Assembly (NCBI RefSeq): GCF_017348835.2
Contig: NZ_CP071375.1
DNA from: Escherichia coli
GTDB taxonomy: Bacteria > Pseudomonadota > Gammaproteobacteria > Enterobacterales > Enterobacteriaceae
Direction: 5' to 3' (one strand)
Length of the DNA: 64,000 bases
Shown: in pieces, positions 1-64,000 of the stretch
How positions within the stretch are numbered: the first letter of the stretch is position 1
How the letters are laid out: every line of letters begins with the position of its first letter
The notes under the pieces: generated by a model
Told to the model about the DNA's origin: nothing
Databases searched by the model: none
Seen by the model: the letters and a program-made list of their open reading frames with translations, nothing else
Translations under genes and position numbers: made by a program

Positions 1-737
1 CCAAAGTTGAACAGCGTTTTGCGCCGCTTTCCATCAACCATCTGGATCAGTTCCCGGTAACGACCATCTCTTTTAACGTGCCAGATAACTATTCGCTGGG
101 CGATGCGGTGCAGGCGATTATGGACACCGAAAAGACGCTGAATCTGCCGGTGGATATCACCACGCAGTTCCAGGGCAGCACCCTCGCCTTCCAGTCGGCG
201 CTGGGCAGCACTGTCTGGCTGATTGTCGCGGCGGTGGTGGCGATGTATATCGTGCTCGGCATTCTATACGAGAGCTTTATTCACCCGATCACCATTCTCT
301 CGACGCTACCCACCGCAGGGGTCGGCGCACTGCTGGCGTTAATGATTGCCGGTAGCGAACTGGATGTGATTGCGATTATCGGCATTATTTTGCTGATCGG
401 TATCGTGAAGAAGAACGCCATCATGATGATCGACTTCGCGCTGGCTGCTGAGCGCGAGCAAGGCATGTCGCCGCGCGATGCAATCTACCAGGCTTGTCTG
501 TTGCGTTTTCGTCCGATCCTGATGACCACTCTGGCGGCTCTGCTTGGCGCGCTGCCGCTGATGTTGAGTACCGGGGTCGGCGCGGAACTGCGTCGTCCGT
601 TAGGTATCGGCATGGTCGGCGGCCTGATTGTCAGCCAGGTGCTGACGCTGTTCACCACGCCGGTGATTTATCTGCTGTTCGACCGCCTGGCATTGTGGAC
701 CAAAAGCCGCTTTGCCCGTCATGAAGAGGAGGCGTAA
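1..737 (+). CDS. mdtB: RND multidrug efflux permease MdtB, C-terminal part (5' end outside window)
   Basis: Frame open from window edge; translation shows typical RND C-terminal transmembrane block; stop TAA 735-737 immediately followed by mdtC start. Confidence 0.9.
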
Positions 738-3700
738 GTGAAGTTTTTTGCCCTCTTCATTTACCGCCCGGTGGCGACGATTTTACTGTCGGTCGCCATT
801 ACCCTGTGCGGCATACTGGGTTTCCGTATGCTGCCGGTCGCCCCGCTGCCGCAGGTCGATTTTCCGGTGATTATGGTCAGCGCCTCGCTGCCCGGTGCGT
901 CGCCGGAGACAATGGCGTCTTCCGTTGCCACGCCGCTGGAGCGCTCACTTGGGCGCATTGCCGGGGTCAGTGAAATGACCTCCAGCAGTTCGCTCGGCAG
1001 CACGCGTATTATTTTGCAGTTTGATTTTGACCGGGATATCAACGGTGCGGCGCGTGATGTGCAGGCGGCGATCAACGCCGCACAAAGTCTGCTGCCCAGT
1101 GGGATGCCCAGCCGCCCGACTTATCGCAAAGCGAACCCGTCGGATGCGCCAATTATGATCCTGACGCTAACCTCCGATACTTATTCGCAGGGTGAATTGT
1201 ACGATTTCGCCTCGACGCAGCTGGCTCCGACGATTTCGCAAATCGACGGCGTCGGTGATGTCGATGTCGGCGGCAGCTCGCTGCCCGCCGTGCGCGTCAG
1301 GCTGAACCCGCAGGCGCTGTTTAATCAGGGCGTGTCGCTGGACGACGTACGCGCTGCCATCAGCAATGCCAACGTGCGTAAACCGCAGGGGGCGCTGGAA
1401 GATGGCACTCACCGCTGGCAGATCCAGACCAACGATGAACTGAAAACCGCCGCTGAATATCAGCCGTTGATTATTCATTACAACAACGGCGGCGCGGTTC
1501 GTCTGGGCGATGTGGCGACGGTGACCGACTCAGTGCAGGATGTGCGCAACGCCGGGATGACCAACGCCAAACCGGCTATTTTGCTGATGATCCGCAAGCT
1601 GCCGGAAGCCAATATTATCCAGACGGTTGACAGCATCCGGGCAAAATTACCGGAGTTGCAGGAAACCATTCCGGCGGCGATTGATCTGCAAATTGCTCAG
1701 GATCGCTCCCCCACCATTCGCGCCTCGCTGGAAGAAGTCGAGCAAACGCTGATTATCTCGGTGGCGCTGGTGATTCTGGTGGTGTTTTTATTCCTGCGCT
1801 CGGGTCGCGCCACTATTATTCCCGCCGTTGCGGTGCCGGTTTCGCTGATTGGTACGTTTGCGGCGATGTACCTGTGCGGATTCAGTCTCAATAACCTGTC
1901 GTTAATGGCGCTCACCATCGCCACAGGCTTTGTGGTGGATGACGCCATCGTGGTGCTGGAAAACATTGCCCGTCATCTGGAAGCGGGGATGAAACCACTA
2001 CAGGCCGCGCTACAAGGTACTCGCGAAGTCGGTTTTACGGTGCTGTCGATGAGTCTGTCACTGGTGGCGGTGTTCCTGCCGCTGCTGTTGATGGGCGGAT
2101 TGCCGGGACGACTGTTACGCGAGTTTGCCGTAACGCTTTCTGTCGCCATTGGTATTTCGTTGCTGGTTTCCCTGACGCTAACGCCGATGATGTGTGGCTG
2201 GATGCTGAAAGCCAGCAAGCCGCGCGAGCAAAAGCGACTACGTGGTTTTGGTCGCATGTTGGTAGCCCTGCAACAAGGCTACGGCAAGTCACTGAAATGG
2301 GTGCTCAATCATACCCGTCTGGTGGGCGTGGTGCTGCTTGGCACCATTGCGCTGAATATCTGGCTATATATCTCGATCCCGAAAACCTTCTTCCCGGAGC
2401 AGGACACTGGCGTGTTGATGGGCGGGATTCAGGCGGATCAGAGTATTTCGTTTCAGGCGATGCGCGGTAAGTTGCAGGATTTCATGAAAATTATCCGTGA
2501 CGATCCGGCAGTGGATAATGTCACCGGATTTACCGGCGGTTCGCGAGTGAACAGCGGGATGATGTTTATCACCCTCAAGCCACGCGACGAACGCAGCGAA
2601 ACGGCGCAGCAAATTATCGACCGTCTGCGCGTGAAGCTGGCGAAAGAACCGGGGGCGAATCTGTTCCTGATGGCGGTACAGGATATTCGCGTTGGTGGGC
2701 GTCAGTCGAACGCCAGCTACCAGTACACGTTGTTATCCGACGACCTGGCGGCACTGCGCGAATGGGAGCCGAAAATCCGCAAAAAACTGGCGACGTTGCC
2801 GGAACTGGCGGACGTGAACTCCGATCAGCAGGATAACGGCGCGGAGATGAATCTGGTTTACGACCGCGACACCATGGCACGGCTGGGAATCGACGTACAG
2901 GCCGCCAACAGTCTGTTAAATAACGCCTTCGGTCAGCGGCAAATCTCGACCATTTACCAGCCGATGAACCAGTATAAAGTGGTGATGGAAGTGGATCCGC
3001 GCTATACCCAGGACATCAGCGCGCTGGAAAAAATGTTCGTTATCAATAACGAAGGCAAAGCGATCCCGCTGTCGTATTTCGCTAAATGGCAACCGGCGAA
3101 TGCCCCGCTGTCGGTGAATCATCAGGGATTATCGGCGGCCTCGACCATCTCGTTCAACCTACCGACCGGAAAATCGCTCTCGGACGCCAGTGCGGCGATC
3201 GATCGCGCAATGACCCAGCTTGGTGTGCCTTCGACGGTGCGCGGTAGTTTTGCCGGCACGGCGCAGGTGTTCCAGGAGACGATGAACTCGCAGGTGATCC
3301 TGATTATCGCCGCCATCGCTACGGTGTATATCGTGCTGGGTATCCTTTACGAGAGTTACGTACATCCGCTGACGATTCTCTCCACCCTGCCCTCGGCGGG
3401 CGTTGGAGCGCTGCTGGCGCTGGAGCTGTTCAATGCCCCGTTCAGCCTAATCGCCCTGATAGGGATCATGCTATTAATCGGCATCGTGAAGAAAAACGCC
3501 ATTATGATGGTCGATTTTGCGCTCGAAGCCCAACGGCACGGTAACCTGACGCCGCAGGAAGCTATTTTCCAGGCCTGTCTGCTGCGTTTTCGCCCGATTA
3601 TGATGACTACCCTGGCGGCGCTGTTTGGCACGCTGCCGCTGGTGTTGTCGGGCGGTGACGGCTCGGAGTTGCGCCAACCATTGGGGATCACCATTGTCGG

Positions 3701-3815
3701 CGGTCTGGTAATGAGCCAGCTCCTGACGCTGTATACCACGCCGGTGGTGTATCTCTTTTTCGACCGTCTGCGGCTGCGTTTTTCGCGTAAACCTAAACAA
3801 ACGGTAACCGAGTAA
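738..3815 (+). CDS. mdtC: RND multidrug efflux permease MdtC (1025 aa)
   Basis: 1025-aa ORF, GTG start one base after mdtB stop; RND AcrB-like sequence with two large periplasmic loops and 12 TM-type segments. Confidence 0.93.
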
Positions 3816-5231
3816 ATGACAGATCTTCCCGACAGCACCCGCTGGCAATTGTGGATTGTGGCTTTCGGCTTCTTTATGCAGTCGCTGGACACCACCATCG
3901 TAAACACCGCCCTTCCCTCAATGGCGCAAAGCCTCGGGGAAAGTCCGTTGCATATGCACATGGTCATTGTCTCTTATGTACTGACCGTGGCGGTGATGCT
4001 GCCCGCCAGCGGCTGGCTGGCGGACAAAGTCGGCGTGCGCAATATTTTCTTTACCGCCATCATGCTGTTTACTCTCGGTTCACTGTTTTGCGCGCTTTCC
4101 GGCACGCTGAACGAACTGTTGCTGGCACGCGCGTTACAGGGCGTGGGCGGTGCGATGATGGTGCCGGTCGGCAGGTTGACGGTGATGAAAATCGTACCGC
4201 GCGAGCAATATATGGCGGCGATGACCTTTGTCACGTTACCCGGTCAGGTCGGTCCGCTGCTCGGTCCGGCGCTTGGCGGTCTGCTGGTGGAGTACGCGTC
4301 GTGGCACTGGATCTTTTTGATCAACATTCCGGTGGGAATTATTGGTGCGATCGCCACATTGATGTTAATGCCGAACTATACCATGCAGACGCGGCGCTTT
4401 GATCTCTCCGGCTTTCTGTTGCTGGCGGTTGGCATGGCGGTATTAACCCTGGCGCTGGACGGCAGTAAAGGTACAGGTTTATCGCCGCTGGCGATTGCTG
4501 GCCTGGTCGCAGTTGGCGTGGTGGCACTGGTGCTTTATCTGCTGCACGCCAGAAATAACAACCGTGCCCTGTTCAGTCTGAAACTGTTCCGTACTCGTAC
4601 CTTTTCGCTGGGCCTGGCGGGGAGCTTTGCCGGACGTATTGGCAGTGGCATGTTGCCCTTTATGACACCGGTTTTCTTACAGATTGGCCTCGGTTTCTCA
4701 CCGTTTCATGCCGGACTGATGATGATCCCGATGGTGCTTGGCAGCATGGGAATGAAGCGAATTGTAGTTCAGGTGGTGAATCGCTTTGGTTATCGTCGGG
4801 TACTGGTAGCGACCACGCTGGGTCTGTCGCTGGTCACCCTACTGTTTATGACTACCGCTCTGCTGGGCTGGTACTATGTTTTGCCGTTCGTCCTGTTTTT
4901 ACAAGGAATGGTCAACTCGACGCGTTTCTCCTCTATGAACACCCTGACGCTGAAAGATCTCCCGGACAATCTGGCGAGCAGCGGCAACAGTCTGCTGTCG
5001 ATGATTATGCAATTGTCGATGAGTATCGGCGTCACCATCGCCGGGCTGTTGCTGGGACTTTTTGGTTCGCAGCATGTCAGCGTCGACAGCGGCACCACAC
5101 AAACCGTCTTTATGTACACCTGGCTTAGCATGGCGTTTATCATCGCCCTTCCGGCGTTCATCTTTGCCAGAGTGCCGAACGATACGCATCAAAATGTAGC
5201 TATTTCGCGGCGAAAAAGGAGCGCGCAATGA
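3816..5231 (+). CDS. mdtD: MFS transporter MdtD (471 aa)
   Basis: 471-aa ORF starting directly after mdtC stop; MFS-type hydrophobic profile; position in mdtABCD-baeSR operon. Confidence 0.9.
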
Positions 5232-6631
5232 AGTTCTGGCGACCCGGTATTACCGGCAAACTGTTTCTGGCGATTTTCGCCACCTGCATTGTCTTGCTGA
5301 TCAGTATGCACTGGGCGGTGCGTATCAGTTTTGAGCGTGGCTTTATTGATTACATCAAGCATGGTAATGAACAGCGATTACAACTGTTAAGTGATGCGCT
5401 TGGCGAGCAGTATGCGCAGCATGGCAACTGGCGCTTCCTGCGCAACAATGATCGCTTTGTCTTTCAGATCCTGCGTTCATTTGAACACGATAATTCGGAA
5501 GATAAACCCGGCCCGGGTATGCCACCACACGGCTGGCGTACTCAGTTCTGGGTGGTTGATCAAAACAACAAGGTGCTGGTTGGTCCGCGAGCGCCGATTC
5601 CACCTGACGGTACACGGCGACCCATTCTGGTCAACGGTGCGGAAGTGGGCGCGGTGATTGCCTCCCCCGTTGAGCGGCTGACCCGCAATACTGATATCAA
5701 TTTCGATAAACAACAGCGGCAAACCAGCTGGCTGATTGTCGCCCTGGCAACGTTACTCGCGGCGCTCGCCACCTTTCTGCTGGCGCGTGGTCTTTTGGCC
5801 CCGGTCAAACGGCTGGTGGACGGCACGCACAAACTGGCGGCGGGCGATTTCACAACCCGCGTGACGCCCACCAGTGAAGATGAACTGGGCAAACTGGCGC
5901 AAGACTTCAACCAGCTTGCCAGCACGCTGGAGAAAAACCAGCAAATGCGGCGCGATTTTATGGCCGATATTTCTCACGAACTGCGTACGCCATTAGCGGT
6001 GCTGCGCGGTGAACTAGAAGCTATTCAGGATGGCGTGCGCAAATTCACGCCGGAGACGGTGGCGTCTTTACAGGCGGAGGTCGGTACACTGACCAAACTG
6101 GTTGACGATCTTCATCAGTTGTCGATGTCTGATGAAGGCGCTCTCGCCTATCAAAAAGCACCGGTAGATTTGATCCCACTGCTGGAAGTGGCGGGCGGCG
6201 CATTTCGCGAACGATTCGCCAGCCGTGGCCTGAAACTGCAATTTTCCCTGCCAGACAGTATTACCGTATTTGGCGATCGCGACCGTTTAATGCAGTTGTT
6301 CAATAATTTACTGGAAAACAGCCTGCGCTACACTGACAGCGGCGGCAGCCTGAAAATCTCTGCCGAGCAGCACGACAAAACGGTGCGCCTGACCTTTGCC
6401 GACAGTGCGCCAGGTGTCAGTGACGATCAGCTACAAAAATTGTTTGAACGTTTTTATCGCACCGAAGGTTCCCGCAACCGTGCCAGCGGCGGTTCCGGGC
6501 TGGGGTTGGCGATTTGCCTGAACATTGTTGAAGCACATAATGGCCGCATTATTGCTGCCCATTCGCCTTTTGGCGGGGTAAGCATTACAGTAGAGTTACC
6601 GCTGGAACGGGATTTACAGAGAGAAGTATGA
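5228..6631 (+). CDS. baeS: Envelope-stress sensor histidine kinase BaeS (467 aa)
   Basis: ATGA overlap with mdtD stop; H-box motif ISHELRTPL and HATPase C-terminal motifs in translation. Confidence 0.92.
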
Positions 6632-7350
6632 CCGAGTTACCAATCGACGAAAACACACCGCGTATTTTGATCGTGGAAGATGAACCGAAGCTGGGGCAGT
6701 TGCTCATTGATTATCTGCGTGCTGCGAGCTATGCGCCGACGCTTATCAGCCACGGCGATCAGGTACTGCCGTATGTGCGCCAGACACCACCGGATCTGAT
6801 CCTGTTGGATCTGATGCTCCCTGGCACCGATGGCTTGACGCTGTGCCGGGAAATTCGTCGTTTTTCTGACATTCCTATCGTGATGGTCACGGCAAAAATC
6901 GAAGAGATCGACCGCCTGCTCGGACTGGAGATTGGCGCAGATGATTATATCTGTAAGCCGTACAGCCCACGGGAAGTGGTAGCGCGCGTCAAAACCATTT
7001 TGCGCCGTTGCAAACCGCAGCGTGAGTTGCAGCAACAGGATGCTGAAAGCCCGTTGATTATCGACGAAGGTCGTTTTCAGGCTTCATGGCGCGGTAAAAT
7101 GCTTGACCTGACGCCTGCGGAATTTCGTCTGCTGAAAACGCTCTCTCACGAACCAGGAAAAGTGTTCTCCCGCGAGCAATTGCTCAATCATCTTTATGAC
7201 GACTACCGCGTAGTAACCGACCGCACCATCGACAGCCACATTAAAAACCTGCGCCGCAAGCTGGAATCTCTCGACGCCGAACAGTCATTTATCCGCGCCG
7301 TTTACGGCGTTGGTTACCGCTGGGAAGCCGACGCCTGCCGCATCGTTTAG
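6628..7350 (+). CDS. baeR: OmpR-family response regulator BaeR (240 aa)
   Basis: ATGA overlap with baeS stop; receiver domain (ILIVEDEP...D) plus winged-helix C-terminus. Confidence 0.92.
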
Positions 7351-7540
7351 TTTTAGCGACATTACTTTGTTAGCCGGAGATGGCGTTCAGACCAGATCCG
7401 GCAACATTATCCCACGCATGGTCAGCAAACTGACATTATCTCTCCGCCCTGGCAGGCATCAGAAAATCGCTCATACTTTAATCGGTCAACAGCACCTTTA
7501 GATGCTGTTTTCGATAAGCAATTTCAATCAAGGAGTCATT

Positions 7541-7873
7541 ATGGCTGGTTGGTTTGAACTCAGTAAGAGCAGTGATAATCAGTTCCGGTTTGTGCTAAAA
7601 GCGGGCAATGGTGAGACTATCCTCACCAGCGAGCTGTATACCTCAAAAGCCTCTGCGGAAAAGGGCATCGCGTCGGTGCGTAGCAACAGCCCGCAAGAAG
7701 AACGCTATGAGAAAAAAACGGCAAGCAACGGCAAATTCTATTTCAATCTGAAAGCCGCCAATCATCAAATTATCGGCTCCAGCCAGATGTATGCTACCGC
7801 GCAATCTCGTGAAACCGGAATTGCCTCCGTTAAAGCCAATGGCACAAGCCAGACGGTGAAAGACAATACGTAA
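7541..7873 (+). CDS. yegP: UPF0339/DUF1508 family protein YegP (110 aa)
   Basis: ATG 7541 preceded by AGGAG at 7531-7535; internally duplicated DUF1508-like halves; ORF track frame starts earlier at 7502 but lacks an RBS. Confidence 0.85.
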   Translation: MAGWFELSKSSDNQFRFVLKAGNGETILTSELYTSKASAEKGIASVRSNSPQEERYEKKTASNGKFYFNLKAANHQIIGSSQMYATAQSRETGIASVKANGTSQTVKDNT

Positions 7874-7880
7874 TTACGAT

Positions 7881-7914
7881 GCCGGGCGTGGGTTGTTGGC
7901 GTCCGGCTTTATTT
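7881..7914 (+). terminator. Putative yegP terminator hairpin (8-bp stem with one GU) followed by TTTATTT
   Basis: Inverted repeat gccgggcg...cgtccggc 8 nt after yegP stop, followed by a T-rich tract. Confidence 0.4.
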
Positions 7915-8013
7915 CCAAATAACGCTTATTTATTTACCTGCGCCATTAAAATAGTGGACACTGATGAATACTCATTGTGCTTTCTTTGTTTAACATCTCC
8001 ATGCTTATCCTCC

Positions 8014-8025
8014 TGAACATGTTCA
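8014..8025. promoter_or_regulatory. Perfect 12-bp palindrome TGAACATGTTCA upstream of the parD-like gene (candidate operator)
   Basis: Read directly in the sequence; located about 90 bp upstream of the antitoxin start in an AT-rich region. Confidence 0.3.
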
Positions 8026-8116
8026 TCTGCCAAAATATCTTCTAATACTTTTCGTGACGCTATCCGGTTTATGACATACACTGATGTAAGATTTTTACTT
8101 ACAGGAGAGCATAAAC

Positions 8117-8368
8117 ATGGCCAGAACGATGACGGTTGATCTCGGCGATGAGTTGCGTGAATTTATCGAGTCCTTAATTGAATCCGGCGACTATCGCACC
8201 CAAAGCGAAGTGATCCGTGAGTCACTGCGCTTACTTCGAGAAAAGCAAGCAGAGTCTCGCCTGCAAGCGTTACGTGACATGCTTGCAGAAGGGTTGAGTA
8301 GTGGTGAAGCTCAGCCGTGGGAAAAGGACGCGTTTTTACGGAAGGTGAAAGCAGGGATAAGGAAATAA
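8117..8368 (+). CDS. ParD-family (ribbon-helix-helix, COG3609-like) type II antitoxin (83 aa)
   Basis: AGGAGAG RBS at 8103-8109; translation carries the ParD-like motif GDYRTQSEVIRESLRLL; stop 1 nt before toxin start. Confidence 0.75.
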   Translation: MARTMTVDLGDELREFIESLIESGDYRTQSEVIRESLRLLREKQAESRLQALRDMLAEGLSSGEAQPWEKDAFLRKVKAGIRK

Positions 8369-8369
8369 T

Positions 8370-8666
8370 GTGCGTATTATTAAACTCATGCCAAAAGCCA
8401 ATGAGGATTTAGAAGGCATCTGGTATTACAGTTATCACCATTTCGGCGAACCACAAGCCGACAGATATGTGGAACATCTTTCAGACGTTCTCCAGATTCT
8501 GAGTAACAATAATATAGGTACGCCCAGACCTGAATTAGGCGAAGGTATTTTTGTTCTTCCTTTTGAACGCCACGTAATTTATTTCCTGCAATCACCAGGG
8601 GAAATTATCGTCATTCGTACCCTTAACCAAAACCAGGACGCCACCAGACATTTACACTGGAGCTAA
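8370..8666 (+). CDS. ParE/RelE-superfamily type II toxin (98 aa from GTG 8370; alternative ATG at 8388)
   Basis: Small protein with ParE-like conserved pattern (DL..I..Y...FG...A..Y......L..L...P..G.P...LG.G.....F.RHVIYF......I.VIR.L....D); tightly coupled to the upstream antitoxin gene. Confidence 0.72.
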   Translation: MRIIKLMPKANEDLEGIWYYSYHHFGEPQADRYVEHLSDVLQILSNNNIGTPRPELGEGIFVLPFERHVIYFLQSPGEIIVIRTLNQNQDATRHLHWS

Positions 8667-8768
8667 ACCCGCCGATTGCGCTACAATGCCCGCCCTTAAA
8701 GTGGGGGCACTCCCCTAACCGCTTCATCAGGTGAAGCGGATCTGACCTGTCATCAGAACGAGAGAATT

Positions 8769-10130
8769 ATGTTTAAACCGGAACTCCTTTCCCCGGCGGG
8801 AACGCTGAAAAATATGCGTTACGCTTTCGCTTATGGCGCAGATGCTGTTTATGCGGGCCAGCCGCGTTACTCCCTGCGTGTGCGCAACAACGAATTCAAC
8901 CACGAAAACCTTCAGCTCGGCATCAATGAAGCCCACGCGCTGGGGAAAAAGTTTTATGTCGTGGTCAACATTGCACCGCACAACGCCAAGCTGAAAACCT
9001 TTATCCGTGACCTGAAACCGGTGGTGGAAATGGGGCCGGATGCGCTGATTATGTCCGATCCAGGGCTGATTATGCTGGTGCGTGAGCACTTCCCTGAAAT
9101 GCCGATCCACCTCTCGGTGCAGGCTAACGCCGTAAACTGGGCGACGGTGAAATTCTGGCAGCAAATGGGCCTGACCCGCGTGATCCTCTCTCGCGAGCTG
9201 TCGCTGGAAGAGATTGAAGAGATCCGTAATCAGGTGCCGGATATGGAGATCGAGATCTTCGTTCACGGCGCACTGTGCATGGCCTACTCCGGTCGCTGCC
9301 TGCTCTCTGGCTATATCAACAAGCGCGACCCGAACCAGGGTACCTGCACCAACGCCTGCCGCTGGGAGTACAACGTCCAGGAAGGGAAAGAAGATGAAGT
9401 TGGCAACATCGTACACAAGTACGAGCCGATTCCGGTGCAAAATGTTGAGCCGACGCTGGGTATCGGCGCGCCAACCGACAAAGTGTTTATGATCGAAGAG
9501 GCCCAGCGTCCGGGCGAGTATATGACCGCGTTTGAAGATGAGCACGGCACTTACATCATGAACTCGAAAGATCTGCGCGCCATCGCCCATGTAGAACGCC
9601 TTACCAAAATGGGCGTGCATTCGCTGAAAATCGAAGGTCGTACCAAATCTTTCTACTATTGCGCACGCACCGCACAGGTTTACCGCAAAGCTATCGATGA
9701 TGCCGCTGCGGGCAAACCGTTTGACACCAGCCTGCTGGAAACCCTGGAAGGTCTGGCGCATCGTGGCTATACCGAAGGTTTCCTGCGTCGTCATACTCAC
9801 GACGATTATCAGAACTACGAATACGGTTATTCAGTTTCTGACCGCCAGCAGTTTGTAGGTGAGTTTACCGGTGAGCGCAAGGGGGACCTCGCGGCGGTAG
9901 CGGTGAAAAATAAATTCTCCGTTGGCGACAGCCTTGAGCTGATGACGCCGCAAGGCAACATTAACTTTACCCTTGAGCACATGGAAAACGCCAAAGGTGA
10001 AGCGATGCCGGTCGCACCAGGCGATGGTTATACTGTGTGGCTCCCGGTCCCGCAGGATCTTGAGCTCAATTACGCTCTGCTGATGCGTAATTTCTCCGGG
10101 GAAACCACGCGTAACCCACACGGTAAGTGA
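8769..10130 (+). CDS. yegQ: Peptidase U32-family protein YegQ (453 aa)
   Basis: 453-aa ORF; U32 collagenase-like family sequence with conserved Cys cluster; synteny. Confidence 0.88.
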   Translation: MFKPELLSPAGTLKNMRYAFAYGADAVYAGQPRYSLRVRNNEFNHENLQLGINEAHALGKKFYVVVNIAPHNAKLKTFIRDLKPVVEMGPDALIMSDPGLIMLVREHFPEMPIHLSVQANAVNWATVKFWQQMGLTRVILSRELSLEEIEEIRNQVPDMEIEIFVHGALCMAYSGRCLLSGYINKRDPNQGTCTNACRWEYNVQEGKEDEVGNIVHKYEPIPVQNVEPTLGIGAPTDKVFMIEEAQRPGEYMTAFEDEHGTYIMNSKDLRAIAHVERLTKMGVHSLKIEGRTKSFYYCARTAQVYRKAIDDAAAGKPFDTSLLETLEGLAHRGYTEGFLRRHTHDDYQNYEYGYSVSDRQQFVGEFTGERKGDLAAVAVKNKFSVGDSLELMTPQGNINFTLEHMENAKGEAMPVAPGDGYTVWLPVPQDLELNYALLMRNFSGETTRNPHGK

Positions 10131-10214
10131 TTAATTTCGATTATTTTTCCCGGATGGAAAATTCTTAGAAACCGATCACATACAGCTGCATTTATTAAGG
10201 TTATCATCCGTTTC

Positions 10215-10301
10215 GCTGAAAAACATAACCCATAAAATGCTAGCTGTACCAGGAACCACCTCCTTAGCCTGTGTAATCTCCCTTACACGGGCTTATTTTT
10301 T
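10215..10301 (+). ncRNA. cyaR: CRP-dependent Hfq-binding sRNA CyaR (RyeE)
   Basis: Sequence GCTGAAAAACATAACCCATAAAATGCTAGCTGTACCAGGAACCACCTCCTTAGCC... ending in a hairpin and T-run matches my memory of CyaR, including the CCTCCTT anti-SD-like seed; located downstream of yegQ as in E. coli. Confidence 0.85.
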
Positions 10302-10459
10302 ATGCATAAGCCCTATCCCTGGTCACCGTCTTCCATTGACCACATCGATAGAATCTCCCTTCATAGCACGATGCCTTTCACGTAACGGCATCGTGCTCGC
10401 ACAGGTTCCGGCTAAGCACAACCAGAACGCGCATGTTTGACGCTTACCAAAAAATATTC

Positions 10460-10777
10460 TCACTCTCCACATTTGAATGTCAGACGAGCGACGCCATGTA
10501 ATCCTGCACCTTCTGTCTTCAGGTCAACTATCTGCATTTTTTTGCCCTGAGTAACACAGAAATGGGCTGCATCATTTTTTACTATATTTTCTGCACCAGA
10601 TATTCTACCCCTGGCTAAAGAAGCTTCGGCTTCGGTGTAGTATTGGTTATCGAGTTTACGCTGAATATTACTTTTATATGCAAGACCAAATTTACCGATA
10701 CTTGTCTCATCATTATGCACAGCACAACCAGACATAAGAAAAATACTAAATAATGATATAGCAACTATCTTTTTCAT
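10460..10777 (-). CDS. yegR: Lipoprotein-like uncharacterized protein YegR (105 aa)
   Basis: 105-aa ORF with signal peptide plus lipobox-like LMSGC; synteny. Confidence 0.8.
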   Translation of the reverse strand: MKKIVAISLFSIFLMSGCAVHNDETSIGKFGLAYKSNIQRKLDNQYYTEAEASLARGRISGAENIVKNDAAHFCVTQGKKMQIVDLKTEGAGLHGVARLTFKCGE

Positions 10778-11183
10778 CTCACCTTCCCCCCATTAAATAC
10801 CAACGACACGCCCTGGTGTTTAAATATAATAATGGCATGATTATTATAATTGAATAGGATTATAATAAATGTTCTGTACAACATTTCCTACATAAGTAGG
10901 AATTACGGACATGGAGGCCCTTCCGGGTAACTCTATGGGGGCTTTAATATATTATATTGAAGATGCCACTGTTTAGTTGAATATTAGGTATATGCTCTTT
11001 TTTGAAATTTATCGGTGGCTGCCGTTAGTATTCGCTGTCCCCATTGCAAGCTCCTGGTGGTAACCACTGAATCCTCCATACTTGAACTGACTATTTATCC
11101 TCCGACTTTCATCCTGTTCTGACTCCACCTTTTCTTTTCTGCTCTACACTATCTACAGACCAATCATAAAGGCACATACGATC

Positions 11184-12083
11184 ATGGCAGAATTTCCCGC
11201 CAGCTTACTGATTCTTAATGGCAAAAGTACTGACAATCTACCCTTGCGCGAAGCAATTATGCTGTTGCGTGAGGAAGGAATGACGATCCATGTGCGGGTC
11301 ACCTGGGAGAAAGGCGATGCCGCACGATATGTAGAGGAGGCCCGGAAGTTGGGCGTCGCAACGGTGATTGCCGGTGGTGGCGATGGCACCATTAATGAAG
11401 TTTCTACGGCGTTGATTCAGTGTGAGGGGGATGACATACCCGCGCTGGGAATTTTGCCATTAGGAACCGCCAATGATTTTGCCACCAGTGTAGGGATTCC
11501 TGAGGCACTGGATAAGGCGCTGAAACTGGCAATTGCCGGTAACGCCATTGCGATAGATATGGCGCAGGTCAACAAACAAACCTGTTTTATTAATATGGCG
11601 ACAGGCGGATTTGGGACGCGTATTACCACAGAAACGCCGGAAAAATTAAAAGCCGCGCTGGGTGGCGTCTCTTATATCATTCATGGCTTAATGCGCATGG
11701 ATACTCTGCAACCGGACCGTTGTGAAATCCACGGTGAAAACTTTCACTGGCAAGGTGACGCCCTGGTCATTGGTATTGGTAACGGGCGTCAGGCCGGTGG
11801 CGGTCAACAATTGTGCCCGAACGCGTTAATTAACGATGGCTTGCTGCAACTGCGCATTTTTACCGGCGATGAAATTCTTCCGGCTCTCGTATCAACCTTA
11901 AAATCTGACGAAGATAACCCGAATATTATCGAAGGCGCTTCGTCGTGGTTTGATATACAAGCCCCACACGAAATCACTTTTAATCTTGATGGCGAACCGT
12001 TGAGTGGGCAAAACTTCCATATTGAAATACTTCCGGCGGCGTTGCGTTGTCGATTACCACCAGATTGTCCATTATTGCGTTAA
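11184..12083 (+). CDS. yegS: Lipid kinase YegS (299 aa), DAGK-catalytic-domain family
   Basis: 299-aa ORF; GGDGT motif of the diacylglycerol kinase catalytic domain family. Confidence 0.88.
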
Positions 12084-12121
12084 TCAAACTATTCTCTCTT
12101 GAACCAGGGAGAATCCGTAAT

Positions 12122-12156
12122 GCCGGATGCGGTGTAAACACCTTATCCGGCATACA
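12122..12156. repeat. REP (repetitive extragenic palindrome) element
   Basis: GCCGGATGCGGTGTAAACACCTTATCCGGCATAC matches the E. coli REP consensus; lies in the yegS-gatR intergenic space. Confidence 0.65.
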
Positions 12157-12164
12157 GAACAATA

Positions 12165-12944
12165 CTACACCGTAATTAATTTTACCCGTGTCTTCTGCAA
12201 TGCCAGTTTATCCACCTCTGACACGGCATCATCGGTAATAATAATGTCAATTTTTTCGATTGGCAGTACCTGATTAAAACCGCGACGATTAAATTTCGAT
12301 GAATCGAGAACGGCAATCACTTTATTTGCGGCGGTGACCATCGCCCCGCTAATCGAATAACCTTCATTAAAGGTCGTAATACCATTAACCGCATCAATAC
12401 CATCAGCACCGACAAACATTAAATCGGCATTAATATCCTGCAATGAACGCTCGGCAATGGAACCATGCATCGAGCGCGTTTTATGGCGGACCGTGCCACC
12501 ACAGACGACCAGAGTAATGTCTTTATTTTCGGAAAGGGCAAACGCTGCCGGGAGACTGTTGGTAATCACCGTGATATTTTTGGCGGTCATTAATCCTTCG
12601 GCGATAAGCATTGTCGTACTTCCGCTGTCGAGAATAACGGTCATCCCTTCGTGGATCATTTTGACTGCCGCCTGCGCTATTCTGTTTTTTGGCGCGCTGG
12701 CGAGCTGAAATCGCTCTTTAAACCCGACTTCCTGGGTCTCGGTTTCACTATTACCGGACATTATTTTCGCCGCACCGCCATGAAAGCGCGTAACCACGCC
12801 TTTTTGTTCGAGAAAGCGCAAATCGGCACGGATTGTCGCTTCCGAGGCAGCAAATACTCCCGCCAGATCCTGAACAAGCACGGTTCCCTGTTCATTCACT
12901 AATTGGATGATCTTATTCCTTCGCTCGAATGAATTCATCGTCAT
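12165..12944 (-). CDS. gatR: DeoR-family galactitol operon repressor GatR, uninterrupted (259 aa)
   Basis: Continuous 259-aa ORF with N-terminal HTH and C-terminal DeoR sugar-binding domain; no IS sequence inside. Confidence 0.85.
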   Translation of the reverse strand: MTMNSFERRNKIIQLVNEQGTVLVQDLAGVFAASEATIRADLRFLEQKGVVTRFHGGAAKIMSGNSETETQEVGFKERFQLASAPKNRIAQAAVKMIHEGMTVILDSGSTTMLIAEGLMTAKNITVITNSLPAAFALSENKDITLVVCGGTVRHKTRSMHGSIAERSLQDINADLMFVGADGIDAVNGITTFNEGYSISGAMVTAANKVIAVLDSSKFNRRGFNQVLPIEKIDIIITDDAVSEVDKLALQKTRVKLITV

Positions 12945-13043
12945 TTACCCATATTCAATTGTGGCTAGTGTAAACGAAGGGGGACCATTGGTGAATGATC
13001 TGTTTTGCACAATACCGGGCCAGCATCACGCTGGCCCGCGGTT

Positions 13044-14084
13044 TCAGGGAATGAGCAACACTTTGCCCGGCATAGCATTACGAGCGATGTCACGCACCGC
13101 CTGGGCGAAGCATTCAAAGCTTCCACGGTGAGCGATTAATGGCTCCAGGCTTAACTTACGTTCTGTCAGCAACCGGCTCGCCGTTTCCCACTCCTGCCCC
13201 GGCCAAGGGCTGGAGTAGTTCATCCAACTGCCGATAACCGTCAGCTCTTTACGCAATATTTTGCCAAACGTTGCCGATGTTAAATGCAGATCCTGATGCA
13301 ACGTCCCCACCAGCGCCAGTTGGGCATGAGGACCGGCAATCTCTACCGCCAGTTCCACAGTTTGCGGTACGCCAGCCGTCTCGAGGATAAGCTGATTAAA
13401 GCGCAGCTCGCGTAAAACGCCCTGCATTTGCGGCGCGCTCATTTCGCTACTGTTAAATGTTTGCATCGCACCGAAAGATTTTGCCAGTGCCAGTTTTTCT
13501 GAGCTAATGTCGATCGCCGTCACACTCTTTGCTCCCAGCGCGACAGCGCACTGAATAGCCAGCAGACCAATGGTTCCGGCACCAATAATAATAACGTTTT
13601 TATTCTCACAACCTTGCGCTAAATGAAAAGCATGCAGGCCAACGGTAATCGGTTCAATAAAAGCCCCATCCTCAATAGGCATATCCGTGGGTAGAGCAAA
13701 GACATTTTTCCGCTTAACGACAATATATTCGGCAAATCCACCATCACGCCGTGAGCCAATAAAATCATATTTTGCGCACTGGGAATAAAACCCTTTCAGA
13801 CACTCTGGACAAGTAAAACAAGGTAATAACGGCACACAGGCAACCGCATCGCCAGGGTGTAAATCATCAACACCGGATCCCACCACATCAATATAGCCGC
13901 TAAATTCATGGCCTAACGTTATTGGATAATAATGTGCACCATTTTTAAATATCCTGGGTAAATCGGAACCACATAAGCCCGAGCTGGCAATTTTTACCCG
14001 CACCTCATCCTGATGTTTAATTTCAGGAATGACGCTTTCTGCAACGCGCACGATACCATCAGTATCATTCACCACTGATTTCAT
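13044..14084 (-). CDS. gatD: Galactitol-1-phosphate 5-dehydrogenase GatD (346 aa)
   Basis: Zn-dependent alcohol dehydrogenase family motifs (GHEFSG, GAGTIGL); synteny. Confidence 0.92.
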   Translation of the reverse strand: MKSVVNDTDGIVRVAESVIPEIKHQDEVRVKIASSGLCGSDLPRIFKNGAHYYPITLGHEFSGYIDVVGSGVDDLHPGDAVACVPLLPCFTCPECLKGFYSQCAKYDFIGSRRDGGFAEYIVVKRKNVFALPTDMPIEDGAFIEPITVGLHAFHLAQGCENKNVIIIGAGTIGLLAIQCAVALGAKSVTAIDISSEKLALAKSFGAMQTFNSSEMSAPQMQGVLRELRFNQLILETAGVPQTVELAVEIAGPHAQLALVGTLHQDLHLTSATFGKILRKELTVIGSWMNYSSPWPGQEWETASRLLTERKLSLEPLIAHRGSFECFAQAVRDIARNAMPGKVLLIP

Positions 14085-14131
14085 AAAAACTCCTGATTGT
14101 TAAGGGGGATAACCTCCCCCTCAGGTAAAAA

Positions 14132-15487
14132 TTATTCTGCGAGAACGGTTTTCTCTTGTTTAATAAAACCACGCGCTCTACGCCAGGTCATGAAAATACC
14201 GGTCAGATAAATTGCGCCGATAATAATGAAACCGGGAATATTTTGCGGGGAGAAAACCTGAATCAGTAACCAGGTAATGGGAGAACCGCCCTGATCCATT
14301 GAAGCCACCATACCCCCGGCTTTTAACGCCCCAGCATTAGCCGCCAGTTGGGTGTGCAAACCAATAGTTTGCGTCGCGATCCACAGGGTGATGCTCATAA
14401 TGATGACACCCGAGATTAAGGTGCGGAACAGATTTCCACGATGCACCGCGACCGCCATCGCCACGAAGAAGCCGATAGTGGCAAGATCGCCAAACGGCAG
14501 CACCTGATTACCCGGCACACAAACAGCAATTAAAATGGTGAGCGGGATAAAAATCAGGCTTGCCGATACCACCGCCGTATGCCCCAGCAGTAATGCGGGA
14601 TCCAGGCCAATCAGGAACTCCTGACCGCCGAACTTCGCCTGTAAACGACTACGGGCCTGCTTAGCGATGGGCGTTAAACCATCCATGATGGGTTTAATCA
14701 CCCGTGGCATTAGCAGCATCACCGCCGCCGTTTTTACCGCCAGCTGCAATACACCTTTGACATCGTAACCCGCGAGGATGCCGATAATCAGCCCCATCAC
14801 AAAACCCACGGTGACAGGCTCGCCAAAAGGGCCAAATTTGCGCTGAATATCATCGGCGCTAAATTTAATTCGGTTAACGCCTGGGATTTTCTCGATAATG
14901 GCATCGACCAGCACCGCAATCGGCCCCATATACGCCGACGTACCGTGCGGAATAGCAATGCCTTCCAGCTCAAAGAAATTTCGGGTATCGCGGGCAAACC
15001 AGTCGCCGAGCTTATAAACAAACGCCGCGTGAATTACCACACCCGCCATCCCTATCATCCATGAACCGGTTGCCAGGTGCAGCAACGCGCCGGTGAAGGT
15101 CATATGCCAGATATTCCAGATATCAACATTTACCACCCGCGTCATACGGGTCAGTAACATCGCCACGTTAACCAGAATCGCAATCGGAATCGCCACCAGC
15201 GCAATTTGCGACGCCCAGGTCATTGGTGAAGAGCCCGGCCAGCCAACATCGACCACATGCAGATTCAGGTCGAAATTTTCCGCCATCGCTTTCGCCGCCG
15301 GACCAATGGAATCCAGCATTAAGCCAATCACAAGGCCAATGCCAACAAAGCCAATCCCGATATGCAGACCCGCTTTAAAGCAATCGCCTGCCTTCATGCC
15401 TAATATTTTAGAAAAAATAATGATGACAATCGGCAGCATCACCGTAGGGCCGAGATCGAGAATATAACGCATGACTTCTGAAAACAT
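14132..15487 (-). CDS. gatC: PTS galactitol-specific EIIC GatC (451 aa)
   Basis: 451-aa polytopic membrane protein; synteny in gat operon. Confidence 0.92.
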   Translation of the reverse strand: MFSEVMRYILDLGPTVMLPIVIIIFSKILGMKAGDCFKAGLHIGIGFVGIGLVIGLMLDSIGPAAKAMAENFDLNLHVVDVGWPGSSPMTWASQIALVAIPIAILVNVAMLLTRMTRVVNVDIWNIWHMTFTGALLHLATGSWMIGMAGVVIHAAFVYKLGDWFARDTRNFFELEGIAIPHGTSAYMGPIAVLVDAIIEKIPGVNRIKFSADDIQRKFGPFGEPVTVGFVMGLIIGILAGYDVKGVLQLAVKTAAVMLLMPRVIKPIMDGLTPIAKQARSRLQAKFGGQEFLIGLDPALLLGHTAVVSASLIFIPLTILIAVCVPGNQVLPFGDLATIGFFVAMAVAVHRGNLFRTLISGVIIMSITLWIATQTIGLHTQLAANAGALKAGGMVASMDQGGSPITWLLIQVFSPQNIPGFIIIGAIYLTGIFMTWRRARGFIKQEKTVLAE

Positions 15488-15490
15488 AGG

Positions 15491-15775
15491 TCACCCCTGT
15501 AAGATAGTCAGAATTTTATTTTGTAATGCTTCGATACCGACACCAGAAACAAAAGGCATGCCGTGAACTAACGGAATATCGCCAAAACTACGATCCACCC
15601 TGGCAGTGGTACATATCAAATGCACACCATCCATATAGGTTTCTATTTCATTAACCCGACACTGGATTAATTCAACAGGAATATTATGACTCTGACACAA
15701 CTCTTTAATTTCTTCCGCCGCCATCGTAGAGGTCGCAACCGCGCCTCCGCAAGCGACAATAATCTTGCGTTTCAT
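15491..15775 (-). CDS. gatB: PTS galactitol-specific EIIB GatB (94 aa)
   Basis: 94-aa ORF with N-terminal active-site Cys ([10 protein letters not shown]); synteny. Confidence 0.92.
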
Positions 15776-15805
15776 AAATAGTCCTTTTTATTGTTACAGA
15801 GGGAT

Positions 15806-16258
15806 TTATTCGTCTGAATCTAAAACATACTTTGTGAAGTATTCCTTTAACTGGGTTTCAGGAAGAGTGATTAGTGTCTCGACGATATCGGGCTGTTGTA
15901 ACTTGCCAAATAAACAGCGTAAAAGTTTCAATTGCTGCTGCGGATTTTCCACAATCAACGCAATAACCAACGATACCGCCACGTCGTTATCATCATCCGC
16001 TTGCTGAAAATGAACTTTATTTGTTGGCCTTAACAGATAAATGGCTGACGACTTAGCATGAATCGCCTCACAATGCGGTATTGCAATGGCGTGCTGCTCA
16101 AGCATTATCCCGGTAGGGAATTCTGCTTCTCTGGCAATTAATGCCTGTGGCCAGGTATCATGAACCACACCTTTCGCGAGCATCTCATTACCGATATGGG
16201 TTAAAACTTCGCTACGATCGACAAAAGAAATTCCGCTACGAACAAACAGGTTAGTCAT
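15806..16258 (-). CDS. gatA: PTS galactitol-specific EIIA GatA (150 aa)
   Basis: 150-aa ORF; synteny. Confidence 0.92.
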   Translation of the reverse strand: MTNLFVRSGISFVDRSEVLTHIGNEMLAKGVVHDTWPQALIAREAEFPTGIMLEQHAIAIPHCEAIHAKSSAIYLLRPTNKVHFQQADDDNDVAVSLVIALIVENPQQQLKLLRCLFGKLQQPDIVETLITLPETQLKEYFTKYVLDSDE

Positions 16259-16267
16259 ATACCGTCC

Positions 16268-17530
<1,263 letters not shown>

Positions 17531-17531
17531 A

Positions 17532-18467
<936 letters not shown>

Positions 18468-18530
18468 TTAAATGTCGAGATAACGATCACAAAAACGACA
18501 ATATGAAAAATTGTTCGAGGAGTGAAAGGC

Positions 18531-18560
18531 AAAAAAAACGGCCTCCCGATAGGGAAGCCG
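18531..18560 (-). terminator. Rho-independent terminator downstream of fbaB and its REP cluster
   Basis: On the minus strand, hairpin cggcttccc-tatc-gggaggccg followed by an 8-nt U-run. Confidence 0.6.
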
Positions 18561-18583
18561 TAGCAAAGTGCGCGTTATTTTAT

Positions 18584-18698
18584 GCCGGATGCAGTGTAAA
18601 CATACGTGGCAGCGCTGTGTAGGCATGATAAGACGCTTCAGCGTCGCATCAGGCATAGGTTGCCGGATGCAGCGTAAACGCCTTATCCGTCCTACGGG
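18584..18698. repeat. BIME: cluster of three REP elements
   Basis: GCCGGATGCAGTGTAAACATACGTGGC / GTAGGCATGATAAGACGCTTCAGCGTCGCATCAGGCAT / GCCGGATGCAGCGTAAACGCCTTATCCGTCCTACG are typical REP consensus variants in alternating orientation. Confidence 0.75.
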
Positions 18699-18722
18699 GT
18701 GGTGTTGTTCGTATAAGGCGTA

Positions 18723-19775
18723 TCAGGCGATAGTAATTTTGCTATCGAGATAAACGTCCTGCACGGCGTTAATCAGTTTCACGCCGTCAGCCATCGATTT
18801 CTTGAACGCCTTACGTCCAAGAATCAGCCCCATTCCGCCAGCGCGTTTGTTGATAACCGCAGTACGCACTGCATCGCTGAGGTCAGTTTCACCGCCTGCA
18901 GCACCGCCGGAGTTTATCAACCCGGCCCGGCCCATATAGCAGTTAGCTAACTGATAACGCACCAGATCAATCGGGTTTTCGCTGGTCAACTTGCTGTACA
19001 CGCGATCGTCTGTATAACCGTAATTAACCGCTTTATAGCCGCCGTTATTTTCCGCCATTTTTTGTTTGACGATATCTGCACCTATGGTTGCCGCCAGATG
19101 GTTCGCCTGACCAGTCAGGTCGGCGGAGACATGGTAATCAACGCCATCTTTCTTAAAGGCGGAGTTACGCAAATAGGCCCACAGCACTGTCACCATGCCC
19201 AGCTCGTGCGCACGTTCAAAAGCCGCAGAAATTTCTTCAATCTGGCGACGTGACTCTTCCGAGCCAAAATAGATAGTCGCACCAACCGCCACCGCGCCCA
19301 TGTTGAACGCCTGCTCCACGCTGGCATACAGCGTTTGATCGTAGGTATTCGGGTAACTTAGCGTCTCGTTGTGATTAAGTTTGACGAGAAATGGAATGCG
19401 ATGCGCATAGCGCCGCGATACCGACGCCAACACGCCGTAAGTTGATGCCACACAGTTACAGCCCGCTTCGATCGCCAGTTCAACAATGTTTTTCGGGTCA
19501 AAGTAGAGCGGGTTAGCAGCAAATGAAGCTCCGGCAGAGTGCTCAACGCCCTGGTCAACCGGCAGAATAGAAAGATATCCTGTGCCAGCCAGACGCCCGG
19601 TGTTGTACAACGTCTGCATATTACGTAACACCGCTGGCGGGCGATTATTGTCAATCATCACGCGGTCTACGTAGTCATGTCCGGGGAGATAAAGCTGGTC
19701 AGAAGGAATAGTCATACAACGGTGCTGTAAAAGGTTGTCGGCGTCTTTGCCAAGCAACTGCGCAATATCTGTCAT
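18723..19775 (-). CDS. fbaB: Class I fructose-bisphosphate aldolase FbaB (350 aa)
   Basis: Start assigned to the internal ATG ([20 protein letters not shown]...) of the 374-aa track ORF; DhnA-type aldolase. Confidence 0.9.
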
Positions 19776-20031
19776 TACTATGCTCCCGTAAATTCCGATT
19801 GGATATCGGCTATGGATTGTCCTGGCCCGCCTTTTGCGGGCAATCATAATCCTGGTCGTTACGGGCGAGTTTTTCCATCTTTTGGATGTTTTTTCAGCGT
19901 TTTCTGTTGGCTCGATTCATCAGAAAAAATGTTAGCGCGGTCAAGTTTTCACCGCAAAGGTATTTAAAAGGTATTATTAAGTGGTATTGTCATCGCGTAC
20001 CTTACATTACCTGTCATGAAGGAATTAAAAG

Positions 20032-21309
20032 ATGAAAACAACAGCAAAGCTGTCGTTCATGATGTTTGTTGAATGGTTTATCTGGGGCGCGTGGTTTGTG
20101 CCATTGTGGTTGTGGTTAAGTAAAAGCGGTTTTAGTGCCGGAGAAATTGGCTGGTCCTATGCCTGTACCGCCATTGCGGCGATCCTGTCGCCAATTCTGG
20201 TTGGCTCCATCACTGACCGCTTTTTCTCGGCGCAAAAAGTGCTGGCGGTATTGATGTTCGCAGGCGCGCTGCTGATGTATTTCGCTGCGCAACAGACCAC
20301 TTTTGCCGGGTTCTTCCCGTTACTGCTGGCCTACTCGCTAACCTATATGCCGACCATTGCGCTGACTAACAGTATCGCTTTTGCCAACGTGCCGGATGTG
20401 GAGCGTGATTTCCCGCGCATTCGTGTGATGGGCACTATCGGTTGGATTGCCTCCGGTCTGGCATGTGGATTCTTGCCGCAAATGCTGGGGTATGCCGATA
20501 TCTCACCAACCAATATTCCATTACTGATTACCGCCGGAAGTTCTGCTCTACTCGGTGTGTTTGCGTTTTTCCTGCCCGACACGCCGCCAAAAAGCACCGG
20601 CAAAATGGATATTAAAGTCATGCTCGGCCTGGATGCGCTGATCCTGCTGCGCGATAAAAACTTCCTCGTTTTTTTCTTCTGTTCATTCCTGTTTGCGATG
20701 CCGTTGGCGTTCTATTACATCTTTGCCAATGGTTATCTGACCGAAGTCGGGATGAAAAACGCCACCGGCTGGATGACGCTCGGCCAGTTCTCTGAAATCT
20801 TCTTTATGCTCGCATTACCGTTTTTCACCAAACGCTTTGGTATCAAAAAGGTATTATTGCTTGGTCTGGTCACCGCTGCGATCCGCTATGGCTTCTTTAT
20901 TTACGGTAGTGCGGATGAATATTTCACCTACGCGTTACTGTTCCTCGGTATTTTGCTTCACGGCGTAAGTTACGATTTTTACTACGTTACCGCTTACATC
21001 TATGTCGATAAAAAAGCCCCCGTGCATATGCGTACCGCTGCGCAGGGGCTGATCACGCTCTGCTGCCAGGGCTTCGGCAGTTTGCTCGGCTATCGTCTTG
21101 GCGGTGTGATGATGGAAAAGATGTTCGCTTATCAGGAACCGGTAAACGGACTGACTTTCAACTGGTCCGGGATGTGGACTTTTGGCGCGGTGATGATTGC
21201 CATTATCGCCGTGCTGTTCATGATCTTTTTCCGCGAATCCGACAACGAAATTACGGCTATCAAGGTCGATGATCGCGATATTGCGTTGACACAAGGGGAA
21301 GTTAAATGA
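20032..21309 (+). CDS. yegT: MFS nucleoside transporter YegT (425 aa)
   Basis: 425-aa 12-TM protein; NupG/XapB-like; synteny. Confidence 0.88.
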   Translation: MKTTAKLSFMMFVEWFIWGAWFVPLWLWLSKSGFSAGEIGWSYACTAIAAILSPILVGSITDRFFSAQKVLAVLMFAGALLMYFAAQQTTFAGFFPLLLAYSLTYMPTIALTNSIAFANVPDVERDFPRIRVMGTIGWIASGLACGFLPQMLGYADISPTNIPLLITAGSSALLGVFAFFLPDTPPKSTGKMDIKVMLGLDALILLRDKNFLVFFFCSFLFAMPLAFYYIFANGYLTEVGMKNATGWMTLGQFSEIFFMLALPFFTKRFGIKKVLLLGLVTAAIRYGFFIYGSADEYFTYALLFLGILLHGVSYDFYYVTAYIYVDKKAPVHMRTAAQGLITLCCQGFGSLLGYRLGGVMMEKMFAYQEPVNGLTFNWSGMWTFGAVMIAIIAVLFMIFFRESDNEITAIKVDDRDIALTQGEVK

Positions 21310-22310
21310 AAACAGAACGTATTCTCGGTGCTCTTTATGGGCAGGCGTTAGGGGATGCGATGGGGATGCCCTCCGAGCTTTGGCCACGCAGCCGCGTTAA
21401 AGCATACTTTGGCTGGATTGACCGTTTTCTGCCTGGACCAAAGGAGAATAACGCGGCCTGTTATTTTAACCGCGCCGAATTCACCGACGATACCTCGATG
21501 GCGCTGTGTCTGGCGGATGCGTTGCTGGAACGTGAAGGCAAGATCGATCCGGATCTGATTGGGCGTAATATCCTCGACTGGGCGCTGCGTTTCGACGCCT
21601 TCAACAAAAACGTGCTAGGTCCGACCTCGAAGATTGCGCTTAACGCCATTCGCGACGGTAAACCCGTTGCTGAACTGGATAACAACGGCGTGACCAACGG
21701 CGCAGCGATGCGCGTCTCGCCATTAGGTTGTTTGCTTCCGGCGCGTGATGTTGATTCCTTTATTGATGATGTGGCGCTGGCGTCCAGCCCGACCCATAAA
21801 TCCGATCTGGCGGTTGCAGGTGCGGTAGTCATCGCATGGGCGATTTCTCGTGCCATTGACGGAGAAAGCTGGTCAGCAATTGTTGATTCACTGCCTTCAA
21901 TTGCGCGACATGCACAGCAAAAACGCATCACTACCTTCAGCGCCTCACTGGCGGCGCGGCTGGAGATTGCGCTGAAAATTGTGCGCAATGCAGACGGCAC
22001 TGAATCCGCCAGCGAACAGCTTTACCAGGTCGTTGGCGCAGGTACCAGCACTATTGAGTCCGTTCCGTGCGCCATTGCGCTGGTTGAACTGGCACAAACC
22101 GACCCGAACCGTTGCGCCGTCCTCTGCGCTAACCTTGGCGGCGATACAGACACCATCGGTGCTATGGCGACGGCAATCTGCGGCGCGTTGCATGGCATTA
22201 ACGCTATCGATCCTGCGTTAAAGGCGGAACTGGATGCGGTAAATCAGCTTGATTTCAACCGCTATGCCACAGCGCTGGCGAAGTATCGTCAACAACGGGA
22301 GGCGGCATGA
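21306..22310 (+). CDS. yegU: ADP-ribosylglycohydrolase-family protein YegU (334 aa)
   Basis: ATGA overlap with yegT stop; ADP-ribosylglycohydrolase family signature (GDAMG...TDDT). Confidence 0.85.
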   Translation: MKTERILGALYGQALGDAMGMPSELWPRSRVKAYFGWIDRFLPGPKENNAACYFNRAEFTDDTSMALCLADALLEREGKIDPDLIGRNILDWALRFDAFNKNVLGPTSKIALNAIRDGKPVAELDNNGVTNGAAMRVSPLGCLLPARDVDSFIDDVALASSPTHKSDLAVAGAVVIAWAISRAIDGESWSAIVDSLPSIARHAQQKRITTFSASLAARLEIALKIVRNADGTESASEQLYQVVGAGTSTIESVPCAIALVELAQTDPNRCAVLCANLGGDTDTIGAMATAICGALHGINAIDPALKAELDAVNQLDFNRYATALAKYRQQREAA

Positions 22311-23272
22311 GCGGCGCTCGATTACACACGCTGCTGCCTGAATTAACCACGCGTCAGCCGGTTATGGTGATTGGCGCGGCAGTCATTGATGTGATCGCCG
22401 ACGCTTATGCCCTCCCCTGGCGTGGGTGCGATATCGAACTGAAACAGCAGAGCGTTAACGTTGGCGGCTGCGCACTGAATATTGCCGTGGCGTTAAAGCG
22501 CCTCGGCATCGAAGCGGGTAAAGCCTTGCCGCTCGGTCAGGGCGTGTGGGCGGAGATTATTCGCAACCGGATGGCAAAAGAGGGCTTAATCAGCCTGATC
22601 GATAACGCCGAAGGTGATAACGGCTGGTGTCTGGCGCTGGTTGAGCCGGATGGCGAACGCACTTTTATGTCATTCAGCGGTGTGGAAAATCAGTGGAATC
22701 GCCAGTGGCTGGCGCGATTAACCGTTGCGCCTGGCAGCCTGCTCTATTTTTCCGGTTATCAACTGGCCTCGCCCTGCGGCGAATTGTTAGTGGAATGGCT
22801 GGAAAAGCTGCAAGACGTGACGCCGTTTATCGATTTTGGCCCACGTATTGGCGATATCCCGGACGCATTACTGGCGCGGATCATGGCCTGTCGACCTTTA
22901 GTGTCACTCAATCGTCAAGAGGCTGAGATTGCCGCCGAACGTTTTGCTTTATCCGCAGAGATAACAACACTTGGCAAGCAATGGCAGGAGAAATTTGCCG
23001 CGCCGTTGATCGTTCGTCTCGATAAAGAAGGCGCATGGTATTTCAGCAACGACGCTTCTGGCTGCATTCCGGCATATCCAAGGCAAGTTGTAGATACCAT
23101 TGGGGCGGGCGACAGTCATGCAGGTGGCGTACTTGCCGGGCTGGCTTCTGGTCTGCCACTGGCGGATGCCGTATTACTGGGCAATGCAGTGGCGTCGTGG
23201 GTTGTCGGGCATCGGGGCGGTGATTGTGCGCCAACGCGCGAGGAACTACTCCTCGCACACAAAAACGTATAG
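22307..23272 (+). CDS. yegV: PfkB/ribokinase-family sugar or nucleoside kinase YegV (321 aa)
   Basis: ATGA overlap with yegU stop; PfkB C-terminal motif DTIGAGDSHAGG. Confidence 0.85.
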   Translation: MSGARLHTLLPELTTRQPVMVIGAAVIDVIADAYALPWRGCDIELKQQSVNVGGCALNIAVALKRLGIEAGKALPLGQGVWAEIIRNRMAKEGLISLIDNAEGDNGWCLALVEPDGERTFMSFSGVENQWNRQWLARLTVAPGSLLYFSGYQLASPCGELLVEWLEKLQDVTPFIDFGPRIGDIPDALLARIMACRPLVSLNRQEAEIAAERFALSAEITTLGKQWQEKFAAPLIVRLDKEGAWYFSNDASGCIPAYPRQVVDTIGAGDSHAGGVLAGLASGLPLADAVLLGNAVASWVVGHRGGDCAPTREELLLAHKNV

Positions 23273-23992
23273 ATCGCTGCGACAGTGGCTAATGCTGTAC
23301 TCAATAGGCCGTTGCTGTTGGTCAAGCGCCACTTGCTTGATCACCAGCACCGGTATTTTGCTATCTAACTGAATATGTGACTGAAACTCGGCATCCGGCA
23401 TCCGGGCGCTAACGCGGGAACGCGTACGTTGTGGGTAAATGTGCTGGCTGCGGAAATAGTCATAAAGAGAAATTCCGATGGCATCAACATCATGAATTAA
23501 ATGCGCCGGAACCCACGATTCCTCAATCGATACCGCTTCTTCATCGACATAGCGAATACGCTTAAGCAAAAAGACATCACTTCCCGCTTCGACCGCCAGC
23601 TGCTGCGCGACTTCTTCGGGACATTTCACGACACGCTTGTTAACCCATAGCGTATCGGGCTTTTTCCCGCGCAATACCACCTGCTGAGAAAAACCTCGCG
23701 CTTCTTTCAACGAGTATTCGAAGATGTTGTTGATCTGCGTGCCGTAACCACGCGAACGCGTCACCACGCCCTCTTCTTCCAGCGCCTGCATCGCCTTGCG
23801 CACCGTAATGCGCGAAACGCCGGTTAACTGACTTAAATCACGCTCACCGGGCAAAATATTGCCATGCTCCAGCACCCCGCTGCGCACGGCATTTTTTACC
23901 GTTTCGGCAAACTTAATATAAAGCGGCGTGTTATCCGCCGCTAAAATACGCTCGTTCAGTTGGGCAATCAGCTGGGTATGCGCTTGTTCCAT
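23246..23992 (-). CDS. yegW: GntR-family transcriptional regulator YegW (248 aa)
   Basis: N-terminal GntR HTH, UTRA-like C-terminus; convergent 27-nt overlap with yegV. Confidence 0.85.
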   Translation of the reverse strand: MEQAHTQLIAQLNERILAADNTPLYIKFAETVKNAVRSGVLEHGNILPGERDLSQLTGVSRITVRKAMQALEEEGVVTRSRGYGTQINNIFEYSLKEARGFSQQVVLRGKKPDTLWVNKRVVKCPEEVAQQLAVEAGSDVFLLKRIRYVDEEAVSIEESWVPAHLIHDVDAIGISLYDYFRSQHIYPQRTRSRVSARMPDAEFQSHIQLDSKIPVLVIKQVALDQQQRPIEYSISHCRSDLYVFVCEE

Positions 23993-24039
23993 TTGTCTTT
24001 TTCCTGCCAGGGAGTCTGGTGGGAGTATATCACTGCTTC

Positions 24040-24870
24040 TTATTTAAGGCGTTTCTTTATCCCCTCAACGAATGCCTGCAACTCCTCCACCGTGCCATTA
24101 AATACATTAAAATCCACCGGACCATTGATGCCATCTACCTGTCCACGGTCGGAATGCTGCCAGAAGCGCCAGGCCATGCCGTCATTGTCCGGACGACGTT
24201 GATAGTAGTGCGCCACCCACCACGGATATTCATTGAAATAGCCCGCCAGATTGGTGTGATAAAAAACGGCTCCTGAGTAAATAATCGGCTTTTTTCCCGT
24301 ACTTTTTTCGACCATTTTTAGCCACTGACTTACCCGCTTGCGTAATTCTTTTGCCGATAATTTTCCCCGCTCTTCTACGTCCAGTACCGCAGGGAAATCG
24401 CCTTGTGAGAAATCCACCGTTTGCAGAAATAATCGCGCCTGAACCGGCGCTGCTACCGACGGGGAGAAATAATGATACGCCCCGCGCAGCAGGCCATTTT
24501 CGCGGCTTAGTTGCCAGTTACGCGAAAAATACGGGTCCACCAGCTTTTCGCCTTCCGTCGCCTTAATAAAAGCAAACTGTAAGCGGATACCGTTGTCGCG
24601 CATTTTTGCCACCCGCTGCCAGTCGATCCGCTCCTGCCAGCGCGAAACATCTATTCCGTGAATGGTGTAACTGGCAGGAATGCGAATAGCGAAAGATTTA
24701 ACCGGGCGATAACCGTAGAAGTGGATGTAGTCTTTAATCTGAATTGCTGTCGAATAGAAAAAATTCACCGTCTGACGCGGATAAATTGCAACGATGGAAA
24801 TTAGCCCAAGAGCGCATAATAGAGCGGTGAGTTTTTTTCGACTGGTAATGCTTAGCTGCATTGGTTTCAT
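24040..24870 (-). CDS. yegX: Glycoside hydrolase family 25 (lysozyme-like) protein YegX
   Basis: 276-aa ORF (true start may be a few codons downstream); GH25 muramidase-like sequence. Confidence 0.8.
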   Translation of the reverse strand: MKPMQLSITSRKKLTALLCALGLISIVAIYPRQTVNFFYSTAIQIKDYIHFYGYRPVKSFAIRIPASYTIHGIDVSRWQERIDWQRVAKMRDNGIRLQFAFIKATEGEKLVDPYFSRNWQLSRENGLLRGAYHYFSPSVAAPVQARLFLQTVDFSQGDFPAVLDVEERGKLSAKELRKRVSQWLKMVEKSTGKKPIIYSGAVFYHTNLAGYFNEYPWWVAHYYQRRPDNDGMAWRFWQHSDRGQVDGINGPVDFNVFNGTVEELQAFVEGIKKRLK

Positions 24871-24925
24871 CCCTGAATGTCAGTGCCAAAGGCTGACAAT
24901 AACCAAAGCAGCTATAGTACGGTGC

Positions 24926-25726
24926 TCACCACCAGGCGTGGAAGTGGTGAACCGGACCAATACCGTGACCAACTTCCAGCGTGTCGGCCTGTGCTAACGC
25001 CGATGAAAGCCAGCTTTTTGCCTCCTGTACGGTGTCAGCCCAGTTTGTATGGCGCGGGCGTAGTGCAGCCAACGCCGCAGAGAGCGTACAACCAGTGCCG
25101 TGGGTGTTTTTGGTCATAATGCGCGGTGCAGTAAATCGTTGTTCTCCCTCACGAGTAAACAGCCAGTCCGGGCTTTGTTCAGCATCCAGATGACCACCTT
25201 TCATTAGCACTGCGCCACAGCCCATCGCCAACAGCGATCGCCCTTGTTCCAGCATTTCCTGTTCGGTGCGCGCGTGTGGCGCGTCGAGCAAGGCGGCTGC
25301 TTCGGGCAAGTTTGGCGTTATTAATGAAACCTGTGGCAATAATCGACTGCGTAGCGTGGCAACTGCCGAGGGTGAAAGCAGTGGGTCGCCGCTTTTTGCC
25401 AGCATAACGGTGTCGAGTACCACGTTTTGGATCTGATAACGTTGCAACCGTTCTGCCACCGCTTCAACAATATCGGTTTCCGCCAACATACCGATTTTAG
25501 TGGTGTCGATTCGCACATCGCTGAACACCGAATCGAGCTGGGCAGCGACAAAATCAGGCTCAATGCGATACACCGACTGTACGCCACGGGTGTTTTGCGC
25601 CACCAGAGCAGTAATAACTGAGCAACCATAAGCGCCAAGTGCCGAGAAGGTTTTAAGATCGGCCTGAATCCCCGCACCACCACTCGGATCAGTACCGGCA
25701 ATCGTCAGAGCGTTAATTCGTTTCAT
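24926..25726 (-). CDS. thiD: Hydroxymethylpyrimidine/phosphomethylpyrimidine kinase ThiD (266 aa)
   Basis: 266-aa ORF; PfkB-like HMP kinase; overlaps thiM stop. Confidence 0.92.
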
Positions 25727-26511
25727 GCCTGCACCTCCTGCGTCAATTGCCAGAGCGCATCAAGGAAATGTGGAACAAAACTGCCTGGCCCCTCGCTTCT
25801 GGCGACTGCGCGTTCTCCGGCTTGTTTCATCCAGTGACAGGCAGATGCGACATTTTCCAGCGTATCGCCTGGTAACGCACAGCAGGCAGCGACAACCGCC
25901 GATAATGCACAGCCAGTTCCTACCACTTTGGTCATTAACGGATCGCCACCGTGAATACCAATGATACGATGTCCATCGGTAACATAATCCATCTCTCCAG
26001 TGACCACGACGATTGCGCCGGTTTCCCGTGCCAGTGTTTGTGCAGCGGGTATCGCGTTAGCTGCGGCGTCAGTGGTATCCACTCCCCGTCCGCCATTAGC
26101 AATGCCAGCTAATGCCATGATTTCCGAAGCATTACCACGTATCGCTGCCGGTTTAAAAGATAAAAGTTCATGACAAAAATGGCGGCGATAATCGAGCGCA
26201 CCAACCGCTACTGGATCAAGCGTCCAGGGTGTTTGAGAGCTTTTTGCTTGCTCAACGGCAGCACGCATCGCCTGTGCGCGTGGCTGCGTCAGTGTGCCAA
26301 CGTTAATCAACAAGGCACTGGCGATAGCCGCAAACTGACTGGCCTCTTCGGTTTCGATAACCATCGCTGGCGATGCACCGAGCGCCAGCAAGGTATTGGC
26401 AGTAAAGGTTTGCACCACATCGTTGGTCATGCAGTGCACAAGAGGGGAATGTTGGTGAAAAAGGTGTAACGTGTGCGCAGATTGCGCGGAACTCAGCAGG
26501 TCGACTTGCAT
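25723..26511 (-). CDS. thiM: Hydroxyethylthiazole kinase ThiM (262 aa)
   Basis: 262-aa ORF directly downstream of the thi-box riboswitch. Confidence 0.92.
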
Positions 26512-26645
26512 AGTTTGCTCCTGCCATAACGTGAAGAAGCAATGACCTGGTGGTCCGTGACTTCCCTACGCTGGCATTATCCAGATCAGGTGATACGGGT
26601 ATTTCTCAGCCTTCACGCAGAAGGGCACCCCGAGTCGTTTGGTTG
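26512..26645 (-). promoter_or_regulatory. TPP (thi-box) riboswitch in the thiM 5' leader
   Basis: Minus-strand sequence CGACTCGGGGTGCCCTTCTGCGTGAAGGCTGAGAAATACCCGTATCACCTGATCTGGATAATGCCAGCGTAGGGAAGTC followed by the SD-sequestering platform and ATG matches the classical thiM aptamer. Confidence 0.9.
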
Positions 26646-26733
26646 CGATGATAAATCGCAGAGGAGGATGGTAATGTCCAGCGCACCCGTTGTAAACGAG
26701 GAAAAACGGCAGTTTTACAATCGCGTTAATAAA

Positions 26734-27006
26734 TTATTTGATATATGAATCCAGCACCTTCAGAACGACATCCAGATCTTCTTCACGTTTTAGCTCATCC
26801 CCCTGGTGAACGATGTGTTCAGTTAGATGACCTTTAATCACTTCCCGCATCAGACCGTTTACCGCGCCACGGATAGCAGCAATCTGTTGTAAAACTGCAG
26901 CGCATTCGTGCGGCTCGTCGAGCATTTTCTTGAGCGCCACGACCTGGCCCTGAATCTTACTGGCACGTGCTTTCAGTTTCTGTTTATCACGGATTGTATG
27001 AGACAT
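26734..27006 (-). CDS. rcnR: Ni/Co-responsive repressor RcnR (90 aa), CsoR/RcnR family
   Basis: 90-aa ORF with CsoR/RcnR-family metal-ligand residues; divergent from rcnA. Confidence 0.9.
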
Positions 27007-27054
27007 GGCAACACCTGGTTAACAAGAACATGAAAAATCATAGCACTATTAATC

Positions 27055-27069
27055 TACTGGGGGGTAGTA
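27055..27069. promoter_or_regulatory. RcnR operator site 1 (TACT-G6-N-AGTA)
   Basis: TACTGGGGGGTAGTA in the rcnR-rcnA divergent intergenic region. Confidence 0.8.
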
Positions 27070-27074
27070 TCAGG

Positions 27075-27089
27075 TACTGGGGGGGAGTA
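27075..27089. promoter_or_regulatory. RcnR operator site 2 (TACT-G6-N-AGTA)
   Basis: TACTGGGGGGGAGTA, 5 bp downstream of site 1. Confidence 0.8.
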
Positions 27090-27126
27090 GAATCAGATTG
27101 CCGAATTAATACTAAGAATTATTATC

Positions 27127-27951
27127 ATGACCGAATTTACAACTCTTCTTCAGCAAGGAAACGCCTGGTTCTTCATCCCCAGCGCCATCTTACTTGGTGC
27201 GCTTCATGGCCTGGAACCAGGGCACTCAAAAACGATGATGGCGGCGTTTATCATCGCCATCAAAGGCACCATTAAACAGGCGGTGATGCTCGGACTGGCA
27301 GCAACCATTTCGCATACCGCAGTGGTCTGGTTGATTGCCTTTGGCGGGATGGTGATCAGCAAGCGCTTTACTGCTCAATCAGCAGAACCGTGGCTCCAGT
27401 TGATTTCCGCAGTGATCATTATTGGCACCGCGTTCTGGATGTTCTGGCGTACCTGGCGCGGCGAACGCAACTGGCTGGAGAATATGCACGAGCATGATCA
27501 TGAGCATCATCACCACGATCACGAAGATCACCACGACCAAGGACATCATCACCATCACGAACATGGCGAGTATCAGGATGCCCATGCACGAGCCCATGCC
27601 AATGACATTAAACGACGCTTTGATGGTAGAGAGGTCACCAACTGGCAAATTTTGCTATTTGGCTTAACCGGTGGCCTTATCCCCTGCCCGGCAGCAATTA
27701 CCGTGCTGTTGATTTGCATTCAGTTGAAAGCCCTGACACTGGGCGCAACACTGGTCGTCAGTTTCAGCATTGGCCTGGCGTTAACGCTTGTCACCGTAGG
27801 CGTTGGCGCAGCAATCAGCGTTCAGCAGGTCGCAAAACGCTGGAGCGGATTTAACACTCTCGCTAAACGCGCCCCCTATTTTTCCAGTCTGTTGATTGGC
27901 TTAGTTGGTGTGTATATGGGCGTACATGGCTTCATGGGCATAATGCGATAA
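27127..27951 (+). CDS. rcnA: Ni/Co efflux protein RcnA (274 aa) with histidine-rich loop
   Basis: Membrane protein with central His/Asp/Glu-rich tract (HEHDHEHHHHDHEDHHDQGHHHHHEH). Confidence 0.92.
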   Translation: MTEFTTLLQQGNAWFFIPSAILLGALHGLEPGHSKTMMAAFIIAIKGTIKQAVMLGLAATISHTAVVWLIAFGGMVISKRFTAQSAEPWLQLISAVIIIGTAFWMFWRTWRGERNWLENMHEHDHEHHHHDHEDHHDQGHHHHHEHGEYQDAHARAHANDIKRRFDGREVTNWQILLFGLTGGLIPCPAAITVLLICIQLKALTLGATLVVSFSIGLALTLVTVGVGAAISVQQVAKRWSGFNTLAKRAPYFSSLLIGLVGVYMGVHGFMGIMR

Positions 27952-28169
27952 CTCAATCCTTTAGGCTTGCATGTTATCTTCAGCCCAGGATGATTCTTAA
28001 ATCAGCTATTTCCGCAGACTCTCTGCTCGCTAAGGATGCTTTTAGGGCATCCTTTCATTTACACTTTTTACGAAATCATGGGATCACTAACAAAATATCG
28101 CTTGTCAGTTATATTGTATGGCAGGAAAGATATGCGACTGATATTACAGATCCCCAAAGTGGAGAGTTT

Positions 28170-28508
28170 ATGACCATTCAAAATAAGATGTTGCTGGGTG
28201 TGCTTTTGCTAGTTACCAGTGCCGCCTGGGCCGCACCAGCCACCGCGGGTTCGACCAATACCTCGGGAATTTCTAAGTATGAGTTAAGCAGTTTCATTGC
28301 TGACTTTAAGCATTTCAAACCAGGCGATACCGTCCCAGAGATGTACCGCACCGATGAGTACAACATTAAGCAGTGGCAGTTACGTAACCTGCCCGCACCT
28401 GATGCCGGGACGCACTGGACCTATATGGGTGGCGCGTACGTGTTGATCAGCGACACCGACGGTAAAATCATTAAAGCCTACGACGGTGAGATTTTTTATC
28501 ATCGCTAA
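28170..28508 (+). CDS. rcnB: Periplasmic Ni/Co homeostasis protein RcnB (YohN), 112 aa
   Basis: Start assigned to the ATG preceded by GGAGAG; signal peptide; the 172-aa track ORF is an upstream in-frame extension without RBS. Confidence 0.85.
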   Translation: MTIQNKMLLGVLLLVTSAAWAAPATAGSTNTSGISKYELSSFIADFKHFKPGDTVPEMYRTDEYNIKQWQLRNLPAPDAGTHWTYMGGAYVLISDTDGKIIKAYDGEIFYHR

Positions 28509-28514
28509 AAAAAG

Positions 28515-28533
28515 CCCCCTCATCATGAGGGGG
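28515..28533. terminator. Hairpin between convergent rcnB and yehA (8-bp stem CCCCCTCA/TGAGGGGG), bidirectional terminator candidate
   Basis: Perfect inverted repeat flanked by an A-run on the left, which gives a U-run for the minus-strand yehA transcript. Confidence 0.6.
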
Positions 28534-28589
28534 AAATGCAGACATCTTGTTATTTTTTATTATTAGCCACTTGCTCGTCTTGCTTGTTA

Positions 28590-29624
28590 TTAGTCGTATT
28601 TCACGTTGATTAGTGCGGTTGCCTGTAGTGCGCCAGATTTAACTTTGTTTGTATCGTAGACGTAGTAACTGGCTGTTATCGGAATTGAAACCGTTGTATC
28701 TGTAAGTTTTGACTTTGCCGCAATTTCTTTTAAATTTGTGTATCCTTTACTGCTGTTAGTGATATTTAAAAGTGTGACTGGCGAACCATTACTTTCAAGA
28801 ATAAATCCTACGCCATTATCTTCCGCACCTTTCAGTATTGTGTTGCTGTTGGTTAACAAGTCAGAACTTGATAAATACACCTGCATTTTCCGTGATGTTT
28901 GATTTTGTTGACCTAATAAATTTTTACAACGCAGAATAATATCCTCTTTTTTACTATTTATTGTTGCTTTGTTACCTGTCGCTGGTAATTGTGAAACGGG
29001 AATACTGTCTAAAGTAATTAATAAATCGTCCGGTTTGCAGGTTGTGGTTATCGGGTTGTATGACAATGTCAGATTAAAGGAATAGACACCTGCATTTTGT
29101 GCCAATGCATTTCTGTAGCTATTTACACATGCATCCCATGACTTACCACCTAATAAACACAGTAGAAATTGTACTGCGGCACTCCCGCGTGTCGATGATG
29201 AAGCACTGGATAATGTCGCAACTCCATTAATCATCACTGAACCGCCGCCCCCCGCAGAAACATTCACTTTTGCATTACTAGCCGCAGGTGTCACCGTTAC
29301 CGAATAACCACTGGTGAAACTGGTCTGATTATTTGACAACGTGATGTTGTTTTTATTGGTCCATTCAAAATGTAAATTTAATTTAATGGTATCGTTATAA
29401 AGTCCAACAATAATATCCGACGGGCTCATAGGGGTGATAGTATTTGTACTCACGCATGACGAATCATTAAAATTATGCTCATAGGTCGCCATTTGTGTTT
29501 GAGTAAGTGCAAAATCCCCCTGAACAACCAAGTTGTGCTGAACAGATAACTCACTATAACATGCTGCATAGCTCACTGGCATAACCATCATCATTAATAT
29601 AAATAGCATTATGCGAATTTTCAT
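28590..29624 (-). CDS. yehA: Fimbrial adhesin-like protein YehA (344 aa)
   Basis: Signal peptide; Ser/Thr/Asn-rich fimbrial-type sequence; last gene of the yehDCBA chaperone-usher operon. Confidence 0.85.
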   Translation of the reverse strand: MKIRIMLFILMMMVMPVSYAACYSELSVQHNLVVQGDFALTQTQMATYEHNFNDSSCVSTNTITPMSPSDIIVGLYNDTIKLNLHFEWTNKNNITLSNNQTSFTSGYSVTVTPAASNAKVNVSAGGGGSVMINGVATLSSASSSTRGSAAVQFLLCLLGGKSWDACVNSYRNALAQNAGVYSFNLTLSYNPITTTCKPDDLLITLDSIPVSQLPATGNKATINSKKEDIILRCKNLLGQQNQTSRKMQVYLSSSDLLTNSNTILKGAEDNGVGFILESNGSPVTLLNITNSSKGYTNLKEIAAKSKLTDTTVSIPITASYYVYDTNKVKSGALQATALINVKYD

Positions 29625-29639
29625 AGAACCACCTGACTA

Positions 29640-32120
29640 TTACTGGCAAATATAATTTCTACTTTCATCAATCTCTTTACCGAAGATGATTGTGCATGAA
29701 AGTCCTTGTTGCTTATTAATTGCCACATTAACCGATGGCGGTACTTCATTGGTGCGAATAAATAACTGACTTCCCTGGCCGACAACGCCAATATTATGAC
29801 CGTGGATATCATTGACTTCATAACCAAACGTTAATGGTTGCCCATCCGCTCTTAACGCTTTTATAAACCAAGGCTTGCGCTGATCGGTATCAAAATTGAC
29901 CAGTACAACCGCGCCGCGATAAGGTGCGGCAATTTTCCGGTTACCGCGCAATTCTGCTTCGCTATCGCTTTGCGACACATCCAGCATCAGGTGATTTTCC
30001 CGATAAGGTGTCATTCCGTCGTATACCACCACTCCATTACGGTTTGTTGTGCGATATTTTTGCCCATTGACATAAGCATCTTTAATTCCTGGTGCATTCA
30101 TCACAGCAAACGTTTCGGAAAGACGGTTCGCCAGATTAACGCCACCCGACCAGGCGACAATGCCCCCTGAAACACTGGCTCCAGCCTGTCGATAAGTACT
30201 CGACTGACTATAACTGCCATTCACTGTTGCCACCGGCGCGTTCCAGGTTAAATTCGCTCCAGCTGTCGTTTCATTTCCCTGATGTTGATGACTCAGGTTG
30301 ACGCCATAATTGAACTGATCCCGACTCCCTACTGTTCCTGATAATCCCGTATTATTTGAGGCAAAACCCTGATCATCAAACGTCGTTGAGTTAGACATAT
30401 ATATTTGCCGACGAGGCGTCGTAACGTCATCACCCCAATCAAAGGGAATCGATATAAAAATATTAAAACGTTTCTCTTCATGATGATTCTCGTCATACGC
30501 CTGGCTTGCCGCGAGGGTATAGCTTATCCGTCGCAGGTTGTTGGAATAACTCAACTGATAATCCTTACTGCTGCCACTACGCCCCCAGTAATCTCGCCAT
30601 AACGTACTTAATGACACAGACCCCCAGCCTTCTGGCAATGACTGGCTCATATTGGCAGAAAAGCTATTTTTACGGCCAAAATCGTTCTGGTAATAATCGG
30701 CAATGTCATAGATATCGTTTTCATCACGGCGATAATTATCTTTATTGTTTGCCCAAACGTGATCGTTAAATGTCCGGTAATCACGCGACGAATAACGCCA
30801 GGCCGCCAGACCAAAACGCGTCGACCTTTGGCTCACAAATTTGTTGTAGGCAATTTGATAACTTTGCCCGTCAAACACATCGCCGTTGTCTTGTTTACTA
30901 TGCGACTTCGTGGCATCGACGGAAATTGCGCCAATGCGCGTGTTCCAACCTGTTCCGAGGGTAAACGCATAGTAATTATTAGCAACCATCGTGCCGCCAT
31001 ACAGCGTCAATAAGTTATTAAAACCATACTGATAACCTGCCTGGACAAAATCACTTTGCTTGCTCGCACCTTCAATATGACTACGGCCCGCTGCAAAATC
31101 ATATTTTGATACGCCAGGTTGCAACATATTAGGTACTGCCGCATAAGGCACCAGATAGGTGGTTACCGAACCGTCCGCCTCTTTCACGCTGACATCAAGA
31201 TCTGCTCCACCACCGGCCAACTGCAAATCTGTAATCGCAAACGGGCCAGGAGGAACCTCTTTCTGATAAACCACAAAACCGTTCTGTTCAATAGTTACCA
31301 GCGCGTTACTCTGAGCAATCCCCTGCACCCGTGGCGTAAAATTTTGTTTCGAGTTAGGCAACATCTGCATATCACGAAACAACCGCACACCGCTGAAGCG
31401 AACAGAATCAAAAATATCGCTTGATGTGTACATATCACCCACGCGAAGCGTGCCGAGAAGTTGGGCAAATCCACGTTCCAGATACAGGGTATTGCTTTTC
31501 CACGCCCCTGGATTGTTATTTGTTTTACTGAAACTGGCATCAGAATGCAGTTGCCACCCCAGTAAATTTAACCCGCTGTTAAAACGTACATATGTACTCT
31601 TACTATTACCCGACGCTTTATAGTCGCTGTAATACTGACTTACGTAATAAGACGTATAAAACGCATTGATTCCCCGCTCCCAGTTTTCTGGCGGAACGTA
31701 ACCATTTTCCAGCTCTTCAACCCAGGCTTGCGGAACAGCGAGATCCAAACGAAAAATCCCAATATCCCAGGAGTAGCTTCCGCCCTGAACAAGTTGCTCA
31801 AATGTTAAACACTGATTTTCGCATGCAAAATTATCGCTATTTATACCTAACCGCTTTACAATTTCACGCGTCAGGCAAGTTTCATGTGGGTTATCTTTGA
31901 CGATAATCTCATATTTTCCACGCCATTGTTTATTGACATAAATATCAATGTCGTACTGCCCAGGTAAAGGCTGATTATCATCAAGACGCAAATTTGTTAC
32001 TTGCTCACCTTTCATTCCTCCCATCATAAAATGGGTGTCAAAGGTTTCTTCTGCTGCATGTGCTTCAATGCCGAGCAATAACGCGACTATTGCTGATGCA
32101 AGCGGGGTCATTCTCAACAT
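29640..32120 (-). CDS. yehB: Outer-membrane fimbrial usher YehB
   Basis: About 826 aa from MLRMTPLASA; usher family beta-barrel sequence. Confidence 0.9.
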   Translation of the reverse strand: MLRMTPLASAIVALLLGIEAHAAEETFDTHFMMGGMKGEQVTNLRLDDNQPLPGQYDIDIYVNKQWRGKYEIIVKDNPHETCLTREIVKRLGINSDNFACENQCLTFEQLVQGGSYSWDIGIFRLDLAVPQAWVEELENGYVPPENWERGINAFYTSYYVSQYYSDYKASGNSKSTYVRFNSGLNLLGWQLHSDASFSKTNNNPGAWKSNTLYLERGFAQLLGTLRVGDMYTSSDIFDSVRFSGVRLFRDMQMLPNSKQNFTPRVQGIAQSNALVTIEQNGFVVYQKEVPPGPFAITDLQLAGGGADLDVSVKEADGSVTTYLVPYAAVPNMLQPGVSKYDFAAGRSHIEGASKQSDFVQAGYQYGFNNLLTLYGGTMVANNYYAFTLGTGWNTRIGAISVDATKSHSKQDNGDVFDGQSYQIAYNKFVSQRSTRFGLAAWRYSSRDYRTFNDHVWANNKDNYRRDENDIYDIADYYQNDFGRKNSFSANMSQSLPEGWGSVSLSTLWRDYWGRSGSSKDYQLSYSNNLRRISYTLAASQAYDENHHEEKRFNIFISIPFDWGDDVTTPRRQIYMSNSTTFDDQGFASNNTGLSGTVGSRDQFNYGVNLSHQHQGNETTAGANLTWNAPVATVNGSYSQSSTYRQAGASVSGGIVAWSGGVNLANRLSETFAVMNAPGIKDAYVNGQKYRTTNRNGVVVYDGMTPYRENHLMLDVSQSDSEAELRGNRKIAAPYRGAVVLVNFDTDQRKPWFIKALRADGQPLTFGYEVNDIHGHNIGVVGQGSQLFIRTNEVPPSVNVAINKQQGLSCTIIFGKEIDESRNYICQ

Positions 32121-32135
32121 AGGCAGCTCCTGCAA

Positions 32136-32810
32136 TTAAATTTTGTCACTAATATAGTTGCCGTGATCATCGATAATGGTCAGTTGCCAGCCATTCGCAT
32201 TATTATTTTTTACACTAACATTCTGACTTTCTTGTGGTGCAATCATGATTGTTTCATAATTCACTTTGACGTTATTAGCCTTAACATCAGAAATCGTTAC
32301 CCAATTTGGCGAGTCATTTTTTATGACTACGTTATTACCGCTACGACTCACTCGTAATTTTTTAAAAGTCGTTTTATTTACCGGAGCAATACCAGCAGGA
32401 CGGTAAAACAACTTGATTCTGTTTTGCATGGCAAATTTTAACGCATTCTTTCCTTCATCTTCTGGGCTATTCGGTGGAATATCCAGAACATTAAGATAAA
32501 AAATACTTTCCTTATTACTGGGTAATTTATTAGGCATGATTTTAATTTTTATTTGTTGCCCAGAATTGGCCGCTACTTTCACTACTGGTGGCGTTAACAT
32601 GAAAGGAACCTGAATCTTTTCTGGCGGCAGAGACGTGTCGCCATCATCAATCCACGCCTGCATCAGCGAAGAGCGGTTTCCCTGATTCATCAGTTGTACC
32701 ATGACCTCTTTCTGCTCTGCCGGGTAAATGATACGGGTCCCGAAAATAACCATTCCGGCATGCACGGGGAATATCATAGAAGAGATGAGTAAAGATAATA
32801 ACCCTTTCAT
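32136..32810 (-). CDS. yehC: Periplasmic fimbrial chaperone YehC
   Basis: PapD-like chaperone; start assigned to MKGLLSLL with signal peptide. Confidence 0.88.
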   Translation of the reverse strand: MKGLLSLLISSMIFPVHAGMVIFGTRIIYPAEQKEVMVQLMNQGNRSSLMQAWIDDGDTSLPPEKIQVPFMLTPPVVKVAANSGQQIKIKIMPNKLPSNKESIFYLNVLDIPPNSPEDEGKNALKFAMQNRIKLFYRPAGIAPVNKTTFKKLRVSRSGNNVVIKNDSPNWVTISDVKANNVKVNYETIMIAPQESQNVSVKNNNANGWQLTIIDDHGNYISDKI

Positions 32811-32897
32811 CTTAATGCCTCTTATATTTATGCTGGCCGCCATGAATATGGCGGCCATTTTAACTTACTGAAAAAACAAGATGATTATTTTAAATAT

Positions 32898-33440
32898 TTA
32901 ATCCTGGGCAACACGCATAACCAATGAAGAGTTAACAGTACCAGATGCAACACCACTGTCAGTCAACTTCAGATATTTTGCCTTAAACGGTATTGCATAT
33001 TGTCCATCAGCAGTTTTATAACTTTCAATATTAAATGGTGCGGAAATATCCAGTACGTCACTGCTATCTCCCAAATAGAGATAGTATCCAACTGTGTCAT
33101 TACTACTGGATATTGCCTTATCATTACCAAGAATTTTCTCGTTGGTGATCAACGAAAGTTTTACGCCATCAATAGTCTTCGGACAAGTAATTTTCAGCAT
33201 ACTGCTGGTTACACCAACCGCGCCATCATAAGTTGAATATTTCGCTTTACCATCAAATACAGTGGTGGGTACAGTCGGCATATTAATACTGACTGAATCA
33301 CCGCCAGCGACAAATGTACATGGTGATTCAGCAATATTACCTTTAATGGTTAAAGTTCCGGTATCTACTTCAGCAGCGAAAATACCAGCACTCATAAATA
33401 CAGAAGATAAGACAGCGACAGCAATAATTGAATGTTTCAT
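32898..33440 (-). CDS. yehD: Fimbrial major subunit-like protein YehD (180 aa)
   Basis: Signal peptide and fimbrial subunit C-terminal beta-strand motif. Confidence 0.88.
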   Translation of the reverse strand: MKHSIIAVAVLSSVFMSAGIFAAEVDTGTLTIKGNIAESPCTFVAGGDSVSINMPTVPTTVFDGKAKYSTYDGAVGVTSSMLKITCPKTIDGVKLSLITNEKILGNDKAISSSNDTVGYYLYLGDSSDVLDISAPFNIESYKTADGQYAIPFKAKYLKLTDSGVASGTVNSSLVMRVAQD

Positions 33441-33669
33441 GATGCATTCCTTAATAAGTTTATTTTGTTTTGTTAAGAGTCTGTATCTCTTGGAAACAAA
33501 TTTCTCACATCAAAAAGGTTGCCGCAATGTAAACATATTGTTTTGTTGATTTAAAACAAATTAACTAATGCGATATAAATACAACAAATGATTCGCTATA
33601 ACAAACATTTTTGAAACTGATTAATTACCGTAAATTACCGTAAATAACATTTATGGGATGAATAAAAAA

Positions 33670-33704
33670 GCCAAAATCATTCATAGGAATGATTTTGGCT
33701 TTTT
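33670..33704 (-). terminator. Hairpin (12-bp stem GCCAAAATCATT/AATGATTTTGGC) flanked by A/T runs, terminator downstream of yehE
   Basis: Perfect inverted repeat with T-run on both strands. Confidence 0.6.
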
Positions 33705-33731
33705 AAATATGCTTAAAACGGTGTTGGCAAA

Positions 33732-34013
33732 TTAATCGTAGCGATTTAACACGATTTTGCGTTTGTCGTTATTACCCACAGCTACCACTTCTGTCGTAAC
33801 GCCTTTTGCAGTAGAAGAAGCACGATAGTTGGTTTCAACTCGTTGTAACAACTGCCCACAACGTTGCTGAAGATGATTATTAACAACATCCATACTGCAT
33901 GTAGGGGAACTAATTCTGCCATTGATGGTTAATGTTGCAGTATCAGAAGAGAACGCGGGTGATGCTAGTCCATAAGCAAGAAAAACAGCTCCTGACAGCC
34001 AATACTTATTCAT
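33732..34013 (-). CDS. yehE: Uncharacterized secreted protein YehE (93 aa)
   Basis: 93-aa ORF with signal peptide; synteny upstream of yehD. Confidence 0.8.
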   Translation of the reverse strand: MNKYWLSGAVFLAYGLASPAFSSDTATLTINGRISSPTCSMDVVNNHLQQRCGQLLQRVETNYRASSTAKGVTTEVVAVGNNDKRKIVLNRYD

Positions 34014-34274
34014 TGAACGTTATCCCTGTAGTAAAGGTTATGCCTGGATAGAATGAGTGCATAACAAACTATAGCTGTACATCCACTACACAGCACGAAG
34101 GATGATAATGAAGCATTGCCTGTACGATCAATCGACTTTGTAGAGTTTCGGACGAAGGTCCGCAGAATATTCGCAGTATTAAATAAGTGTTCATTAATGC
34201 GGCAAAAACAAATACACCGCATCAATGTAACATCTCTGCGGTGTATGAAGAATAACCAGAATGGTTAATAGGCG

Positions 34275-35384
34275 TTAGACCGCGCGGAAGGAAATCTCGC
34301 CTGGAATGACTTCACCCTGCCAGTAGAGCTGAGCTGCAACGCGGTCAGCCAGCTGGCGGTAGATAGCGGTAAATTCGCTCTCCGGACGGCTGATAACCGT
34401 TGGCGTGCCTTTATCGAGATCCTCACGTAAGGAGATGTGTAACGGCATCTGCCCCAGCAGCTGTGTATGGTATTTTTCAGCCAGTTTCTCTGCACCACCG
34501 GTACCGAAAATCGGTTCATGGTGACCACAGTTACTGCAAATATGCACACTCATGTTCTCGACAATACCGAGCACCGGAACCTCGACTTTCTCGAACATCA
34601 CAATGCCTTTTTTCGCATCGATCAACGCGATGTCCTGCGGGGTGGTGACCACAACTGCACCAGTTACTGGAATGTTTTGCGCCAGCGTCAATTGAATGTC
34701 ACCGGTGCCTGGCGGCATATCAAGCACCAGATAGTCGAGATCCGGCCACAAGGTTTCCTGCAACATCTGCATTAACGCCTTGCTCGCCATCGGTCCACGC
34801 CACACCATCGCATTGTCGTCAGTGACCAGATAACCAATTGAATTGGTTGCCAGGCCATGAGACATAATCGGTGCCATATGGGTACCGTCCGGCGAAGTTG
34901 GACGCTGATTTTCTGCGCCCAGCATGGTGGGAATTGATGGACCGTAGATATCGGCGTCCAGAATGCCGACTTTCGCCCCTTCCGCCGCCAGTGCCAGCGC
35001 CAGGTTTACCGCCGTGGAGGATTTACCCACGCCGCCTTTACCGGAACTGACCGCAATGATGTTCTTCACGCCATTAATACCCGGCTGATTCTTCACGCGT
35101 TTTAAGGTGGCGATATTGTGCGACAGTTTCCAGTCGATAGCTTTCGCCCCGGTGATACGCAGCAGTTCGGCGCTACATTGCTCTTTTAACTCTTCAAACG
35201 CGCTATGCCAGACGAATGGCATAACCAGTTCCACATGCAACGTGTCGTCCATCCAGGCGACATGGTGCAACGCTTTCAGCGTGGTGAGGTTATGCTTCAG
35301 GGTTGGGTGCTGAAAATTGGCCAGTGTCCCGGCGACCATTGCGCGCAAGGCTTCTGGTGATTTGGCCTGGGATTGTTCGTTCAT
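34275..35384 (-). CDS. apbC: Fe-S cluster carrier ATPase ApbC/Mrp (369 aa)
   Basis: P-loop GKGGVGKS; start assigned to MNEQSQAK with GGAG RBS. Confidence 0.92.
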   Translation of the reverse strand: MNEQSQAKSPEALRAMVAGTLANFQHPTLKHNLTTLKALHHVAWMDDTLHVELVMPFVWHSAFEELKEQCSAELLRITGAKAIDWKLSHNIATLKRVKNQPGINGVKNIIAVSSGKGGVGKSSTAVNLALALAAEGAKVGILDADIYGPSIPTMLGAENQRPTSPDGTHMAPIMSHGLATNSIGYLVTDDNAMVWRGPMASKALMQMLQETLWPDLDYLVLDMPPGTGDIQLTLAQNIPVTGAVVVTTPQDIALIDAKKGIVMFEKVEVPVLGIVENMSVHICSNCGHHEPIFGTGGAEKLAEKYHTQLLGQMPLHISLREDLDKGTPTVISRPESEFTAIYRQLADRVAAQLYWQGEVIPGEISFRAV

Positions 35385-35515
35385 CCCGACTCCTTTTTTG
35401 TATAGATAAACCATCAGCTGATAGTTTACCTGAAGAATATAGAGAAGTACTTACTTAACATTTTCCCATTTGGTACTATCTAACCCCTTTTCACTATTAA
35501 GAAGTAATGCCTACT

Positions 35516-37549
35516 ATGACTCAAGTCGCGAAGAAAATTCTGGTGACGTGCGCACTGCCGTACGCTAACGGCTCAATCCACCTCGGCCATATGCTGGAGC
35601 ACATCCAGGCTGATGTCTGGGTCCGTTACCAGCGAATGCGCGGCCACGAGGTCAACTTCATCTGCGCCGACGATGCCCACGGTACACCAATCATGCTGAA
35701 AGCTCAGCAGCTTGGTATCACCCCGGAGCAGATGATTGGCGAAATGAGTCAGGAGCATCAGACTGATTTCGCAGGCTTTAACATCAGCTATGACAACTAT
35801 CACTCGACGCACAGCGAAGAGAACCGCCAGTTGTCAGAACTTATCTACTCTCGCCTGAAAGAAAACGGTTTTATTAAAAACCGCACCATCTCTCAGCTGT
35901 ACGATCCGGAAAAAGGCATGTTCCTGCCGGACCGTTTTGTGAAAGGCACCTGCCCGAAATGTAAATCCCCGGATCAATACGGCGATAACTGCGAAGTCTG
36001 CGGTGCGACCTACAGCCCGACTGAACTGATCGAGCCGAAATCGGTGGTTTCTGGCGCCACCCCGGTAATGCGTGATTCTGAACACTTCTTCTTTGATCTG
36101 CCCTCTTTCAGCGAAATGCTGCAGGCATGGACCCGCAGCGGTGCGTTGCAGGAGCAGGTGGCAAATAAAATGCAGGAGTGGTTTGAATCTGGCCTGCAAC
36201 AGTGGGATATCTCCCGCGATGCCCCTTATTTCGGTTTTGAAATTCCGAACGCGCCGGGCAAATATTTCTACGTCTGGCTGGACGCACCGATTGGCTATAT
36301 GGGTTCTTTCAAGAATCTGTGCGATAAGCGCGGCGACAGCGTAAGCTTCGATGAATACTGGAAGAAAGACTCCACCGCCGAGCTGTACCACTTCATCGGT
36401 AAAGATATTGTTTACTTCCACAGCCTGTTCTGGCCTGCAATGCTGGAAGGCAGCAACTTCCGCAAGCCGACCAACCTGTTTGTTCATGGCTATGTGACGG
36501 TGAACGGCGCGAAGATGTCTAAGTCTCGCGGTACCTTTATTAAAGCCAGCACCTGGCTGAATCATTTTGACGCCGACAGCCTGCGTTACTACTACACTGC
36601 GAAACTCTCTTCGCGCATTGATGATATCGATCTCAACCTGGAAGATTTCGTTCAGCGCGTGAATGCCGATATCGTTAATAAAGTGGTTAACCTGGCCTCT
36701 CGTAATGCGGGCTTTATCAACAAGCGTTTTGACGGTGTGCTGGCAAGCGAACTGGCTGACCCGCAGTTGTACAAAACCTTCACTGATGCCGCTGAAGTGA
36801 TTGGTGAAGCGTGGGAAAGCCGCGAATTTGGTAAAGCAGTGCGCGAAATCATGGCGCTGGCTGACCTGGCTAACCGATATGTCGATGAACAGGCTCCGTG
36901 GGTGGTGGCGAAACAGGAAGGCCGCGATGCCGACCTGCAGGCAATTTGCTCAATGGGCATCAACCTGTTCCGCGTGCTGATGACTTACCTGAAACCGGTA
37001 CTGCCGAAACTGACCGAGCGTGCAGAAGCATTCCTCAATACAGAACTGACCTGGAATGGTATCCAGCAACCGCTGCTGGGCCACAAAGTGAATCCGTTCA
37101 AGGCGCTATATAACCGCATCGATATGAAGCAGGTTGAAGCACTGGTGGAAGCGTCTAAAGAAGAAGTGAAAGCAGCTGCCGCGCCAGTTACTGGCCCACT
37201 GGCAGATGATCCGATTCAGGAAACCATCACCTTTGACGACTTCGCCAAAGTTGACCTGCGCGTGGCGCTGATTGAAAACGCAGAGTTTGTTGAAGGTTCT
37301 GACAAACTGCTACGCCTGACGCTGGATCTCGGCGGCGAAAAGCGTAATGTCTTCTCCGGCATTCGTTCTGCTTACCCGGATCCGCAGGCACTGATCGGGC
37401 GTCACACCATTATGGTGGCCAACCTGGCGCCACGTAAAATGCGCTTTGGTATCTCCGAAGGCATGGTAATGGCTGCTGGTCCTGGCGGGAAAGATATTTT
37501 CCTGTTAAGCCCGGATGCTGGTGCTAAACCAGGCCATCAGGTGAAATAA
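35516..37549 (+). CDS. metG: Methionyl-tRNA synthetase MetG (677 aa)
   Basis: HLGH (as HIGH-class motif) and KMSKS motifs; Zn knuckles CPKC/CEVC; start at MTQVAKK. Confidence 0.95.
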
Positions 37550-37558
37550 TCCCCCTTC

Positions 37559-37588
37559 AAGGCGCTGCATCGACAGCGCCTTTTCTTT
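37559..37588 (+). terminator. Rho-independent terminator of metG
   Basis: Hairpin AAGGCGCTG-catcga-CAGCGCCTT followed by TTTTCTTT. Confidence 0.8.
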
Positions 37589-37689
37589 ATAAATTCCTAA
37601 AGTTGTTTTCTTGCGATTTTGTCTCTCTCTAACCCGCATAAATACTGGTAGCATCTGCATTCAACTGGATAAAATTACAGGGATGCAGA

Positions 37690-40600
37690 ATGAGACACTT
37701 TATCTATCAGGACGAAAAATCACATAAATTCTGGGCGGTTGAGCAACAGGATAATGAGCTTCATATTAGATGGGGTAAAGTCGGTACTAACGGGCAAAGT
37801 CAGATAAAAAGTTTTTCAGATGCTGCTGCAGCGGCAAAAGCGGAGCTTAAGCTGATCGCAGAGAAAACGAAAAAAGGCTATGTGGAAAATGCTTCAGCAA
37901 ACGTGCATATCTCCCCCATCACCAAAGCCACTCCTGAAGTTGAAACTTCCCCTGAGAGTAAAAACCAACGCCCGTGGCTGGCTGATGATGCAGTTATTCC
38001 GGTAACTGACGATATTAACCGATTTGCTTTTCCTCATCGCTCTCGCCCCAGAGAGATCAATTATCTGCGCAAAGACGGTGAGATATGGAAGCGTATTGCA
38101 GATAACACCAGGGCATATGATCCCGACAACAATTACCGCTCTTATCCTGAAAACTGGCAGCAGGCTTTTGCTGAGTTACAAAGGCGAATTCTGGATAATC
38201 AACAGACAGGGAGTGCGCAATCTGATGCAGCATTGCTCTGGAGTTTTTGGAACTCTTACTCTGCAGATGAACTGGTCGATGACTTAGTCATTCGCTGTGG
38301 TCTGGAAAGCGCCGTTGAAATCGCCCTTTTTGCCCTTCAACTCAAATATAAACCAGTAAAAGGCGCAGTAACCACCATCATTCCACCTAATCACGAAGCA
38401 GAATCGCTACCTAGTTGGCATCAACGTCTATGTCATCATCTTTCACTCGCTTCAGAAGATGAGTGGCAACGCTGTGTAGATAAAGTACTCACCGCCATTC
38501 CGACGCTATCCCCCGCACGGCAACCTTTTGCGGCGCTACTGCTCCCTGAACGCCCGGATATCGCCCATGCTATAGCTCTACGCTATGCAGACCAAAACGT
38601 CCCGGCGATCACCTGGTTAAGTATGATGGTAAGCGATGATGTTGCCCTGGCCATCCAGGAAATATATGGTTTCCCACCGCTATATAATGATTTCCGCAAA
38701 TATCTGGCTACGTTGCTGGCAAATAATGGAATGCGTGGTGTAAGCCGGATTCTTCTCAAGCTACCTGTCGACTATCCCGTAAAATACACGGACCTTTTCA
38801 CTCACATACACGCCAATGCTGAAGATCTTGTCAAATGGCTATGGAAAACGAATCACCCGGATGCGATTCAAATTCTGATCCTCGGTGTAAATGGCAAGAA
38901 AAAGCACCTGGAATACTTAAGCAAAGCCTGCCAAAAACATCCCGCTGCGGCTATTGCCGCTTATGCTACTTTGCTGGCAATACATGAAAATAATGAGTGG
39001 CGTAAAGCGCTTGTCAAACTGATTACTGCCACGCCAGAGTTAGTATGCGAGGTCATTCCCTGGGTTAATGCTAAGGCGGCAGGCATCTTATCTGAATGTC
39101 GTCCGCTGCCAGTAGCTGAAGAATGTGAATATGCCACTGTGGATATGTTGCCGGAGCTGCTTGTCGCTCCACCGTGGATAATAAATAAGAAAAAGAATGT
39201 CATACCCGTATTTGATTTACCGGTACTTCCCATTCCTGCCGTCACGGATATCACACCAGGAATTACAGAGTTAATCAGTCATACTGACATATCCAGATTC
39301 AGTGAAATCGCGCAATATCAGGCATCACAGCAAACCTTATTTACCGATCTGCCACTAATTGAAAAAGAAAGCTGGGAGACATCTTTCATTCCTTTTACAC
39401 CAGAACAACAAATCCTTTGGCAATTAGGTTTTAATGAATGGCTGCATTGCGAAAATGACTTACATGAAAAAAAATATATACCGCAAAGCGCTGTTGATGC
39501 CTTGTTGCGCTTTGATTTTCCAGCACTAAAAGCTGAGTTTGCGAAATATCACAACAATGCCAACAAAAGCTGGAATCTATCTGCGCTTTGTTACTTACCG
39601 GGACAACAGGCGATCTCATTTCTCAACCAAATAATCATTGAGGAGCGATATTCAGGTGAGAAAGAGATTCTGGCGGTTTTTGGTAGTACGGCCATTCCTG
39701 CGTTTATGACCTGCTTGCAACGAGATCATCAACGCCTGTGGATATTCACCCTTTTTATTGGAGCCAGTGAACTAGCCTTACCAATGGCGCAGCGGTTACA
39801 GAAAAAAATGGGTTACAAGGATGCCGTTAATTGGCTGGCAAATAACCCGCGCCATGCCGCCGCCGGGCTACTGCCTTTGGCGCTGGGCAAACCGTGCCAA
39901 AATCGGGAATATGCCCGCCAGGCACTCCTCCTGCTAGTGAAATTAAACCAGCGAGAAACGATTGAGGAAATCACCCAAGGATATAATCAACCTGATGTTT
40001 TAGCTGCGCTGGCAACATTATTTGATAGCGACCCACTGGAAGAATATCCTGCAAAAATCGCCCCACTGCCCGGCTTTTATCAGTTCCCCTTATGGCGCAG
40101 ACCTCGGCTTAAAAGTAACAACCTGCCTCTGCCAGATGACACTATGCGCCACCTCGGCACAATGTTGAGCTTTCCACGCGACATTACCTCCTACGCTGGG
40201 CTGGCGATCATCAAAGAGACCTTCACCCGCGAATCACTGGCTGACTTTGGCTGGGATCTCTACACGGCATGGACAGAAGCTGGCGCACCCGCAAAAGAGA
40301 ACTGGGCATTTACCTCGCTGGGGATTCTAGGCAATGACGACACCGCGCGTAAACTAACCCCGCTCATCCGCGCCTGGCCGGGTGAATCCCAGCATAAACG
40401 CGCGGTTTACGGGCTGGATGTGTTAGCCAGTATCGGTAGCGACATTGCGCTTATGTTGCTTAATGGCATTGCGCAAAAGATTAAATTCGTTGCATTACAG
40501 GAACATGCCAGCGACAGAATCAATATGGTCGCCGAAAATCGCGGACTGACAATGGCCGAACTGGAAGATCGCCTGGCGCCGGATTTAGGGCTTGATAGCA

Positions 40601-41490
40601 GTGGCTCGCTGATACTGGATTTCGGCCCCCGCAAATTCACCGTTGGTTTTGACGAAACCTTAAAACCTGTAGTGTGCGATGCAAACGGCAAAGTCCTGAA
40701 AGATTTACCTAAGCCAAACCAGAGCGATGATAAAACACTGGCAACTGACGCAGTTAATCTCTTCAAACAGTTGAAAAAAGATGTTCGTGCTATCGCCAGC
40801 CAGCAAATTACCCGTCTGGAACAGGCTATGTGCCAGCGCAGACGCTGGACGGCAGAGCAGTTCCGCCTGTTTCTGGTGGAGCATCCGCTGGTACGTCACT
40901 TAACCCGACGGCTGTTATGGGGAGTATATACTGAGGAAAACACGCTGATTGCCTGCTTCCGGGTCGCAGAAGATAGCACTTACAGCGATGCGCAGGAAGA
41001 GCTATTCACGTTACCAGCAGGAAACATCGGTATTCCGCATGTGCTGGAAATATCCCCTGAATCCGCCGCTGCATTCAGGCAAATTTACGCTGATTACGAA
41101 CTGCTTCCCCCTTTCCAACAGCTCGAGCGAGGTAGCTATCACCTTGCTGATAATGAACGTAATACTCACGAACTGACACGCTGGCAAGGACGGCTTTGCC
41201 AGGCCGGACGCATTGTCGGGCTGGAACGCCGAGGCTGGCAACGTCTGGAAGAAAGCGGCAGCGTTTATGCGATGCGCAAAACAACCCCTCATGGCGATCT
41301 CGAACTTGAAACGGAACCTTTTTCATTAATTTATGGTGAAACGGGGTATGGCGACCAGCTACCGGTTGAAAGCGTAAAAATCACCTCGCCAGATGATCGC
41401 TACGGTAAACAATCCTCACTCACTTTCTCCATGCTCGACGACATCACCGCCAGCGAGCTGATTAACGACATCGAATCACTGTTTGATTAA
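37690..41490 (+). CDS. molR: MolR-like large protein, paralog 1 (1266 aa): N-terminal WGR domain + long DUF4132-type body
   Basis: N-terminus MRHFIYQDEKSHKFWAVEQQDNELHIRWGKVGTNGQSQ is a WGR-domain signature; remainder recognised as the YehI/MolR family; apparently intact here. Symbol assignment is from memory and tentative. Confidence 0.7.
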   Translation: MRHFIYQDEKSHKFWAVEQQDNELHIRWGKVGTNGQSQIKSFSDAAAAAKAELKLIAEKTKKGYVENASANVHISPITKATPEVETSPESKNQRPWLADDAVIPVTDDINRFAFPHRSRPREINYLRKDGEIWKRIADNTRAYDPDNNYRSYPENWQQAFAELQRRILDNQQTGSAQSDAALLWSFWNSYSADELVDDLVIRCGLESAVEIALFALQLKYKPVKGAVTTIIPPNHEAESLPSWHQRLCHHLSLASEDEWQRCVDKVLTAIPTLSPARQPFAALLLPERPDIAHAIALRYADQNVPAITWLSMMVSDDVALAIQEIYGFPPLYNDFRKYLATLLANNGMRGVSRILLKLPVDYPVKYTDLFTHIHANAEDLVKWLWKTNHPDAIQILILGVNGKKKHLEYLSKACQKHPAAAIAAYATLLAIHENNEWRKALVKLITATPELVCEVIPWVNAKAAGILSECRPLPVAEECEYATVDMLPELLVAPPWIINKKKNVIPVFDLPVLPIPAVTDITPGITELISHTDISRFSEIAQYQASQQTLFTDLPLIEKESWETSFIPFTPEQQILWQLGFNEWLHCENDLHEKKYIPQSAVDALLRFDFPALKAEFAKYHNNANKSWNLSALCYLPGQQAISFLNQIIIEERYSGEKEILAVFGSTAIPAFMTCLQRDHQRLWIFTLFIGASELALPMAQRLQKKMGYKDAVNWLANNPRHAAAGLLPLALGKPCQNREYARQALLLLVKLNQRETIEEITQGYNQPDVLAALATLFDSDPLEEYPAKIAPLPGFYQFPLWRRPRLKSNNLPLPDDTMRHLGTMLSFPRDITSYAGLAIIKETFTRESLADFGWDLYTAWTEAGAPAKENWAFTSLGILGNDDTARKLTPLIRAWPGESQHKRAVYGLDVLASIGSDIALMLLNGIAQKIKFVALQEHASDRINMVAENRGLTMAELEDRLAPDLGLDSSGSLILDFGPRKFTVGFDETLKPVVCDANGKVLKDLPKPNQSDDKTLATDAVNLFKQLKKDVRAIASQQITRLEQAMCQRRRWTAEQFRLFLVEHPLVRHLTRRLLWGVYTEENTLIACFRVAEDSTYSDAQEELFTLPAGNIGIPHVLEISPESAAAFRQIYADYELLPPFQQLERGSYHLADNERNTHELTRWQGRLCQAGRIVGLERRGWQRLEESGSVYAMRKTTPHGDLELETEPFSLIYGETGYGDQLPVESVKITSPDDRYGKQSSLTFSMLDDITASELINDIESLFD

Positions 41491-41502
41491 AAGGATTTAA
41501 CA

Positions 41503-44500
41503 ATGAAAACCTATATTTATCAGGACGAAAAATCACATAAATTCTGGGCGGTGGAGCAGCAGAGAAACGAGCTGCATATTACCTGGGGTAAAGTCGGCAC
41601 TAACGGGCAAAGTCAGGTAAAAAGCTTTGCAGATGCTGCGGCGGCGGAAAAAGCGGAACTGAAGCTGATTGCGGAGAAGGTGAAGAAGGGGTATGTGGAG
41701 CAAGTAGACGCTAACGCTCACTCACATGATGCCTCAGCAAAGAAAGTCCTGGTCACAGAGGAAAAAGCCTCAATAAATCACCAGGCAGCAACTAATGGTT
41801 TACCCTGGCTGGCAGATAACGATCCCATTATTCTTCCCCCGAATATTGCCCGCCATGCCCTCAGCCACCGCCTTTGGCCGGGAGAGCCAGTAAAAAAGCC
41901 AACCAAACCCGAGAAACAAAATTTAATTTCCCGATTGGCAAATCGTACTTATCATTATTATAAAAATCTGACTTTCGATTACAGCTCATGCTCTGATGAA
42001 TGGGCTGATGCGATTAGCCAGGCAATCAGCTTAATTAAGGCCCAAAAGACTGAGATACCCGCGCGTACTATGGCGGTACTTACTTTTCTGGAAATATGTT
42101 TTTGTCAGGGCTGGAATGATGAAACCTCACCCGAGTTGCTGGATGAAATTGTAAGCACCTTCGGTATCGAATACGCAACTGAAACTGTCATCTTCTGGTG
42201 GCAAATTGATTTCGATTTTGACTATAAAGATGAACATTTGACTTTCTTTATTAATTATGGAGATAGCAGCAAGGACAGTTATAGAAGGAATAACGACAAA
42301 TTTAGTTTACGTCTGCGTAAACATTTATCACTAGCAGAAGAAGAAGTATGGCAAAATTGCATTGCAAAATTACTCGTTGCGTTACCAGATATATCACTCT
42401 ATCGCCAACCGTTAATTGCCATTTTAATGCCAGAAATACCCGAAGTGGCCCATGAGATCGTACATCGTTTACACCAGGTCGCAGATGTTCCACAACTTGA
42501 AATGTTGAAACTGGTAGCGACAGATCCATTCACGCTCGAAATACTGGAGAACTATCAATACATTGATGTATTTAACACCTATGGTGCCAGTTGGTCAGCT
42601 ACGGTATTACGGGAGCAAGGTATAGCGGCACTGGCTCGCCTGGCTCCCTATGCTGAAGAAGATAATTGCGGTGACGTACTGAAATGTATTAATCATCCGT
42701 TGGCCATTACGGCACTCATCGAAGCCGCCGATACTAATAAACGCTGTTATGAACGACTAATAAAAAGTGCCGAAAATTTTCCTTCTGCAACGATAGTGGC
42801 ATTAGCCGAAGCATTGGTAAAAAAAGATGATAAACGCAAACATATGTTGCTGGTTTCATTACTTAATGCAAATCCTTTATTGGTCGAAAAATTAGTCATC
42901 GGATTATCGTCGCAAGCGGCAAATTTATTGCAACAATGTCAGCAATTGCTGAATAGTCGCAATGAAGATTTTGCAAACTCAGAAATTCTACCAATGGTAC
43001 TAGTCTCGCCGCCCTGGGAAACTCAAAATAAAAATAACGACAACAGTCCTGTGGGTAAATACCCGGCGAAAATCCCCCCTTTGCCGTTGTTTTATCAACC
43101 TCCATTATGGACTCGCCCGAAACTCAAAAATAGCAGCAAGGTACTGCCAGATAGCGCCCTCCTCCACCTCGGTGAAATGCTCCGCTTCCCTCAGGAAGAG
43201 GCTCTGTATCCGGGATTATTGCAGGTGAAAGATGCCTGTACCGCCGACTCACTGGCTGAATTTGCCTGGGATCTGTTTACCGCCTGGCTGACTGCGGGCG
43301 CACCGTCGAAAGAGAGTTGGGCGTTCACTGCGTTAGGCGTTCTTGGTAACGATGACACCGCTCGCAAACTGACGCCATTAATCCGCGCCTGGCCTGGTGA
43401 ATCCCAGCATAAACGCGCCACCGTCGGGCTTGATATCCTCGCCGCTATCGGTAGTGATATCGCCCTGATGCAGCTTAACGGCATTGCTCAGAAACTGAAA
43501 TTCAAAGCTTTACAGGAGCGGGCGAAAGAGAAAATTGCCGACATTGCTGAAAGCCGCGAACTCACGGTGGCGGAGCTTGAAGATCGGTTAGCACCAGATC
43601 TCGGTCTGGATGATAACGGTTCGTTGCTGCTGGATTTCGGCTCACGCCAGTTCACCGTCAGCTTTGATGAAACCTTAAAACCGTTTGTGCGTGATGTTTC
43701 TGGCAGCCGTCTGAAAGACCTGCCCAAACCAAACAAAAGCGATGATGAATCACAGGCGAACGATGCTGTTAACCGCTACAAACTGCTGAAAAAAGATGCG
43801 CGTACCGTCGCCGCCCAGCAGGTAGCAAGGCTGGAATCCGCCATGTGCCTGCGTCGCCGCTGGTCACCGGAAAACTTTCAGCTCTTCCTGGTTGAGCATC
43901 CGCTGGTTCGCCACTTAACCCGCCGTCTGATTTGGGGCGTTTATAGCGCCGAAAACCAGCTGCAGGCTTGCTTTCGCGTAGCGGAAGATAACAGCTACAG
44001 CACCGCTGACGATGATCTTTTCACCCTGCCGGAAGGCGATATCTCTATTGGTATTCCTCACGTTCTGGAAATATCACCGACGGATGCTGCCGCCTTTGGT
44101 CAGCTTTTTGCCGACTACGAACTGTTACCACCGTTCCGCCAGCTTGACCGTAACAGTTACGCCCTGACAGAAGCCGAGCGCAACGCCAGCGAACTGACCC
44201 GCTGGGCAGGCAGAAAATGCCCGAGCGGTCGGGTAATGGGGCTGGCGAATAAAGGCTGGATAAAGGGCGAACCACAGGATGGAGGCTGGATCGGCTGGAT
44301 GATCAAACCTCTGGGCCGCTGGTCGTTAATCATGGAAATCGATGAAGGCTTTGCAGTGGGTATGTCACCAGCCGAACTTAGCGCTGAGCAGCTCTTAAGC
44401 AAGCTGTGGCTATGGGAAGGCAAAGCGGAAAGCTATGGCTGGGGGAGTAATTCAACACAGGAAGCGCAGCTCTCCGTACTCGATGCCATCACCGCCAGCG

Positions 44501-44535
44501 AGCTAATTAACGATATTGAAGCCCTGTTTGAATAA
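41503..44535 (+). CDS. MolR/YehI-family paralog 2 (1010 aa): WGR domain + DUF4132-type body lacking an internal segment of about 240 aa
   Basis: N-terminal WGR nearly identical to paralog 1; conserved C-terminal motif ITASELINDIEALFE; internal module absent relative to paralogs 1 and 3. Confidence 0.7.
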   Translation: MKTYIYQDEKSHKFWAVEQQRNELHITWGKVGTNGQSQVKSFADAAAAEKAELKLIAEKVKKGYVEQVDANAHSHDASAKKVLVTEEKASINHQAATNGLPWLADNDPIILPPNIARHALSHRLWPGEPVKKPTKPEKQNLISRLANRTYHYYKNLTFDYSSCSDEWADAISQAISLIKAQKTEIPARTMAVLTFLEICFCQGWNDETSPELLDEIVSTFGIEYATETVIFWWQIDFDFDYKDEHLTFFINYGDSSKDSYRRNNDKFSLRLRKHLSLAEEEVWQNCIAKLLVALPDISLYRQPLIAILMPEIPEVAHEIVHRLHQVADVPQLEMLKLVATDPFTLEILENYQYIDVFNTYGASWSATVLREQGIAALARLAPYAEEDNCGDVLKCINHPLAITALIEAADTNKRCYERLIKSAENFPSATIVALAEALVKKDDKRKHMLLVSLLNANPLLVEKLVIGLSSQAANLLQQCQQLLNSRNEDFANSEILPMVLVSPPWETQNKNNDNSPVGKYPAKIPPLPLFYQPPLWTRPKLKNSSKVLPDSALLHLGEMLRFPQEEALYPGLLQVKDACTADSLAEFAWDLFTAWLTAGAPSKESWAFTALGVLGNDDTARKLTPLIRAWPGESQHKRATVGLDILAAIGSDIALMQLNGIAQKLKFKALQERAKEKIADIAESRELTVAELEDRLAPDLGLDDNGSLLLDFGSRQFTVSFDETLKPFVRDVSGSRLKDLPKPNKSDDESQANDAVNRYKLLKKDARTVAAQQVARLESAMCLRRRWSPENFQLFLVEHPLVRHLTRRLIWGVYSAENQLQACFRVAEDNSYSTADDDLFTLPEGDISIGIPHVLEISPTDAAAFGQLFADYELLPPFRQLDRNSYALTEAERNASELTRWAGRKCPSGRVMGLANKGWIKGEPQDGGWIGWMIKPLGRWSLIMEIDEGFAVGMSPAELSAEQLLSKLWLWEGKAESYGWGSNSTQEAQLSVLDAITASELINDIEALFE

Positions 44536-44544
44536 GGAAAGAGC

Positions 44545-47500
44545 ATGGACAAGGAATTACCGTGGCTGGCTGATAACGCCCAACTGGAACTGAAATATAA
44601 AAAGGGTAAAACACCACTCAGCCATCGCAATTGGCCGGGCGAACCAGTGCCTGTTATCACTGAAAGCATCATTCAGACACTGGGTGATGAATTGCTACAA
44701 AAAGCTGAGAAGAAAAAAAACATTGTCTGGCGTTATGAAAATTTTTCACTGGAGTGGCAGTCCGCCATCACGCAGGCCATCAACTTGATCGGCGAACACA
44801 AACCCTCAATCCCGGCCCGGACAATGGCGGCGCTAGCCTGTATCGCGCAAAATGACAGCCAACAGTTGCTCGACGAAATCGTCCAACAAGAGGGGCTGGA
44901 ATATGCGACTGAGGTGGTGATTGCACGCCAGTTTATTGCGCGGTGTTATGAGAGTGATCCTCTGGTAGTGACATTGCAGTATCAGGACGAGGATTATGGC
45001 TATGGTTATCGCTCAGAAACCTATAACGAATTCGATCTCCGACTGCGTAAGCATCTCTCTCTGGCAGAGGAAAGCTGCTGGCAGCGTTGCGCCGACAAAC
45101 TCATTGCCGCACTACCAGGAATAACCAAAGTTCGCCGCCCTTTTATTGCGCTGATCCTCCCGGAAAAACCAGAAATAGCCAATGAGTTGGTAGGCCTTGA
45201 ATGCCCGCGAACTCATTTTCATTCTAAGGAGTGGTTAAAAGTTGTTGCTAATGACCCCACAGCGGTGAGAAAACTCGAACACTACTGGAGCCAGGATATA
45301 TTTAGCGATCGAGAAGCCAGCTACATGTCGCATGAAAACCACTTCGGCTACGCGGCCTGCGCCTCCCTTTTGCGCGAACAAGGACTGGCAGCCGTTCCGC
45401 GCCTGGCAATGTATGCTCATAAAGAAGATTGCGGCAGTCTGCTGGTACAAATTAACCATCCGCAAGTCATCCGCACCTTGCTGTTAGTTGCTGATAAAAA
45501 CAAACCCAGCCTGCAACGTGTGGCTAAATACAGTAAAAACTTCCCCCATGCGACGCTCGCCGCACTGGCAGAACTGCTGGCGTTAAAAGAACCACCAGCC
45601 CGCCCTGGTTATCCAATCATCGAAGACAAAAAGCTGCCTGCACAGCAAAAAGCTCGAGATGAATACTGGCGTACGCTGTTACAAACGCTGATGGCATCGC
45701 AGCCACAACTGGCAGCAGAAGTGATGCCGTGGTTAAGTACTCAAGCCAGGGCAGTGCTGAAGAGTTATTTATCGGCACTGCCAAAACCGGTTATTGATGG
45801 CACCGATAACAGCAATCTGCCTGAAATCCTCGTTTCACCACCGTGGCGTAGTAAGAAAAAAATGACAGCTCCACGTCTTGATTTGGCACGGCTCGAATTA
45901 ACTCCGCAAGTTTACTGGCAACCAGGCGAACGAGAGAGGCTTGCCGCCACTGAGCCTGCCCGTTATTTCAGCACGGAATCTCTTGCGGAACGCATGGAAC
46001 AAAAAAGTGGACGAGTTGTATTACAGGAACTGGGTTTTGGGGATGATGTATGGCTGTTTTTGAATTATATACTCCCCGGAAAACTGGATGCTGCACGCAA
46101 TTCACTCATTGTTGAGTGGCATTACTACCAGGGGCGGGTTGAAGAGATCCTGAATGGCTGGAACTCCCCGGAAGCACAATTAGCAGAACAGGCGCTTCGC
46201 AGCGGTCACGTAGAAGCGTTAATTAACATATGGGAAAATGACAACTACTCACGTTATCGTCCGGAAAAGAGTGTCTGGAACCTGTATTTATTGGCACAGT
46301 TGCCGCGTGAGATGGCTTTGACCTTCTGGCTGCGTATCAATGAGAAAAAACATCTGTTCGCGGGTGAGGACTATTTTCTCAGTATCCTCGGATTGGATGC
46401 GCTACCAGGTCTGCTGTTGGCTTTTTCACATCGTCCAAAAGAAACATTTCCGTTAATTTTAAATTTTGGCGCAACAGAACTGGCCCTGCCTGTTGCCCGC
46501 GTCTGGCGACGTTTCGCGGTGCAGCGTGATCTGGCTCGCCAGTGGATTTTACAATGGCCGGAACATACGGCTACTGCACTTATCCCTCTTGTCTTCACCA
46601 AATCTAGCGATAAAAGCGAAGCTGCATTACTTGCCCTGCGTTTACTTTACGAACATGGGCATGGCGAATTGCTACAAACTGTAGCCAATCGTTGGCAGCG
46701 TACAGATCTATGGCCTGCCCTGGAACAATTACTTAAACAGAGTCCAATAGAGATTTACCCGGCACGCATTCCAAAAGCCCCTGATTTCTGGCATCCGCAA
46801 ATGTGGTCCAGGCCGCGCCTTATCACTAATAATCAAACTGTTACCGATGACGCTCTGGAAATTATCGGCGAAATGCTGCGCTTTACCCAGGGGGGACGTT
46901 TTTATAGCTGGCTGGAACAACTGAAAACGTTCTGCCAGCCACAAACGCTGGCAGCTTTTGCCTGGGATCTCTTCACTGCGTGGCAACAAGCTGGTGCCCC
47001 CGCAAAAGACAACTGGGCATTTCTGGCGTTAAGTCTCTTTGGTGACGAAAGCACGGCACGGGATCTGACGACACAGATCCTCGCCTGGCCACAAGAAGGC
47101 AAATCTGCCCGTGCTGTCAGCGGCCTGAACATCCTTACCCTGATGAATAATGATATGGCGCTGATACAGCTGCATCATATATCGCAACGGGCTAAATCCC
47201 GCCCCTTACGTGATAACGCGGCGGAATTTCTTCAGGTGGTCGCAGAAAATCGCGGGCTAAGCCAGGAAGAGCTAGCGGACAGATTAGTCCCAACCCTGGG
47301 CCTTGATGATCCGCAGGCGTTGAGTTTTGATTTTGGTCCCCGGCAGTTTACCGTTCGCTTCGATGAAAACCTCAACCCGGTTATCTTTGATCAGCAAAAC
47401 GTTCGCCAGAAAAGCGTTCCCCGGTTGCGCGCCGATGACGATCAACTGAAAGCGCCCGAGGCACTGGCCCGACTAAAAGGGCTAAAAAAAGATGCCACTC

Positions 47501-48177
47501 AGGTGAGCAAAAACCTGCTCCCGCGTCTTGAAACGGCCCTACGTACCACCCGACGCTGGTCGCTGGCAGATTTTCATTCTCTGTTTGTTAATCATCCCTT
47601 TACCCGTCTGGTTACCCAGCGATTAATATGGGGGGCTTATCCGGCAAATGAACCGCGTTGTTTACTCAACGCCTTTCGTGTGGCCGCAGAGGGGGAGTTC
47701 TGCAATGCGCAAGATGAGCCCATTGGCCTGCCTGCGGATGCTCTGATTGGCATTGCCCACCCGTTAGAAATGGCAGCAGAAATGCGCAGTGAATTTGCAC
47801 AGCTTTTTGCCGATTACGAAATTATGCCGCCTTTTCGCCAGTTGGCGCGGCGCACGGTGCTGCTGACGCCTGACGAGTCAGCCAGTAACAGCCTGACTCG
47901 CTGGGAAGGTAAATCCGCTACCGTTGGGCAACTTATGGGAATGCGATACAAAGGCTGGGAGTCAGGCTATGAGGACGCATTTGTCTATGACTTAAGTGAA
48001 TACCGGCTGGTCCTTAAGTTTTCACCCGGTTTTAACCACTACAATGTTGATAGCAAAGCGCTAATGAGCTTCCGTTCTCTTCGAGTGTACCGTGACAATA
48101 AATCCGTCACTTTTGCCGAACTTGATGTGTTTGATTTGAGTGAGGCGTTAAGCGCACCTGACGTCATTTTCCATTAA
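44545..48177 (+). CDS. yehI: DUF4132-family protein YehI (1210 aa), paralog 3, no WGR domain
   Basis: Begins at the conserved LPWLADN motif that lies about 95 aa into paralogs 1 and 2; 1210 aa as I remember for YehI. Confidence 0.8.
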   Translation: MDKELPWLADNAQLELKYKKGKTPLSHRNWPGEPVPVITESIIQTLGDELLQKAEKKKNIVWRYENFSLEWQSAITQAINLIGEHKPSIPARTMAALACIAQNDSQQLLDEIVQQEGLEYATEVVIARQFIARCYESDPLVVTLQYQDEDYGYGYRSETYNEFDLRLRKHLSLAEESCWQRCADKLIAALPGITKVRRPFIALILPEKPEIANELVGLECPRTHFHSKEWLKVVANDPTAVRKLEHYWSQDIFSDREASYMSHENHFGYAACASLLREQGLAAVPRLAMYAHKEDCGSLLVQINHPQVIRTLLLVADKNKPSLQRVAKYSKNFPHATLAALAELLALKEPPARPGYPIIEDKKLPAQQKARDEYWRTLLQTLMASQPQLAAEVMPWLSTQARAVLKSYLSALPKPVIDGTDNSNLPEILVSPPWRSKKKMTAPRLDLARLELTPQVYWQPGERERLAATEPARYFSTESLAERMEQKSGRVVLQELGFGDDVWLFLNYILPGKLDAARNSLIVEWHYYQGRVEEILNGWNSPEAQLAEQALRSGHVEALINIWENDNYSRYRPEKSVWNLYLLAQLPREMALTFWLRINEKKHLFAGEDYFLSILGLDALPGLLLAFSHRPKETFPLILNFGATELALPVARVWRRFAVQRDLARQWILQWPEHTATALIPLVFTKSSDKSEAALLALRLLYEHGHGELLQTVANRWQRTDLWPALEQLLKQSPIEIYPARIPKAPDFWHPQMWSRPRLITNNQTVTDDALEIIGEMLRFTQGGRFYSWLEQLKTFCQPQTLAAFAWDLFTAWQQAGAPAKDNWAFLALSLFGDESTARDLTTQILAWPQEGKSARAVSGLNILTLMNNDMALIQLHHISQRAKSRPLRDNAAEFLQVVAENRGLSQEELADRLVPTLGLDDPQALSFDFGPRQFTVRFDENLNPVIFDQQNVRQKSVPRLRADDDQLKAPEALARLKGLKKDATQVSKNLLPRLETALRTTRRWSLADFHSLFVNHPFTRLVTQRLIWGAYPANEPRCLLNAFRVAAEGEFCNAQDEPIGLPADALIGIAHPLEMAAEMRSEFAQLFADYEIMPPFRQLARRTVLLTPDESASNSLTRWEGKSATVGQLMGMRYKGWESGYEDAFVYDLSEYRLVLKFSPGFNHYNVDSKALMSFRSLRVYRDNKSVTFAELDVFDLSEALSAPDVIFH

Positions 48178-48237
48178 AACACAGCGGGCAGTGATGCAAC
48201 TGCCCGTTATCAACACGACTTACCAGCGGGGAAAGCG

Positions 48238-48555
48238 ATGATCGTGCAAAAAGAGCTGGTTGCTATTTACGATTATGAGGTCCCTGTACCTGAAGATCCG
48301 TTTTCCTTCAGACTTGAGATCCATAAATGCTCTGAATTATTTACAGGTTCCGTCTATCGACTGGAGCGATTCCGGCTACATCCAACATTTCGTCAACGTG
48401 ATCGAGAAGATGCTGACCCGCTAATAAATGATGCGTTGATTTATATAAGAGATGAGTGTATTGATGAGCGGAAATTACGAGGTGAATCACCTGAAACTGT
48501 AATAGCAATTTTTAATCGTGAACTACAGAATATATTCAACCAAGAAATAGAATAA
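48238..48555 (+). CDS. yehK: Uncharacterized protein YehK (105 aa)
   Basis: 105-aa ORF; synteny. Confidence 0.75.
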   Translation: MIVQKELVAIYDYEVPVPEDPFSFRLEIHKCSELFTGSVYRLERFRLHPTFRQRDREDADPLINDALIYIRDECIDERKLRGESPETVIAIFNRELQNIFNQEIE

Positions 48556-48664
48556 TATACTCTAGATAATTCAAGTCGCAGCACATGCAACTTGAAGTAT
48601 GACGAGTATAGCTTTATTAAAGGGGGAAGCGGTTTTCCCCCTTAGATGCGTTTCAATTTGCCCG

Positions 48665-48754
48665 TTACTTCAACAAATCAATCAACCGTAACAGAGCTAC
48701 TAATAGCTCCAGTACAGCAATGAGCACGGTTAACTTTTGTGTCAGCGTGTCCAT
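48665..48754 (-). CDS. zorO: Type I toxin, ShoB/Zor-like small hydrophobic peptide (29 aa: MDTLTQKLTVLIAVLELLVALLRLIDLLK)
   Basis: Not in the ORF track (below size cutoff). ATG with AGGAGA SD 4 nt upstream; single predicted TM helix with charged C-terminus; about 175-nt 5' UTR; divergent antisense sRNA upstream. Symbol from my recollection of the EHEC zorO-orzO locus, unverified. Confidence 0.65.
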   Translation of the reverse strand: MDTLTQKLTVLIAVLELLVALLRLIDLLK

Positions 48755-48935
48755 CCGCTCTCCTTATTAAGGAGCGCAACACCAGCACCTTACCCTTACA
48801 CTGCCTGTCGATACTGGTTTACGTATGTTGGACCACGATGTTGCACTCCGGATCAGGGCACCACCTGCAGCACCACCCGTCCGGTAGCCAGGACTTGAAA
48901 TAGGTTCGATCCGGCGCAACGTCCCAACGGTCTGG

Positions 48936-48963
48936 ATTATAAATCTCATTATCTTAATTGCAA
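48936..48963 (-). promoter_or_regulatory. Sigma70-type promoter for the toxin mRNA (-35 TTGCAA, 16-bp spacer, -10 TATAAT)
   Basis: Hexamers read on the minus strand; -35 shares the palindromic TTGCAA with the divergent sRNA promoter. Confidence 0.5.
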
Positions 48964-48986
48964 CGGGGTCCAGCCGTGGTTATAAT
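48958..48986 (+). promoter_or_regulatory. Sigma70-type promoter for the antisense sRNA (-35 TTGCAA, 17-bp spacer, -10 TATAAT)
   Basis: Hexamers read on the plus strand directly upstream of the sRNA. Confidence 0.5.
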
Positions 48987-48992
48987 TCGTTC

Positions 48993-49075
48993 GTTGGAAC
49001 ACGATGTTGCACAGGCTGTGGTGTTAGGCCTGAAAATAGTAAATAAAAGAACCTGCCTCACCAGCAGGTTTTTTT
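48993..49075 (+). ncRNA. orzO: Antitoxin sRNA (OrzO/OhsC-like) divergent from the toxin gene
   Basis: Short transcript bounded by the promoter and a rho-independent terminator (CCTGC-ctcacca-GCAGG + T7 at 49053-49075); its first 20 nt (48993-49012) repeat 48827-48846 within the toxin 5' UTR with 19/20 identity, giving antisense complementarity. Confidence 0.6.
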
Positions 49076-49186
49076 ATTTACTGTGATCTGCTTTCCAGAT
49101 ATTTTTCGCTCAAACAACTAATGCGCCAAACATTTATTGCGCGTAAAATATCGTTTATTTCATTAATACATTTCAGGGATGAATAT

Positions 49187-50275
49187 ATGTCACCGCAGAA
49201 TAATCATCTGCAGCGTCCGCCTGCTGCTGTGTTATACGCCGATGAACTGGCAAAATTAAAACAAAATGATACCGCACCTTGCCCGCCCGGTTGGCAGTTA
49301 AGTTTGCCTGCGGCCCGTGCTTTTATCCTTGGCGATAGCGCGCAAAATATTAGCCGTAAAGTGGTGATTAGTCCCTCCGCTGTCGAACGTATGTTAGTCA
49401 CTCTTGCCACCGGACGCGGTTTGATGTTGGTGGGGGAACCTGGCAGCGCAAAATCTCTCCTGTCTGAATTACTGGCAACCGCTATTAGCGGCGATGCCGG
49501 GTTAACCATCCAGGGCGGCGCATCTACTACCGAAGATCAAATCAAGTACGGCTTGAACTACGCCCTGCTTATCAATCATGGTCCATCAACGGAAGCGCTG
49601 GTCCCTGCCCCGCTTTACCAGGGAATGCGCGACGGCAAAATCGTCCGTTTTGAAGAGATAACGCGTACACCGCTGGAAGTGCAAGACTGTCTGTTAGGTA
49701 TGCTTTCTGACAGGGTGATGACGGTGCCGGAACTCACTGGTGAAGCCAGTCAGCTCTATGCGCGAGAAGGCTTTAATATTATTGCCACTGCCAATACCCG
49801 CGATCGCGGCGTCAATGAAATGAGTGCTGCGCTAAAGCGTCGCTTCGATTTTGAAACTGTCTTTCCGATTATGGATTTCGTCCAGGAGCTGGAGCTTGTC
49901 GCCAGTGCTTCGGCGCGTTTGCTGGCCCATAGCGGTATTCCGCATAAAGTGCCTGACGCGGTACTGGAGTTACTGGTCCGCACCTTCCGCGATCTGCGTG
50001 CCAACGGCGAAAAGAAAACGTCAATGGATACACTAACAGCGATTATGTCCACCGCTGAAGCCGTGAACGTGGCCCACGCTGTGGGCGTCCGCGCCTGGTT
50101 TTTAGCGAATCGCGCAGGTGAGCCAGCCGATCTGGTGGACTGTATTGCCGGAACCATCGTCAAAGATAACGAAGAAGATCGCGCTCGTCTGCGCCGTTAC
50201 TTCGAACAGCGAGTCGCCATACATAAAGAAGCTCACTGGCAGGCTTATTATCAAGCCCGCCACCGCCTGCCGTGA
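49187..50275 (+). CDS. yehL: MoxR-type AAA+ ATPase YehL (362 aa)
   Basis: Walker A GEPGSAKS; MoxR/CbbQ-like; start at MSPQNNHLQRP. Confidence 0.85.
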   Translation: MSPQNNHLQRPPAAVLYADELAKLKQNDTAPCPPGWQLSLPAARAFILGDSAQNISRKVVISPSAVERMLVTLATGRGLMLVGEPGSAKSLLSELLATAISGDAGLTIQGGASTTEDQIKYGLNYALLINHGPSTEALVPAPLYQGMRDGKIVRFEEITRTPLEVQDCLLGMLSDRVMTVPELTGEASQLYAREGFNIIATANTRDRGVNEMSAALKRRFDFETVFPIMDFVQELELVASASARLLAHSGIPHKVPDAVLELLVRTFRDLRANGEKKTSMDTLTAIMSTAEAVNVAHAVGVRAWFLANRAGEPADLVDCIAGTIVKDNEEDRARLRRYFEQRVAIHKEAHWQAYYQARHRLP

Positions 50276-50285
50276 GGAAAGATGC

Positions 50286-52565
50286 ATGAGCGAGCCGTTA
50301 ATTGTCGGCATCCGGCATCATAGCCCGGCCTGCGCCCGGCTGGTGAAATCGTTAATCGAAAGCCAGCGGCCACGATACGTGTTGATTGAAGGCCCGGCTG
50401 ATTTTAATGACCGGGTATACGAACTGTTTTTAGCCCACCAGCTTCCGGTAGCTATTTACAGTTATTGCCAGTATCAGGACGGTACGGCCCCCGGGCGCGG
50501 TGCCTGGACGCCATTTGCTGAATTTTCGCCGGAGTGGCAGGCGCTACAAGCCGCACGTCGTATTCAGGCACAAACTTACTTCATCGATTTGCCTTGCTGG
50601 GCACAGAGTGAAGAAGAGGACGATTCGCCTGATACGCAAGATGAAAGCCAGGCCTTACTGCTGCGTGCCACCCGCATGGATAACAGCGATACCCTGTGGG
50701 ATCACTTGTTCGAAGATGAAAGCCAGCAAACTGCATTACCCTCTGCGCTGGCGCACTATTTTGCCCAACTGCGGGGCGACTCCCCCGGAGATGCACTCAA
50801 TCGTCAGCGCGAAGCCTTTATGGCCCGCTGGATTGGATGGGCGATGCAGCAAAATAATGGCGACGTGTTAGTTGTCTGCGGTGGCTGGCACGCTCCGGCA
50901 CTGGCAAAAATGTGGCGCGAATGTCCGCAGGAAATTAACACGCCAGAATTGCCGTCGCTGGCAGATGCCGTTACAGGTTGTTATCTCACACCCTACAGTG
51001 AAAAGCGCCTTGATGTGCTGGCAGGATACCTTTCCGGAATGCCTGCCCCGGTCTGGCAAAGCTGGTGCTGGCAGTGGGGCTTACAGCAGGCGGGAGAACA
51101 ACTGCTAAAAACGGTTCTTACCCGTTTGCGCCAACACCACTTGCCTGCTTCGACCGCGGATATGGCTGCCGCTCATCTGCATGCGATGGCGCTGGCACAG
51201 TTGCGCGGACATAAACTACCGTTACGCATTGACTGGCTGGATGCCATAGCAGGCTCGCTGATTAAAGAAGCCCTGAACGCGCCGTTGCCGTGGAGCTATC
51301 GCGGCGTTATTCATCCCGACACCGATCCGATTCTGCTAACGTTGATAGACACATTAGCGGGTGACGGATTCGGTAAACTTGCCCCTTCTACGCCACAACC
51401 GCCTCTGCCAAAAGATGTCACCTGCGAACTGGAACGTACCGCAATCTCTCTTCCGGCGGAGCTTACCTTAAATCGCTTTAACCCCAATGGACTAGCGCAA
51501 AGTCAGGTGTTACATCGGCTGGCAATACTGGAGATCCCAGGGATTGTACGCCAGCAGGGAAGCACACTGACACTTGCAGGCAACGGTGAAGAACGCTGGA
51601 AATTAACCCGCCCGCTTAGCCAGCATGCGGCATTGATTGAGGCCGCCTGCTTTGGTGCCACACTCCAGGAAGCCGCACGCCATAAATTAGAAGCCGATAT
51701 GCTGGACGCGGGTGGAATCGGCAGTATCACCACATGTCTTAGCCAGGCGGCGTTAGCGGGTCTGGCGTCCTTCAGTCAACAATTACTGGAGCAACTCACA
51801 TTATTAATCGCCCAGGAAAATCAATTTGCCGAAATGGGCCAGGCGCTGGAAGTGCTATATGCCTTATGGCGGCTGGATGAAATTAGCGGTATGCAAGGCG
51901 CGCAGATATTACAAACGACGTTATGCGCGGCTATCGATCGCACGCTCTGGCTGTGTGAATCCAACGGCAAACCGGATGAAAAGGAGTTTCACGCTCACCT
52001 GCATAGCTGGCAGGCGCTTTGCCATATCCTGCGCGATCTACATAGCGGCGTTAATTTACCCGGCGTTTCTCTTTCTGCGGCGGTAGCCTTACTGGAGCGA
52101 CGCAGTCAGGCAATCCATGCCCCGGCGCTGGATCGCGGCGCGGCTCTTGGCGCACTGATGCGTCTGGAACATCCCAACGCCAGTGCCGAAGCGGCGCTGA
52201 CGATGCTGGCACAGTTTTTCCCGGCACAATCCGGCGAAGCGCTGCACGGTTTGCTGGCGCTGGCCCGCCATCAACTGGCCTGTCAGCCGGCATTTATCGC
52301 CGGTTTCAGCAGTCATTTAAATCAACTAAGTGATGCCGATTTTATCAATGCCCTGCCCGATTTACGCGCGGCGATGGCCTGGCTACCGCCACGAGAACGC
52401 GGGACGCTGGCGCATCAGGTGCTTGAACATTATCAACTGGCGCAACTTCCCGTTTCGGCGCTGCAAATGCCGTTGCATTGCCCACCACAAGCCATTGCAC
52501 ATCATCAACAACTCGAACAGCAGGCACTGGCATCGCTGCAAAACTGGGGAGTTTTCCATGTCTGA
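50286..52565 (+). CDS. yehM: Uncharacterized large protein YehM (759 aa)
   Basis: Start MSEPLIVGIRHHSP 11 nt after yehL stop; no recognisable catalytic motif. Confidence 0.8.
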   Translation: MSEPLIVGIRHHSPACARLVKSLIESQRPRYVLIEGPADFNDRVYELFLAHQLPVAIYSYCQYQDGTAPGRGAWTPFAEFSPEWQALQAARRIQAQTYFIDLPCWAQSEEEDDSPDTQDESQALLLRATRMDNSDTLWDHLFEDESQQTALPSALAHYFAQLRGDSPGDALNRQREAFMARWIGWAMQQNNGDVLVVCGGWHAPALAKMWRECPQEINTPELPSLADAVTGCYLTPYSEKRLDVLAGYLSGMPAPVWQSWCWQWGLQQAGEQLLKTVLTRLRQHHLPASTADMAAAHLHAMALAQLRGHKLPLRIDWLDAIAGSLIKEALNAPLPWSYRGVIHPDTDPILLTLIDTLAGDGFGKLAPSTPQPPLPKDVTCELERTAISLPAELTLNRFNPNGLAQSQVLHRLAILEIPGIVRQQGSTLTLAGNGEERWKLTRPLSQHAALIEAACFGATLQEAARHKLEADMLDAGGIGSITTCLSQAALAGLASFSQQLLEQLTLLIAQENQFAEMGQALEVLYALWRLDEISGMQGAQILQTTLCAAIDRTLWLCESNGKPDEKEFHAHLHSWQALCHILRDLHSGVNLPGVSLSAAVALLERRSQAIHAPALDRGAALGALMRLEHPNASAEAALTMLAQFFPAQSGEALHGLLALARHQLACQPAFIAGFSSHLNQLSDADFINALPDLRAAMAWLPPRERGTLAHQVLEHYQLAQLPVSALQMPLHCPPQAIAHHQQLEQQALASLQNWGVFHV

Positions 52566-53694
52566 ACTGAACGATCTTCTGACCACCCGTGAGCTACAAC
52601 GCTGGCGATTAATTCTTGGCGAAGCGGCAGAAACGACGCTTTGTGGGCTGGATGACAACGCCCGGCAGATAGACCACGCGCTGGAATGGCTGTATGGGCG
52701 CGATCCTGAACGGCTCCAGCGTGGTGAACGCTCCGGTGGATTAGGTGGCTCAAATCTCACCACCCCTGAGTGGATCAACAGTATTCACACGCTGTTTCCG
52801 CAACTGGTGATTGAGCGGCTGGAAAGCGATGCCGTACTGCGCTATGGCATTGAAGATGTGGTGACGAATCTCGACGTGCTGGAACGTATGCAGCCTTCTG
52901 AAAGCCTGCTACGCGCCGTTTTGCACACCAAACATCTGATGAACCCCGAAGTACTGGCTGCCGCCCGCCGGATAGTGCGCCAGGTTGTTGAAGAAATTAT
53001 GGCTCGACTGGCAAAGGAAGTTCGTCAGGCTTTTTCTGGTGTCCGCGATCGCCGTCGCCGCTCATTTATTCCACTGGCGCGAAACTTTGATTTCAAAAGT
53101 ACTCTTCGCGCCAACCTGCAACACTGGCACCCGCAACACGGCAAGTTGTATATCGAATCCCCCCGCTTTAACAGCCGCATTAAACGCCAAAGCGAACAAT
53201 GGCAACTGGTCTTACTGGTTGATCAAAGCGGCTCGATGGTCGATTCGGTGATCCACTCTGCGGTGATGGCGGCCTGTTTATGGCAGTTACCCGGCATTCG
53301 TACCCATCTGGTGGCGTTTGACACAAGCGTCGTTGATCTCACGGCAGACGTTGCCGATCCGGTAGAGTTATTAATGAAAGTGCAATTAGGCGGCGGAACC
53401 AATATCGCCAGTGCCGTGGAATATGGTCGGCAACTTATTGAACAACCAGCGAAAAGCGTCATTATCCTCGTGAGCGATTTTTACGAAGGGGGTTCATCAT
53501 CATTACTGACGCATCAGGTGAAAAAGTGTGTCCAGAGCGGCATCAAAGTGCTGGGACTGGCGGCGCTCGATAGCACCGCAACACCTTGCTATGACCACGA
53601 TACGGCCCAGGCGCTGGTAAATGTCGGCGCACAAATAGCCGCCATGACGCCGGGCGAGCTGGCATCATGGCTTGCGGAGAATCTTCAGTCATGA
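52558..53694 (+). CDS. yehP: von Willebrand factor A (VWA) domain protein YehP (378 aa)
   Basis: ATGTCTGA overlap with yehM stop; MIDAS motif LLVDQSGSM. Confidence 0.85.
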   Translation: MSELNDLLTTRELQRWRLILGEAAETTLCGLDDNARQIDHALEWLYGRDPERLQRGERSGGLGGSNLTTPEWINSIHTLFPQLVIERLESDAVLRYGIEDVVTNLDVLERMQPSESLLRAVLHTKHLMNPEVLAAARRIVRQVVEEIMARLAKEVRQAFSGVRDRRRRSFIPLARNFDFKSTLRANLQHWHPQHGKLYIESPRFNSRIKRQSEQWQLVLLVDQSGSMVDSVIHSAVMAACLWQLPGIRTHLVAFDTSVVDLTADVADPVELLMKVQLGGGTNIASAVEYGRQLIEQPAKSVIILVSDFYEGGSSSLLTHQVKKCVQSGIKVLGLAALDSTATPCYDHDTAQALVNVGAQIAAMTPGELASWLAENLQS

Positions 53695-55694
53695 ATTCAC
53701 TACGTCCGGAATTATTAGAACTGACACCGCAGGCACTGACGGCGTTAAGCAATGCCGGTTTTGTTAAGCGCAGCCTTAAGGAACTGGAAAATGGCAACGT
53801 CCCGGAAATCAGCCATGAGAACGGCGCTTTAATCGCCACCTTCAGTGACGGTGTCCGTACCCAGCTGGCGAACGGTCAGGCACTGAAAGAGGCTCAGTGC
53901 AGCTGCGGGGCCAGCGGCATGTGCCGTCATCGCGTGATGCTGGTGTTAAGTTATCAACGACTTTGTGCCACCGTCCAGCCCACGGAAAAAGAAGAAGAGT
54001 GGGATCCGGCAATCTGGCTGGAAGAACTGGCTACCCTGCCCGATGCCACCCGCAAACGCGCACAGGCGCTGGTCGCTAAAGGCATCACCATTGAGTTGTT
54101 CTGTACGCCGGGCGAAATTCCCTCTGCCCGCTTACCGATGAGCGATGTGCGTTTTTATTCCCGTAGCAGCATTCGTTTCGCCCGTTGTGATTGTATTGAA
54201 GGCACACTTTGCGAACATGTCGTACTGGCAGTACAGGCCTTTGTCCAGGCAAAAGCGCAGCAAGCGGAATTGACTCATTTAATCTGGCAGATGCGCAGCG
54301 AACACGTCACATCATCTGACGATCCGTTTGCCAGCGAAGAAGGCAACGCGTGTCGTCAATATGTTCAGCAATTAAGCCAGGCATTATGGCTTGGCGGCAT
54401 CAGCCAGCCGCTCATCCATTACGAGGCAGCATTCAACCGCGCATTGCAGGCGGCAGAGGCCTGCAACTGGCGCTGGATGAGTGAGTCACTACGACAGCTA
54501 CGGGCAAGCGTTGATGCCTTCCATGCCCGCGCCAGCCACTATCATGCCGGAGAATGCTTACGTCAGCTTGCGGCATTAAACAGTCGATTAAATTGCGCAC
54601 AAGAGATGGCGCGCCGCGACAGTATCAGTGAAGTTCCTCCCATGCCGTGGCGAACGGTGGTTGGCGCAGGCATTGCTGGCGAAGCAAAGCTTGATCATTT
54701 GCGGCTGGTGTCGCTAGGTATGCGTTGCTGGCAGGATATTGAGCAGTATGGTTTACGCATCTGGTTTACCGATCCCGACACCGGCAGTATTTTGCACCTT
54801 TCGCGCAGTTGGCCGCGAAGTGAACAGGAAAACTCACCGGCAGCGACGCGTCGGCTATTTAGTTTTCAGGCAGGCGCGCTGGCGGGTGGGCAAATTGTTT
54901 CACAAGCAGCAAAACGCAGTGCCGATGGCGAGCTGCTGTTAGCTACCCGCAACCGCTTGAGTAGTGTTATTCCACTGTCGCCAGACGCCTGGAAAATGCT
55001 GAGTACGCCGCTGCGCCAGCCGGGCATTGTGGCTTTGCGGGAATATTTACGCCAGCGTCCCCCCTCCTGCATACGGCCTCTTAATCAGGTCGATAACTTA
55101 TTTATTCTGCCGGTCGCTGAGTGTATTTCGCTCGGTTGGGATAGCAGCCGCCAGACGCTGGATGCGCAGGTAATCAGCGGCGAAGGTGAAGATAATCTGC
55201 TGACGTTATCACTGCCAGCCTCAGCCAGCGCGCCTTATGCCGTTGAACGCATGGCGGCGCTTTTGCAACAAACAGACGACCCCGTGTGTCTGGTTTCTGG
55301 CTTTGTCAGTTTTGTTGATGGGCAATTGACACTGGAACCACAGGTAATGATGACAAAGACTCGAGCCTGGGCGCTGGACGCAGAAACTGCGCCTGTGGTG
55401 GCATCACTACCTTCTGCCAGCGTTCTGCCTGTGCCGTCTACTGCTCATCAGTTGCTGATGCGCTGCCAGGCATTACTTATTCAACTGCTCCATAACGGCT
55501 GGCGCTATCAGGAACAGAGTGCTATTGGTCAGGCAGAGTTGCTGGCGAATGACCTCACCGCGGTGGGTTTTTATCGGCTGGCACATATGTTGGGACAATT
55601 TCGTAATACAGAAAGCGAGGCATGGGTAGAAGCAATGAATAACGGTGTTTTGCTGTGCGAACAATTATTCCCCATGCTTCAGCAACAAGGATGA
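53691..55694 (+). CDS. yehQ: SWIM zinc-finger protein YehQ (667 aa from the ATG overlapping the yehP stop)
   Basis: ATGA overlap with yehP stop; two CxCx5CxH SWIM motifs at 53898-53930 (CSCGASGMCRH) and 54186-54218 (CDCIEGTLCEH). Confidence 0.8.
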   Translation: MNSLRPELLELTPQALTALSNAGFVKRSLKELENGNVPEISHENGALIATFSDGVRTQLANGQALKEAQCSCGASGMCRHRVMLVLSYQRLCATVQPTEKEEEWDPAIWLEELATLPDATRKRAQALVAKGITIELFCTPGEIPSARLPMSDVRFYSRSSIRFARCDCIEGTLCEHVVLAVQAFVQAKAQQAELTHLIWQMRSEHVTSSDDPFASEEGNACRQYVQQLSQALWLGGISQPLIHYEAAFNRALQAAEACNWRWMSESLRQLRASVDAFHARASHYHAGECLRQLAALNSRLNCAQEMARRDSISEVPPMPWRTVVGAGIAGEAKLDHLRLVSLGMRCWQDIEQYGLRIWFTDPDTGSILHLSRSWPRSEQENSPAATRRLFSFQAGALAGGQIVSQAAKRSADGELLLATRNRLSSVIPLSPDAWKMLSTPLRQPGIVALREYLRQRPPSCIRPLNQVDNLFILPVAECISLGWDSSRQTLDAQVISGEGEDNLLTLSLPASASAPYAVERMAALLQQTDDPVCLVSGFVSFVDGQLTLEPQVMMTKTRAWALDAETAPVVASLPSASVLPVPSTAHQLLMRCQALLIQLLHNGWRYQEQSAIGQAELLANDLTAVGFYRLAHMLGQFRNTESEAWVEAMNNGVLLCEQLFPMLQQQG

Positions 55695-55818
55695 AATAGT
55701 GCTTTTTACTAAGAGTTCTACTCCAGTTCCGGACTGCTCACGCCACGGTATTAGGCATATCCTATATAGCCCCTGGTGAGAGTCACCAGTTCCTTGATTA
55801 AATAAAATGGAGTTTTAC

Positions 55819-56280
55819 ATGAAGGCTTTCAATAAGCTGTTTTCCCTTGTTGTTGCATCTGTTCTGGTTTTCTCTCTTGCTGGCTGCGGTGACAAAGAAG
55901 AATCGAAGAAATTCAGCGCCAATCTGAACGGCACTGAAATTGCCATTACCCATGTCTACAAAGGTGACAAGGTGCTTAAGCAATCTTCTGAAACCAAAAT
56001 TCAATTTGCCTCCATTGGTGCAACCACCAAAGAAGACGCTGCCAAGACACTTGAGCCGTTAAGCGCCAAATACAAAAACATCGCGGGTGTTGAAGAAAAA
56101 TTAACCTATACCGATACCTACGCGCAGGAAAACGTGACTATCGATATGGAAAAAGTGGATTTTAAAGCCCTGCAGGGTATTTCAGGAATCAACGTTTCTG
56201 CTGAAGATGCCAAAAAAGGTATCACTATGGCGCAAATGGAACTGGTGATGAAAGCCGCTGGTTTTAAAGAAGTGAAATAA
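55819..56280 (+). CDS. yehR: Lipoprotein YehR (153 aa), DUF1307
   Basis: Signal peptide with lipobox LAGC; GGAG RBS. Confidence 0.85.
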   Translation: MKAFNKLFSLVVASVLVFSLAGCGDKEESKKFSANLNGTEIAITHVYKGDKVLKQSSETKIQFASIGATTKEDAAKTLEPLSAKYKNIAGVEEKLTYTDTYAQENVTIDMEKVDFKALQGISGINVSAEDAKKGITMAQMELVMKAAGFKEVK

Positions 56281-56320
56281 TCTGTCGGCGGCCATGTTTC
56301 GCATGGCCGCCATACCCGTC

Positions 56321-56791
56321 TTAGCTTTTCTTCACATGCTGGCGCGCTGCCAGTCCACGCAGAAAATAACGTAAAAATTGATCGCCGCATTCGCGAAAGT
56401 TTTTATGATCCGGTGCGCGCATCATCGCTGTAATTTCCGGCATCGAAACGCGGAACTGCTGTTCGGTGAGGATCGCCAGAATGTCATCGGTTTTCAGCGA
56501 AAACGCGATGCGTAATTTTTTCAGCACGATGTTGTTATTAATGCGACGTTCCGGCTCCAGTGCCGGAGCAGACTCATCCTTGCCGCGTTTTTCATAAATC
56601 AGGCCATTGAGGAATGACGACAAAACAATGTCCGGACAACGCTGAAAACCCTCTTCGTCTTCTTTACGTAGCCAGACGGCGATCTGTTCCGCGGTGGCTT
56701 CGACATTACCCAGCGCCAGAATACGCACCAGGTCATTATTATTGGCTTTCAAAATGTAGCGCACGCTGCGCAGAATATCGTTACTTAGCAT
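56321..56791 (-). CDS. yehS: DUF1456-family protein YehS (156 aa)
   Basis: Internally duplicated DUF1456-like halves; start at MLSNDILRSVRY. Confidence 0.8.
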   Translation of the reverse strand: MLSNDILRSVRYILKANNNDLVRILALGNVEATAEQIAVWLRKEDEEGFQRCPDIVLSSFLNGLIYEKRGKDESAPALEPERRINNNIVLKKLRIAFSLKTDDILAILTEQQFRVSMPEITAMMRAPDHKNFRECGDQFLRYFLRGLAARQHVKKS

Positions 56792-56837
56792 GAGGCCTTC
56801 AGGTGTTGATGAGGCAAAAAGCCATTTTAGCAGTCTT

Positions 56838-57557
56838 TTACAGGCCAATCGCCTCTTTTAAGCTTTTCAGATAACGGCGGCTGACCGGCACGGTTAAGCC
56901 ATTACGCAAAATCAACTCGGCCTGGCCGTTATCTTCCAGACGAATCTCCTGTAAATGCGCGAGGTTAACCAGATACTGACGATGGCAGCGCAGTAGTGGT
57001 GTACGACTTTCCAGGGTACGTAATGTCAATTCGGTAAAGCCCTCTTTCCCTTCGTGGCTGGTAACGTAGACACCGCTCATCCGACTGCTGACAAATGCCA
57101 CATCTTTCATTTGCAACAAATAAATCCGACTATGCCCCGTACAAGGGATAAATTTCAGCGCCTGTTGATTTTCCGGTAACAGCGAAACATCCTGCTTGCT
57201 GCGTTCCTGACGCAAACGCGCCAGCGTTTTCTCCAGTCGCGCTTCATCAATTGGCTTCAGCAGATAGTCAAAGGCATGTTCTTCAAAGGCTTTAATAGCG
57301 TATTCGTCAAACGCGGTGAGAAAAACAATATACGGACGATGTTCCGGGTCGAGCATCCCCACCATTTCCAGACCACTGATGCGCGGCATCTGGATATCGA
57401 GAAACAGCACATCCGGGCGCAGTTTATGCACCGCGCCGATCCCTTCCACGGCGTTTGAACACTCACCAACGATTTCAATATCGCTCTGCTCCTGCAAAAA
57501 TACGCGCAGGTTCTCCCGTGCTAACGGTTCATCATCGACAATTAAGACTTTAATCAT
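56838..57557 (-). CDS. btsR: LytTR-family response regulator BtsR (YehT), 239 aa
   Basis: Receiver domain ([11 protein letters not shown]) plus LytTR DNA-binding domain. Confidence 0.9.
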
Positions 57558-59239
57558 GCCTCGTCCCTCCATGGTAGTCGTAACGTTATTCGGGTGTAAC
57601 TATCAGGCTCACAGGCGACGCTTATCCCATAGTCATCGCCAAACCGTTCACGTAAACGCTTATCCACCAGATTCATACCCAGCCCACTGGCATTGGTTAC
57701 CGGTTGATACAAACCGGCATTGTCTTCGATCTCCAGCATCAAATGTTGCCCCTCACGTCGGGCGCTGATTGCCACTCGCCCTGTATCCAGCAGTTGTGAT
57801 GTCCCATGTTTAATGGCGTTTTCCACTATCGGTTGCAGGGTAAACGCGGGCAATTGCTGCTGGGATAATTCTTGCGGAATAGCAATGTTGACCTGCAACC
57901 GCGACTGGAAGCGCGCCTTTTCAATTTGCAGATAAGCGTTCACATGTTCAATTTCGTCGGCGAGAGTAACAAACTCCGAAGGCCGCTTTAAGTTTTTGCG
58001 GAAAAAAGTGGAAAGATACTGCACCAGCTGGCTGGCCTGTTCGCTGTCGCGACGGATCACAGCTTTAATGGTGTTAAGCGCATTAAACAAAAAATGGGGG
58101 TTCACCTGGGCGTGAAGCAGTTTGATCTCTGACTGGGTGAGCATCGCTTTTTGCCGCTCATATTGCCCGGCGAGGATCTGCGCCGAAAGCAGTTGCGCAA
58201 TCCCCTCGCCCAGCGTGCGGTTGATTGAACTGAATAAACGGTTTTTGGCTTCATACAATTTGATGGTGCCCATCACCCGCTGATTTTCACCACGCAACGG
58301 AATTACCAGCGTCGACCCCAGTTTGCATTGCGGATGCAAAGAGCAACGATAAGGTACTTCGTTGCCATCAGCGTAGACCACTTCACCGGTTTCAATCGCT
58401 TTTAAAGTATAAGTTGAAGAAATCGGTTTGCCGGGTAAATGGTGGTCGTCACCAATTCCGGTAAAGGCCAGCAATTTCTCTCGATCGGTAATCGCGACTG
58501 CACCAATATCCAGCTCCTGATACAGCACCTGAGCCACTTTCATGCTGTTCACTTCGTTAAACCCCTGTCGCAAAATGCCTTCCGTCGAGGCTGCCACTTT
58601 CAGCGCAGTGGCAGAAAAAGCCGAAGTGTATTTTTCAAACATCGCGCGTTTATCGAGCAATATACGCATAAACAGCGCCGCGCCGACGGTATTGGTGACC
58701 ATCATTGGCGCAGCAATATTACTCACCAGACGCACCGCATCTTCATAAGGTCGGGCGATCGCCAGGATGATCAGCATTTGCACCATTTCAGCGACGAACG
58801 TGACGGCACCGGCGGTAATGGGGTTAAAGACTTTATCAGTGCGCCCGCGGCGGATCAGGATGCTGTGTACCAGGCCACCGAGCAATCCTTCAACGATGGT
58901 CGAGATCATGCAACTTAACGCGGTCATGCCCCCCATCGAATATCGATGTAACCCGCCGGTCAGACCAACCAGCCCACCGACGACCGGACCGCCGAGTAAG
59001 CCGCCCATTACCGCGCCTATCGCACGGGTATTGGCAATAGAATCGTCAATGTGCAACCCAAACCAGGTGCCCATGATGCAGAAGATGGAAAAGACGATGT
59101 AGCAGAGAAATTTATGCGGCAGACGAACCGTGACCTGCATTAACGGTATGAATAATGGCGTTTTACTCATTAACCACGCAATGACTAAAAAAACGCACAT
59201 CTGCTGAAGCAGCAGCAACACCAGATTAAAATCGTACAT
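57554..59239 (-). CDS. btsS: LytS-type sensor histidine kinase BtsS (YehU), 561 aa
   Basis: 5TM LytS-type N-terminus, GAF-like region, His-kinase C-terminus; overlaps btsR start. Confidence 0.9.
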
Positions 59240-59460
59240 ACCCGCAAACCACACTTCCCTTTAAAACGCGTAACATACATTGCCTGCGTTTAACTTTCTT
59301 TGAACTCTTGCAGAAAAATGAGAATTCGTGAGTACGATCACTCAAAATCGCCTGGCAAAAATAAAATCACCCTATAGATGCACAAAAAACGGGCAAAACT
59401 ACCTGGTTCGCAAAACTGCGTCTAAAGTTAAACCGGGACCTCGCGAGCAAGGGTGAGACG

Positions 59461-60192
59461 ATGGCGCTTTACACAATTGGTGAAGTGGCGTTGCTTTGTG
59501 ATATTAACCCTGTCACGTTACGCGCGTGGCAGAGGCGTTACGGATTGCTGAAACCGCAACGGACAGACGGCGGTCATCGGCTGTTCAACGATGCCGATAT
59601 TGACCGGATCCGCGAGATCAAACGCTGGATCGACAACGGCGTACAGGTCAGCAAAGTTAAAATGCTGCTCAGTAATGAAAATGTTGATGTGCAGAACGGC
59701 TGGCGCGATCAGCAAGAAACATTACTGACTTACTTGCAAAGCGGCAATCTGCATAGCCTGCGAACGTGGATCAAAGAGCGCGGTCAGGATTACCCCGCCC
59801 AGACGCTCACCACGCATTTGTTTATTCCTCTGCGTCGACGGCTTCAGTGCCAACAACCGACTCTCCAGGCGCTGCTGGCGATCCTCGACGGCGTACTGAT
59901 CAACTACATCGCCATTTGTCTGGCTTCGGCACGTAAAAAACAGGGTAAAGATGCGCTGGTGGTTGGCTGGAATATTCAGGATACCACCCGTCTGTGGCTG
60001 GAGGGCTGGATTGCCAGTCAACAAGGATGGCGCATTGATGTCCTCGCCCACTCGCTCAATCAACTACGCCCTGAACTATTCGAAGGCCGTACATTGCTGG
60101 TGTGGTGCGGTGAAAATCGAACCTCCGCCCAACAGCAGCAACTCACCAGTTGGCAAGAACAAGGCCATGATATTTTCCCACTCGGCATTTAA
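59461..60192 (+). CDS. mlrA: MerR-family transcriptional regulator MlrA (243 aa)
   Basis: N-terminal MerR HTH (YTIGEVALLCDINPVTLRAWQRRYGLL). Confidence 0.9.
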   Translation: MALYTIGEVALLCDINPVTLRAWQRRYGLLKPQRTDGGHRLFNDADIDRIREIKRWIDNGVQVSKVKMLLSNENVDVQNGWRDQQETLLTYLQSGNLHSLRTWIKERGQDYPAQTLTTHLFIPLRRRLQCQQPTLQALLAILDGVLINYIAICLASARKKQGKDALVVGWNIQDTTRLWLEGWIASQQGWRIDVLAHSLNQLRPELFEGRTLLVWCGENRTSAQQQQLTSWQEQGHDIFPLGI

Positions 60193-60251
60193 TGATTCGT
60201 TAACAAATGCGCTTTACTGTACAATCCTTTCGTTAACATAAGGAGTGCATT

Positions 60252-60359
60252 ATGCGCATAGCTAAAATTGGGGTCATCGCCCTGTTCCTGTTTATGGCGT
60301 TAGGCGGAATTGGTGGCGTCATGCTCGCAGGTTATACCTTTATTTTGCGTGCTGGCTAA
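60252..60359 (+). CDS. yohO: Small membrane protein YohO (35 aa)
   Basis: ATG with AGGAGTG RBS; 35-codon hydrophobic [38 protein letters not shown]; below ORF-track cutoff. Confidence 0.75.
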
Positions 60360-61071
60360 GCGCCTGCACCAGCCTTTCAAACAGGCGGTCTGCGATGATC
60401 GCCGCCAGTGCCACCAGTAACGCCCCCTGGATCACATACGCGGTATTAAATCCGCTAAGCCCGATGATGATGGGCGTACCCAGCGTGCTGGCCCCTACCG
60501 TTGAGGCGATCGTCGCCGTACCAATGTTGATAATCACCGAAGTTCGCACGCCCGCCAGAATCACCGGAGCCGCCAGCGGTAGCTCGACCTTACGCAGTCG
60601 CTGACCACGACTCATTCCCATACCCTTCGCAACTTCTGTCACGCTGGCATCAATCGCTCCCAGCCCGGCAAGTGTCGCCTGCAGGACGGGCAGCACACCG
60701 TACAGGATCAAGGCGATAATCGCCGGTTGCAGGCCAAAGCCGATCACCGGAACGGCAATCGCCAGCACCGCAACGGGCGGAAAAGTCTGCCCAACGGCGG
60801 CAATAGTTTCCACCAGTGGGCGAAATTCCGCGCCCCACGGGCGAGTGACAGCAATTCCGGCACCAGTACCAATGATCACCGCAAACAAACTCGAAATTCC
60901 CACCAGCCAGAAATGAGCCAGTGCCAGAGCTGCAAAACTTTCTTGCTGATAAACGGGTCGTGGCAGTTGTGGGAACAAGGCAGCAAACAGCGGCTGGCTG
61001 TAAGGCAGCCAGAAAATCAGTGCCACAAACAAAGCAATGAGCCAGAACAGCGGATCGCGCAACATCTTCAT
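60340..61071 (-). CDS. yehW: Osmoprotectant ABC transporter permease YehW (243 aa)
   Basis: ABC permease with EAA-like loop; synteny. Confidence 0.9.
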
Positions 61072-61075
61072 ACGC

Positions 61076-62002
61076 TTACGCCTCCACCAGCAGATCCCGA
61101 AAATGCAGCGTGCCGCAAGGCTGGCCCTGCGTGTTCACCACCGGCAGCACCTCGCATCCCCGCGCGACAAACAGAGAGAGCGCATCGCGCAGCGTCATCT
61201 CTTCTGCCAGTGCCTCACCTTCTGCCCGTTCTTCGCGACGCACGTAATCCGCCACACTACGTAACGAAAGCAGGCGCACCCCCAGTTCACTACGTCCAAA
61301 AAACTGGCGGACAAAATCATTCGCCGGACGAGTCAGCATCGTCAGCGGATTCCCCTGCTGCACCACTTCACCGTGATCCATCAATACCAGATGTTCTGCC
61401 AGCCGTAGCGCCTCATCAATATCATGAGTGACCAGCACAATAGTGCGCCCCAGCAAACGGTGAATGCGCGTCATCTCTTGTTGCAACGCGCCGCGCGTTA
61501 CCGGGTCCAGTGCGCCAAAAGGTTCATCCATCAGTAAGACTTGCGGATCGGCAGCCAGTGCGCGCGCCACTCCCACACGTTGCTGCTGACCACCGGAAAG
61601 CTGATGCGGATAACGCTCACGCAAATTTGACTCCAGCCCCAGTAGCGCCATTAATTCGTCGATACGATCGTCAATCCTCGCCCGCGACCATTTTTGTAAT
61701 TGCGGCACGGTAGCGATGTTTTGCGCCACGCTCCAGTGGGGGAACAGGCCAATAGATTGAATGGCATAGCCCATTCGGCGGCGCAACTCCAGTACTGGCA
61801 GCGAGCGAATTTCTTCTCCGGCAAAGCGGATCTCTCCGCTGTCATGCTCCACCAGGCGGTTAATCATTTTCAGGGTGGTGGATTTGCCGGAACCAGATGT
61901 GCCAATCAGCACCGAAAAACTCCCTTCCTGAAAATTGAGATTGAGATCGTTAACGGCTTTTTGTGCGCCGAACAGTTTGCTGACATGGCTAAATTCAATC
62001 AT
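61076..62002 (-). CDS. yehX: Osmoprotectant ABC transporter ATP-binding protein YehX (308 aa)
   Basis: Walker [10 protein letters not shown], signature LSGGQQQR, Walker B LLMDEP. Confidence 0.92.
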
Positions 62003-63152
62003 TACGTTTCACCTTCAGCAGTGCGATAAGCAAATCGAACAGCGCGTCGGTAAGCACCGCCAGAACAATTACCGGGATCACCCCCAGCAACACTAAATCA
62101 ATGGCGCTGCTTAGCAGCCCCTGGAAAACCAGCGCACCAAAACCGCCTGCGCCGATTAACGCCGCAATCACCGCCATACCTACAGTTTGTACCATCACCA
62201 CCCGCAGGCTGCGCAGAAATACCGGTAACGCCAGTGGTAACTGAACATGCAGGAATCGCTGCGCCCCGCTCATCCCCATCGCTCTGGCGCTTTCCAGCAC
62301 ATCGCGCGGGATCTGGTTCAAACCGACTACCACGCCGCGCACCAGCGGCAGCAAGGCATAGAGCACCAGCGCAATCAGTGCGGGTGTCATTCCGGTTCCT
62401 GCTATGCCGAGCTTCCCCAGCCACGGAAAGGCCGTCACCAGCGCGGCAAGCGGCGCAATCAACAGGCCAAAGAGCGCCACCGAAGGCACGGTCTGAATGA
62501 CATTGAGCAGAGAAAAAATCGCCCCCTGCCGCGCGGTGGAAAAGTAGCACCAGATGCCCAATGGCACACCAATCACTAACGCAGGCAGCACCGCACCAAA
62601 CAGCAACGTCAGATGTTGTGCCAGCGCGTCGTCAAACACATCCTGACGGTTGGCGTATTCTTTCATTAGCGAGAGATCGTTAAGCGTGCCGGAGTAAAGC
62701 AACCACAGCGGAATAATGGCAATCTGCATATGCAACAACCAGCGCCACAGCGGATGCGTGGAGATTCGGCGGATGGCATCGCTACAGGCCAGCAATGCCA
62801 GCGCCGCAGCCAGCCAGAAACCACTGCCGAGGCTGGTACGCGCCAGCGCACTGCCATTTTGCGCCAGTTGGGTCGCCGCCTTTCCAGCTCCCCACACCAG
62901 CAATACGAAGACGAATTGCGCCAGAATGAGTGCAAAAATGCTGCCTTTTTTAGCGGGAATAAAACAGGCTGTCAGCCAGGCGCAACCAACGCCCACCAGC
63001 ATCCAGATCGTTTGCGGCCACAGTTGCCAGAGATGACGCCCTTCACCCGAGACTAAACGATTAGGCGCGTAACTGATAAACGGCAGCGCCGCTGCGATTG
63101 CCGTCAGCAACATCAGCAGCGCCAGAACAGGATTAATACGTAGATAAGTCAC
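61995..63152 (-). CDS. yehY: Osmoprotectant ABC transporter permease YehY (385 aa)
   Basis: ABC permease; 8-nt overlap with yehX start. Confidence 0.9.
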
Positions 63153-63158
63153 GGGAAA

Positions 63159-64000
63159 TTACTTCGTCCACCCTTTTTGTTTCAGGTAGTCGGCAGCCAC
63201 TTTTTTGGCATCCAGTCCTTCAACTGCAATGCTGGCATTCAGTTGCTGCAATGTTTTTGCATCGAGGCTGGCGAAGACTGGCTGTAGCCACTGTGCCATT
63301 TGCGGATACTCTTTCAGCACCGACTCACGCACCACTGGTGCAGGCGCGTAGATAGGTTGCACGCCTTGCGGATCGCTTAAGGTTTGCAGCCCCAGCGCCG
63401 CGACCGGACCGTCAGTGCCGTAAGCCATTGCGGCATTAACGCCAGAAGTTTGCTGGGCAGCGGCTTTAATCGTTACCGCCGTGTCGCCGCCAGCCAGTGA
63501 CAGTAACTGATCCTGATCGAGTTTAAAGTCGTAGGCTTTTTCAAACGCAGGTAACGCATCGGCGCGTTCGATAAACTCTGCCGAGGCTGCCAGTTTGAAG
63601 GTGCCGCCCTCTTTCAGATAACGACTCAGGTCAGCAAGCGAAGTGAGTTTGTTTTTCTCTGCCACATCCTGACGCACGGCGATAGTCCAGGTGTTATTTG
63701 CAGGCGCGGGCGTCAGCCAGATTAACTTGTTGTGCTCCGCATCGAGCTTTTTGACTTTCTCGTAGCCCTGCCCGGCATTTTTCCACGCTGCATCGTTTTC
63801 ATCTTTAAAGAAGAAAGCGCCATTGCCGGTATATTCCGGATAGATATCCAGTTCACCGGAAGTAATCGCCCCGCGCACCACAGGAGTCGTTCCGAGTTGC
63901 ACTTTATTGACCGTCGGTACGCCGTGACTTTCGAGTACCTGCAAGATGATGTTGCCGAGCAGCGCGCCTTCGGTATCGATTTTTGAACCGACTTTAACGG
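63159..64000 (-). CDS. osmF: Periplasmic glycine betaine-binding protein OsmF (YehZ), C-terminal part (5' end outside window)
   Basis: Reading frame stays open to the window edge beyond the track's first start codon; substrate-binding protein sequence. Confidence 0.88.
   Translation of the reverse strand, partial: VKVGSKIDTEGALLGNIILQVLESHGVPTVNKVQLGTTPVVRGAITSGELDIYPEYTGNGAFFFKDENDAAWKNAGQGYEKVKKLDAEHNKLIWLTPAPANNTWTIAVRQDVAEKNKLTSLADLSRYLKEGGTFKLAASAEFIERADALPAFEKAYDFKLDQDQLLSLAGGDTAVTIKAAAQQTSGVNAAMAYGTDGPVAALGLQTLSDPQGVQPIYAPAPVVRESVLKEYPQMAQWLQPVFASLDAKTLQQLNASIAVEGLDAKKVAADYLKQKGWTK

Follow-up and report, generated by a model that had tools for sequence, protein, structure and literature searches.

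Three giant WGR/DUF4132 paralogs of Escherichia coli and their place in a conserved five-gene AAA+ module

The array and its neighbouring genes

The window, by which we mean the whole stretch of 64,000 nucleotides of E. coli contig NZ_CP071375.1 that was analysed, contained three large ORFs (P1, P2 and P3) that were tightly packed on the + strand. The locus order was metG, P1, P2 (yehH/molR), P3 (yehI), yehK and yehLMPQ, with the following features:

37663..37682, + strand: LexA-like SOS box AACTGGATAAAATTACAGGG (CTG-N10-CAG), 8 nt before the P1 start codon; pattern match
37690..41490, + strand: P1 (WP_053883032.1), 1266 aa; WGR, alpha-solenoid, internal module and DUF4132
37705..37896, + strand: P1 WGR domain, aa 6-69 (Pfam PF05406, 8.6e-19)
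39238..40023, + strand: P1 internal module, aa ~517-778 (blastp coordinates)
40687..41238, + strand: P1 DUF4132, aa 1000-1183 (Pfam PF13569, 1.9e-51)
41503..44535, + strand: P2 (WP_053883031.1), 1010 aa; short mosaic yehH/molR allele
41521..41709, + strand: P2 WGR, aa 7-69 (Pfam WGR, 2.1e-17)
43039..44532, + strand: P2 family-wide conserved C-terminal module, aa 513-1010
44545..48177, + strand: P3 (yehI), 1210 aa; internal module and DUF4132
48238..48555, + strand: yehK, 105-aa ORF (annotation)
49187..50275, + strand: yehL, MoxR-type AAA+ ATPase (AAA_5), P-loop GEPGSAKS
50286..52565, + strand: yehM, DUF5682 (Pfam PF18934, 1e-97)
52558..53694, + strand: yehP, vWA, MIDAS motif DQSGS at aa 222
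53691..55694, + strand: yehQ, two SWIM-type CxCx5CxH motifs

The spacers measured 12 nt (P1-P2) and 9 nt (P2-P3), with Shine-Dalgarno-like sequences. A sequence-only reading of this DNA had described three consecutive same-strand ORFs of these lengths, and its coordinates (37690-48177) were exact. P1-P3 are real, intact and already catalogued E. coli genes, with RefSeq WP_ accessions, gene names (yehI, molR/yehH) and places in the Pfam families WGR and DUF4132, so the array as such was known before. The complete genome of strain PE164 carried the whole 10.5 kb array at 100% identity, and at least 80% of the array was covered in 936 of 5426 complete E. coli genomes. All three ORFs were intact in strain N96 as well as in the window strain. 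Protein identity between the paralogs was 30-62%, and the best inter-paralog DNA match was 84% over 197 nt. This divergence ruled out that P1-P3 are an assembly artefact of a single gene, as did the identical copy in strain PE164 and the coverage in the 936 genomes.

The paralogy of the three ORFs was confirmed by blastp. The identity of P1 and P2 was 61% in the last ~490 aa and 36% in the first ~520 aa; P1 and P3 were 30.5% identical across the full length, and P2 and P3 40-44%. Equivalents of P1 residues ~517-778 and P3 residues ~440-731 were absent from P2, so the missing module spans ~260-290 aa; the sequence-only reading had recognised its absence but had put its size at ~240 aa. Besides P1 and P3, most family members and loci carried the module. 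P2, which lacks it, runs from a WGR domain through a helical domain in the N-terminal part to the conserved C-terminal module.

The Pfam assignments agreed with those proposed earlier, namely WGR and DUF4132 in P1 and P2 and DUF4132 only in P3, for which the Pfam scan gave no WGR. The DUF4132 domain lay at aa 734-919 in P2 (8.6e-52) and at aa ~954-1138 in P3 (nt 47404-47958; 3.3e-46), and in each of the three proteins the match spanned about 1-179 of 179 model positions. P3 started with the motif LPWLADN, which in P1 and P2 comes after the WGR domain and linker. The C-terminal motif ITASELINDIE(S/A)LF(D/E) was found in both P1 and P2, as had been noted, and P3 retained the family-invariant S-E in its C-terminal helix. 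A WDL.. core said to be common to all three was exact in P1 and P2, with only a degenerate version in P3.

YehL is a predicted MoxR AAA+ protein, with an AAA_5 P-loop, a Walker B-like sequence (IVRFEE, in which E-E replaces D-E) and an adjoining vWA/MIDAS partner. Its homologs belonged to PF07728 (AAA_5), and its best sequence matches in the PDB were midasin AAA modules (1e-9) and MoxR 2r44 (4e-4). YehL defines a subfamily of its own, one of seven MoxR subfamilies (PMC3893208); no experimental characterisation of this subfamily was found in the literature searched. No PDB relative was found for YehM. YehP homologs belonged to PF05762 (VWA_CoxE), and YehP itself weakly matched an NCBIfam cobaltochelatase subunit model (6e-4). 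Pfam placed SWIM domains in YehQ at 56-88 (9.7e-4) and 160-183 (weak). Among the loci examined with phmmer, yehK was found only in those of Escherichia (L001, L002), and it had no NCBIfam or PADLOC match.

Structure, conservation and gene order

AlphaFold models (pLDDT 91-92; AF2 model of P2, 91.2) contained the WGR domain, HEAT-like solenoids and an alpha/beta domain. The WGR domain was N-terminal, on a disordered linker (residues 71-96). No recognisable enzyme fold was seen in the models, and fold searches gave no catalytic fold. The DUF4132 family fell into 8648 clusters at 50% identity; across them, P2 residues 513-1010 were almost always the stretch that matched best. Among 89 diverse members, identity was 50-68% in the C-terminal module and 13-25% in the N-terminal solenoid. 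What the family conserves is a C-terminal unit of ~500 aa, and its N-terminal alpha-solenoid is hypervariable. In P2, the C-terminal module was composed of HEAT-like helices (550-694), an alpha/beta region (708-972) containing DUF4132, and a C-terminal helix (995-1009) carrying the invariant S999-E1000.

Among 67 loci from GTDB species representatives, homologs of YehL, YehM, YehP and YehQ adjoined a DUF4132 gene on the same strand in 39-44. With both E. coli loci added, the counts were 46, 44, 41 and 42 of 69, respectively. The taxa covered were gamma-, beta- and delta-proteobacteria, Myxococcota, Actinobacteria, Holophagales and Trichlorobacter; loci that lacked the YehLMPQ genes were mostly short contigs or extra Massilia paralogs. 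In a reverse search from YehM homologs (Mycobacterium, Lysobacter, Comamonas), DUF4132 lay directly upstream of AAA_5-DUF5682 in three of three cases, and the loci ran on into VWA_CoxE-SWIM where the contig allowed. The DUF4132 gene of Mycobacterium overlapped the AAA_5 gene by 8 nt. No other gene family was conserved in the neighbourhoods examined. The window locus fits this order, with P1-P3 at 37690-48177 and yehL-yehQ at 49187-55694. The DUF4132 gene is the variable first gene of a widespread five-gene AAA+ module with YehL, YehM, YehP and YehQ. It was repeatedly expanded in tandem upstream of a single LMPQ set, with three copies in Klebsiella oxytoca and about three in Polaromonas, Rhodoferax and Tahibacter. 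Massilia had arrays of 5-7 paralogs and also dispersed orphan copies.

Alleles, history and regulation

Of 5426 E. coli genomes, 1643 had a P1-type gene (87-100% nucleotide identity); P1 is an extra paralog that K-12 lacks. The short allele type of P2 was found in 410 of the 5426 genomes, O157:H7 among them, nearly always at 99% identity or more, and the GC content of P2 rose from 42.6% in the N-part to 54.0% in the C-part. The annotation of K-12 molR records a frameshift and an internal stop. The sequence-only reading had described a molR-like copy that is broken in K-12 and intact here, which held in outline, although the pseudogene is the positional ortholog of P2 and not of P1. The first ~200 nt of K-12 molR matched P1 (96.8%), the last 1475 nt matched P2 (96.4%), and the middle ~2.1 kb was a different allele.

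K. oxytoca carried 1:1:1 orthologs of P1, yehH and yehI, with the P1 ortholog as the first copy (56% aa identity) and the yehI ortholog as the third (61%). The triplication is, as judged from these orthologs, older than the Escherichia/Klebsiella split, and the two-gene state of K-12 is a secondary loss of P1. Copy number varied from two to three within E. coli. The array genes had dN/dS values of 0.14-0.34 (P1 against other alleles, 0.21-0.23), versus 0.01-0.02 for metG; they are therefore constrained, yet their proteins evolve more than 10 times faster than that of metG. Synonymous divergence showed the allelic lineages to be deep: dS was 0.3-0.45 and exceeded 1.7 in the middle gene's N-half, versus 0.12-0.20 for metG. 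Mosaic alleles had sharp breakpoints, for example 95% versus 46% identity on the two sides of residue ~515. Pseudogenisation and IS/Tn insertion were frequent at the locus, with pseudogenes in K-12, O157:H7 and ST131; in K-12, yehQ is also a pseudogene. In ST131 strain 2/0 and most E. coli, yehLMPQ was intact beside only two or partly broken DUF4132 genes, which argues that no single paralog is required.

With one mismatch allowed, the SOS-box pattern was not enriched in the window (24 matches, 17 expected). A box equivalent to the LexA-like one upstream of P1 was retained in the K. oxytoca locus (L003, at 6225) and was not seen in Erwinia, Serratia or the other taxa examined. The literature counts molR among the genes under LexA control whose SOS box is known (PMC6590174), and BglJ-RcsB activates the same intergenic promoter in K-12 (PMC3950696). 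On the best reading, the array would be SOS-regulated in E. coli, with a putative LexA box in its own promoter. Control differed along the locus, with LexA and BglJ-RcsB for the array and H-NS silencing for yehLMPQ. The two gene groups were ~1 kb apart in E. coli, with yehK and a type I toxin-antitoxin between them. As they are separated and differently regulated, they may not always be co-expressed.

Proposed role and comparison with known systems

We hypothesize that P1-P3 are ancient paralogs of the module's first gene that act as non-enzymatic, exchangeable adaptor or client subunits of a YehLMPQ machine, and we give this reading about an even chance of being right. In favour are the synteny across phyla with its reverse search, the tandem arrays next to a single LMPQ set, the split between conserved C-terminal and variable N-terminal parts, the motor features of YehL and YehP, the selective constraint and the orthologous triplet of K. 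oxytoca. YehLMPQ would be an ATP-driven remodelling machine, and each paralog would dock on this shared core through its conserved last ~500 aa, which comprise HEAT-like repeats, the alpha/beta domain DUF4132 and the terminal helix with its invariant Ser-Glu. The invariant Glu is a candidate ligand of the YehP MIDAS site, a role suggested by its invariance and by the parallel with substrates of midasin. What is bound would be set by the fast-evolving alpha-solenoid of the N-terminal part, whether or not WGR and the internal module accompany it; for the copies with WGR, the target may be a nucleic-acid end or structure. One motor with three paralogs would then have three specificities. The roles of adaptor and of client or substrate are not separated by sequence alone. 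No interaction between a DUF4132 protein and YehLMPQ was reported in the literature searched, and no recognisable effector or output domain was found in the YehLMPQ/DUF4132 system. The ~1 kb gap and the different regulation of the two gene groups in E. coli also count against the hypothesis, as do the strains with intact yehLMPQ beside two or partly broken DUF4132 genes.

The paralogs might instead be diversifying sensors of an unrecognised immune system against phages or mobile elements, in which WGR and solenoid detect the invader and trigger YehLMPQ. The variable copy number (two to three in E. coli, about seven in Massilia), the mosaic alleles with their sharp breakpoints, the deep allelic lineages, the low GC of the variable parts and the frequent pseudogenes and IS/Tn insertions are consistent with such sensors. 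So are the type I toxin-antitoxin within the locus and LexA/SOS control, which is common among prophage-related functions. A search of PADLOC-DB 2.0 gave no match for P1-P3, YehK, YehL, YehM, YehP or YehQ, and for YehLMPQ none even at E<=0.1. We regard immune sensing as possible but improbable. It concerns the biological role of the proteins and is compatible with the adaptor architecture. With similarly low confidence, the module may be a widespread five-component AAA+/vWA surveillance system, in which arrays of fast-evolving, interchangeable WGR-solenoid sensors detect damaged or foreign nucleic acid or other invader molecules and feed a midasin-like motor.

A system for cofactor or metal insertion like CoxD/CoxE, NorQ/NorD or the class I chelatases, with the DUF4132 protein as the large substrate-holding subunit, seems unlikely. 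It would account for a MoxR-type AAA+ and vWA/MIDAS pair next to a ~140-kDa protein, for the VWA_CoxE and cobaltochelatase similarities of YehP and for the historical name molR, which refers to molybdate metabolism. However, no CobN/Mg-chelatase or other cofactor-binding domain was found in P1-P3, and no client metalloenzyme gene was conserved nearby. No metal-binding Cys/His cluster was evident, since the 24 invariant columns of alignment A1 held no Cys and a single His (H853). WGR and SWIM suggest macromolecular rather than metal ligands, and a cofactor carrier is not expected to form hypervariable paralog arrays.

We consider it very improbable that the proteins are stand-alone DNA-binding transcription regulators independent of yehLMPQ. 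Some database records are labelled 'MolR family transcriptional regulator', and a comparative paper called WGR a DNA-binding domain of MolR-like transcription factors (PMC7824862). However, Pfam gave no HTH or other transcription-factor domain in P1-P3, which are solenoid proteins of 1000-1270 aa; YehI entirely lacks WGR, and a stand-alone role would not explain why synteny with YehLMPQ is so strict across phyla. We treat the name as a legacy label. Pseudogenes are common at the locus and the region tolerates transposon insertion, but a non-functional array, whether an assembly artefact or decaying duplicates, is hardly credible given the intact ORFs in two strains, the divergence of the paralogs, the dN/dS values, the orthologous triplet in K. 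oxytoca and thousands of family members with a strongly conserved module.

The locus amounts to ~18 kb of E. coli chromosome still without a function, encoding three ~140-kDa proteins, a MoxR AAA+, a vWA, a DUF5682 and a SWIM protein. With molR and yehQ as pseudogenes, K-12 is poorly suited as a model for it; in natural strains such as the window strain, every gene of the locus is intact. Through our adaptor hypothesis, what had been a list of 'DUF' genes becomes a model open to testing: exchangeable giant adaptors, each with a conserved docking module and a hypervariable modular head, would serve a single conserved motor and, in E. coli, be under SOS control. The analysis also supplies the strain background, protein boundaries and residues (e.g. 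the invariant C-terminal Ser-Glu) for experiments. If the surveillance reading were true, the E. coli 'y-ome' would contain a bacterial machine of a new class, for immunity or genome maintenance, and its inactivation in K-12 through the molR and yehQ pseudogenes would explain the absent phenotype.

Several known systems resemble parts of the module. The vWA-MoxR-based 'ternary' conflict systems, reportedly proposed from comparative genomics by Kaur, Burroughs, Iyer and Aravind in eLife in 2020, are said to combine a MoxR-vWA core with large variable partners, as in the Yeh module, and both favour large-genome bacteria (Myxococcota, Actinobacteria, Burkholderiales). Unlike them, the Yeh module had no effector-associated or death-like domains, caspase-like proteases or TIR domains among the family members and the loci from YehM homologs. 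PARP1, PARP2 and PARP3 share the WGR domain, whereas the array proteins lack the ADP-ribosyltransferase catalytic domain, carry WGR N-terminally on a disordered linker and include one paralog without it. A PARP-type enzyme identity was rejected, as Pfam scans of P1-P3 and 40 diverse family members gave no PARP/ART domain and no catalytic fold was found. Class I chelatases (CobN-CobS-CobT; ChlH-ChlI-ChlD) consist of a ~140-kDa subunit, a MoxR-like AAA+ and a vWA subunit, an architecture like that of the Yeh module, and YehP weakly matches the cobaltochelatase model. They have no counterparts of the Yeh WGR, SWIM and DUF5682 and no paralog arrays or hypervariability. A CobN/ChlH large-subunit identity for P1-P3 was rejected, the CobN/Mg-chelatase domain being absent by Pfam from P1-P3 and the same 40 members.

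The MoxR AAA+/vWA pairs (RavA-ViaA, CbbQ-CbbO, NorQ-NorD, CoxD-CoxE) have, like YehL and YehP, a MoxR-type AAA+ (P-loop GxPGxAKS) beside a vWA with an intact MIDAS, and the expected action common to them and YehLMPQ is the ATP-driven remodelling of a specific partner. In comparison, the Yeh module lacks a linked client enzyme and adds three obligatory partners, namely DUF5682, a protein with two SWIM motifs and the giant WGR-DUF4132 protein in one to many copies. Midasin (Rea1) is a eukaryotic AAA+ ring with a MIDAS domain that strips assembly factors from HEAT-rich pre-60S particles, and its MIDAS binds an acidic residue that is invariant in the substrate. Its AAA modules were the best solved-structure matches of YehL (1e-9), and the partners are HEAT-like solenoids in both systems. 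Midasin is a single 550-kDa polypeptide acting on ribosome precursors, whereas the Yeh module would be a split bacterial system with the MIDAS supplied in trans by YehP.

The three DUF4132 paralogs

Downstream of the metG terminator hairpin (37559–37582), three open reading frames (ORFs) followed one another on the same strand, 12 and 9 nt apart, each with a Shine-Dalgarno-like sequence ahead of its start codon:

37690–41490, + strand: P1, ORF of 1266 aa
41503–44535, + strand: P2, allele of yehH/molR, ORF of 1010 aa
44545–48177, + strand: P3 (yehI), ORF of 1210 aa

Pfam placed WGR and DUF4132 domains in P1 (residues 6–69 and 1000–1183) and P2 (7–69 and 734–919), and DUF4132 alone in P3 (approximately 954–1138), in agreement with the sequence-only reading. 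That reading had also taken the ORFs to be paralogs, which blastp upheld. P1 and P2 shared 61% identity in their C-terminal ~490 aa and 36% in their N-terminal ~520 aa; identity was 30.5% end to end for P1 and P3, and 40–44% for P2 and P3. The internal module said to be missing from P2 corresponded to residues ~517–778 of P1 and ~440–731 of P3. The reported lack of WGR in P3 was likewise seen: P3 started exactly at the motif LPWLADN, which in P1 and P2 comes after WGR and a linker, so the WGR loss cut the protein cleanly at the edge of a domain. The possibility that the ORFs were assembly artefacts of a single gene had been raised. The closest stretch of DNA between paralogs, within the WGR-coding 5' ends, was 84% identical over 197 nt, which rules out that a repeat had been collapsed or expanded. 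Hundreds of complete genomes also share the arrangement.

An AlphaFold2 model of P2, built with the family alignment (pLDDT 91.2, pTM 0.78), was divided as follows (P2 residues):

1–65: WGR domain
71–96: disordered linker
~110–500: helical domain
between the helical domain and the HEAT-like helices: linker with a PPW motif, the exact site of the internal module in the other paralogs
550–694: HEAT-like helices
708–972: alpha/beta region
995–1009: C-terminal helix with the invariant S999-E1000

No enzyme fold was found in the giant DUF4132 proteins. In sequence searches against solved structures, P2 was matched through WGR (2ra8) alone, and YehI, YehM, YehP and YehQ had no meaningful match. The sole NCBIfam match of the array proteins was spurious, at the level of WGR and far under the cutoff (LIC_11051 'fibronectin-binding' family).

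Alleles and history of the array in E. coli

The E. coli pig isolate PE164 was 100% identical to the window over the 10.5 kb and is annotated in the order yehBCDE, apbC, metG, DUF4132, DUF4132, yehI, yehK, yehL (ATPase), yehM (DUF5682), yehP (vWA) and yehQ (SWIM). In K-12, yehI is preceded by a single gene, molR, a pseudogene whose annotation gives a frameshift and an internal stop. Alignment to the window revealed a composite: ~200 nt at its 5' end corresponded to the P1 start (96.8%), 1475 nt at its 3' end corresponded to the end of P2 (96.4%), and the ~2.1 kb in between matched neither gene. The orthology that the sequence-only reading had assigned to this pseudogene was wrong; the rest of its description was accurate.

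The common intact long allele of yehH/molR, present on at least 1000 contigs, encodes 1262 aa. It was 95% identical to P2 over the C-terminal 495 aa and 46% over the N-terminal ~520 aa, and had a stretch of 247 residues without counterpart in P2, which is thus a mosaic short allele of yehH/molR. The GC content of P2 was 42.6% in its N-terminal part (41503–43038) and 54.0% in its C-terminal part (43039–44535). This sharp compositional and phylogenetic break fell at the structural linker between domains. A full-length relative (86% identical) occurred in a cryptic Escherichia lineage. Among 5426 complete genomes, P1-type sequence was present in 1643 (87–100% nucleotide identity) and the short P2 type in 410, nearly all at ≥99% identity and O157:H7 included. 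The K-12-type middle region was detected in 4982, with a coverage of at least 80% in 3391.

Klebsiella oxytoca carried three copies in the same order, which paired 1:1:1 by best match with P1 (56% amino acid identity), the long yehH allele (61%) and yehI (61%), indicating that the triplication predates the Escherichia/Klebsiella split. The single genes of Erwinia and Serratia had yehH as their nearest paralog. Judging from the K-12 composite and the K. oxytoca orthologs, the two-gene state is best explained if the homologous WGR-coding 5' ends recombined and P1 was lost in the process.

Pseudogenes were frequent at the locus: molR and yehQ (internal stop) in K-12, and P1 and yehK in the ST131 strain 2/0. 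All three DUF4132 genes were intact in the window and in strain N96. A resistance transposon in this region has been described in an ST131 sublineage (PMC9334617). Pairwise dN/dS between alleles was 0.14–0.34, higher in N-terminal than in C-terminal halves (metG: 0.01–0.02), which does not support positive selection on whole genes. The dS was 0.3–0.45 for P1 alleles and >1.7 for the N-terminal half of the middle gene (metG: 0.12–0.20). The DUF4132 genes are under purifying selection yet evolve fast, and their allelic lineages are deep or imported.

Association with YehLMPQ and possible roles

HMMER, run in full over 1.84 billion representatives, yielded 8648 clusters at E ≤ 1e-3 and 2610 at E ≤ 1e-30, the best-matching stretch being almost always P2 residues 513–1010. 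The consensus of an 89-sequence alignment opened with a WGR domain; identity to P2 was 50–68% over residues 551–900 and 13–25% over residues 100–500. The Pfam DUF4132 model spans only part of this conserved C-terminal module. In 40 diverse or long members, WGR and DUF4132 were the only recurrent domains, and one member was fused to a histidine kinase. No phage-borne relatives were found in IMG/VR.

Scanning GTDB species representatives gave 67 loci, 69 with two E. coli loci, whose ORFs were compared with the E. coli proteins by phmmer. Homologs of YehL, YehM, YehP and YehQ adjoined the DUF4132 gene in the same orientation at 46, 44, 41 and 42 of the 69 loci, respectively. Gene order was [DUF4132]n-L-M-P-Q, except in Burkholderia (L-M-P-Q-DUF4132), and the arrangement was found in gamma-, beta- and deltaproteobacteria, Myxococcota, Actinobacteria, Holophagales and Trichlorobacter. 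Loci devoid of LMPQ were mostly short contigs or additional Massilia paralogs. Starting instead from YehM homologs of Mycobacterium, Lysobacter and Comamonas, a DUF4132 gene lay immediately 5' of AAA_5-DUF5682 in all three (in Mycobacterium it overlapped the ATPase gene by 8 nt). VWA_CoxE and SWIM genes came next in Mycobacterium and Comamonas; in Lysobacter, the contig broke off inside the gene that follows DUF5682. When 2275 flanking ORFs were clustered, no further conserved neighbours emerged, only common families (ABC ATPases, LysR regulators, GGDEF/EAL proteins) or genus-level synteny; genes flanking the module were housekeeping genes.

Independent tandem expansions were seen in K. oxytoca (three copies) and in Polaromonas, Rhodoferax and Tahibacter (about three). 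Four Massilia species had 5–7 copies, counted from stop-to-stop ORFs so that fragments may inflate the number. Their WGR-DUF4132 arrays (L019, L024, L025, L038, L047, L055, L056) lay upstream of one yehLMPQ-like set, and orphan copies were dispersed in the same genomes (L030–L032, L035, L037, L040, L044, L048). Variants lacking WGR or the internal module also recurred. YehM was 53–55% identical over ~780 aa between a Propionibacteriaceae protein and Variovorax/Burkholderia proteins (L073–L075), unusually conserved between phyla in contrast to its fast-evolving DUF4132 partners. Horizontal transfer of the module may account for this sequence conservation.

YehL carries the MoxR P-loop GEPGSAKS, and its top PDB sequence matches were midasin AAA modules. 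YehP has the MIDAS motif DQSGS, YehQ two CxCx5CxH SWIM motifs, and YehM is a DUF5682 protein; NCBIfam gave generic sub-threshold AAA and vWA matches for YehL and YehP. Given the strict synteny across phyla, the many DUF4132 genes per motor set, the conserved C-terminal module next to a hypervariable, modular N-terminal part, the lack of an enzyme fold and the MoxR/vWA core, P1, P2 and P3 are best explained as exchangeable adaptor or client subunits of a YehLMPQ machine. The C-terminal module would dock each paralog onto YehLMPQ, and the N-terminal parts would bind different targets, plausibly nucleic acid for the WGR copies. By analogy with midasin substrates, the invariant C-terminal Glu might serve as a MIDAS ligand.

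The biological role of such a machine can be read in several ways. It may mature cofactors or proteins in a chelatase-like manner, a reading in keeping with the MoxR/vWA_CoxE core and with such large DUF4132 proteins, although a cofactor-binding signature was absent. It may handle DNA damage. A role in immunity may also be considered and fits the variability, but PADLOC was blank for all eight proteins (P1, P2, P3, YehK, YehL, YehM, YehP and YehQ), no effector was visible and the locus lay outside any defence island. The legacy label 'transcription regulator' found no support. A surveillance system of a new kind is a further reading, which we consider unlikely. Both the genes and their domains are already catalogued. 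A literature search returned no functional study of DUF4132, DUF5682 or yehI/yehL/yehM/yehP/yehQ. With a clear system-level context and a K-12 locus that is genetically broken, the array is a reasonable target for experiments.

Regulation and features around the array

Further features were located before and after the array:

37663–37682: putative LexA-like SOS box (CTG-N10-CAG), AACTGGATAAAATTACAGGG, just before the P1 start and overlapping the ribosome-binding region
48238–48555: yehK, 105 aa, between the array and yehL
48665–48754 (− strand) and 49000–49075 (+ strand): Zor-Orz type I toxin-antitoxin, in the yehK-yehL intergenic region

The SOS box was recognized by its sequence pattern, and molR is among the genes for which a known SOS box has been listed (PMC6590174). 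The box was kept in K. oxytoca (L003, 6225–6244) and was found neither in Erwinia and Serratia nor in taxa farther away; matches to CTG-N10-CAG in other taxa fell within WGR coding sequence. In K-12, BglJ-RcsB directly activates the promoter at this site (PMC3950696), whereas yehL and yehM are upregulated in hns/stpA mutants, with H-NS bound to the intergenic region upstream (PMC3686432). In E. coli, control of the array thus differs from that of the motor genes.

Upstream of apbC, a low-GC stretch (36–40%, ~31500–34000) corresponded to the yehABCD fimbrial operon and yehE by the PE164 annotation. ApbC (34275–35411, − strand) gave the sole PADLOC match in the area, a weak one to PDC-M28B (1.8e-8 over ~57 residues), most likely generic P-loop similarity irrelevant to the locus. 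Among the loci examined, yehK occurred only in Escherichia and had no family match; it was frameshifted in strains 2/0 and N96. Positions 48574–48895 were missing from K-12. The Zor-Orz locus comprised a 29-aa hydrophobic ORF (MDTLTQKLTVLIAVLELLVALLRLIDLLK) and an OrzO-P antitoxin RNA (Rfam RF02083, 99.9 bits). It is consistent with z3289/z3290 of O157:H7 as described by Fozo et al. (2010, PMC2887945), but is present as a single copy in the window, whereas z3289/z3290 are in tandem in O157:H7.

What the first reader, a model, noticed from the sequence alone, without database searches (positions are those of the whole stretch)
37700..44535. Long near-identical direct repeats between paralogs 1 and 2 (recombination substrates)
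The 5' ends of paralog 1 and 2 share almost identical stretches (37706-37745 versus 41521-41560, ATCAGGACGAAAAATCACATAAATTCTGGGCGGT...), as do the 3' ends (about 41440-41490 versus 44485-44535) and internal blocks (about 40357-40410 versus 43374-43430). Such repeats about 3-3.8 kb apart can drive unequal crossover or gene conversion, which would explain the missing module in paralog 2 and strain-to-strain copy and intactness variation at this locus.
Basis: seen in the sequence. Interest (0 to 1): 0.5.

Follow-up and report, generated by a model that had tools for sequence, protein, structure and literature searches.

The report
Recombining ends of tandem molR/yehI paralogs
The repeats are the short conserved start and end of tandem E. 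coli genes of unknown function (molR/yehI family); other strains show that recombination at these ends has repeatedly deleted whole genes, but this is an ordinary kind of gene-family evolution and does not explain the shortened second gene.

Summary
The repeats are real but neither long nor near-identical. The p1/p2 gene starts share 198 nt at 84% with one 35-nt perfect run. The gene ends share 65 nt at 85% (18-nt run). The internal block is about 300 nt at 73% (23-nt run). They are the conserved WGR-coding start, the C-terminal tail and a DUF4132 motif of tandem WGR-DUF4132 paralogs (molR-like p1, p2) upstream of yehI.

Recombination at the two ends is supported by other genomes. Among 5,426 complete E. 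coli genomes, about 67% carry one such gene (K-12 type), about 30% carry two and 14 carry three. Single-gene arrays are fusion genes whose parental switch lies inside the 5' block, at three or more different positions. One strain has a clean 3,774-bp deletion with its junction in a 15-nt identity inside the tail block. Paralog groups share polymorphisms at both ends but differ by 81 fixed sites in the conserved C-terminal region that holds the internal block. 5' blocks are more alike within a genus than between orthologs.

The missing module of p2 is not explained by these repeats. The short allele is old, constrained (dN/dS about 0.15) and found in 410 genomes and another Escherichia lineage. 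This is a new example of a known process; interest is modest.

The parts
37690..41490 (+). Paralog 1 (A-type WGR-DUF4132 gene, 1266 aa). It is always the metG-proximal gene of multi-gene arrays.
   Evidence: ORF; Pfam WGR aa 6-69 and DUF4132 aa 1000-1183. A-type body present in 1,643 of 5,426 genomes at 83-100% identity.
41503..44535 (+). Paralog 2 (short C-type WGR-DUF4132 gene, 1010 aa). Its 3' 1.4 kb is orthologous to the 3' part of K-12 molR.
   Evidence: ORF; Pfam WGR aa 7-69 and DUF4132 aa 734-919. 43061-48574 is 96% identical to K-12. The N-terminal half occurs in 410 genomes.
44545..48177 (+). Paralog 3 = yehI (1210 aa). It lacks the WGR start and takes no part in the end repeats; only matches of 15 nt or less to p1/p2.
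37689..37886 (+). 5' block, copy 1 (WGR-coding start of p1). Holds the 35-nt perfect run 37705-37739.
   Evidence: Low synonymous divergence (pS about 0.4 against about 0.7-0.9 elsewhere).
41502..41699 (+). 5' block, copy 2 (WGR-coding start of p2), 84% identical to copy 1. Perfect run 41518-41552.
   Evidence: 1 fixed difference against 21 shared polymorphisms between positional gene classes. Chimera switch points map here.
41426..41490 (+). 3' tail block, copy 1 (last 21 codons plus the stop of p1). 18-nt perfect run 41442-41459.
44471..44535 (+). 3' tail block, copy 2 (end of p2), 85% identical to copy 1. Homologous to the 15-nt junction CATCACCGCCAGCGA of the 3,774-bp deletion in strain EC190759.
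   Evidence: 0 fixed differences against 9 shared polymorphisms.
40213..40512 (+). Internal conserved block of p1, upstream of the Pfam DUF4132 domain (motif LTPLIRAWPGESQHKRA), 73% identical to 43228-43527. 23-nt perfect run 40381-40403.
   Evidence: Same-codon fraction 48% against 44% background, not significant. The surrounding conserved region (alignment columns 2700-3150) has 81 fixed against 13 shared differences.
43228..43527 (+). Internal conserved block of p2 (partner of 40213-40512).
39195..40029 (+). Module of p1 that has no counterpart in p2 (p2 junction at 43035-43044). It includes the deeply diverged cassette at about 39160-39800.
41491..41502 (+). 12-nt spacer between p1 and p2 (AAGGATTTAACA). 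With the tail and the next 5' block it forms a conserved junction unit in all multi-gene arrays.
37550..37689 (+). metG-p1 intergenic region with the metG terminator (37559-37582). By homology to K-12 it would hold the only mapped promoter of the array (the BglJ-RcsB-activated molR promoter).
   Evidence: PMC3950696. Homology of the region to K-12 at 93%. Promoter function here is inferred, not tested.

Best explanation
The repeats are the conserved ends of tandem, co-oriented WGR-DUF4132 genes in the metG-molR-yehI locus. One is a 198-nt block encoding the N-terminal WGR domain. The other is a 65-nt block encoding the C-terminal tail. Together with the 12-nt spacer they form a junction unit between neighbouring genes. 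Occasional non-allelic recombination between these units does two things: it keeps the ends alike (gene conversion, concerted evolution) and it removes whole gene units of about 3.8 kb, leaving fusion genes.

Shown: copy-number polymorphism; chimeric genes with switch points inside the 5' block; one clean recent deletion with its junction in the tail; shared polymorphisms; 5' blocks more alike within a genus than between orthologs.

Inferred: the direction of change (mostly deletion from an ancestral multi-gene array); the pathway (RecA-dependent exchange at the 35-nt run, or RecA-independent slippage or template switching at 15-18-nt identities); and a low rate, meaning events on an evolutionary scale rather than a switch.

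For the p1/p2 pair in this window the substrate is weak (84% identity, one 35-nt run). The short form of p2 is an independent, old allele, not a product of these repeats.
For: Anatomy.

Synonymous sites: in the first 60 codons pS is 0.37-0.43, against about 0.7-0.9 in most windows elsewhere. Identical-amino-acid codons use the same codon in 67% (5' block) and 71% (tail) of cases, against 45% background (p=0.003 and p=0.046). The internal block gives 48%, not significant.

Population counts: A-type body in 1,643 of 5,426 genomes. Contiguous metG / position-1 start / B-type body in 3,664. Junction specific to the three-gene array in 14. Gene maps.

Chimeras: strain 8178 (locus L009) = A_L006 | B_L003_2 with 1 mismatch, switch at gene nt 137-153. 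Strain 500010 = A_L005 | B_L003_2 with 1 mismatch, nt 137-141. UPEC957C switches at nt 15-51, that is within the 35-nt perfect run. K-12 switches at about nt 159-168.

EC190759: its flanks are 99.85% identical to an L013-type array, 3,774 bp are missing, and the junction is the 15-nt CATCACCGCCAGCGA in the tail.

Fixed versus shared differences between position-1 and position-2-or-later genes: 5' block 1/21, tail 0/9, conserved C-terminal region 81/13.

Concerted evolution in the 5' block: E. coli p1 versus p2 84% and K. oxytoca gene 1 versus gene 2 80%, but orthologs across genera only 72-75%. In the C-terminal body orthologs (69-75%) exceed paralogs (64-67%).

Outgroups with an A-type gene at position 1: E. 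whittamii, Escherichia sp. E1V33 and K. oxytoca.
Against: The window's own repeats are short and 15-16% diverged. From established knowledge (not tested here), mismatch repair strongly suppresses such exchange, and RecA-independent deletion falls off with a 3-4-kb spacing.

No genome carries the predicted p1-start/p2-body fusion of this particular array. Only one genome of 5,426 shows the tail-junction deletion.

Different switch points could partly reflect later allelic recombination between strains rather than independent deletions.

The chimera and polymorphism analyses rest on a sample of about 25 genes, not on all genomes.

Selection at the nucleotide level near gene starts and ends (translation initiation, coupling across 9-12-nt spacers) could add to the synonymous conservation.
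Confidence: 0.8

Rival explanations
1. The end blocks are alike only because the WGR domain and the C-terminal tail are under strong purifying selection. They are not exchanged between paralogs and play no part in rearrangements.
For: Amino-acid identity is 83-87% in the 5' block. The internal block is fully explained in this way. Gene starts and ends next to 9-12-nt spacers may carry extra constraints on the RNA.
Against: Excess synonymous identity at both ends. 21 shared polymorphisms against 1 fixed difference. Within-genus paralogs more alike than between-genus orthologs. Chimeras and a deletion junction lie inside the blocks.
Confidence: 0.05
2. The single-gene (K-12-type) array is ancestral, and multi-gene arrays arose by insertion or horizontal transfer of extra paralogs. 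The polymorphism would then reflect gene gain, not deletion. The end blocks would still be the junctions.
For: The single-gene state is the majority in E. coli (3,664 of 5,426). It is also found in K. grimontii and Erwinia.
Against: A-type genes sit at position 1 in K. oxytoca, E. whittamii and Escherichia sp. E1V33, and the A versus B/C bodies are anciently diverged (45-65% nt). Single-gene starts carry haplotypes of different present-day A alleles, with different switch points. EC190759 shows a recent deletion.
Confidence: 0.12
3. The locus is a programmed, fast-switching variation system (phase or antigenic variation), and the repeats are its dedicated recombination sites.
For: Conserved junction units flank very divergent gene bodies, and there is a deeply diverged internal cassette.
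Against: There is no recombinase gene among metG, the three paralogs, yehK, zor-orz and yehL/M. No meaningful inverted repeats were found. The repeats are only 84-85% identical. Arrangements are stable within lineages: 405 of 410 C-type genomes are at least 99% identical.
Confidence: 0.03
4. The three-gene structure or the repeats are an assembly artefact.
For: None beyond the general risk that tandem paralogs pose.
Against: 100% match to a complete genome, and the short p2-type sequence is present in 410 complete genomes with the same gene order verified in several loci. Exact repeats are 35 nt or shorter, too short to mislead an assembler.
Confidence: 0.01

Closest known systems
Unequal crossover and gene conversion in tandem paralog clusters (for example the Staphylococcus aureus lpl/ssl clusters, where the unit of variation spans the end of one gene, the spacer and the start of the next; Tsuru and Kobayashi 2008, recalled from memory and not checked here)
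   Same: Co-oriented tandem paralogs. Conserved segments act as crossover sites. Copy number varies between strains. There are chimeric genes, and the junction unit (tail + spacer + next start) is conserved.
   Different: Here the exchanged segments are very short (198 and 65 nt, 84-85% identical) and the gene bodies are extremely diverged (45-65%). Exchange is therefore confined to the gene ends, and events appear rare.
Lepore-type fusion genes (human delta-beta globin; red/green opsin arrays)
   Same: A deletion between misaligned tandem paralogs leaves one hybrid gene with the promoter and 5' end of the upstream copy and the body of the downstream copy. K-12-type molR has exactly this structure.
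   Different: This is a bacterial haploid chromosome. Homology at the junction is only tens of bases. In E. coli the fusion form has become the majority allele.
Short-homology (RecA-independent) deletion between direct repeats in E. coli, and the minimal efficient processing segment of about 23-27 bp for RecA/RecBCD recombination (Shen and Huang 1986; Bzymek and Lovett 2001; established knowledge, not tested here)
   Same: The EC190759 junction is a 15-nt identity. The window's perfect runs are 35, 23 and 18 nt, around or below the threshold for efficient homologous recombination.
   Different: Classical slippage deletions involve repeats tens to hundreds of bp apart, whereas here the spacing is 3.0-3.8 kb. 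The pathway was not determined.
MolR / YehI family (Pfam WGR PF05406 + DUF4132 PF13569); the E. coli K-12 'molR' pseudogene
   Same: p1 and p2 have WGR + DUF4132. p2's 3' half and yehI are 96% identical to K-12. The upstream region is homologous to the BglJ-RcsB-activated molR promoter region (PMC3950696).
   Different: K-12 has a single, frameshifted chimeric gene. This window has two intact genes: the A-type gene that K-12 lacks, and a short allele that lacks a module of about 265 aa.

Membership tests
Tandem paralog array evolving by non-allelic recombination (unequal crossover / gene conversion) | Direct (co-oriented) repeats at equivalent positions of neighbouring genes | tested here: met
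   Offsets of 3813, 3015 and 3045 nt, all on the + strand and in register
Tandem paralog array evolving by non-allelic recombination (unequal crossover / gene conversion) | Copy-number polymorphism of the unit among strains | tested here: met
   1, 2 or 3 WGR-DUF4132 genes upstream of yehI: about 3,664, about 1,640 and 14 genomes; gene maps
Tandem paralog array evolving by non-allelic recombination (unequal crossover / gene conversion) | Chimeric genes or deletion junctions that map inside the repeats | tested here: met
   5' block switch points at nt 15-51, 137-141, 137-153 and about 159-168. 15-nt tail junction in EC190759.
Tandem paralog array evolving by non-allelic recombination (unequal crossover / gene conversion) | Concerted evolution: paralogs within a lineage more alike than orthologs between lineages; shared polymorphisms | tested here: met
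   5' block 84% and 80% within a genus against 72-75% between genera. 21 shared against 1 fixed. The tail is met for shared polymorphisms only (0 fixed, 9 shared); the between-genus test on the tail is not clear.
Tandem paralog array evolving by non-allelic recombination (unequal crossover / gene conversion) | Reciprocal duplication products of the same crossovers | tested here: inconclusive
   Three-gene arrays exist (L003; 14 genomes), and the middle gene carries an A-type tail. However, its last ~800 nt before that tail are a distinct lineage (72%), so it is not a simple reciprocal product.
Long near-identical repeats that are efficient homologous-recombination substrates | Hundreds of bases at 95% identity or more, or many perfect runs above about 25 nt | tested here: not met
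   Best block is 198 nt at 84%. Perfect runs are 35, 23 and 18 nt only.
WGR-DUF4132 (MolR/YehI) protein family | N-terminal WGR domain and C-terminal DUF4132 domain | tested here: met
   p2: WGR 2e-17, DUF4132 9e-52. p1: WGR 9e-19, DUF4132 2e-51. p3/yehI lacks the WGR segment in the alignment and was not scanned with Pfam because it exceeds 1200 aa.
Programmed DNA-variation systems (shufflons, invertible or cassette switches) | Dedicated site-specific recombinase and defined recombination sites (usually inverted repeats) | tested here: not met
   No recombinase among the neighbouring genes. Only one weak, distant inverted repeat pair.
Known anti-phage defence systems (PADLOC models) | A significant match of any of the three proteins to a defence-system model | tested here: not met
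   0 families for p1, p2 and p3 at E of 0.01 or less

The most novel reading that the evidence does not exclude
The conserved gene ends may act as 'handles' that let whole, very divergent WGR-DUF4132 gene bodies be swapped, lost or stacked between strains. A deeply diverged internal cassette (window about 39160-39800) is the very region that p2 lacks. The metG-yehI array would then be a balanced, specificity-diversified locus, for example a sensor set working with the neighbouring MoxR-type ATPase operon yehLMPQ, perhaps in defence or stress sensing, rather than a decaying gene family. The evidence allows this: alleles differ by dS 1.1-1.65 in the cassette against 0.17-0.30 in the rest of the gene, all under purifying selection, and the same allele types occur across Escherichia lineages. 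No function is known and no defence model matches.
Probability: 0.15. Interest if true: 0.7.

Novelty: new member of a known kind. Interest (0 to 1): 0.35.

Why it matters
It clarifies a poorly understood E. coli locus. The K-12 'molR' pseudogene is a Lepore-type fusion of two ancestral paralogs. Strains like this one (and O157:H7) keep an extra A-type gene and a short allele. Annotation pipelines treat these genes inconsistently: the same intact 3,033-nt ORF is called one gene in PE164 and two partial pseudogenes in another strain. For comparative genomics, the locus needs paralog-aware alignment. Biologically it is a clean, countable bacterial example of concerted evolution confined to gene ends, with junctions down to 15 nt. 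It does not reveal a new mechanism.

Tried and rejected
p1 aa 1-1200 was scanned instead.

2. NCBIfam gave only a sub-threshold N-terminal (WGR-like) match to a Leptospira family. PADLOC gave nothing. The PDB sequence search gave only an N-terminal match (query aa 2-68, the WGR region) to 2ra8. Function therefore stays unknown.

3. A synthetic query for the internal-block recombinant is not a clean test, because the A-type and C-type C-terminal halves cross-align at about 70%. The usable result is that no genome scored above the non-recombinant parent (best 85-86% at full coverage).

4. The 47-nt deletion that makes O157-type p2 a pseudogene was inspected. No flush direct repeat was seen at its edges.

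5. Microhomology at the edges of p2's missing module could not be tested. The nearest full-length relatives are only about 55% identical in that half.

6. Literature searches for DUF4132, molR and yehH-yehM found nothing on recombination at this locus. They found only the molR promoter study and a transposon insertion in ST131.

7. Positive selection as the cause of the variable cassette was rejected: dN/dS is 0.13-0.33 while dS is very high.

Full report
**What is in the window.** The region lies downstream of metG (35507-37549; terminator-like hairpin 37559-37582). It holds three co-oriented large ORFs separated by 12 and 9 nt: p1 37690-41490 (1266 aa), p2 41503-44535 (1010 aa) and p3 44545-48177 (1210 aa). 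These are followed by yehK and yehL. The 11.3-kb locus is 100% identical to the complete genome of E. coli PE164, where p3 is annotated yehI. p1 and p2 carry an N-terminal WGR domain and a C-terminal DUF4132 domain. p3 lacks the WGR start. No defence-system model matches any of them. NCBIfam and the PDB recognise only the N-terminal WGR region.

**Check of the observation.** All three repeat pairs exist, but they are modest.
- The gene starts share 198 nt at 84% (37689-37886 / 41502-41699), with one perfect 35-nt run (37705-37739 = 41518-41552).
- The gene ends share 65 nt at 85%, with an 18-nt perfect run.
- The internal block is 300 nt at 73%, with a 23-nt perfect run.
- Overall, p1 and p2 are 57% identical in DNA and 51% in protein.

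A dot-plot would therefore show a weak colinear paralog diagonal with three short strong spots, not long near-identical repeats.

**Is the end similarity more than protein conservation?** Yes for the two ends, no for the internal block.
- Synonymous divergence is saturated or nearly so along most of the genes (pS about 0.7-0.9 in most windows, 0.5-0.7 in some). In the first 60 codons it is only 0.37-0.43.
- Among codons with identical amino acids, the same codon is used in 67% (5' block, p=0.003) and 71% (tail, p=0.046) of cases, against 45% elsewhere. The internal block gives 48%, which is background.

**Population evidence.** Among 5,426 complete E. coli genomes:
- the A-type (p1) body is present in 1,643, at 83-100% identity;
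- the short p2-type N-terminal half is present in 410, mostly O157:H7/O55:H7 relatives;
- 3,664 have the K-12 arrangement, in which metG, the position-1 gene start and a different (B-type) body are contiguous;
- 14 have an array with three WGR-DUF4132 genes before yehI.

The structure is therefore not invariant.

**Mosaic structure of the genes.** I aligned 25 genes from 14 loci. The 3' 1.4 kb of the gene next to yehI is orthologous in all strains (91-97%). The N-terminal halves fall into deep lineages that are only 45-67% identical. K-12 molR combines a position-1 start, a B-type body and the common 3' part.

**Breakpoints fall in the repeats.** The first 15 nt separate position-1 genes (MRHF...) from later genes (MKTY...). 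Every single-gene array examined starts like a position-1 gene and then switches to a position-2 lineage within the 198-nt block. Best two-parent reconstructions give:
- strain 8178 (locus L009) = A_L006 | B_L003_2, 1 mismatch, switch at gene nt 137-153;
- strain 500010 = A_L005 | B_L003_2, 1 mismatch, switch at nt 137-141;
- UPEC957C switches at nt 15-51, which is the perfectly conserved 35-nt run;
- K-12, the L007 strain (CFSAN061769) and O104:H4 switch at about nt 159-168, a less clean fit.

Different left parents and different switch points argue for several events.

**Direct tests with predicted recombinants.**
- For the tail block I searched for the predicted recombinant (A-type body / tail / yehI). 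Exactly one genome has it, EC190759. Its flanks are 99.85% identical to an L013-type three-gene locus, precisely 3,774 bp (gene 2 plus the spacer) are missing, and the crossover lies in the 15-nt identity CATCACCGCCAGCGA. This is the same stretch as window 41442-41456 / 44487-44501.
- The predicted 5' recombinant of this window's own p1/p2 pair occurs in no genome.
- No internal-block recombinant scored above the parental level.

**Concerted evolution.** Between position-1 genes and later genes of multi-gene arrays, the counts of fixed differences and shared polymorphisms are as follows:

| Region | Fixed differences | Shared polymorphisms |
|---|---|---|
| 5' block | 1 | 21 |
| Tail | 0 | 9 |
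| Conserved C-terminal region | 81 | 13 |

Short conversion-like patches are visible inside the tail of some alleles.

Outgroups from the species collection show arrays of the same design: E. whittamii [A][B][yehI], Escherichia sp. E1V33 metG[A][short C][yehI], K. oxytoca metG[A-like][B-like][yehI]. K. grimontii and Erwinia have single genes. In the C-terminal body, orthologs across genera (69-75%) are closer than paralogs within a genome (64-67%). In the 5' block the reverse holds (84% and 80% within, 72-75% between). This is the classical signature of homogenisation. It also suggests that the multi-gene array is old and that single-gene arrays are derived. That direction remains an inference.

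**The missing module.** In-register repeats cannot create an internal in-frame deletion. The short allele is exactly 3,033 nt in PE164, in strain 2015C-4136CT1 and in Escherichia sp. E1V33. These alleles differ by dS 0.23-0.27 with dN/dS 0.15-0.18. It is therefore an old, constrained form. High identity between p2 and K-12 begins just right of the gap (43061 onward). The gap (p1 39195-40029) removes a cassette in which otherwise 90-99% identical alleles fall to 41-60% (B-type) or 58-80% (A-type). In that cassette dS is 1.1-1.65, against 0.17-0.30 in the rest of the gene, with dN/dS 0.13-0.33. This indicates ancient allelic lineages rather than fast positive selection. How the module was lost cannot be reconstructed, because no close full-length relative exists.

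**Intactness.** Pseudogene states arise in other ways:
- a frameshift and internal stop in K-12;
- an internal stop in the A gene and a 47-nt deletion in the short gene of O157-type strains;
- IS4, IS1203 and ISKpn26 insertions;
- TnMB1860 in an ST131 sublineage (PMC9334617).

**Mechanism and comparison.**
- Basis: the perfect-run lengths are tool results. The recombination thresholds (about 23-27 bp for efficient RecA/RecBCD exchange, suppression by mismatch repair at about 15% divergence) and the named parallels are established knowledge or recalled from memory, and were not tested or checked here.
- Perfect runs of 35, 23 and 18 nt sit at or below the roughly 23-27 bp needed for efficient RecA/RecBCD exchange.
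- Divergence of about 15% is strongly suppressed by mismatch repair.
- The 15-nt junction of EC190759 suggests that short-homology, possibly RecA-independent, events also contribute.
- The process is the bacterial counterpart of Lepore-type fusion and of the junction-unit evolution described for tandem paralog clusters. It is a new example, not a new kind.
- The array has 9-12-nt spacers and no terminator-like site in either spacer, so it probably forms one operon. By homology to K-12, it would be driven from the metG-proximal promoter region, which is activated by BglJ-RcsB there (PMC3950696). This is inferred.

**Verdict.** It is not supported for the internal block, the missing module or intactness variation. 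Novelty: a new member of a known kind. Interest: about 0.35.

Noticed in passing
window 48665-48754 (-) and 49000-49075 (+): A zor-orz type I toxin-antitoxin module lies between yehK and yehL. It consists of a 29-aa ORF (MDTLTQKLTVLIAVLELLVALLRLIDLLK) and an OrzO-P antitoxin RNA (Rfam RF02083, 99.9 bits). There is a single pair here, whereas PMC2887945 describes tandem pairs in O157:H7 EDL933 and none in MG1655. A 25-nt direct repeat (48822-48846 / 48988-49012) sits in the same spacer.
   Followed up: partly
window about 39160-39800 (p1); absent from p2 (junction 43035-43044): A deeply diverged cassette inside WGR-DUF4132 genes. Alleles that are 90-99% identical elsewhere drop to 41-80% here, with dS 1.1-1.65 and dN/dS 0.13-0.33. 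This points to ancient allele classes shuffled among backgrounds. The module missing from p2 removes exactly this cassette.
   Followed up: partly
L003 9083-12115 (strain 2015C-4136CT1), compared with window 41503-44535: The same intact 3,033-nt ORF is annotated as one DUF4132 protein in PE164 but as two partial pseudogenes (WGR fragment + DUF4132 fragment) in 2015C-4136CT1. The short allele seems to be misread by the annotation pipeline as a truncated gene.
   Followed up: partly
window 42712-42758 (p2): O157-type strains (L004, L012) lack these 47 nt, which frameshifts their short allele (2,986 nt). Their A-type gene also has an internal stop, so both genes are pseudogenes there, while both are intact in this window.
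   Followed up: partly
whole locus 37690-48177, compared with other E. coli: Allelic divergence is unusually high for E. coli chromosomal genes as I recall them (typical values are own knowledge, not measured here). A-type alleles are 83-100% identical, dS is 0.17-0.30 even outside the cassette, and the locus as a whole is mostly 90-99% identical between strains.
   Followed up: partly
L001 gene nt 43 (K-12 molR), homologous to window 37732: The K-12 sequence has A instead of T, which changes the conserved KFW of the WGR domain to KFR. It is unique among the 25 genes aligned and adds to the frameshift and stop that already disrupt K-12 molR.
   Followed up: no
metG-yehI locus in other strains: The locus is a recurrent target of mobile elements: IS4, IS1203 and ISKpn26 insertions in the A-type or B-type genes, and the blaCTX-M-15 transposon TnMB1860 in an ST131 sublineage (PMC9334617).
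   Followed up: no

Follow-up and report, generated by a model that had tools for sequence, protein, structure and literature searches.

The zor-orz type I toxin-antitoxin system was first found in 2010 in Escherichia coli O157:H7 EDL933, where the yehI-yehL spacer carries Z3289/Z3290 and the associated sRNA-1 and sRNA-2 (PMC2887945); the two pairs were later renamed zorO-orzO and zorP-orzP (PMC3919570). According to the accessible text of the first report, the Orz transcripts measure about 85 nt on northern blots, and toxicity was also demonstrated for Z3290 (PMC2887945). ZorO is described as sitting in the inner membrane, where it depolarises the membrane and depletes ATP, and the peptides of the Zor family are said to have either the ZorO sequence or its T3S or A20S variant. 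OrzO rescues cells from zorO in a manner that needs RNase III and not Hfq, the first 18 nt of the sRNA being sufficient (PMC3919570). The zor leader is reported to be 174 nt long, with the ribosome binding site (RBS) AAGGAG at +164..+169 occluded in a stem and a so-called EAP region at +73..+102; 5' processing (delta-28) exposes the EAP region as a standby region and boosts translation, while OrzO additionally blocks translation at this region (PMC5397157).

Three other divergently encoded type I modules of E. coli, tisB-istR1, shoB-ohsC and dinQ-agrB, share with zor-orz the divergent arrangement of toxin and sRNA, a short pairing site located well upstream of the RBS within a long leader, the 5' processing that makes the mRNA translatable and the standby-site logic, whereas their toxin and RNA sequences are unrelated to those of zor-orz. 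Expression of tisB and dinQ is governed by the SOS response through LexA; to our knowledge, no such regulator is known for zor. Another difference is that full-length zorO mRNA is reported to be still weakly translatable, unlike that of tisAB (PMC5397157).

In the window, by which we mean the whole 64-kb stretch of DNA analysed here, the chromosomal spacer between yehK (upstream) and yehL (downstream) almost certainly holds a single, intact zor-orz type I toxin-antitoxin module, which belongs by sequence to the zorP-orzP type and encodes a ZorO-type peptide. This reading draws directly on the sequence itself, family membership, complementarity, covariation across locus types and ORF conservation. 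The flanking genes were assigned from the window ORFs and from annotated homologous loci, and the spacer of 632 bp includes a single zor-orz copy, in which the sRNA gene lies divergent from the toxin gene at the published site. A preliminary description had proposed an unannotated type I module of the shoB-ohsC/zorO-orzO architecture at this position, and the architecture is borne out by a full-length match to Rfam family RF02083 at the yehK-yehL site. The word "unannotated" is true of the E. coli RefSeq records that we inspected, none of which annotates zor or orz, but not beyond them, as the system has been in Rfam and in papers since 2010. A scan of the Zor peptide against NCBIfam matched no family, and this missing model may be connected with RefSeq leaving the zor ORF unannotated. 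The locus is thus an already known system at its usual place, whose leader structure, sRNA and distribution in E. coli have all been published. Its main parts are as follows.

48665..48754, minus strand: zor toxin ORF, 29 codons plus stop, which translates to MDTLTQKLTVLIAVLELLVALLRLIDLLK, identical to ZorO.
48936..48963, minus strand: zor promoter, TTGCAA-16-TATAAT, from the consensus scan, with hexamers reported to be conserved in at least 99% of loci.
48755..48928, minus strand: zor 5' UTR of 174 nt, with the start put at 48928 on the basis of the -10 element and the UTR length reported in the literature.
48958..48986, plus strand: orz promoter, TTGCAA-17-TATAAT, from the consensus scan and the published hexamers.
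48993..49075, plus strand: Orz sRNA of the OrzP type, about 83 nt, with 5' seed, internal hairpin and terminator (Rfam RF02083).
49038..49082, plus strand: intrinsic terminator of orz, palindromic and with A and T runs on its flanks (scan, fold and Rfam structure line).

For the sRNA, a search of Rfam release 15 returned the OrzO-P family (RF02083) at 49000-49075 on the plus strand with 99.9 bits, compared with a gathering score of 60, and E = 1e-16; the match is full-length (model positions 1-76 of 76) and was repeated by an Rfam scan of the whole window. With the 5' end GUUGG and the definition of the V1 triplet taken from the published work, Orz is predicted to have an unpaired 5' seed and two hairpins, of which one is small and internal and the other forms the terminator, with a fold energy of -27.4 kcal/mol (z = -2.8). 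The sRNA terminator that had been placed near 49053-49075 is a real hairpin, found both in the fold and in the Rfam structure line; its arms (49038-49056 and 49064-49082) are 19 nt long and 95% complementary. A simple terminator scan lists it on the minus strand only, which is probably explained by the plus-strand stem running into its own T run, and since T or A runs stand on both sides the terminator is probably bidirectional. Three weaker Rfam matches were set aside: those to the Thr and Trp leaders at 49002-49078 score far under the gathering threshold and are explained by the terminator hairpin alone, and a minus-strand OrzO-P match of 25 bits is a product of the palindromic terminator.

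The 29-codon ORF with a strong Shine-Dalgarno (SD) sequence is present as first described, with AAGGAG (48760-48765, minus strand) 5 nt before the ATG. Its product is a hydrophobic 29-residue peptide equal to that of the yehK-proximal zor gene of O157:H7, and its residues D2, K7, E16, R23, D26 and K29 agree with the residue numbering of the ZorO mutants. In the 2024 survey the ZorO protein sequence is reported as the dominant one, accounting for 72.5% of zor ORFs. Residue 3 is Thr in the window, as in three other P-type loci that we extracted, and Ser in O157:H7 ZorP, so that the window peptide does not carry the T3S change by which the ZorP protein is distinguished from ZorO. Compared with the window, the ORFs of O-type and third-type loci differ by 1-5 synonymous and 0 non-synonymous substitutions, and T3S of O157:H7 ZorP is the sole amino-acid change among the zor ORFs compared. 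The small ORF is conserved across the loci compared, and the substitution pattern indicates that it is under purifying selection.

Both zor-orz pairs of O157:H7 EDL933 were then set against the window locus at the nucleotide level. The O157:H7 spacer is 1240 bp long and contains two copies, the yehK-proximal one encoding a peptide that begins MDT (ZorO) and the yehL-proximal one a peptide that begins MDS (ZorP, T3S). The window is 99.1% identical to the yehL-proximal copy over 574 nt, versus 89.7% for the yehK-proximal copy. In addition, the window sRNA reads GTTGGAAC-ACG-ATGTTGCAC, with ACG at nt 9-11, where the published V1 specificity triplet is ACG in OrzP and GAA in OrzO. With zorP-orzP (Z3290/sRNA-2) the window has in common the yehL-adjacent site, the 20-nt seed, V1 ACG, the target, the 6(1)13 pairing described below and identical promoters, RBS and 174-nt UTR; it differs in the peptide (Thr3 instead of Ser3) and in being a single copy, in contrast to the tandem pair of O157:H7. 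With zorO-orzO (Z3289/sRNA-1) it has in common the 29-aa peptide, the architecture, the promoter hexamers, the RBS and the UTR length, but the nucleotide identity is the lower of the two values given above and the seed differs at positions 6 and 9-11. Moreover, the OrzO duplex is an uninterrupted 18 nt with one G-U pair, whereas the window sRNA pairs over 19 of 20 nt around an internal mismatch. Judged from these sequences, the window locus is of the zorP-orzP type at the RNA level and ZorO at the protein level. The earlier match to EHEC ZorO was correct for the peptide, which is identical, while the RNA and UTR are of the zorP-orzP and not the zorO-orzO type. [quoted passage not shown]

The pairing between sRNA and toxin leader involves the following element.

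[quoted passage not shown]

The preliminary description had noted a 20-nt repeat with one mismatch and concluded that the sRNA is antisense to the UTR, which our search supports: the repeats at 48827-48846 and 48993-49012 differ at one position and are the only matches in the 64-kb window when up to 3 mismatches are allowed, with 0 occurrences in 100 shuffles. The same search found neither a second zor-orz copy nor a second Orz target in the window. Nineteen of the 20 nt pair, in a 6(1)13 pattern of 6 pairs, one A/G mismatch and 13 pairs, and the seed-target duplex reaches -32.7 kcal/mol compared with -15.9 +/- 2.3 (best -26.2) for 1000 shuffled sRNA 5' ends, none of which attains the observed energy. 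Copies of zor/orz were further extracted from nine other E. coli loci by a pattern-based procedure, which did not pick up locus L008; these loci and the window fall into three seed types.

P type: sRNA 5' end GTTGGAACACGATGTTGCAC; target (plus strand) GTTGGACCACGATGTTGCAC.
O type: sRNA 5' end GTTGGTACGAAATGTTGCAC; target (plus strand) GTTGGTACGAAACGTTGCTC.
Third type: sRNA 5' end GTTGGGGCGCCATGTTGCAT; target (plus strand) GTTGAGTCGCCATGTTGCAC.

Across the three types, sRNA positions 6, 9, 10 and 11 and the target change together with pairing kept, and since pairing survives changes on both partners, this covariation links two sites that are 166 nt apart. Position 7 of the sRNA is unpaired in the P and third types and paired in the O type. 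In the published mutational work, the requirement for repression was either an unbroken stretch of 15 paired nt or 17 nt with one unpaired base inside, and an OrzO 6(1)11 mutant that is unpaired at the position of the window mismatch represses fully. The 6(1)13 pairing of the window exceeds the 17 nt that suffice with one internal unpaired base, and by extrapolation from these engineered OrzO mutants it should be sufficient for repression. The third type was seen in two loci (L005, 654-673 and 820-839; L007, 651-670 and 817-836), both with a peptide identical to ZorO including Ala20. It may be the published zorQ-orzQ class, though the residue is Ala20 and not A20S.

Turning to the expression signals, a consensus scan of 48500-49250 found exactly two promoter-like sites, 48963..48936 on the minus strand and 48958..48986 on the plus strand, each matching 10 of the 12 consensus positions, and these are precisely the two promoters that had been proposed beforehand. 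Two sites are not above chance, the shuffles giving a mean of 1.7, and for this reason the promoter claim rests on the match to the published elements: the published conservation values (PMC11264685) list TTGCAA as the -35 and TATAAT as the -10 of both zor and orz, besides the RBS AAGGAG and an ORF of 29 codons, and the hexamers of both promoters, the RBS AAGGAG and the 174-nt leader of the window all equal the family values. A single palindromic -35 hexamer, TTGCAA at 48958-48963, serves both of these divergent promoters. The published conservation table gives equal percentages for the zor and orz -35 elements (PMC11264685), as expected if both elements are the same bases.

The toxin 5' UTR, previously estimated at about 175 nt, comes to 174 nt. 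Its predicted start at 48928 lies 8 nt beyond the -10 hexamer, and counted from there AAGGAG occupies exactly +164..+169 (48765-48760). Alignment of the leader with both O157:H7 copies and the third type needs no indels, so that its length is fixed at 174 nt. Three structured elements were assigned in the zor transcript.

48757..48777, minus strand: RBS-sequestering hairpin, in which AAGGAG (48760-48765) pairs with CUCCUU (48769-48774); inverted repeat I4.
48827..48856, minus strand: EAP region at +73..+102, a putative ribosome standby site with coordinates transferred from the literature.
48620..48643, minus strand: hairpin AAGGGGGAA-loop-UUCCCCCUU, 21 nt past the zor stop, with a nine-pair stem in the folds.

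The RBS hairpin is present in both predicted mRNA folds, and the RBS has a predicted unpaired probability of 0.07-0.12. A conserved GGAGTG motif lies inside the EAP region at 48844-48849 on the minus strand. In the fold of the full-length mRNA, the first ~21 nt pair with +74..+102 and the SD sequence is held in the CUCCUU/AAGGAG hairpin, in agreement with published probing. Removal of 28 nt changes the mean unpaired probability of the EAP region from 0.30 to 0.36, a small change in a thermodynamic prediction, which reproduces the published opening of this region after processing only weakly and does not conflict with the probing data. The 5' end of the leader (48908-48928, minus strand) and the sRNA (48993-49012, plus strand) are both predicted partners of leader +83..+102; in the model, the leader's own 5' end would mimic the antitoxin seed in cis. 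The hairpin at 48620..48643, which the simple terminator scan did not pick up, is the probable zor terminator as judged from the folds, albeit with a weak U tract.

The accessible literature demonstrates repression for OrzO on zorO; a direct rescue experiment with OrzP on zorP was not found in it, and we therefore infer repression by the window pair from this precedent. From transcription and processing to toxicity and repression, events in this strain would, by homology with O157:H7 zorO-orzO, proceed as follows. The minus-strand promoter would yield a zor transcript about 310 nt long, of which 174 nt form the leader. In the full-length RNA, the first ~28 nt would pair with the EAP region (+73..+102) and the SD sequence would be locked in its small hairpin, and because of these two structures the full-length mRNA would be poorly translated. 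Loss of the first 28 nt would open the EAP region as a ribosome standby site and allow the 29-residue peptide to be made, which, when overproduced, would insert in the inner membrane and cause depolarisation, ATP depletion and a stop of growth. The divergently transcribed Orz of ~83 nt would pair through its first 20 nt with leader +83..+102, block the standby site and trigger RNase III-dependent decay of the mRNA without Hfq.

The spacer also contains a 55-nt palindrome (48556-48610) directly past the yehK stop, with arms of 25 nt that are 80% complementary. It is a dispersed repeat, present at 5 places in the median E. coli genome, and the copy between dxs and yajO runs into AAGTAAGTGACTGGGGTGA, which we take to be the ERIC2 primer site; the palindrome looks like an internally deleted short ERIC/IRU element. 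We considered it as a toxin-antitoxin-associated element and rejected this, as its other copies stand in the unrelated spacers yafP-rtcB, speFL-speF and dxs-yajO. An isrH match at the same place (22 bits versus a gathering score of 45) is likewise due to the ERIC-derived palindrome. The other window Rfam matches above gathering score are all ordinary E. coli features.

10213-10298, plus strand: CyaR/RyeE sRNA (Rfam, 100.7 bits).
18622-18692, minus strand: naRNA4/CssrE, REP-derived (Rfam, 64.5 bits).
26546-26642, minus strand: TPP riboswitch (Rfam, 71.2 bits).

Among the neighbouring genes of the compared loci, yehM has an internal stop in O157:H7 strain MB9-1 (L001, 4174-5508), and in strains AH19E045 and LI60C3 the annotation marks yehK as frameshifted (L005, 1-232; L009, 1-310).

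The full locus was found in 3392 of 5426 complete E. coli genomes, about 63% (at least 80% of a 561-nt query), and the orz half in 5227 of the 5426 (at least 80% of the orz half). By these two counts about a third of E. coli are orz-only, and the published share is about 30% (PMC11264685). K-12 MG1655 belongs to this group: site, promoter hexamers and sRNA sequence are all the same as in the window, whereas the zor ORF, the target site and the leader beyond ~29 nt are missing and the spacer is 306 bp. The locus had been described as absent from K-12, which holds for zor but not for orz. The K-12 sRNA has been published as OrzPmg and confirmed by northern blot (PMC11264685). The zor deletion in K-12 (L004, 6291-6320) begins inside the ERIC remnant, in its left arm (..TAATTCAA), and reaches approximately position +29 of the zor leader (TTGAAAT), and its junction lies in a short near-identity patch, TTCAA/TTGAA (window 48567-48577 and 48892-48902; repeats D2 and I3), suggesting that a microhomology-mediated deletion created the orz-only allele. 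In strain VTB97448v (L010, 1581-1600 and 1734-1753), a full zor-orz is accompanied by a second, tandem orz ~153 bp downstream, a layout to which the "1.5 copy" state mentioned in the literature corresponds (PMC11264685).

The persistence of orz bears on an alternative that we regard as rather unlikely, namely that the module is real and its main role is other than toxin-antitoxin control: Orz may have further targets, or the zor transcript or its peptide may contribute to aminoglycoside tolerance by a route other than membrane depolarisation. An orphan orzP, conserved in promoter and transcript, persists and is expressed in K-12 without a zor target, which fits such a role, as does the report that cells with the non-toxic ZorO R23L variant still grew better in kanamycin. 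However, no further Orz target is known, and none exists in the 64-kb window at up to 3 mismatches; the aminoglycoside effect was, in the published experiments, seen only with multicopy plasmids, and a single chromosomal zor-orz copy is reported to give no kanamycin phenotype. In any case, such a role would add to the type I mechanism and not replace it.

Far less credible to us is that the window locus is a decaying remnant, in which the sRNA is made and the toxin is either unexpressed or unrepressible through the A/G mismatch at position 7. This view could appeal to the loss of zor with retention of orz in about a third of E. coli genomes and to the one mismatch that interrupts the seed-target pairing. 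But the ORF with its RBS and the Orz target site are all intact in the window, as are the two promoters and the two terminator hairpins, and ORF substitutions between types are synonymous only. The mismatch also occurs in O157:H7 zorP-orzP and, at the same position, in the third type, which makes it a conserved feature rather than fresh damage, and zorO is fully repressed by the OrzO 6(1)11 mutant with its mismatch there. We give practically no credence to an ordinary intergenic spacer with a small ORF and a repeat by chance: the number of promoter-like sites is within expectation and the peptide has neither an NCBIfam model nor a RefSeq annotation, but this reading is already refuted by the Rfam match (E = 1e-16), the covarying pairing sites, the absence of the repeat from 100 of 100 window shuffles and purifying selection on the ORF, and a homologous locus has been characterised experimentally.

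The intact zor-orz copy in the yehK-yehL spacer has little value as a discovery, since the locus is published and its sRNA is already in Rfam. It does illustrate that sequence-only scans will keep rediscovering zor-orz as long as neither gene is annotated in RefSeq records such as those we inspected, and that a paralogue may be named differently from its protein (here ZorO) than from its RNA (here orzP type). In the accessible literature, we found no discussion of either the shared -35 hexamer or the unpaired position 7. On the strength of these sequence features we would entertain, as an improbable but specific idea, that the shared -35 might couple toxin and antitoxin transcription reciprocally and that the position-7 mismatch might be selected to tune regulation. 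If this were true, RNA polymerase bound for one direction at the shared -35 would exclude initiation in the other direction, and the unpaired base at position 7 of the sRNA would not be neutral but selected to tune the strength of repression or RNase III cleavage.

Follow-up and report, generated by a model that had tools for sequence, protein, structure and literature searches.

What are the two inverted repeats that lie between the stop codon of yehK and the 3' end of a convergent small toxin gene in Escherichia coli, and which of the two genes, if either, does each of them serve? Within the window analyzed here, a 64,000-nucleotide stretch of contig NZ_CP071375.1, a first-pass annotation had noted an outer pair of arms (TATACTC, 48556-48562, and GAGTATA, 48604-48610) enclosing an inner pair (TTCAAGT, 48570-48576, and ACTTGAA, 48590-48596), followed by a compact GC-rich hairpin (GGGGGAA, 48622-48628, and TTCCCCC, 48635-48641) with TTTAAT directly after it on the minus strand. 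All of these arms, and the TTTAAT, are present exactly as described. The same annotation had suggested that the second hairpin could terminate the toxin mRNA, and that the first could either terminate yehK or be a structured element, possibly one that determines how the toxin transcript is processed or how stable it is. Here we report that this 87-bp stretch is made up of two unrelated elements, each of a well-known kind. The features of the locus are collected in Table 1.

Table 1. Features between yehK and yehL, with positions numbered from the first nucleotide of the window
Feature	Position	Strand	Details and source
yehK CDS	48238..48555	+	stop TAA 48553-48555; ORF list
Hairpin 1, by sequence a 55-bp internally deleted ERIC/IRU (MITE-like)	48556..48610	- (relative to published consensus)	TATAC...GTATA termini; TA at 48556-48557 and 48609-48610
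A/T tract, weak U-tract of putative terminator	48613..48621	-	reads UUUAAUAAA on zor strand
Hairpin 2, GGGGGAA / TTCCCCC	48622..48641	-	A-U pairs extend to 48619-48644; putative zor terminator, possibly bidirectional
zor toxin ORF, 29 aa	48665..48754	-	MDTLTQKLTVLIAVLELLVALLRLIDLLK; ORF list
zor 5' UTR, 174 nt	48755..48928	-	inferred transcription start 48928; Orz pairing site 48828-48847
Divergent promoters	48936..48986		zor (-) 48936-48963, orz (+) 48958-48986; each TTGCAA / TATAAT; scan, 10/12 matches each
orz antitoxin sRNA gene	48993..49078	+	OrzP-type by sequence, identical to K-12 orz
Segment missing in K-12-type genomes, 325 bp	48573..48897		alignment of K-12 (L001 970-980) with window

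Both hairpins fold well beyond shuffled sequence. For hairpin 1 the predicted free energy is -19.9 kcal/mol on the plus strand (z -4.31) and -22.9 kcal/mol on the minus strand (z -4.78), with none of 200 shuffles as stable in either case; for hairpin 2 the values are -16.2 kcal/mol (plus strand, z -2.67) and -14.6 kcal/mol (minus strand, z -3.33), with 1 of 200 shuffles as stable on each strand, and the whole region of 111-121 nt gives z-scores of -5.4 and -4.9. The folding of hairpin 1 beyond chance is explained by its being a palindromic repeat element, as described below, and not by a locus-specific signal.

[quoted passage not shown] The RefSeq record of strain F2_81, whose sequence is 100% identical to the window over 48200-49130, has 'protein YehK' at the corresponding position and yehL beyond it, with no annotated feature in between. 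All features of a zor-orz locus are found here, namely a hydrophobic 29-aa Zor ORF, a long 5' UTR, and a divergent, complementary Orz sRNA. The 29-aa product agrees with the ZorO peptide of PMC6669753 at every residue. The start of zor was placed at 48928 because the published length of its 5' UTR is 174 nt (PMC5397157); a promoter scan finds the -10 hexamer TATAAT at 48941-48936, and, for the zor copy nearer to yehL, the annealing part of primer EF531 (GTTGGGACGTTGC) marks the corresponding nucleotide as +1. A direct repeat, gttgga(c/a)cacgatgttgcac, occurs at 48828 and 48993, giving the zor 5' UTR and Orz a complementarity of 20 nt with one mismatch (48828-48847 with 48993-49012). The TTGCAA and TATAAT hexamers of the two promoters are those reported to be conserved in PMC11264685, the study in which the K-12 orz is named OrzPmg. 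The orz gene ends in a strong terminator (49050-49070) followed by a T-run, and the Rfam model RF02083 (OrzO-P) matches 49000-49075 on the plus strand with 99.9 bits (E = 9e-17, gathering threshold 60), the only Rfam match above its gathering score when the window was searched at permissive thresholds. Matches to Thr and Trp leader and miRNA models at those thresholds were rejected as noise from the orz terminator.

The window's locus resembles zorO/orzO and zorP/orzP of EDL933 in its ZorO peptide, its Orz promoters, its yehK-yehL position and its 174-nt 5' UTR, and differs from O157 in carrying one zor-orz copy instead of two. Its nucleotide sequence and antitoxin are of orzP type, whereas its protein has the ZorO residue T3. 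As a side observation, the antitoxin and pairing region are identical to those of the yehL-proximal copy of the O157-type strain 319 and to K-12 OrzPmg, and the single copy in the window is a mix of features from both O157 copies. A degenerate zor ORF pattern, searched in one genome per species, was found in only three other Escherichia lineages, and no deeply diverged homologues appeared. Published conservation analyses of zor ended at its stop codon, leaving the 3' hairpin and the repeat beyond it outside their queries.

Judged by its sequence, hairpin 1 is a shortened ERIC mobile repeat inserted just after yehK. ERIC elements (for enterobacterial repetitive intergenic consensus), also known as IRUs and as RU-1 in the naming of Delihas, are non-autonomous, MITE-like palindromic repeats. 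Read on the minus strand, the first 34 nt of hairpin 1 are identical to the Salmonella ERIC SeRU-1 (34/34), and its final 21 nt agree with SeRU-1 at about 19 positions, counted by eye from the alignment (SeRU-1 and ERIC (RU-1) sequences from PMC2759123). The TATAC...GTATA termini and TA target duplication published as features of ERIC (PMC2759123; PMC3184786) are seen here as the terminal inverted repeats TATACTC...GAGTATA with TA ends. The imperfect palindrome with its long stem-loop is likewise present, at the free energies given above, and so is the dispersal that typifies ERIC, whose copies lie in transcribed intergenic regions of enterobacterial genomes: the 55-bp stretch, though not its flanks, finds matches in 5425 of 5426 complete E. 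coli genomes, at a median of 8 places per genome. Among these places are a near-identical 55-bp copy downstream of yafP (L003) and a 125-bp element between pgk and fbaA (L004), which has both ends in common with hairpin 1 and a long central part, the ends and central part together corresponding to published ERIC (RU-1) sequences.

The window copy is thus like ERIC in its termini, its TA ends, its intergenic site just 3' of a gene, its dispersal, and the presence of a full 127-bp ERIC at the identical site elsewhere; it differs in being just 55 bp long, with the central 72 bp, including the conserved core, deleted. A search for the ERIC core within the window gave no match because the core has been deleted, and the identification rests on the termini, both of which match, and on allelic comparison with other strains. 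Removing 72 bp from the 127-bp allele of strain EC5931 reproduces hairpin 1 except for one substitution, and the 127-bp alleles (L005, L013) align over their full length with SeRU-1. On these grounds the window copy is best classed as an ERIC derivative and not as a full member of the family. The ERIC-PCR primer sites presumably lie within the deleted 72 bp, so this copy would not prime ERIC-PCR. The Rfam model RF01391 (isrH) matches exactly 48556-48610, with 22.1 bits (E = 4e-4) against a gathering threshold of 45, and over model positions 161-216 only of 280 nt; given the low score and the partial coverage, hairpin 1 was rejected as an isrH sRNA. The matched model segment (~56 nt, with TATAC...GTATA termini) is probably itself a short ERIC-like element, and the match suggests that a comparable short form exists in Salmonella. 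The isrH model, which represents a Salmonella sRNA, seems to give weak hits on E. coli ERIC copies.

The site after yehK was read in ten E. coli loci and in three loci from other Escherichia lineages, which together form an allelic series. The site is empty, with a single TA, in L007, L010, L011 and E. whittamii (L014, GAATAA-TA-GTTTATT), the TA standing in the context GAATAATAGTTT in L014, GAAAAATAGCTTT in L007 and L011, and GAATATTACTTT in L010. The 55-bp form is found in the window, L002, L008, L009 and L012, the canonical 127-bp ERIC in L005 and Escherichia sp. E1V33 (L013), and a 205-bp ERIC with a 78-bp internal insert in L006 and Escherichia sp. MOD1-EC7003 (L015), while in the K-12 type (L001) the left arm is reduced to its first ~17-19 nt. 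In the filled alleles, TA flanks the element on both sides. The 127-bp allele carries the 8-bp sequence AGTCGCAG on both sides of the segment missing from the 55-bp form, and loss of the 72 bp by deletion between these direct repeats would be the simplest origin of the short form. The 55-bp copy at yafP has the same deletion junction, so short forms must recur or be able to spread. A scenario in which ERIC destroyed the yehK stop codon, later rescued by an AAA-to-TAA change, was rejected: the empty allele of E. whittamii has GAATAATAG, showing that yehK already ended in TAA before the element arrived.

An even sample of 60 of the 5444 matching records, classed by match span, contained 13 short (55 bp), 7 full (127 bp) and 2 long (205 bp) elements, 15 empty sites, 20 K-12-type deletions, and 3 matches away from the yehK locus. 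Hairpin 1 is therefore polymorphic at this site. It is missing in about a quarter of the sampled genomes, all of which still have zor, and strains with two zor copies lack it beside the second; it is therefore no part of the toxin system. Being a truncated mobile repeat that so many genomes do without, it finds no support as a dedicated yehK terminator either, the other role that the first-pass annotation had proposed for it.

Several further variants were observed at the site. The 205-bp alleles (L006, about 519-723, and L015) have a 78-bp central insert (CAAATCCGCATGGAGCGGATTTG...GGGCCGAATAACC) with small inverted repeats of its own. In Nissle 1917 (L012, ~455-509) the 55-bp ERIC has the left arm TATACTCATCATACTTCAAGT in place of TATACTCTAGATAATTCAAGT; this arm is nearly the reverse complement of the right arm, making a more perfect palindrome, and looks like the product of conversion within the element or of a template switch. 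The yehK frame is itself unstable across strains: it is annotated as a 'frameshifted' pseudogene in L005, L006 and L012, and in others the stop differs, with the ORF running into ERIC or through hairpin 2 (L010, 339-692; L011, 339-644; L015).

Hairpin 2 has a different distribution, being conserved in homologous loci where hairpin 1 comes and goes. It is found at all 17 zor copies in the 13 loci, always 23 nt past the zor stop codon, including second zor copies that have neither yehK nor ERIC beside them, and in two-copy strains the homology between the tandem zor units starts at TTTATTAAAGGGGG, the A/T flank of hairpin 2. Hairpin 2 thus belongs to the zor gene unit. When its eleven distinct sequences are aligned, all 99 of the 99 cells of the stem pair and 8 of the 9 pairs are invariant, and variable columns are concentrated in the loop (4 of 6) over the stem (1 of 18; Fisher p = 0.0065). 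The one pair that changes does so in E. whittamii, where the zor strand has G-U in place of A-U and the yehK strand would have an A-C mismatch; this strand signal is cancelled by the window-type loop, in which the yehK strand alone gains a further G-U pair. The eleven aligned sequences contain no compensatory change, 8 of the 9 pairs never varying at all, and the flanks are also highly conserved, so that conservation of the stem alone proves no RNA structure.

We regard it as likely that hairpin 2 is an intrinsic terminator of the zor toxin mRNA, as had been suggested from the TTTAAT that follows it, and the evidence for this part of the earlier proposal is indirect: the hairpin accompanies every zor copy, its stem is kept, and its position fits a published transcript size. 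Like the Rho-independent terminators of type I toxin mRNAs and of convergent gene pairs, it has a GC-rich stem of 7-9 bp (5 G-C and 2-4 A-U pairs, -14.6 kcal/mol) and a loop of 4-6 nt, lies 23 nt past a stop codon, and is followed by U's; an A-tract upstream gives it a bidirectional look, and it is conserved with its gene unit. It departs from typical Rho-independent terminators in its U-tract, which is short and interrupted (three consecutive U's, then AAUAAA) and fails the rule of 5 T in 8 on both strands. A consensus terminator scan using this rule called neither hairpin on either strand, the zor-strand tail of hairpin 2 having 4 T in its first 8 positions. Scored with position weights, that tail reaches 2.70, against 1.95 for the plus-strand tail and 4.68 for the orz terminator. 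The tract is conserved, as TTTAATAAA in 15 of the 17 zor copies and TTTAAGAAA in the other 2, with the three proximal U's kept in all 17.

Termination at hairpin 2 would yield a zor mRNA of 310-316 nt, from the start at 48928 to an end at 48613-48619. The major zorO transcripts have been reported as ~310 and ~280 nt (Wen et al., PMC3919570), a difference that fits the 28-nt 5' processing described for zor mRNA (PMC5397157); the agreement of 310-316 with ~310 nt is supportive only, the transcript having come from a plasmid clone whose 3' boundary is unconfirmed. The primers listed for that clone, EF531 and EF532 ('pEF21-zorO PCR', PMC3919570 Supplementary Table S2), match the yehL-proximal zorP-type copy and not zorO, EF532 annealing just outside hairpin 2 of that copy, and the zorO northern probe EF524 detects a copy other than that of EF531 and EF532, possibly a matter of table labelling. 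In the literature searched we found no 3'-end mapping of zor mRNA and no Term-seq paper mentioning zorO, and the zor papers never use the word 'terminator' for the toxin.

Taken together, the ERIC reading of hairpin 1 and the zor-terminator reading of hairpin 2 give an account of the stretch that we hold to be highly probable. An ERIC would have inserted at the TA dinucleotide directly after the yehK stop codon, and the central 72 bp would later have been lost in this lineage between the two 8-bp repeats; the order, insertion and then internal deletion, is that suggested by the alleles. Before the insertion, only ~10 nt would have separated hairpin 2 from the yehK stop, and 23 nt from that of zor. 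Hairpin 1 would be transcribed as the first 55 nt of the yehK 3' UTR, and in zor transcripts by read-through only. For the ~310-nt zor mRNA, hairpin 2 would most likely provide both the intrinsic terminator and a protective structure at the 3' end, its terminator activity and any effect on mRNA stability being inferred; it may in addition keep yehK transcription from extending antisense across the toxin gene. The ERIC identity of hairpin 1, the allelic series at its site, and the linkage of hairpin 2 to zor copies are direct observations from the genomes compared.

This last role for hairpin 2 leads to a serious alternative, that it is primarily a bidirectional terminator common to the convergent yehK and zor genes, insulating the toxin gene from antisense read-through to the same degree as it ends the toxin mRNA. 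It is serious because hairpin 2 lies ~10 nt past the yehK stop in ERIC-free alleles. The two strands also look similar, with an A-tract on one side of the stem and T's on the other (TTTATTAAA-stem-TTAGA), and it is the plus strand that has the slightly more stable fold (-16.2 against -14.6 kcal/mol) and the additional G-U pair of the window-type loop. On the other hand, the plus-strand tail, UUAGAUGC, is the poorer of the two (1.95 against 2.70), hairpin 2 has been duplicated with zor and stands beside second zor copies where there is no yehK, and K-12-type genomes retain yehK without it. We therefore consider a primarily bidirectional role rather less probable than otherwise, though well worth bearing in mind beside the reading of hairpin 2 as the terminator of zor.

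A further alternative is that hairpin 1, although an ERIC, has been co-opted as a terminator or stabilizer of yehK mRNA, or as an RNase E-dependent destabilizer of the mRNA upstream of it. Since it begins at the base after the yehK stop, transcription of yehK must include it, and RNA from either strand folds into a stable hairpin. The plus-strand hairpin is followed by GCUUUAUU (UUUAUU), and ERICs at the 3' ends of genes in Yersinia are reported in reviews to alter the level of the upstream mRNA through an RNase E site (PMC3184786; PMC10969869). However, compared with the element studied in Yersinia the short form has lost its central 72 bp, the base of its stem is A/U-rich, which is atypical for a terminator, the terminator scan does not call it, and a site that may be empty, short, full, long or half-deleted in E. 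coli argues against a conserved requirement. Co-option therefore seems unlikely; a generic ERIC effect on the yehK 3' UTR is possible. Far less credible is the earlier suggestion that hairpin 1 governs the processing or stability of toxin mRNA. Its minus strand does fold well (-22.9 kcal/mol), and it would be present in any zor transcript reading through hairpin 2, but it lies downstream of hairpin 2, the probable toxin terminator, and zorO transcripts of the major sizes published (~310 and ~280 nt) would end before reaching it; moreover, it is a dispersed repeat found beside unrelated genes, and it is absent from about a quarter of the sampled genomes, which keep zor all the same, and from second zor copies. 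We consider this role very improbable and retain the reading of hairpin 1 as an ERIC derivative that stands outside the zor system.

The alleles of this site also bear on the loss of the toxin in K-12-type genomes. The K-12-type deletion has its left end inside the left arm of ERIC, so that the rest of the element to its right is gone, as are hairpin 2 and the zor ORF; of the zor 5' UTR the right end leaves ~30 nt, and the zor promoter and the whole orz gene are kept. In the 60-record sample the match of each of the 20 K-12-type records ends at query position 95 (window 48574), and the shared end point in all 20 suggests a single event. Shore et al. (2024; PMC11264685) found ~30% of E. coli genomes to be orz-only, with 27-29 nt of the zor UTR left, and reported the orphan sRNA OrzPmg to be expressed in MG1655; our term searches of that paper returned no mention of ERIC or yehK. 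Microhomology at the junction amounts to no more than ~2 nt. Near the right end of the deletion, the zor 5' UTR at 48894-48905 (ACTTGAAATAGG) resembles the right arm of ERIC at 48590-48601 (ACTTGAAGTATG), which may be chance. One speculative reading, which we think improbable, is that the ERIC palindrome served as the break or slippage point of the 325-bp deletion, leaving an orphan orzPmg in about one third of E. coli, K-12 among them. In a related possibility, the length of the ERIC (0, 55, 127 or 205 bp) may set the share of yehK transcription that gets as far as hairpin 2 and continues antisense across the toxin gene.

Our findings leave the current understanding of both elements unchanged, and their value lies mainly in annotation. 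For zor-orz, they provide a predicted 3' boundary, at about 48613-48621, for a toxin mRNA whose 5' end is well studied, and they indicate that a polymorphic mobile repeat, standing outside the zor system, accounts for the large hairpin beside zorO in many strains, those of O157 type included. The locus is in addition a compact natural series of ERICs at one site (empty, 55, 127 and 205 bp, and a half-deleted remnant), which could be used to study the effect of ERIC length on the expression of neighboring genes. Finally, the widespread orphan-antitoxin allele arose by a deletion starting inside ERIC, and if the palindrome did act as its break or slippage point, a mobile repeat would have shaped the loss of a toxin.

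Follow-up and report, generated by a model that had tools for sequence, protein, structure and literature searches.

A conserved five-family module of MoxR-VWA type formed by yehLMPQ and DUF4132 genes in Escherichia coli

Do the closely packed genes yehL, yehM, yehP and yehQ of Escherichia coli belong to one molecular system with the large DUF4132 genes upstream of them, and what might such a system do? We examined this in a stretch of 64,000 nucleotides of an E. coli chromosome (hereafter the window). The original prediction for this DNA had been a co-expressed MoxR/VWA/SWIM multi-component system tied to a WGR-DUF4132 array, a reading that is supported by co-occurrence, gene order, strand, junctions and gene fusions. 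In the searchable literature we found no experiment on YehL, YehM, YehP or YehQ.

Gene order and conservation of the module

Positions 49187-55694 are 100% identical to strain PE164, and RefSeq annotates them as yehL, yehM, yehP and yehQ. We recomputed the open reading frames and junctions from the sequence and recovered all four genes at the positions predicted, together with every motif that had been quoted (Table 1). The overlaps were as described, 8 nt between yehM and yehP (ATGTCTGA) and 4 nt between yehP and yehQ (ATGA), and the yehL-yehM spacer is 10 nt instead of the 11 nt reported before. Shine-Dalgarno-like GGAG/GAGG runs lie ahead of every downstream start. The upstream array is also real and consists of two genes encoding both WGR and DUF4132 plus yehI, which has DUF4132 without WGR. 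Between this array and yehL lie yehK and a 631-nt spacer containing the zorO/orzO toxin-antitoxin locus. Nearly all E. coli genomes (5354 of 5426) have the locus, and in the same position.

Table 1. Features of the locus, with coordinates in the window.
Feature	Coordinates	Strand	Product length	Description
LexA-box-like site	37665..37680	+		CTGGATAAAATTACAG; 10 nt upstream of molR (first DUF4132 gene); one mismatch to CTGT-N8-ACAG
W1 (molR homologue, intact here)	37690..41490	+	1266 aa	ORF; WGR and DUF4132; RefSeq 'DUF4132 domain-containing protein'
W2	41503..44535	+	1010 aa	Pfam WGR (2e-17, aa 7-69) and DUF4132 (9e-52, aa 734-919)
W3 (yehI)	44545..48177	+	1210 aa	Pfam DUF4132 (3e-46, aa 954-1138), without WGR
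yehL	49187..50275	+	362 aa	MoxR-type AAA+ ATPase (AAA_5), type member of the YehL subfamily
yehM	50286..52565	+	759 aa	DUF5682; predicted N-terminal TIKI/TraB/ChaN-like hydrolase fold, middle domain, C-terminal HEAT-like solenoid
yehP	52558..53694	+	378 aa	VWA (CoxE-like) with intact MIDAS site; conserved 150-aa N-terminal region
yehQ	53691..55694	+	667 aa	SWIM zinc-finger protein with helical bundles and OB-like beta-barrels

We surveyed the gene neighbourhoods of 81 loci encoding a YehM-family protein (DUF5682) in Gamma- and Betaproteobacteria, Myxococcota and Actinobacteria. YehL is encoded in 80 of them, YehP in 79, YehQ in 78 and DUF4132 proteins in 73 (one to five genes per locus), and the order and strand of the module genes are conserved. 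Whether DUF4132 genes co-occur with MoxR, VWA and SWIM genes outside the enterobacteria had been posed as a check on the original prediction, and the survey, with 73 such loci reaching into distant phyla and different genomic contexts, gives a strongly positive answer. We found no other gene family common to the 81 loci beyond the genus level, and therefore the unit is DUF4132(n)-L-M-P-Q; yehK is outside it. Flanking genes differ from genus to genus, and plasmids carry the complete module too: linear ones in Streptomyces, a conjugative one, and a mobilizable one of 77 kb. The operon of Sinorhizobium includes the DUF4132 gene itself (order L-M-W-P-Q, where W denotes a DUF4132 gene), and junctions with a 4-nt overlap were also seen in Variovorax, Streptomyces, Iodobacter and a metagenomic contig. 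Together, the yehLMPQ genes and the upstream DUF4132 genes make up a single, self-contained module, W(n)-L-M-P-Q, whose five protein families are cytoplasmic and are passed on together, by inheritance as well as by transfer.

The components are conserved to different degrees. Median identity to the E. coli protein decreases from YehL (63-80%) through YehP (56-74%) and YehM (38-55%) to YehQ (27-46%). The median for the W proteins is 35-39%, a range that overlaps that of YehQ and was obtained by alignment over the conserved C-terminal part only.

Components of the module

YehL, one of seven named MoxR subfamilies (PMC3893208), matches Pfam AAA_5 (5e-33) and has a median identity of 63% to its actinobacterial homologues. 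Its match to bpMoxR (PF20030) reaches only E = 0.016, far weaker than the AAA_5 match. YehP, encoded in the same orientation two genes downstream, matches VWA_CoxE (7e-72) and VWA_2 (5e-8). The predicted MoxR-type Walker A of YehL (GEPGSAKS, aa 83) and VWA MIDAS motif of YehP (DQSGS(M), aa 222) are both there, and the Walker A, the Walker-B-like pair E156-E157 ('RFEEITR') and the MIDAS residues D222, S224 and S226 are each kept in at least 93% of 80 homologues. The same level of conservation extends to T249/D255/T256 and D307 of YehP, which are candidate distal MIDAS Thr/Asp ligands on the basis of conservation, not structure. NCBIfam models gave weak matches to a cobaltochelatase subunit and GvpN, the cobaltochelatase match of YehP scoring 18 bits where the model's cut-off is 779. 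By analogy with RavA-ViaA, CbbQ-CbbO and NorQ-NorD, YehL is probably a MoxR-type AAA+ ring and YehP its VWA/MIDAS adaptor.

YehM had been described as lacking any recognisable motif, a description that the fold analysis overturns. The protein matches Pfam DUF5682 (1e-97), and its N-terminal domain has the parallel beta-sheet core fold common to TraB, HopBA1, ChaN and Bcr135/136, followed by the HEAT-like solenoid. Invariant residues directly follow beta-strands at H11 (H12), E35, E83, R175/E176 and H202. They are candidates for the catalytic set of the superfamily (two His, two Glu and a nearby conserved basic residue), an assignment by fold rank and conservation; the Pfam TraB and ChaN models do not match the YehM sequence. 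YehM is predicted to be an enzyme and not a featureless protein. Natural YehM-YehP fusions, present in several lineages, occur in four 50%-identity clusters; two of the fusions were verified in full genomic context. These fusions, the gene overlaps and the conservation suggest that YehM is physically attached to YehP, and that it supplies a HEAT-like scaffold as well as a TIKI-type His/Glu hydrolase site, the latter probably being what the module contributes catalytically.

Two SWIM motifs had been noted in YehQ, and both are present in the E. coli protein (CSCGASGMCRH at aa 70 and CDCIEGTLCEH at aa 166), matched weakly by Pfam SWIM (1e-3 and 0.2). The two differ in their spread: SWIM-1 (C70, C72, C78 and H80) is conserved in 99% of homologues, and the second motif in only about 46% of the family. 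YehQ also contains helical bundles and OB-like barrels. Given the fusions, overlaps and conservation, it probably serves to bind a ligand or substrate, which may be single-stranded nucleic acid.

The W proteins vary in number and architecture. DUF4132 gene copy number differs even among E. coli strains, and most E. coli genomes lack W2 or have it merged. In K-12, molR is a frameshifted pseudogene; that strain also has a pseudogene of yehQ. W1 and W2 share 36% identity over their N-terminal halves and 61% over their C-terminal halves, and W3 shares 31-44% with these two. Across phyla, the DUF4132 domain retains 41-71% identity with about 27 invariant, mostly polar residues, and divergence outside it is far higher. 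The WGR domain of W1 was assigned through NF047464 and PDB 2ra8-type homology, and the Pfam matches of W2 and W3 comprise WGR and DUF4132 only, with none to CobN or BchH. WGR was found in 46 of the 73 DUF4132-bearing loci. WGR and the second SWIM finger are lineage-specific accessories and not defining features of the module.

Regulation and the DNA-damage link

molR is listed in the literature as a LexA-regulated E. coli gene whose SOS box is known (PMC6590174), and its promoter is activated by BglJ-RcsB (PMC3950696). The window contains 24 one-mismatch LexA-type sites where 17 are expected, so that the site upstream of molR is on its own not above chance. In Deinococcus radiodurans, the DUF4132 protein DRA0166 and the WGR protein DR2173 are reported as DdrO targets, both induced by mitomycin C in an IrrE-dependent manner. 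Searches for a LexA box ahead of yehL, and for LexA-type boxes ahead of the W genes of 19 further proteobacterial loci, found none; the actinobacterial LexA motif precedes a W start in three Lentzea loci only, where it falls within the coding sequence of the W gene before it. Damage control may therefore be wired in this way in some lineages only. According to the literature, yehL and yehM respond to H-NS/StpA and molR does not, and therefore the W array and yehLMPQ appear not to be co-regulated in E. coli. The nucleic-acid role suggested in the original prediction gains modest support from the OB-like folds of YehQ, the reported SOS regulation of molR and the DdrO-regulated induction of the Deinococcus homologue.

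Candidate functions and comparison with known systems

The best overall explanation of these observations is that the MoxR-VWA module remodels an assembly of W, YehM and YehQ in response to DNA damage or abnormal DNA, a tentative reading to which we give a probability of roughly 45%. Based on the fusions, overlaps and conservation, the DUF4132 proteins would be exchangeable partners or clients, the C-terminal DUF4132 domain being their constant docking or active part, and specificity would come from differences in their copy number and in their N-terminal regions (WGR or another). ATP-driven remodelling of the W-M-Q assembly by YehL and YehP would then switch on the YehM hydrolase or give it substrate. 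The trigger is the least certain part of this explanation; a damage setting is proposed because LexA is reported to control the first W gene in E. coli, as DdrO and IrrE control a DUF4132 protein in Deinococcus.

Defence against phages or plasmids, in which DUF4132 paralogues would sense the invader, the MoxR-VWA motor would activate and the YehM hydrolase would be the effector, is unlikely in our judgement. It would fit a W component that is paralogue-rich, variable in copy number and more divergent than the conserved motor, the use of the TIKI fold in toxins such as RRSP and HopBA1, and the silencing of yehL and yehM by H-NS. Spread is patchy, as the listed YehM relatives pass from Escherichia (88% identity or more) directly to Klebsiella (about 70%), and the module is found on plasmids; on an Iodobacter plasmid it adjoins a type I restriction-modification system (one anecdotal case), and SMI1/KNR4 and DUF1963 immunity-type genes are close by in Sinorhizobium. 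Yet a search of eight proteins against 5027 PADLOC models (PADLOC-DB 2.0, E <= 0.01) matched no family, and 50 flanking proteins from 17 diverse loci, a small sample and not a formal enrichment, gave partial generic matches only (helicase, aminotransferase, subtilase and an MzaA fragment). Neighbours are mostly housekeeping genes (cytochrome bc1, ribosomal proteins, purine synthesis), the E. coli locus is near-universal and fixed in position, and no verified phage carries the module. With no PADLOC family matched and no defence-island signal, the hypothesis of a defence role, raised in the original prediction, found essentially no support. Somewhat less likely still is a general stress or proteostasis chaperone, in which YehL and YehP would help to fold, assemble or disassemble their own large partners without any nucleic-acid or conflict role. 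Characterised MoxR proteins are chaperone-like maturation factors (PMC3893208), the partners are all large helical proteins, and the molR promoter answers to the envelope-stress-linked BglJ-RcsB activator. This reading leaves unexplained why hydrolase-type residues of YehM and a polar core of DUF4132 are invariant, why YehQ combines SWIM with OB-like folds, and why W genes are reported under damage regulons in two phyla.

We regard as improbable a chaperone that inserts a cofactor or metal centre into an enzyme encoded elsewhere, comparable to CoxD/CoxE, NorQ/NorD or the chelatases, with a molybdoenzyme as possible client. The strong VWA_CoxE match of YehP, the resemblance of the YehL AAA_5 domain to CoxD and CobS, the weak NCBIfam matches, the combination of a motor and a VWA protein with a very large third subunit (as in BchI/BchD/BchH and CobS/CobT/CobN) and the old name of molR, 'molybdate metabolism regulator', all point in that direction. 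Against it, no conserved metalloenzyme or cofactor gene adjoins the module in the 81 loci, the W proteins match neither CobN nor BchH, molR is broken in K-12, and the molybdenum-metabolism genes of Deinococcus are not co-regulated with its DUF4132 gene. At the far end, yehLMPQ and the DUF4132 array could be unrelated neighbours, compact by chance in E. coli, where yehK and the spacer separate two parts that are apparently regulated differently. The conserved linkage in 81 loci effectively refutes this possibility: it is kept over at least four phyla in unrelated contexts, and is accompanied by gene fusions and by the W gene inside the Sinorhizobium operon.

The remodelling reading places the module beside several known systems. 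RavA-ViaA, CbbQ-CbbO, NorQ-NorD and CoxD-CoxE likewise pair an AAA_5/MoxR ATPase gene with one for a VWA protein whose MIDAS is intact, but their clients are identified and usually encoded nearby (Nuo/Frd, Rubisco, NO reductase and CO dehydrogenase, respectively), whereas no enzyme client is linked to the yeh module and its pair is accompanied by three more conserved families (DUF5682, SWIM-OB and DUF4132). The Mg- and Co-chelatases share the AAA+ motor, the VWA/MIDAS subunit and a very large partner (1000-1400 aa); the yeh module differs in the W proteins, in having two extra subunits, one of them a predicted hydrolase, and in the absence of tetrapyrrole genes nearby. Midasin/Rea1 is similar by analogy only, as an AAA_5-type motor with a MIDAS and HEAT-like partners that removes or remodels proteins on a nucleoprotein particle, but it is a eukaryotic ribosome-biogenesis factor, a single giant polypeptide that strips assembly factors from the pre-60S. 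MoxR-vWA-beta-propeller ternary conflict systems also embed a MoxR-VWA core in a larger multi-gene module with variable partners, but beta-propeller and effector-associated-domain genes were not found with the yeh module and the bpMoxR match of YehL is marginal.

At the level of single subunits, the TIKI superfamily includes TIKI1/2, TraB/PrgY, erythromycin esterases, RRSP and HopBA1, as well as the non-enzymatic ChaN and PMT. YehM differs from these proteins in lacking a sequence-level Pfam match and in the fusion of its TIKI-like domain to a HEAT solenoid coupled to an AAA+/VWA motor, a combination not described in the literature searched. YehQ resembles ZSWIM8-type SWIM substrate receptors at the fold level only: ZSWIM8 has no OB-like barrels, and the yeh module has no cullin or ubiquitin machinery. 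The yehLMPQ-DUF4132 module is a new variant of the MoxR-VWA remodellers, and is predicted to be a five-component ATP-driven machine conserved from E. coli to actinobacteria.

The yehLMPQ operon and its conserved partners

RefSeq places the genes in the order apbC, metG, three DUF4132 genes, yehK, yehLMPQ and yehR, and labels the operon products as an ATP-binding protein (YehL, here L), a DUF5682 protein (YehM, M), a vWA protein (YehP, P) and a SWIM protein (YehQ, Q). Pfam matches to AAA_5, DUF5682 and VWA_CoxE are clear, and two SWIM matches are weak. In the recomputed ORFs we found all four protein motifs quoted in the original prediction, along with the overlaps it described for yehM/yehP (8 nt, ATGTCTGA) and yehP/yehQ (4 nt, ATGA). 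The gap between yehL and yehM had been given as 11 nt and is in fact 10 nt from the yehL stop to the yehM ATG. The operon has a GC content of 0.50-0.57 with no clear foreign-DNA signature, and all module proteins are net acidic and lack strong hydrophobic segments. The window is E. coli chromosomal DNA, and the yehLMPQ region is 100% identical to that of strain PE164. Of 5426 complete E. coli genomes, 5354 have this region, 5202 of them with at least 80% of it.

With 35 diverse, aligned DUF5682 proteins as the probe and one genome per GTDB species, we found at least 548 loci that encode a YehM relative. We retained 80 of these, from Enterobacterales, Burkholderiales, Xanthomonadales, Myxococcota/'Deltaproteobacteria' and many Actinobacteria, added one Variovorax locus, and ran iterative profile searches on every ORF of the resulting 81 loci. 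YehL was present in 80, YehP in 79, YehQ in 78 and DUF4132 proteins (W) in 73. The original prediction had proposed to check whether WGR/DUF4132 genes accompany MoxR-VWA-SWIM genes outside Enterobacteria, and the 73 of 81 loci show that DUF4132 genes do. Nearly all loci have the arrangement W(1-5)-L-M-P-Q on a single strand. The order is L-M-P-Q-W in Burkholderia and L-M-W-P-Q on a Sinorhizobium conjugative plasmid, which places the DUF4132 gene within the operon. The complete module is also carried by a 77-kb mobilizable plasmid in Iodobacter and by Streptomyces linear plasmids. Given full flanks, W is absent only from two Actinoplanes loci.

Co-occurrence, gene order and plasmid carriage therefore define the functional unit as five families, not four, with the DUF4132 genes inside it and yehK outside. 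A yehK homologue occurs in none of the 81 related loci, and the gene looks like an insertion specific to Escherichia that separates the W array from yehLMPQ. All-against-all clustering of the flanking ORFs of the 81 loci yielded no sixth conserved gene beyond genus-level synteny. The flanks change from genus to genus and consist mostly of housekeeping genes; the downstream yehR-yehS-btsRS genes are common only to E. coli and Klebsiella among the loci compared, and linkage to yehR is restricted to Klebsiella among the related loci. We regard the composition of the module as solid, and we infer its mechanism.

Independent gene calls repeatedly place L, M, P and Q at most 10 nt apart, or overlapping by 4 nt, in Variovorax, Iodobacter, Streptomyces and a metagenomic contig (L083). 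In four separate 50%-identity clusters, DUF5682 is followed by a full-length YehP in one polypeptide. Inspection of the genomic surroundings confirmed two such fusions, with the arrangement L-[M·P]-Q and, in one case, two W genes upstream. M is tied to P by these fusions, and we offer the tight junctions and the fusions together as evidence for a putative physical complex.

In some genomes (loci L091 and L060) a divergent second L-M module stands in tandem. Upstream of the one in L091 there are no DUF4132 genes but genes for a 501-aa protein and a 580-aa HEAT_2 protein, a hint that L-M systems with other large helical partners may make up a wider superfamily. The SMI1/KNR4 and DUF1963 genes near the Sinorhizobium module belong to families of immunity-type proteins of polymorphic toxin systems.

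Coordinates of the module, neighbouring elements and related loci
Feature	Sequence	Position	Strand	Details
DUF4132 (W) array	window	37690-48177		W1 (molR homologue), W2, W3 (yehI)
yehK	window	48238-48555		105 aa, acidic
zorO/orzO type I toxin-antitoxin locus	window	48665-48754 and 49000-49075	- and +	29-aa hydrophobic ORF, MDTLTQKLTVLIAVLELLVALLRLIDLLK; OrzO antitoxin RNA, Rfam RF02083, 99.9 bits (gathering score 60)
yehLMPQ	window	49187-55694		
yehQ	window	53691-55694		
molR	K-12 AB1157 (L089)	9002-12797		first DUF4132 gene; annotated pseudogene, frameshifted, internal stop
yehQ	K-12 AB1157 (L089)	21628-23628		annotated pseudogene, internal stop
Module surroundings	Iodobacter plasmid pl1 (L086)	20092-23749		adjoining type I restriction-modification system; IS elements on its flanks
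Module surroundings	Sinorhizobium plasmid (L087)	23-2744		SMI1/KNR4 and DUF1963 genes
Second L-M module	L091	13598-19543		
Second L-M module	L060	1876-8856		
YehL-YehM-YehP relatives	virome contig MT835988.1 (L092)	166-4879		same order, then 1216-aa ORF

Properties of the five protein families

YehL is exceptionally constrained. Actinobacterial homologues have a median identity of 63% to the E. coli sequence, and those of other Enterobacterales 80%. Conservation reaches at least 93% at the Walker A motif, at a Walker-B-like E-E pair and at many further positions. YehP retains D222, S224 and S226, together with other highly conserved Thr/Asp residues as candidate distal MIDAS ligands, and its N-terminal region of 150 residues is also conserved.

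A PDB sequence search returned no match to YehM or YehQ, and matched the W proteins by their WGR domain only (2ra8). The predicted structure of YehM (pLDDT 90) resembles a group of known structures that coincides with the published TIKI superfamily, in which active members have a site of two histidines and two glutamates plus a conserved arginine (PMC6254334). Across 35 YehM sequences from several phyla, R10, H11, E35, H51, E83, D101, R175, E176, G199, G200 and H202 are invariant, and the model puts H11, E35 and H202 where beta-strands end. From the TIKI-type fold and the invariant residues at strand ends, we predict that YehM is an active hydrolase.

The predicted structure of YehQ (pLDDT 91.6) matched more than 800 clusters in a Foldseek search of AFDB50, and the best 50 were all uncharacterised SWIM-type proteins. 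Conservation of the first SWIM signature is 99%; only about 46% of homologues keep the second. YehQ also varies in length (623, 627, 666-667, 689 and 709 aa, among others): in E. coli and Shigella, one helical region at about residues 245-330 has gained or lost 23-53 residues in frame by duplication or deletion, and short repeats such as AGEC/AGEA apparently flank these indels.

In the W proteins, the C-terminal DUF4132 domain is 41-71% identical across phyla and has about 27 invariant residues, mostly charged or aromatic, including an ADYE..QPF.Q..R motif. The N-terminal two-thirds are far more divergent, with 31-40% identity among the three E. coli paralogues, and of the 73 loci with DUF4132 no more than 46 have WGR. 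Searching with a profile of the DUF4132 domain gave largely short fragments and little new information.

Strain variation, regulation and the K-12 defects

The W array varies more among E. coli genomes than yehLMPQ does. The three-gene array is present at 80% or more in only 936 of 5426 genomes, and copy number varies by strain, with two W genes (about 7.4 kb) in most E. coli including K-12. Nucleotide identities are also shifted lower, with 2442 genomes at 90-95% for the array versus 426 for yehLMPQ. In an ST131 sublineage, a blaCTX-M-15 resistance transposon has inserted in the array region (PMC9334617). The zorO/orzO locus lies in the yehK-yehL spacer, which measures 631 nt in the window versus 306 nt in K-12.

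Both molR and yehQ are pseudogenes in K-12 AB1157. The standard laboratory strain thus has natural defects in two of the five components, and a screen carried out in K-12 would have overlooked the system.

Published data connect the locus to several regulators. In an hns stpA mutant, yehL and yehM are upregulated, and H-NS is bound at the intergenic region (PMC3686432). BglJ-RcsB directly activates the molR promoter, where there is no H-NS repression (PMC3950696). A list of LexA-regulated genes includes molR, with a known SOS box (PMC6590174), and the window has a candidate LexA-type site (CTGGATAAAATTACAG, one mismatch) 10 nt upstream of the W1 start. In Deinococcus radiodurans, DRA0166 (DUF4132) and DR2173 (WGR) are targets of DdrO, and mitomycin C raises the levels of both proteins in a way that depends on IrrE (PMC8533742). 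Scanning with gamma/beta and actinobacterial motifs gave no LexA-type site upstream of W in the other scanned loci except Lentzea, where the actinobacterial motif falls inside coding sequence. Because two regulons in two phyla are involved and the module contains OB, SWIM and WGR domains, DNA damage is the best available, if not conclusive, pointer to its biology.

Candidate functions of the module

By analogy with characterised MoxR-VWA pairs, L would be the motor and P its adaptor. M would supply the only predicted catalytic site in the module as well as a scaffold, and Q looks like a receptor for a ligand or substrate. The W proteins have a constant domain, a variable remainder and a variable copy number, so they have the appearance of exchangeable clients or sensors that would dock via DUF4132. 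The nearest mechanistic analogies are the chelatases, which combine an AAA+ motor, a VWA subunit and a very large third subunit, and Midasin, whose AAA_5 ring and MIDAS domain strip factors from a particle. We tentatively propose, at a probability of roughly 0.3, that W-LMPQ is an unrecognised class of machine responsive to DNA damage or foreign DNA, in which YehM would be a TIKI-type protease or esterase licensed by the MoxR-VWA motor, and interchangeable DUF4132 sensors and the SWIM/OB subunit choose the targets; it would have evaded genetics because K-12 is a natural double mutant (molR, yehQ).

A possible role in defence against phages or plasmids would fit the one plasmid on which the module adjoins a type I restriction-modification system, an anecdotal case, but the module lacks the usual signatures of such systems: none of the eight proteins encoded at 37690-55694 matched PADLOC, no defence genes occur among 50 neighbours in 17 loci, and the locus is position-fixed and near-universal in E. 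coli. Insertion of a cofactor into an unlinked enzyme is a possible alternative, to which neither the gene neighbourhood nor Deinococcus expression data lend support. An NCBIfam scan of the eight proteins gave only sub-threshold generic matches.

A phage origin was also considered. All eight proteins match high-numbered PHROGs v4 families near-identically (up to 1721 bits). These small families look like chromosomal DNA drawn into prophage calls, which suggests that the region was taken up in prophage prediction and seeded 'phage' families; such matches should be used with caution as a sign of viral origin. The sole match in a phage search was a 14-kb faecal virome contig labelled 'UNVERIFIED: Bacteriophage sp.', which encodes distant YehL, YehM and YehP and on which no YehQ or DUF4132 match was detected. 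We judged it uninformative.

To our knowledge, E. coli encodes no MoxR ATPases other than RavA, the subject of two decades of work, and YehL. The yehLMPQ genes are already annotated, and YehL has been a named MoxR subfamily since 2006 (cited in PMC3893208). In the searchable literature we found no paper that mentions DUF5682 or names a yehLMPQ operon, nor any functional study of yehL, yehM, yehP or yehQ; these genes and DUF4132 are mentioned only in passing. As far as we could find, the definition of the five-family module, the predicted TIKI-like nature of YehM, the OB/SWIM architecture of YehQ, the accessory status of WGR and of the second SWIM signature, the M-P fusions and the K-12 double defect are new.

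We class W-LMPQ among the MoxR-VWA remodellers, as a five-family module found in more than 500 species (the 548 or more loci) and on plasmids, with YehM as its probable catalytic subunit, for which specific candidate residues are named. If the proposed model is right, regulated hydrolysis would be a new output in the MoxR-VWA repertoire, and DUF5682, DUF4132 and the YehQ-type SWIM proteins, three large domain-of-unknown-function families, would gain their first function.
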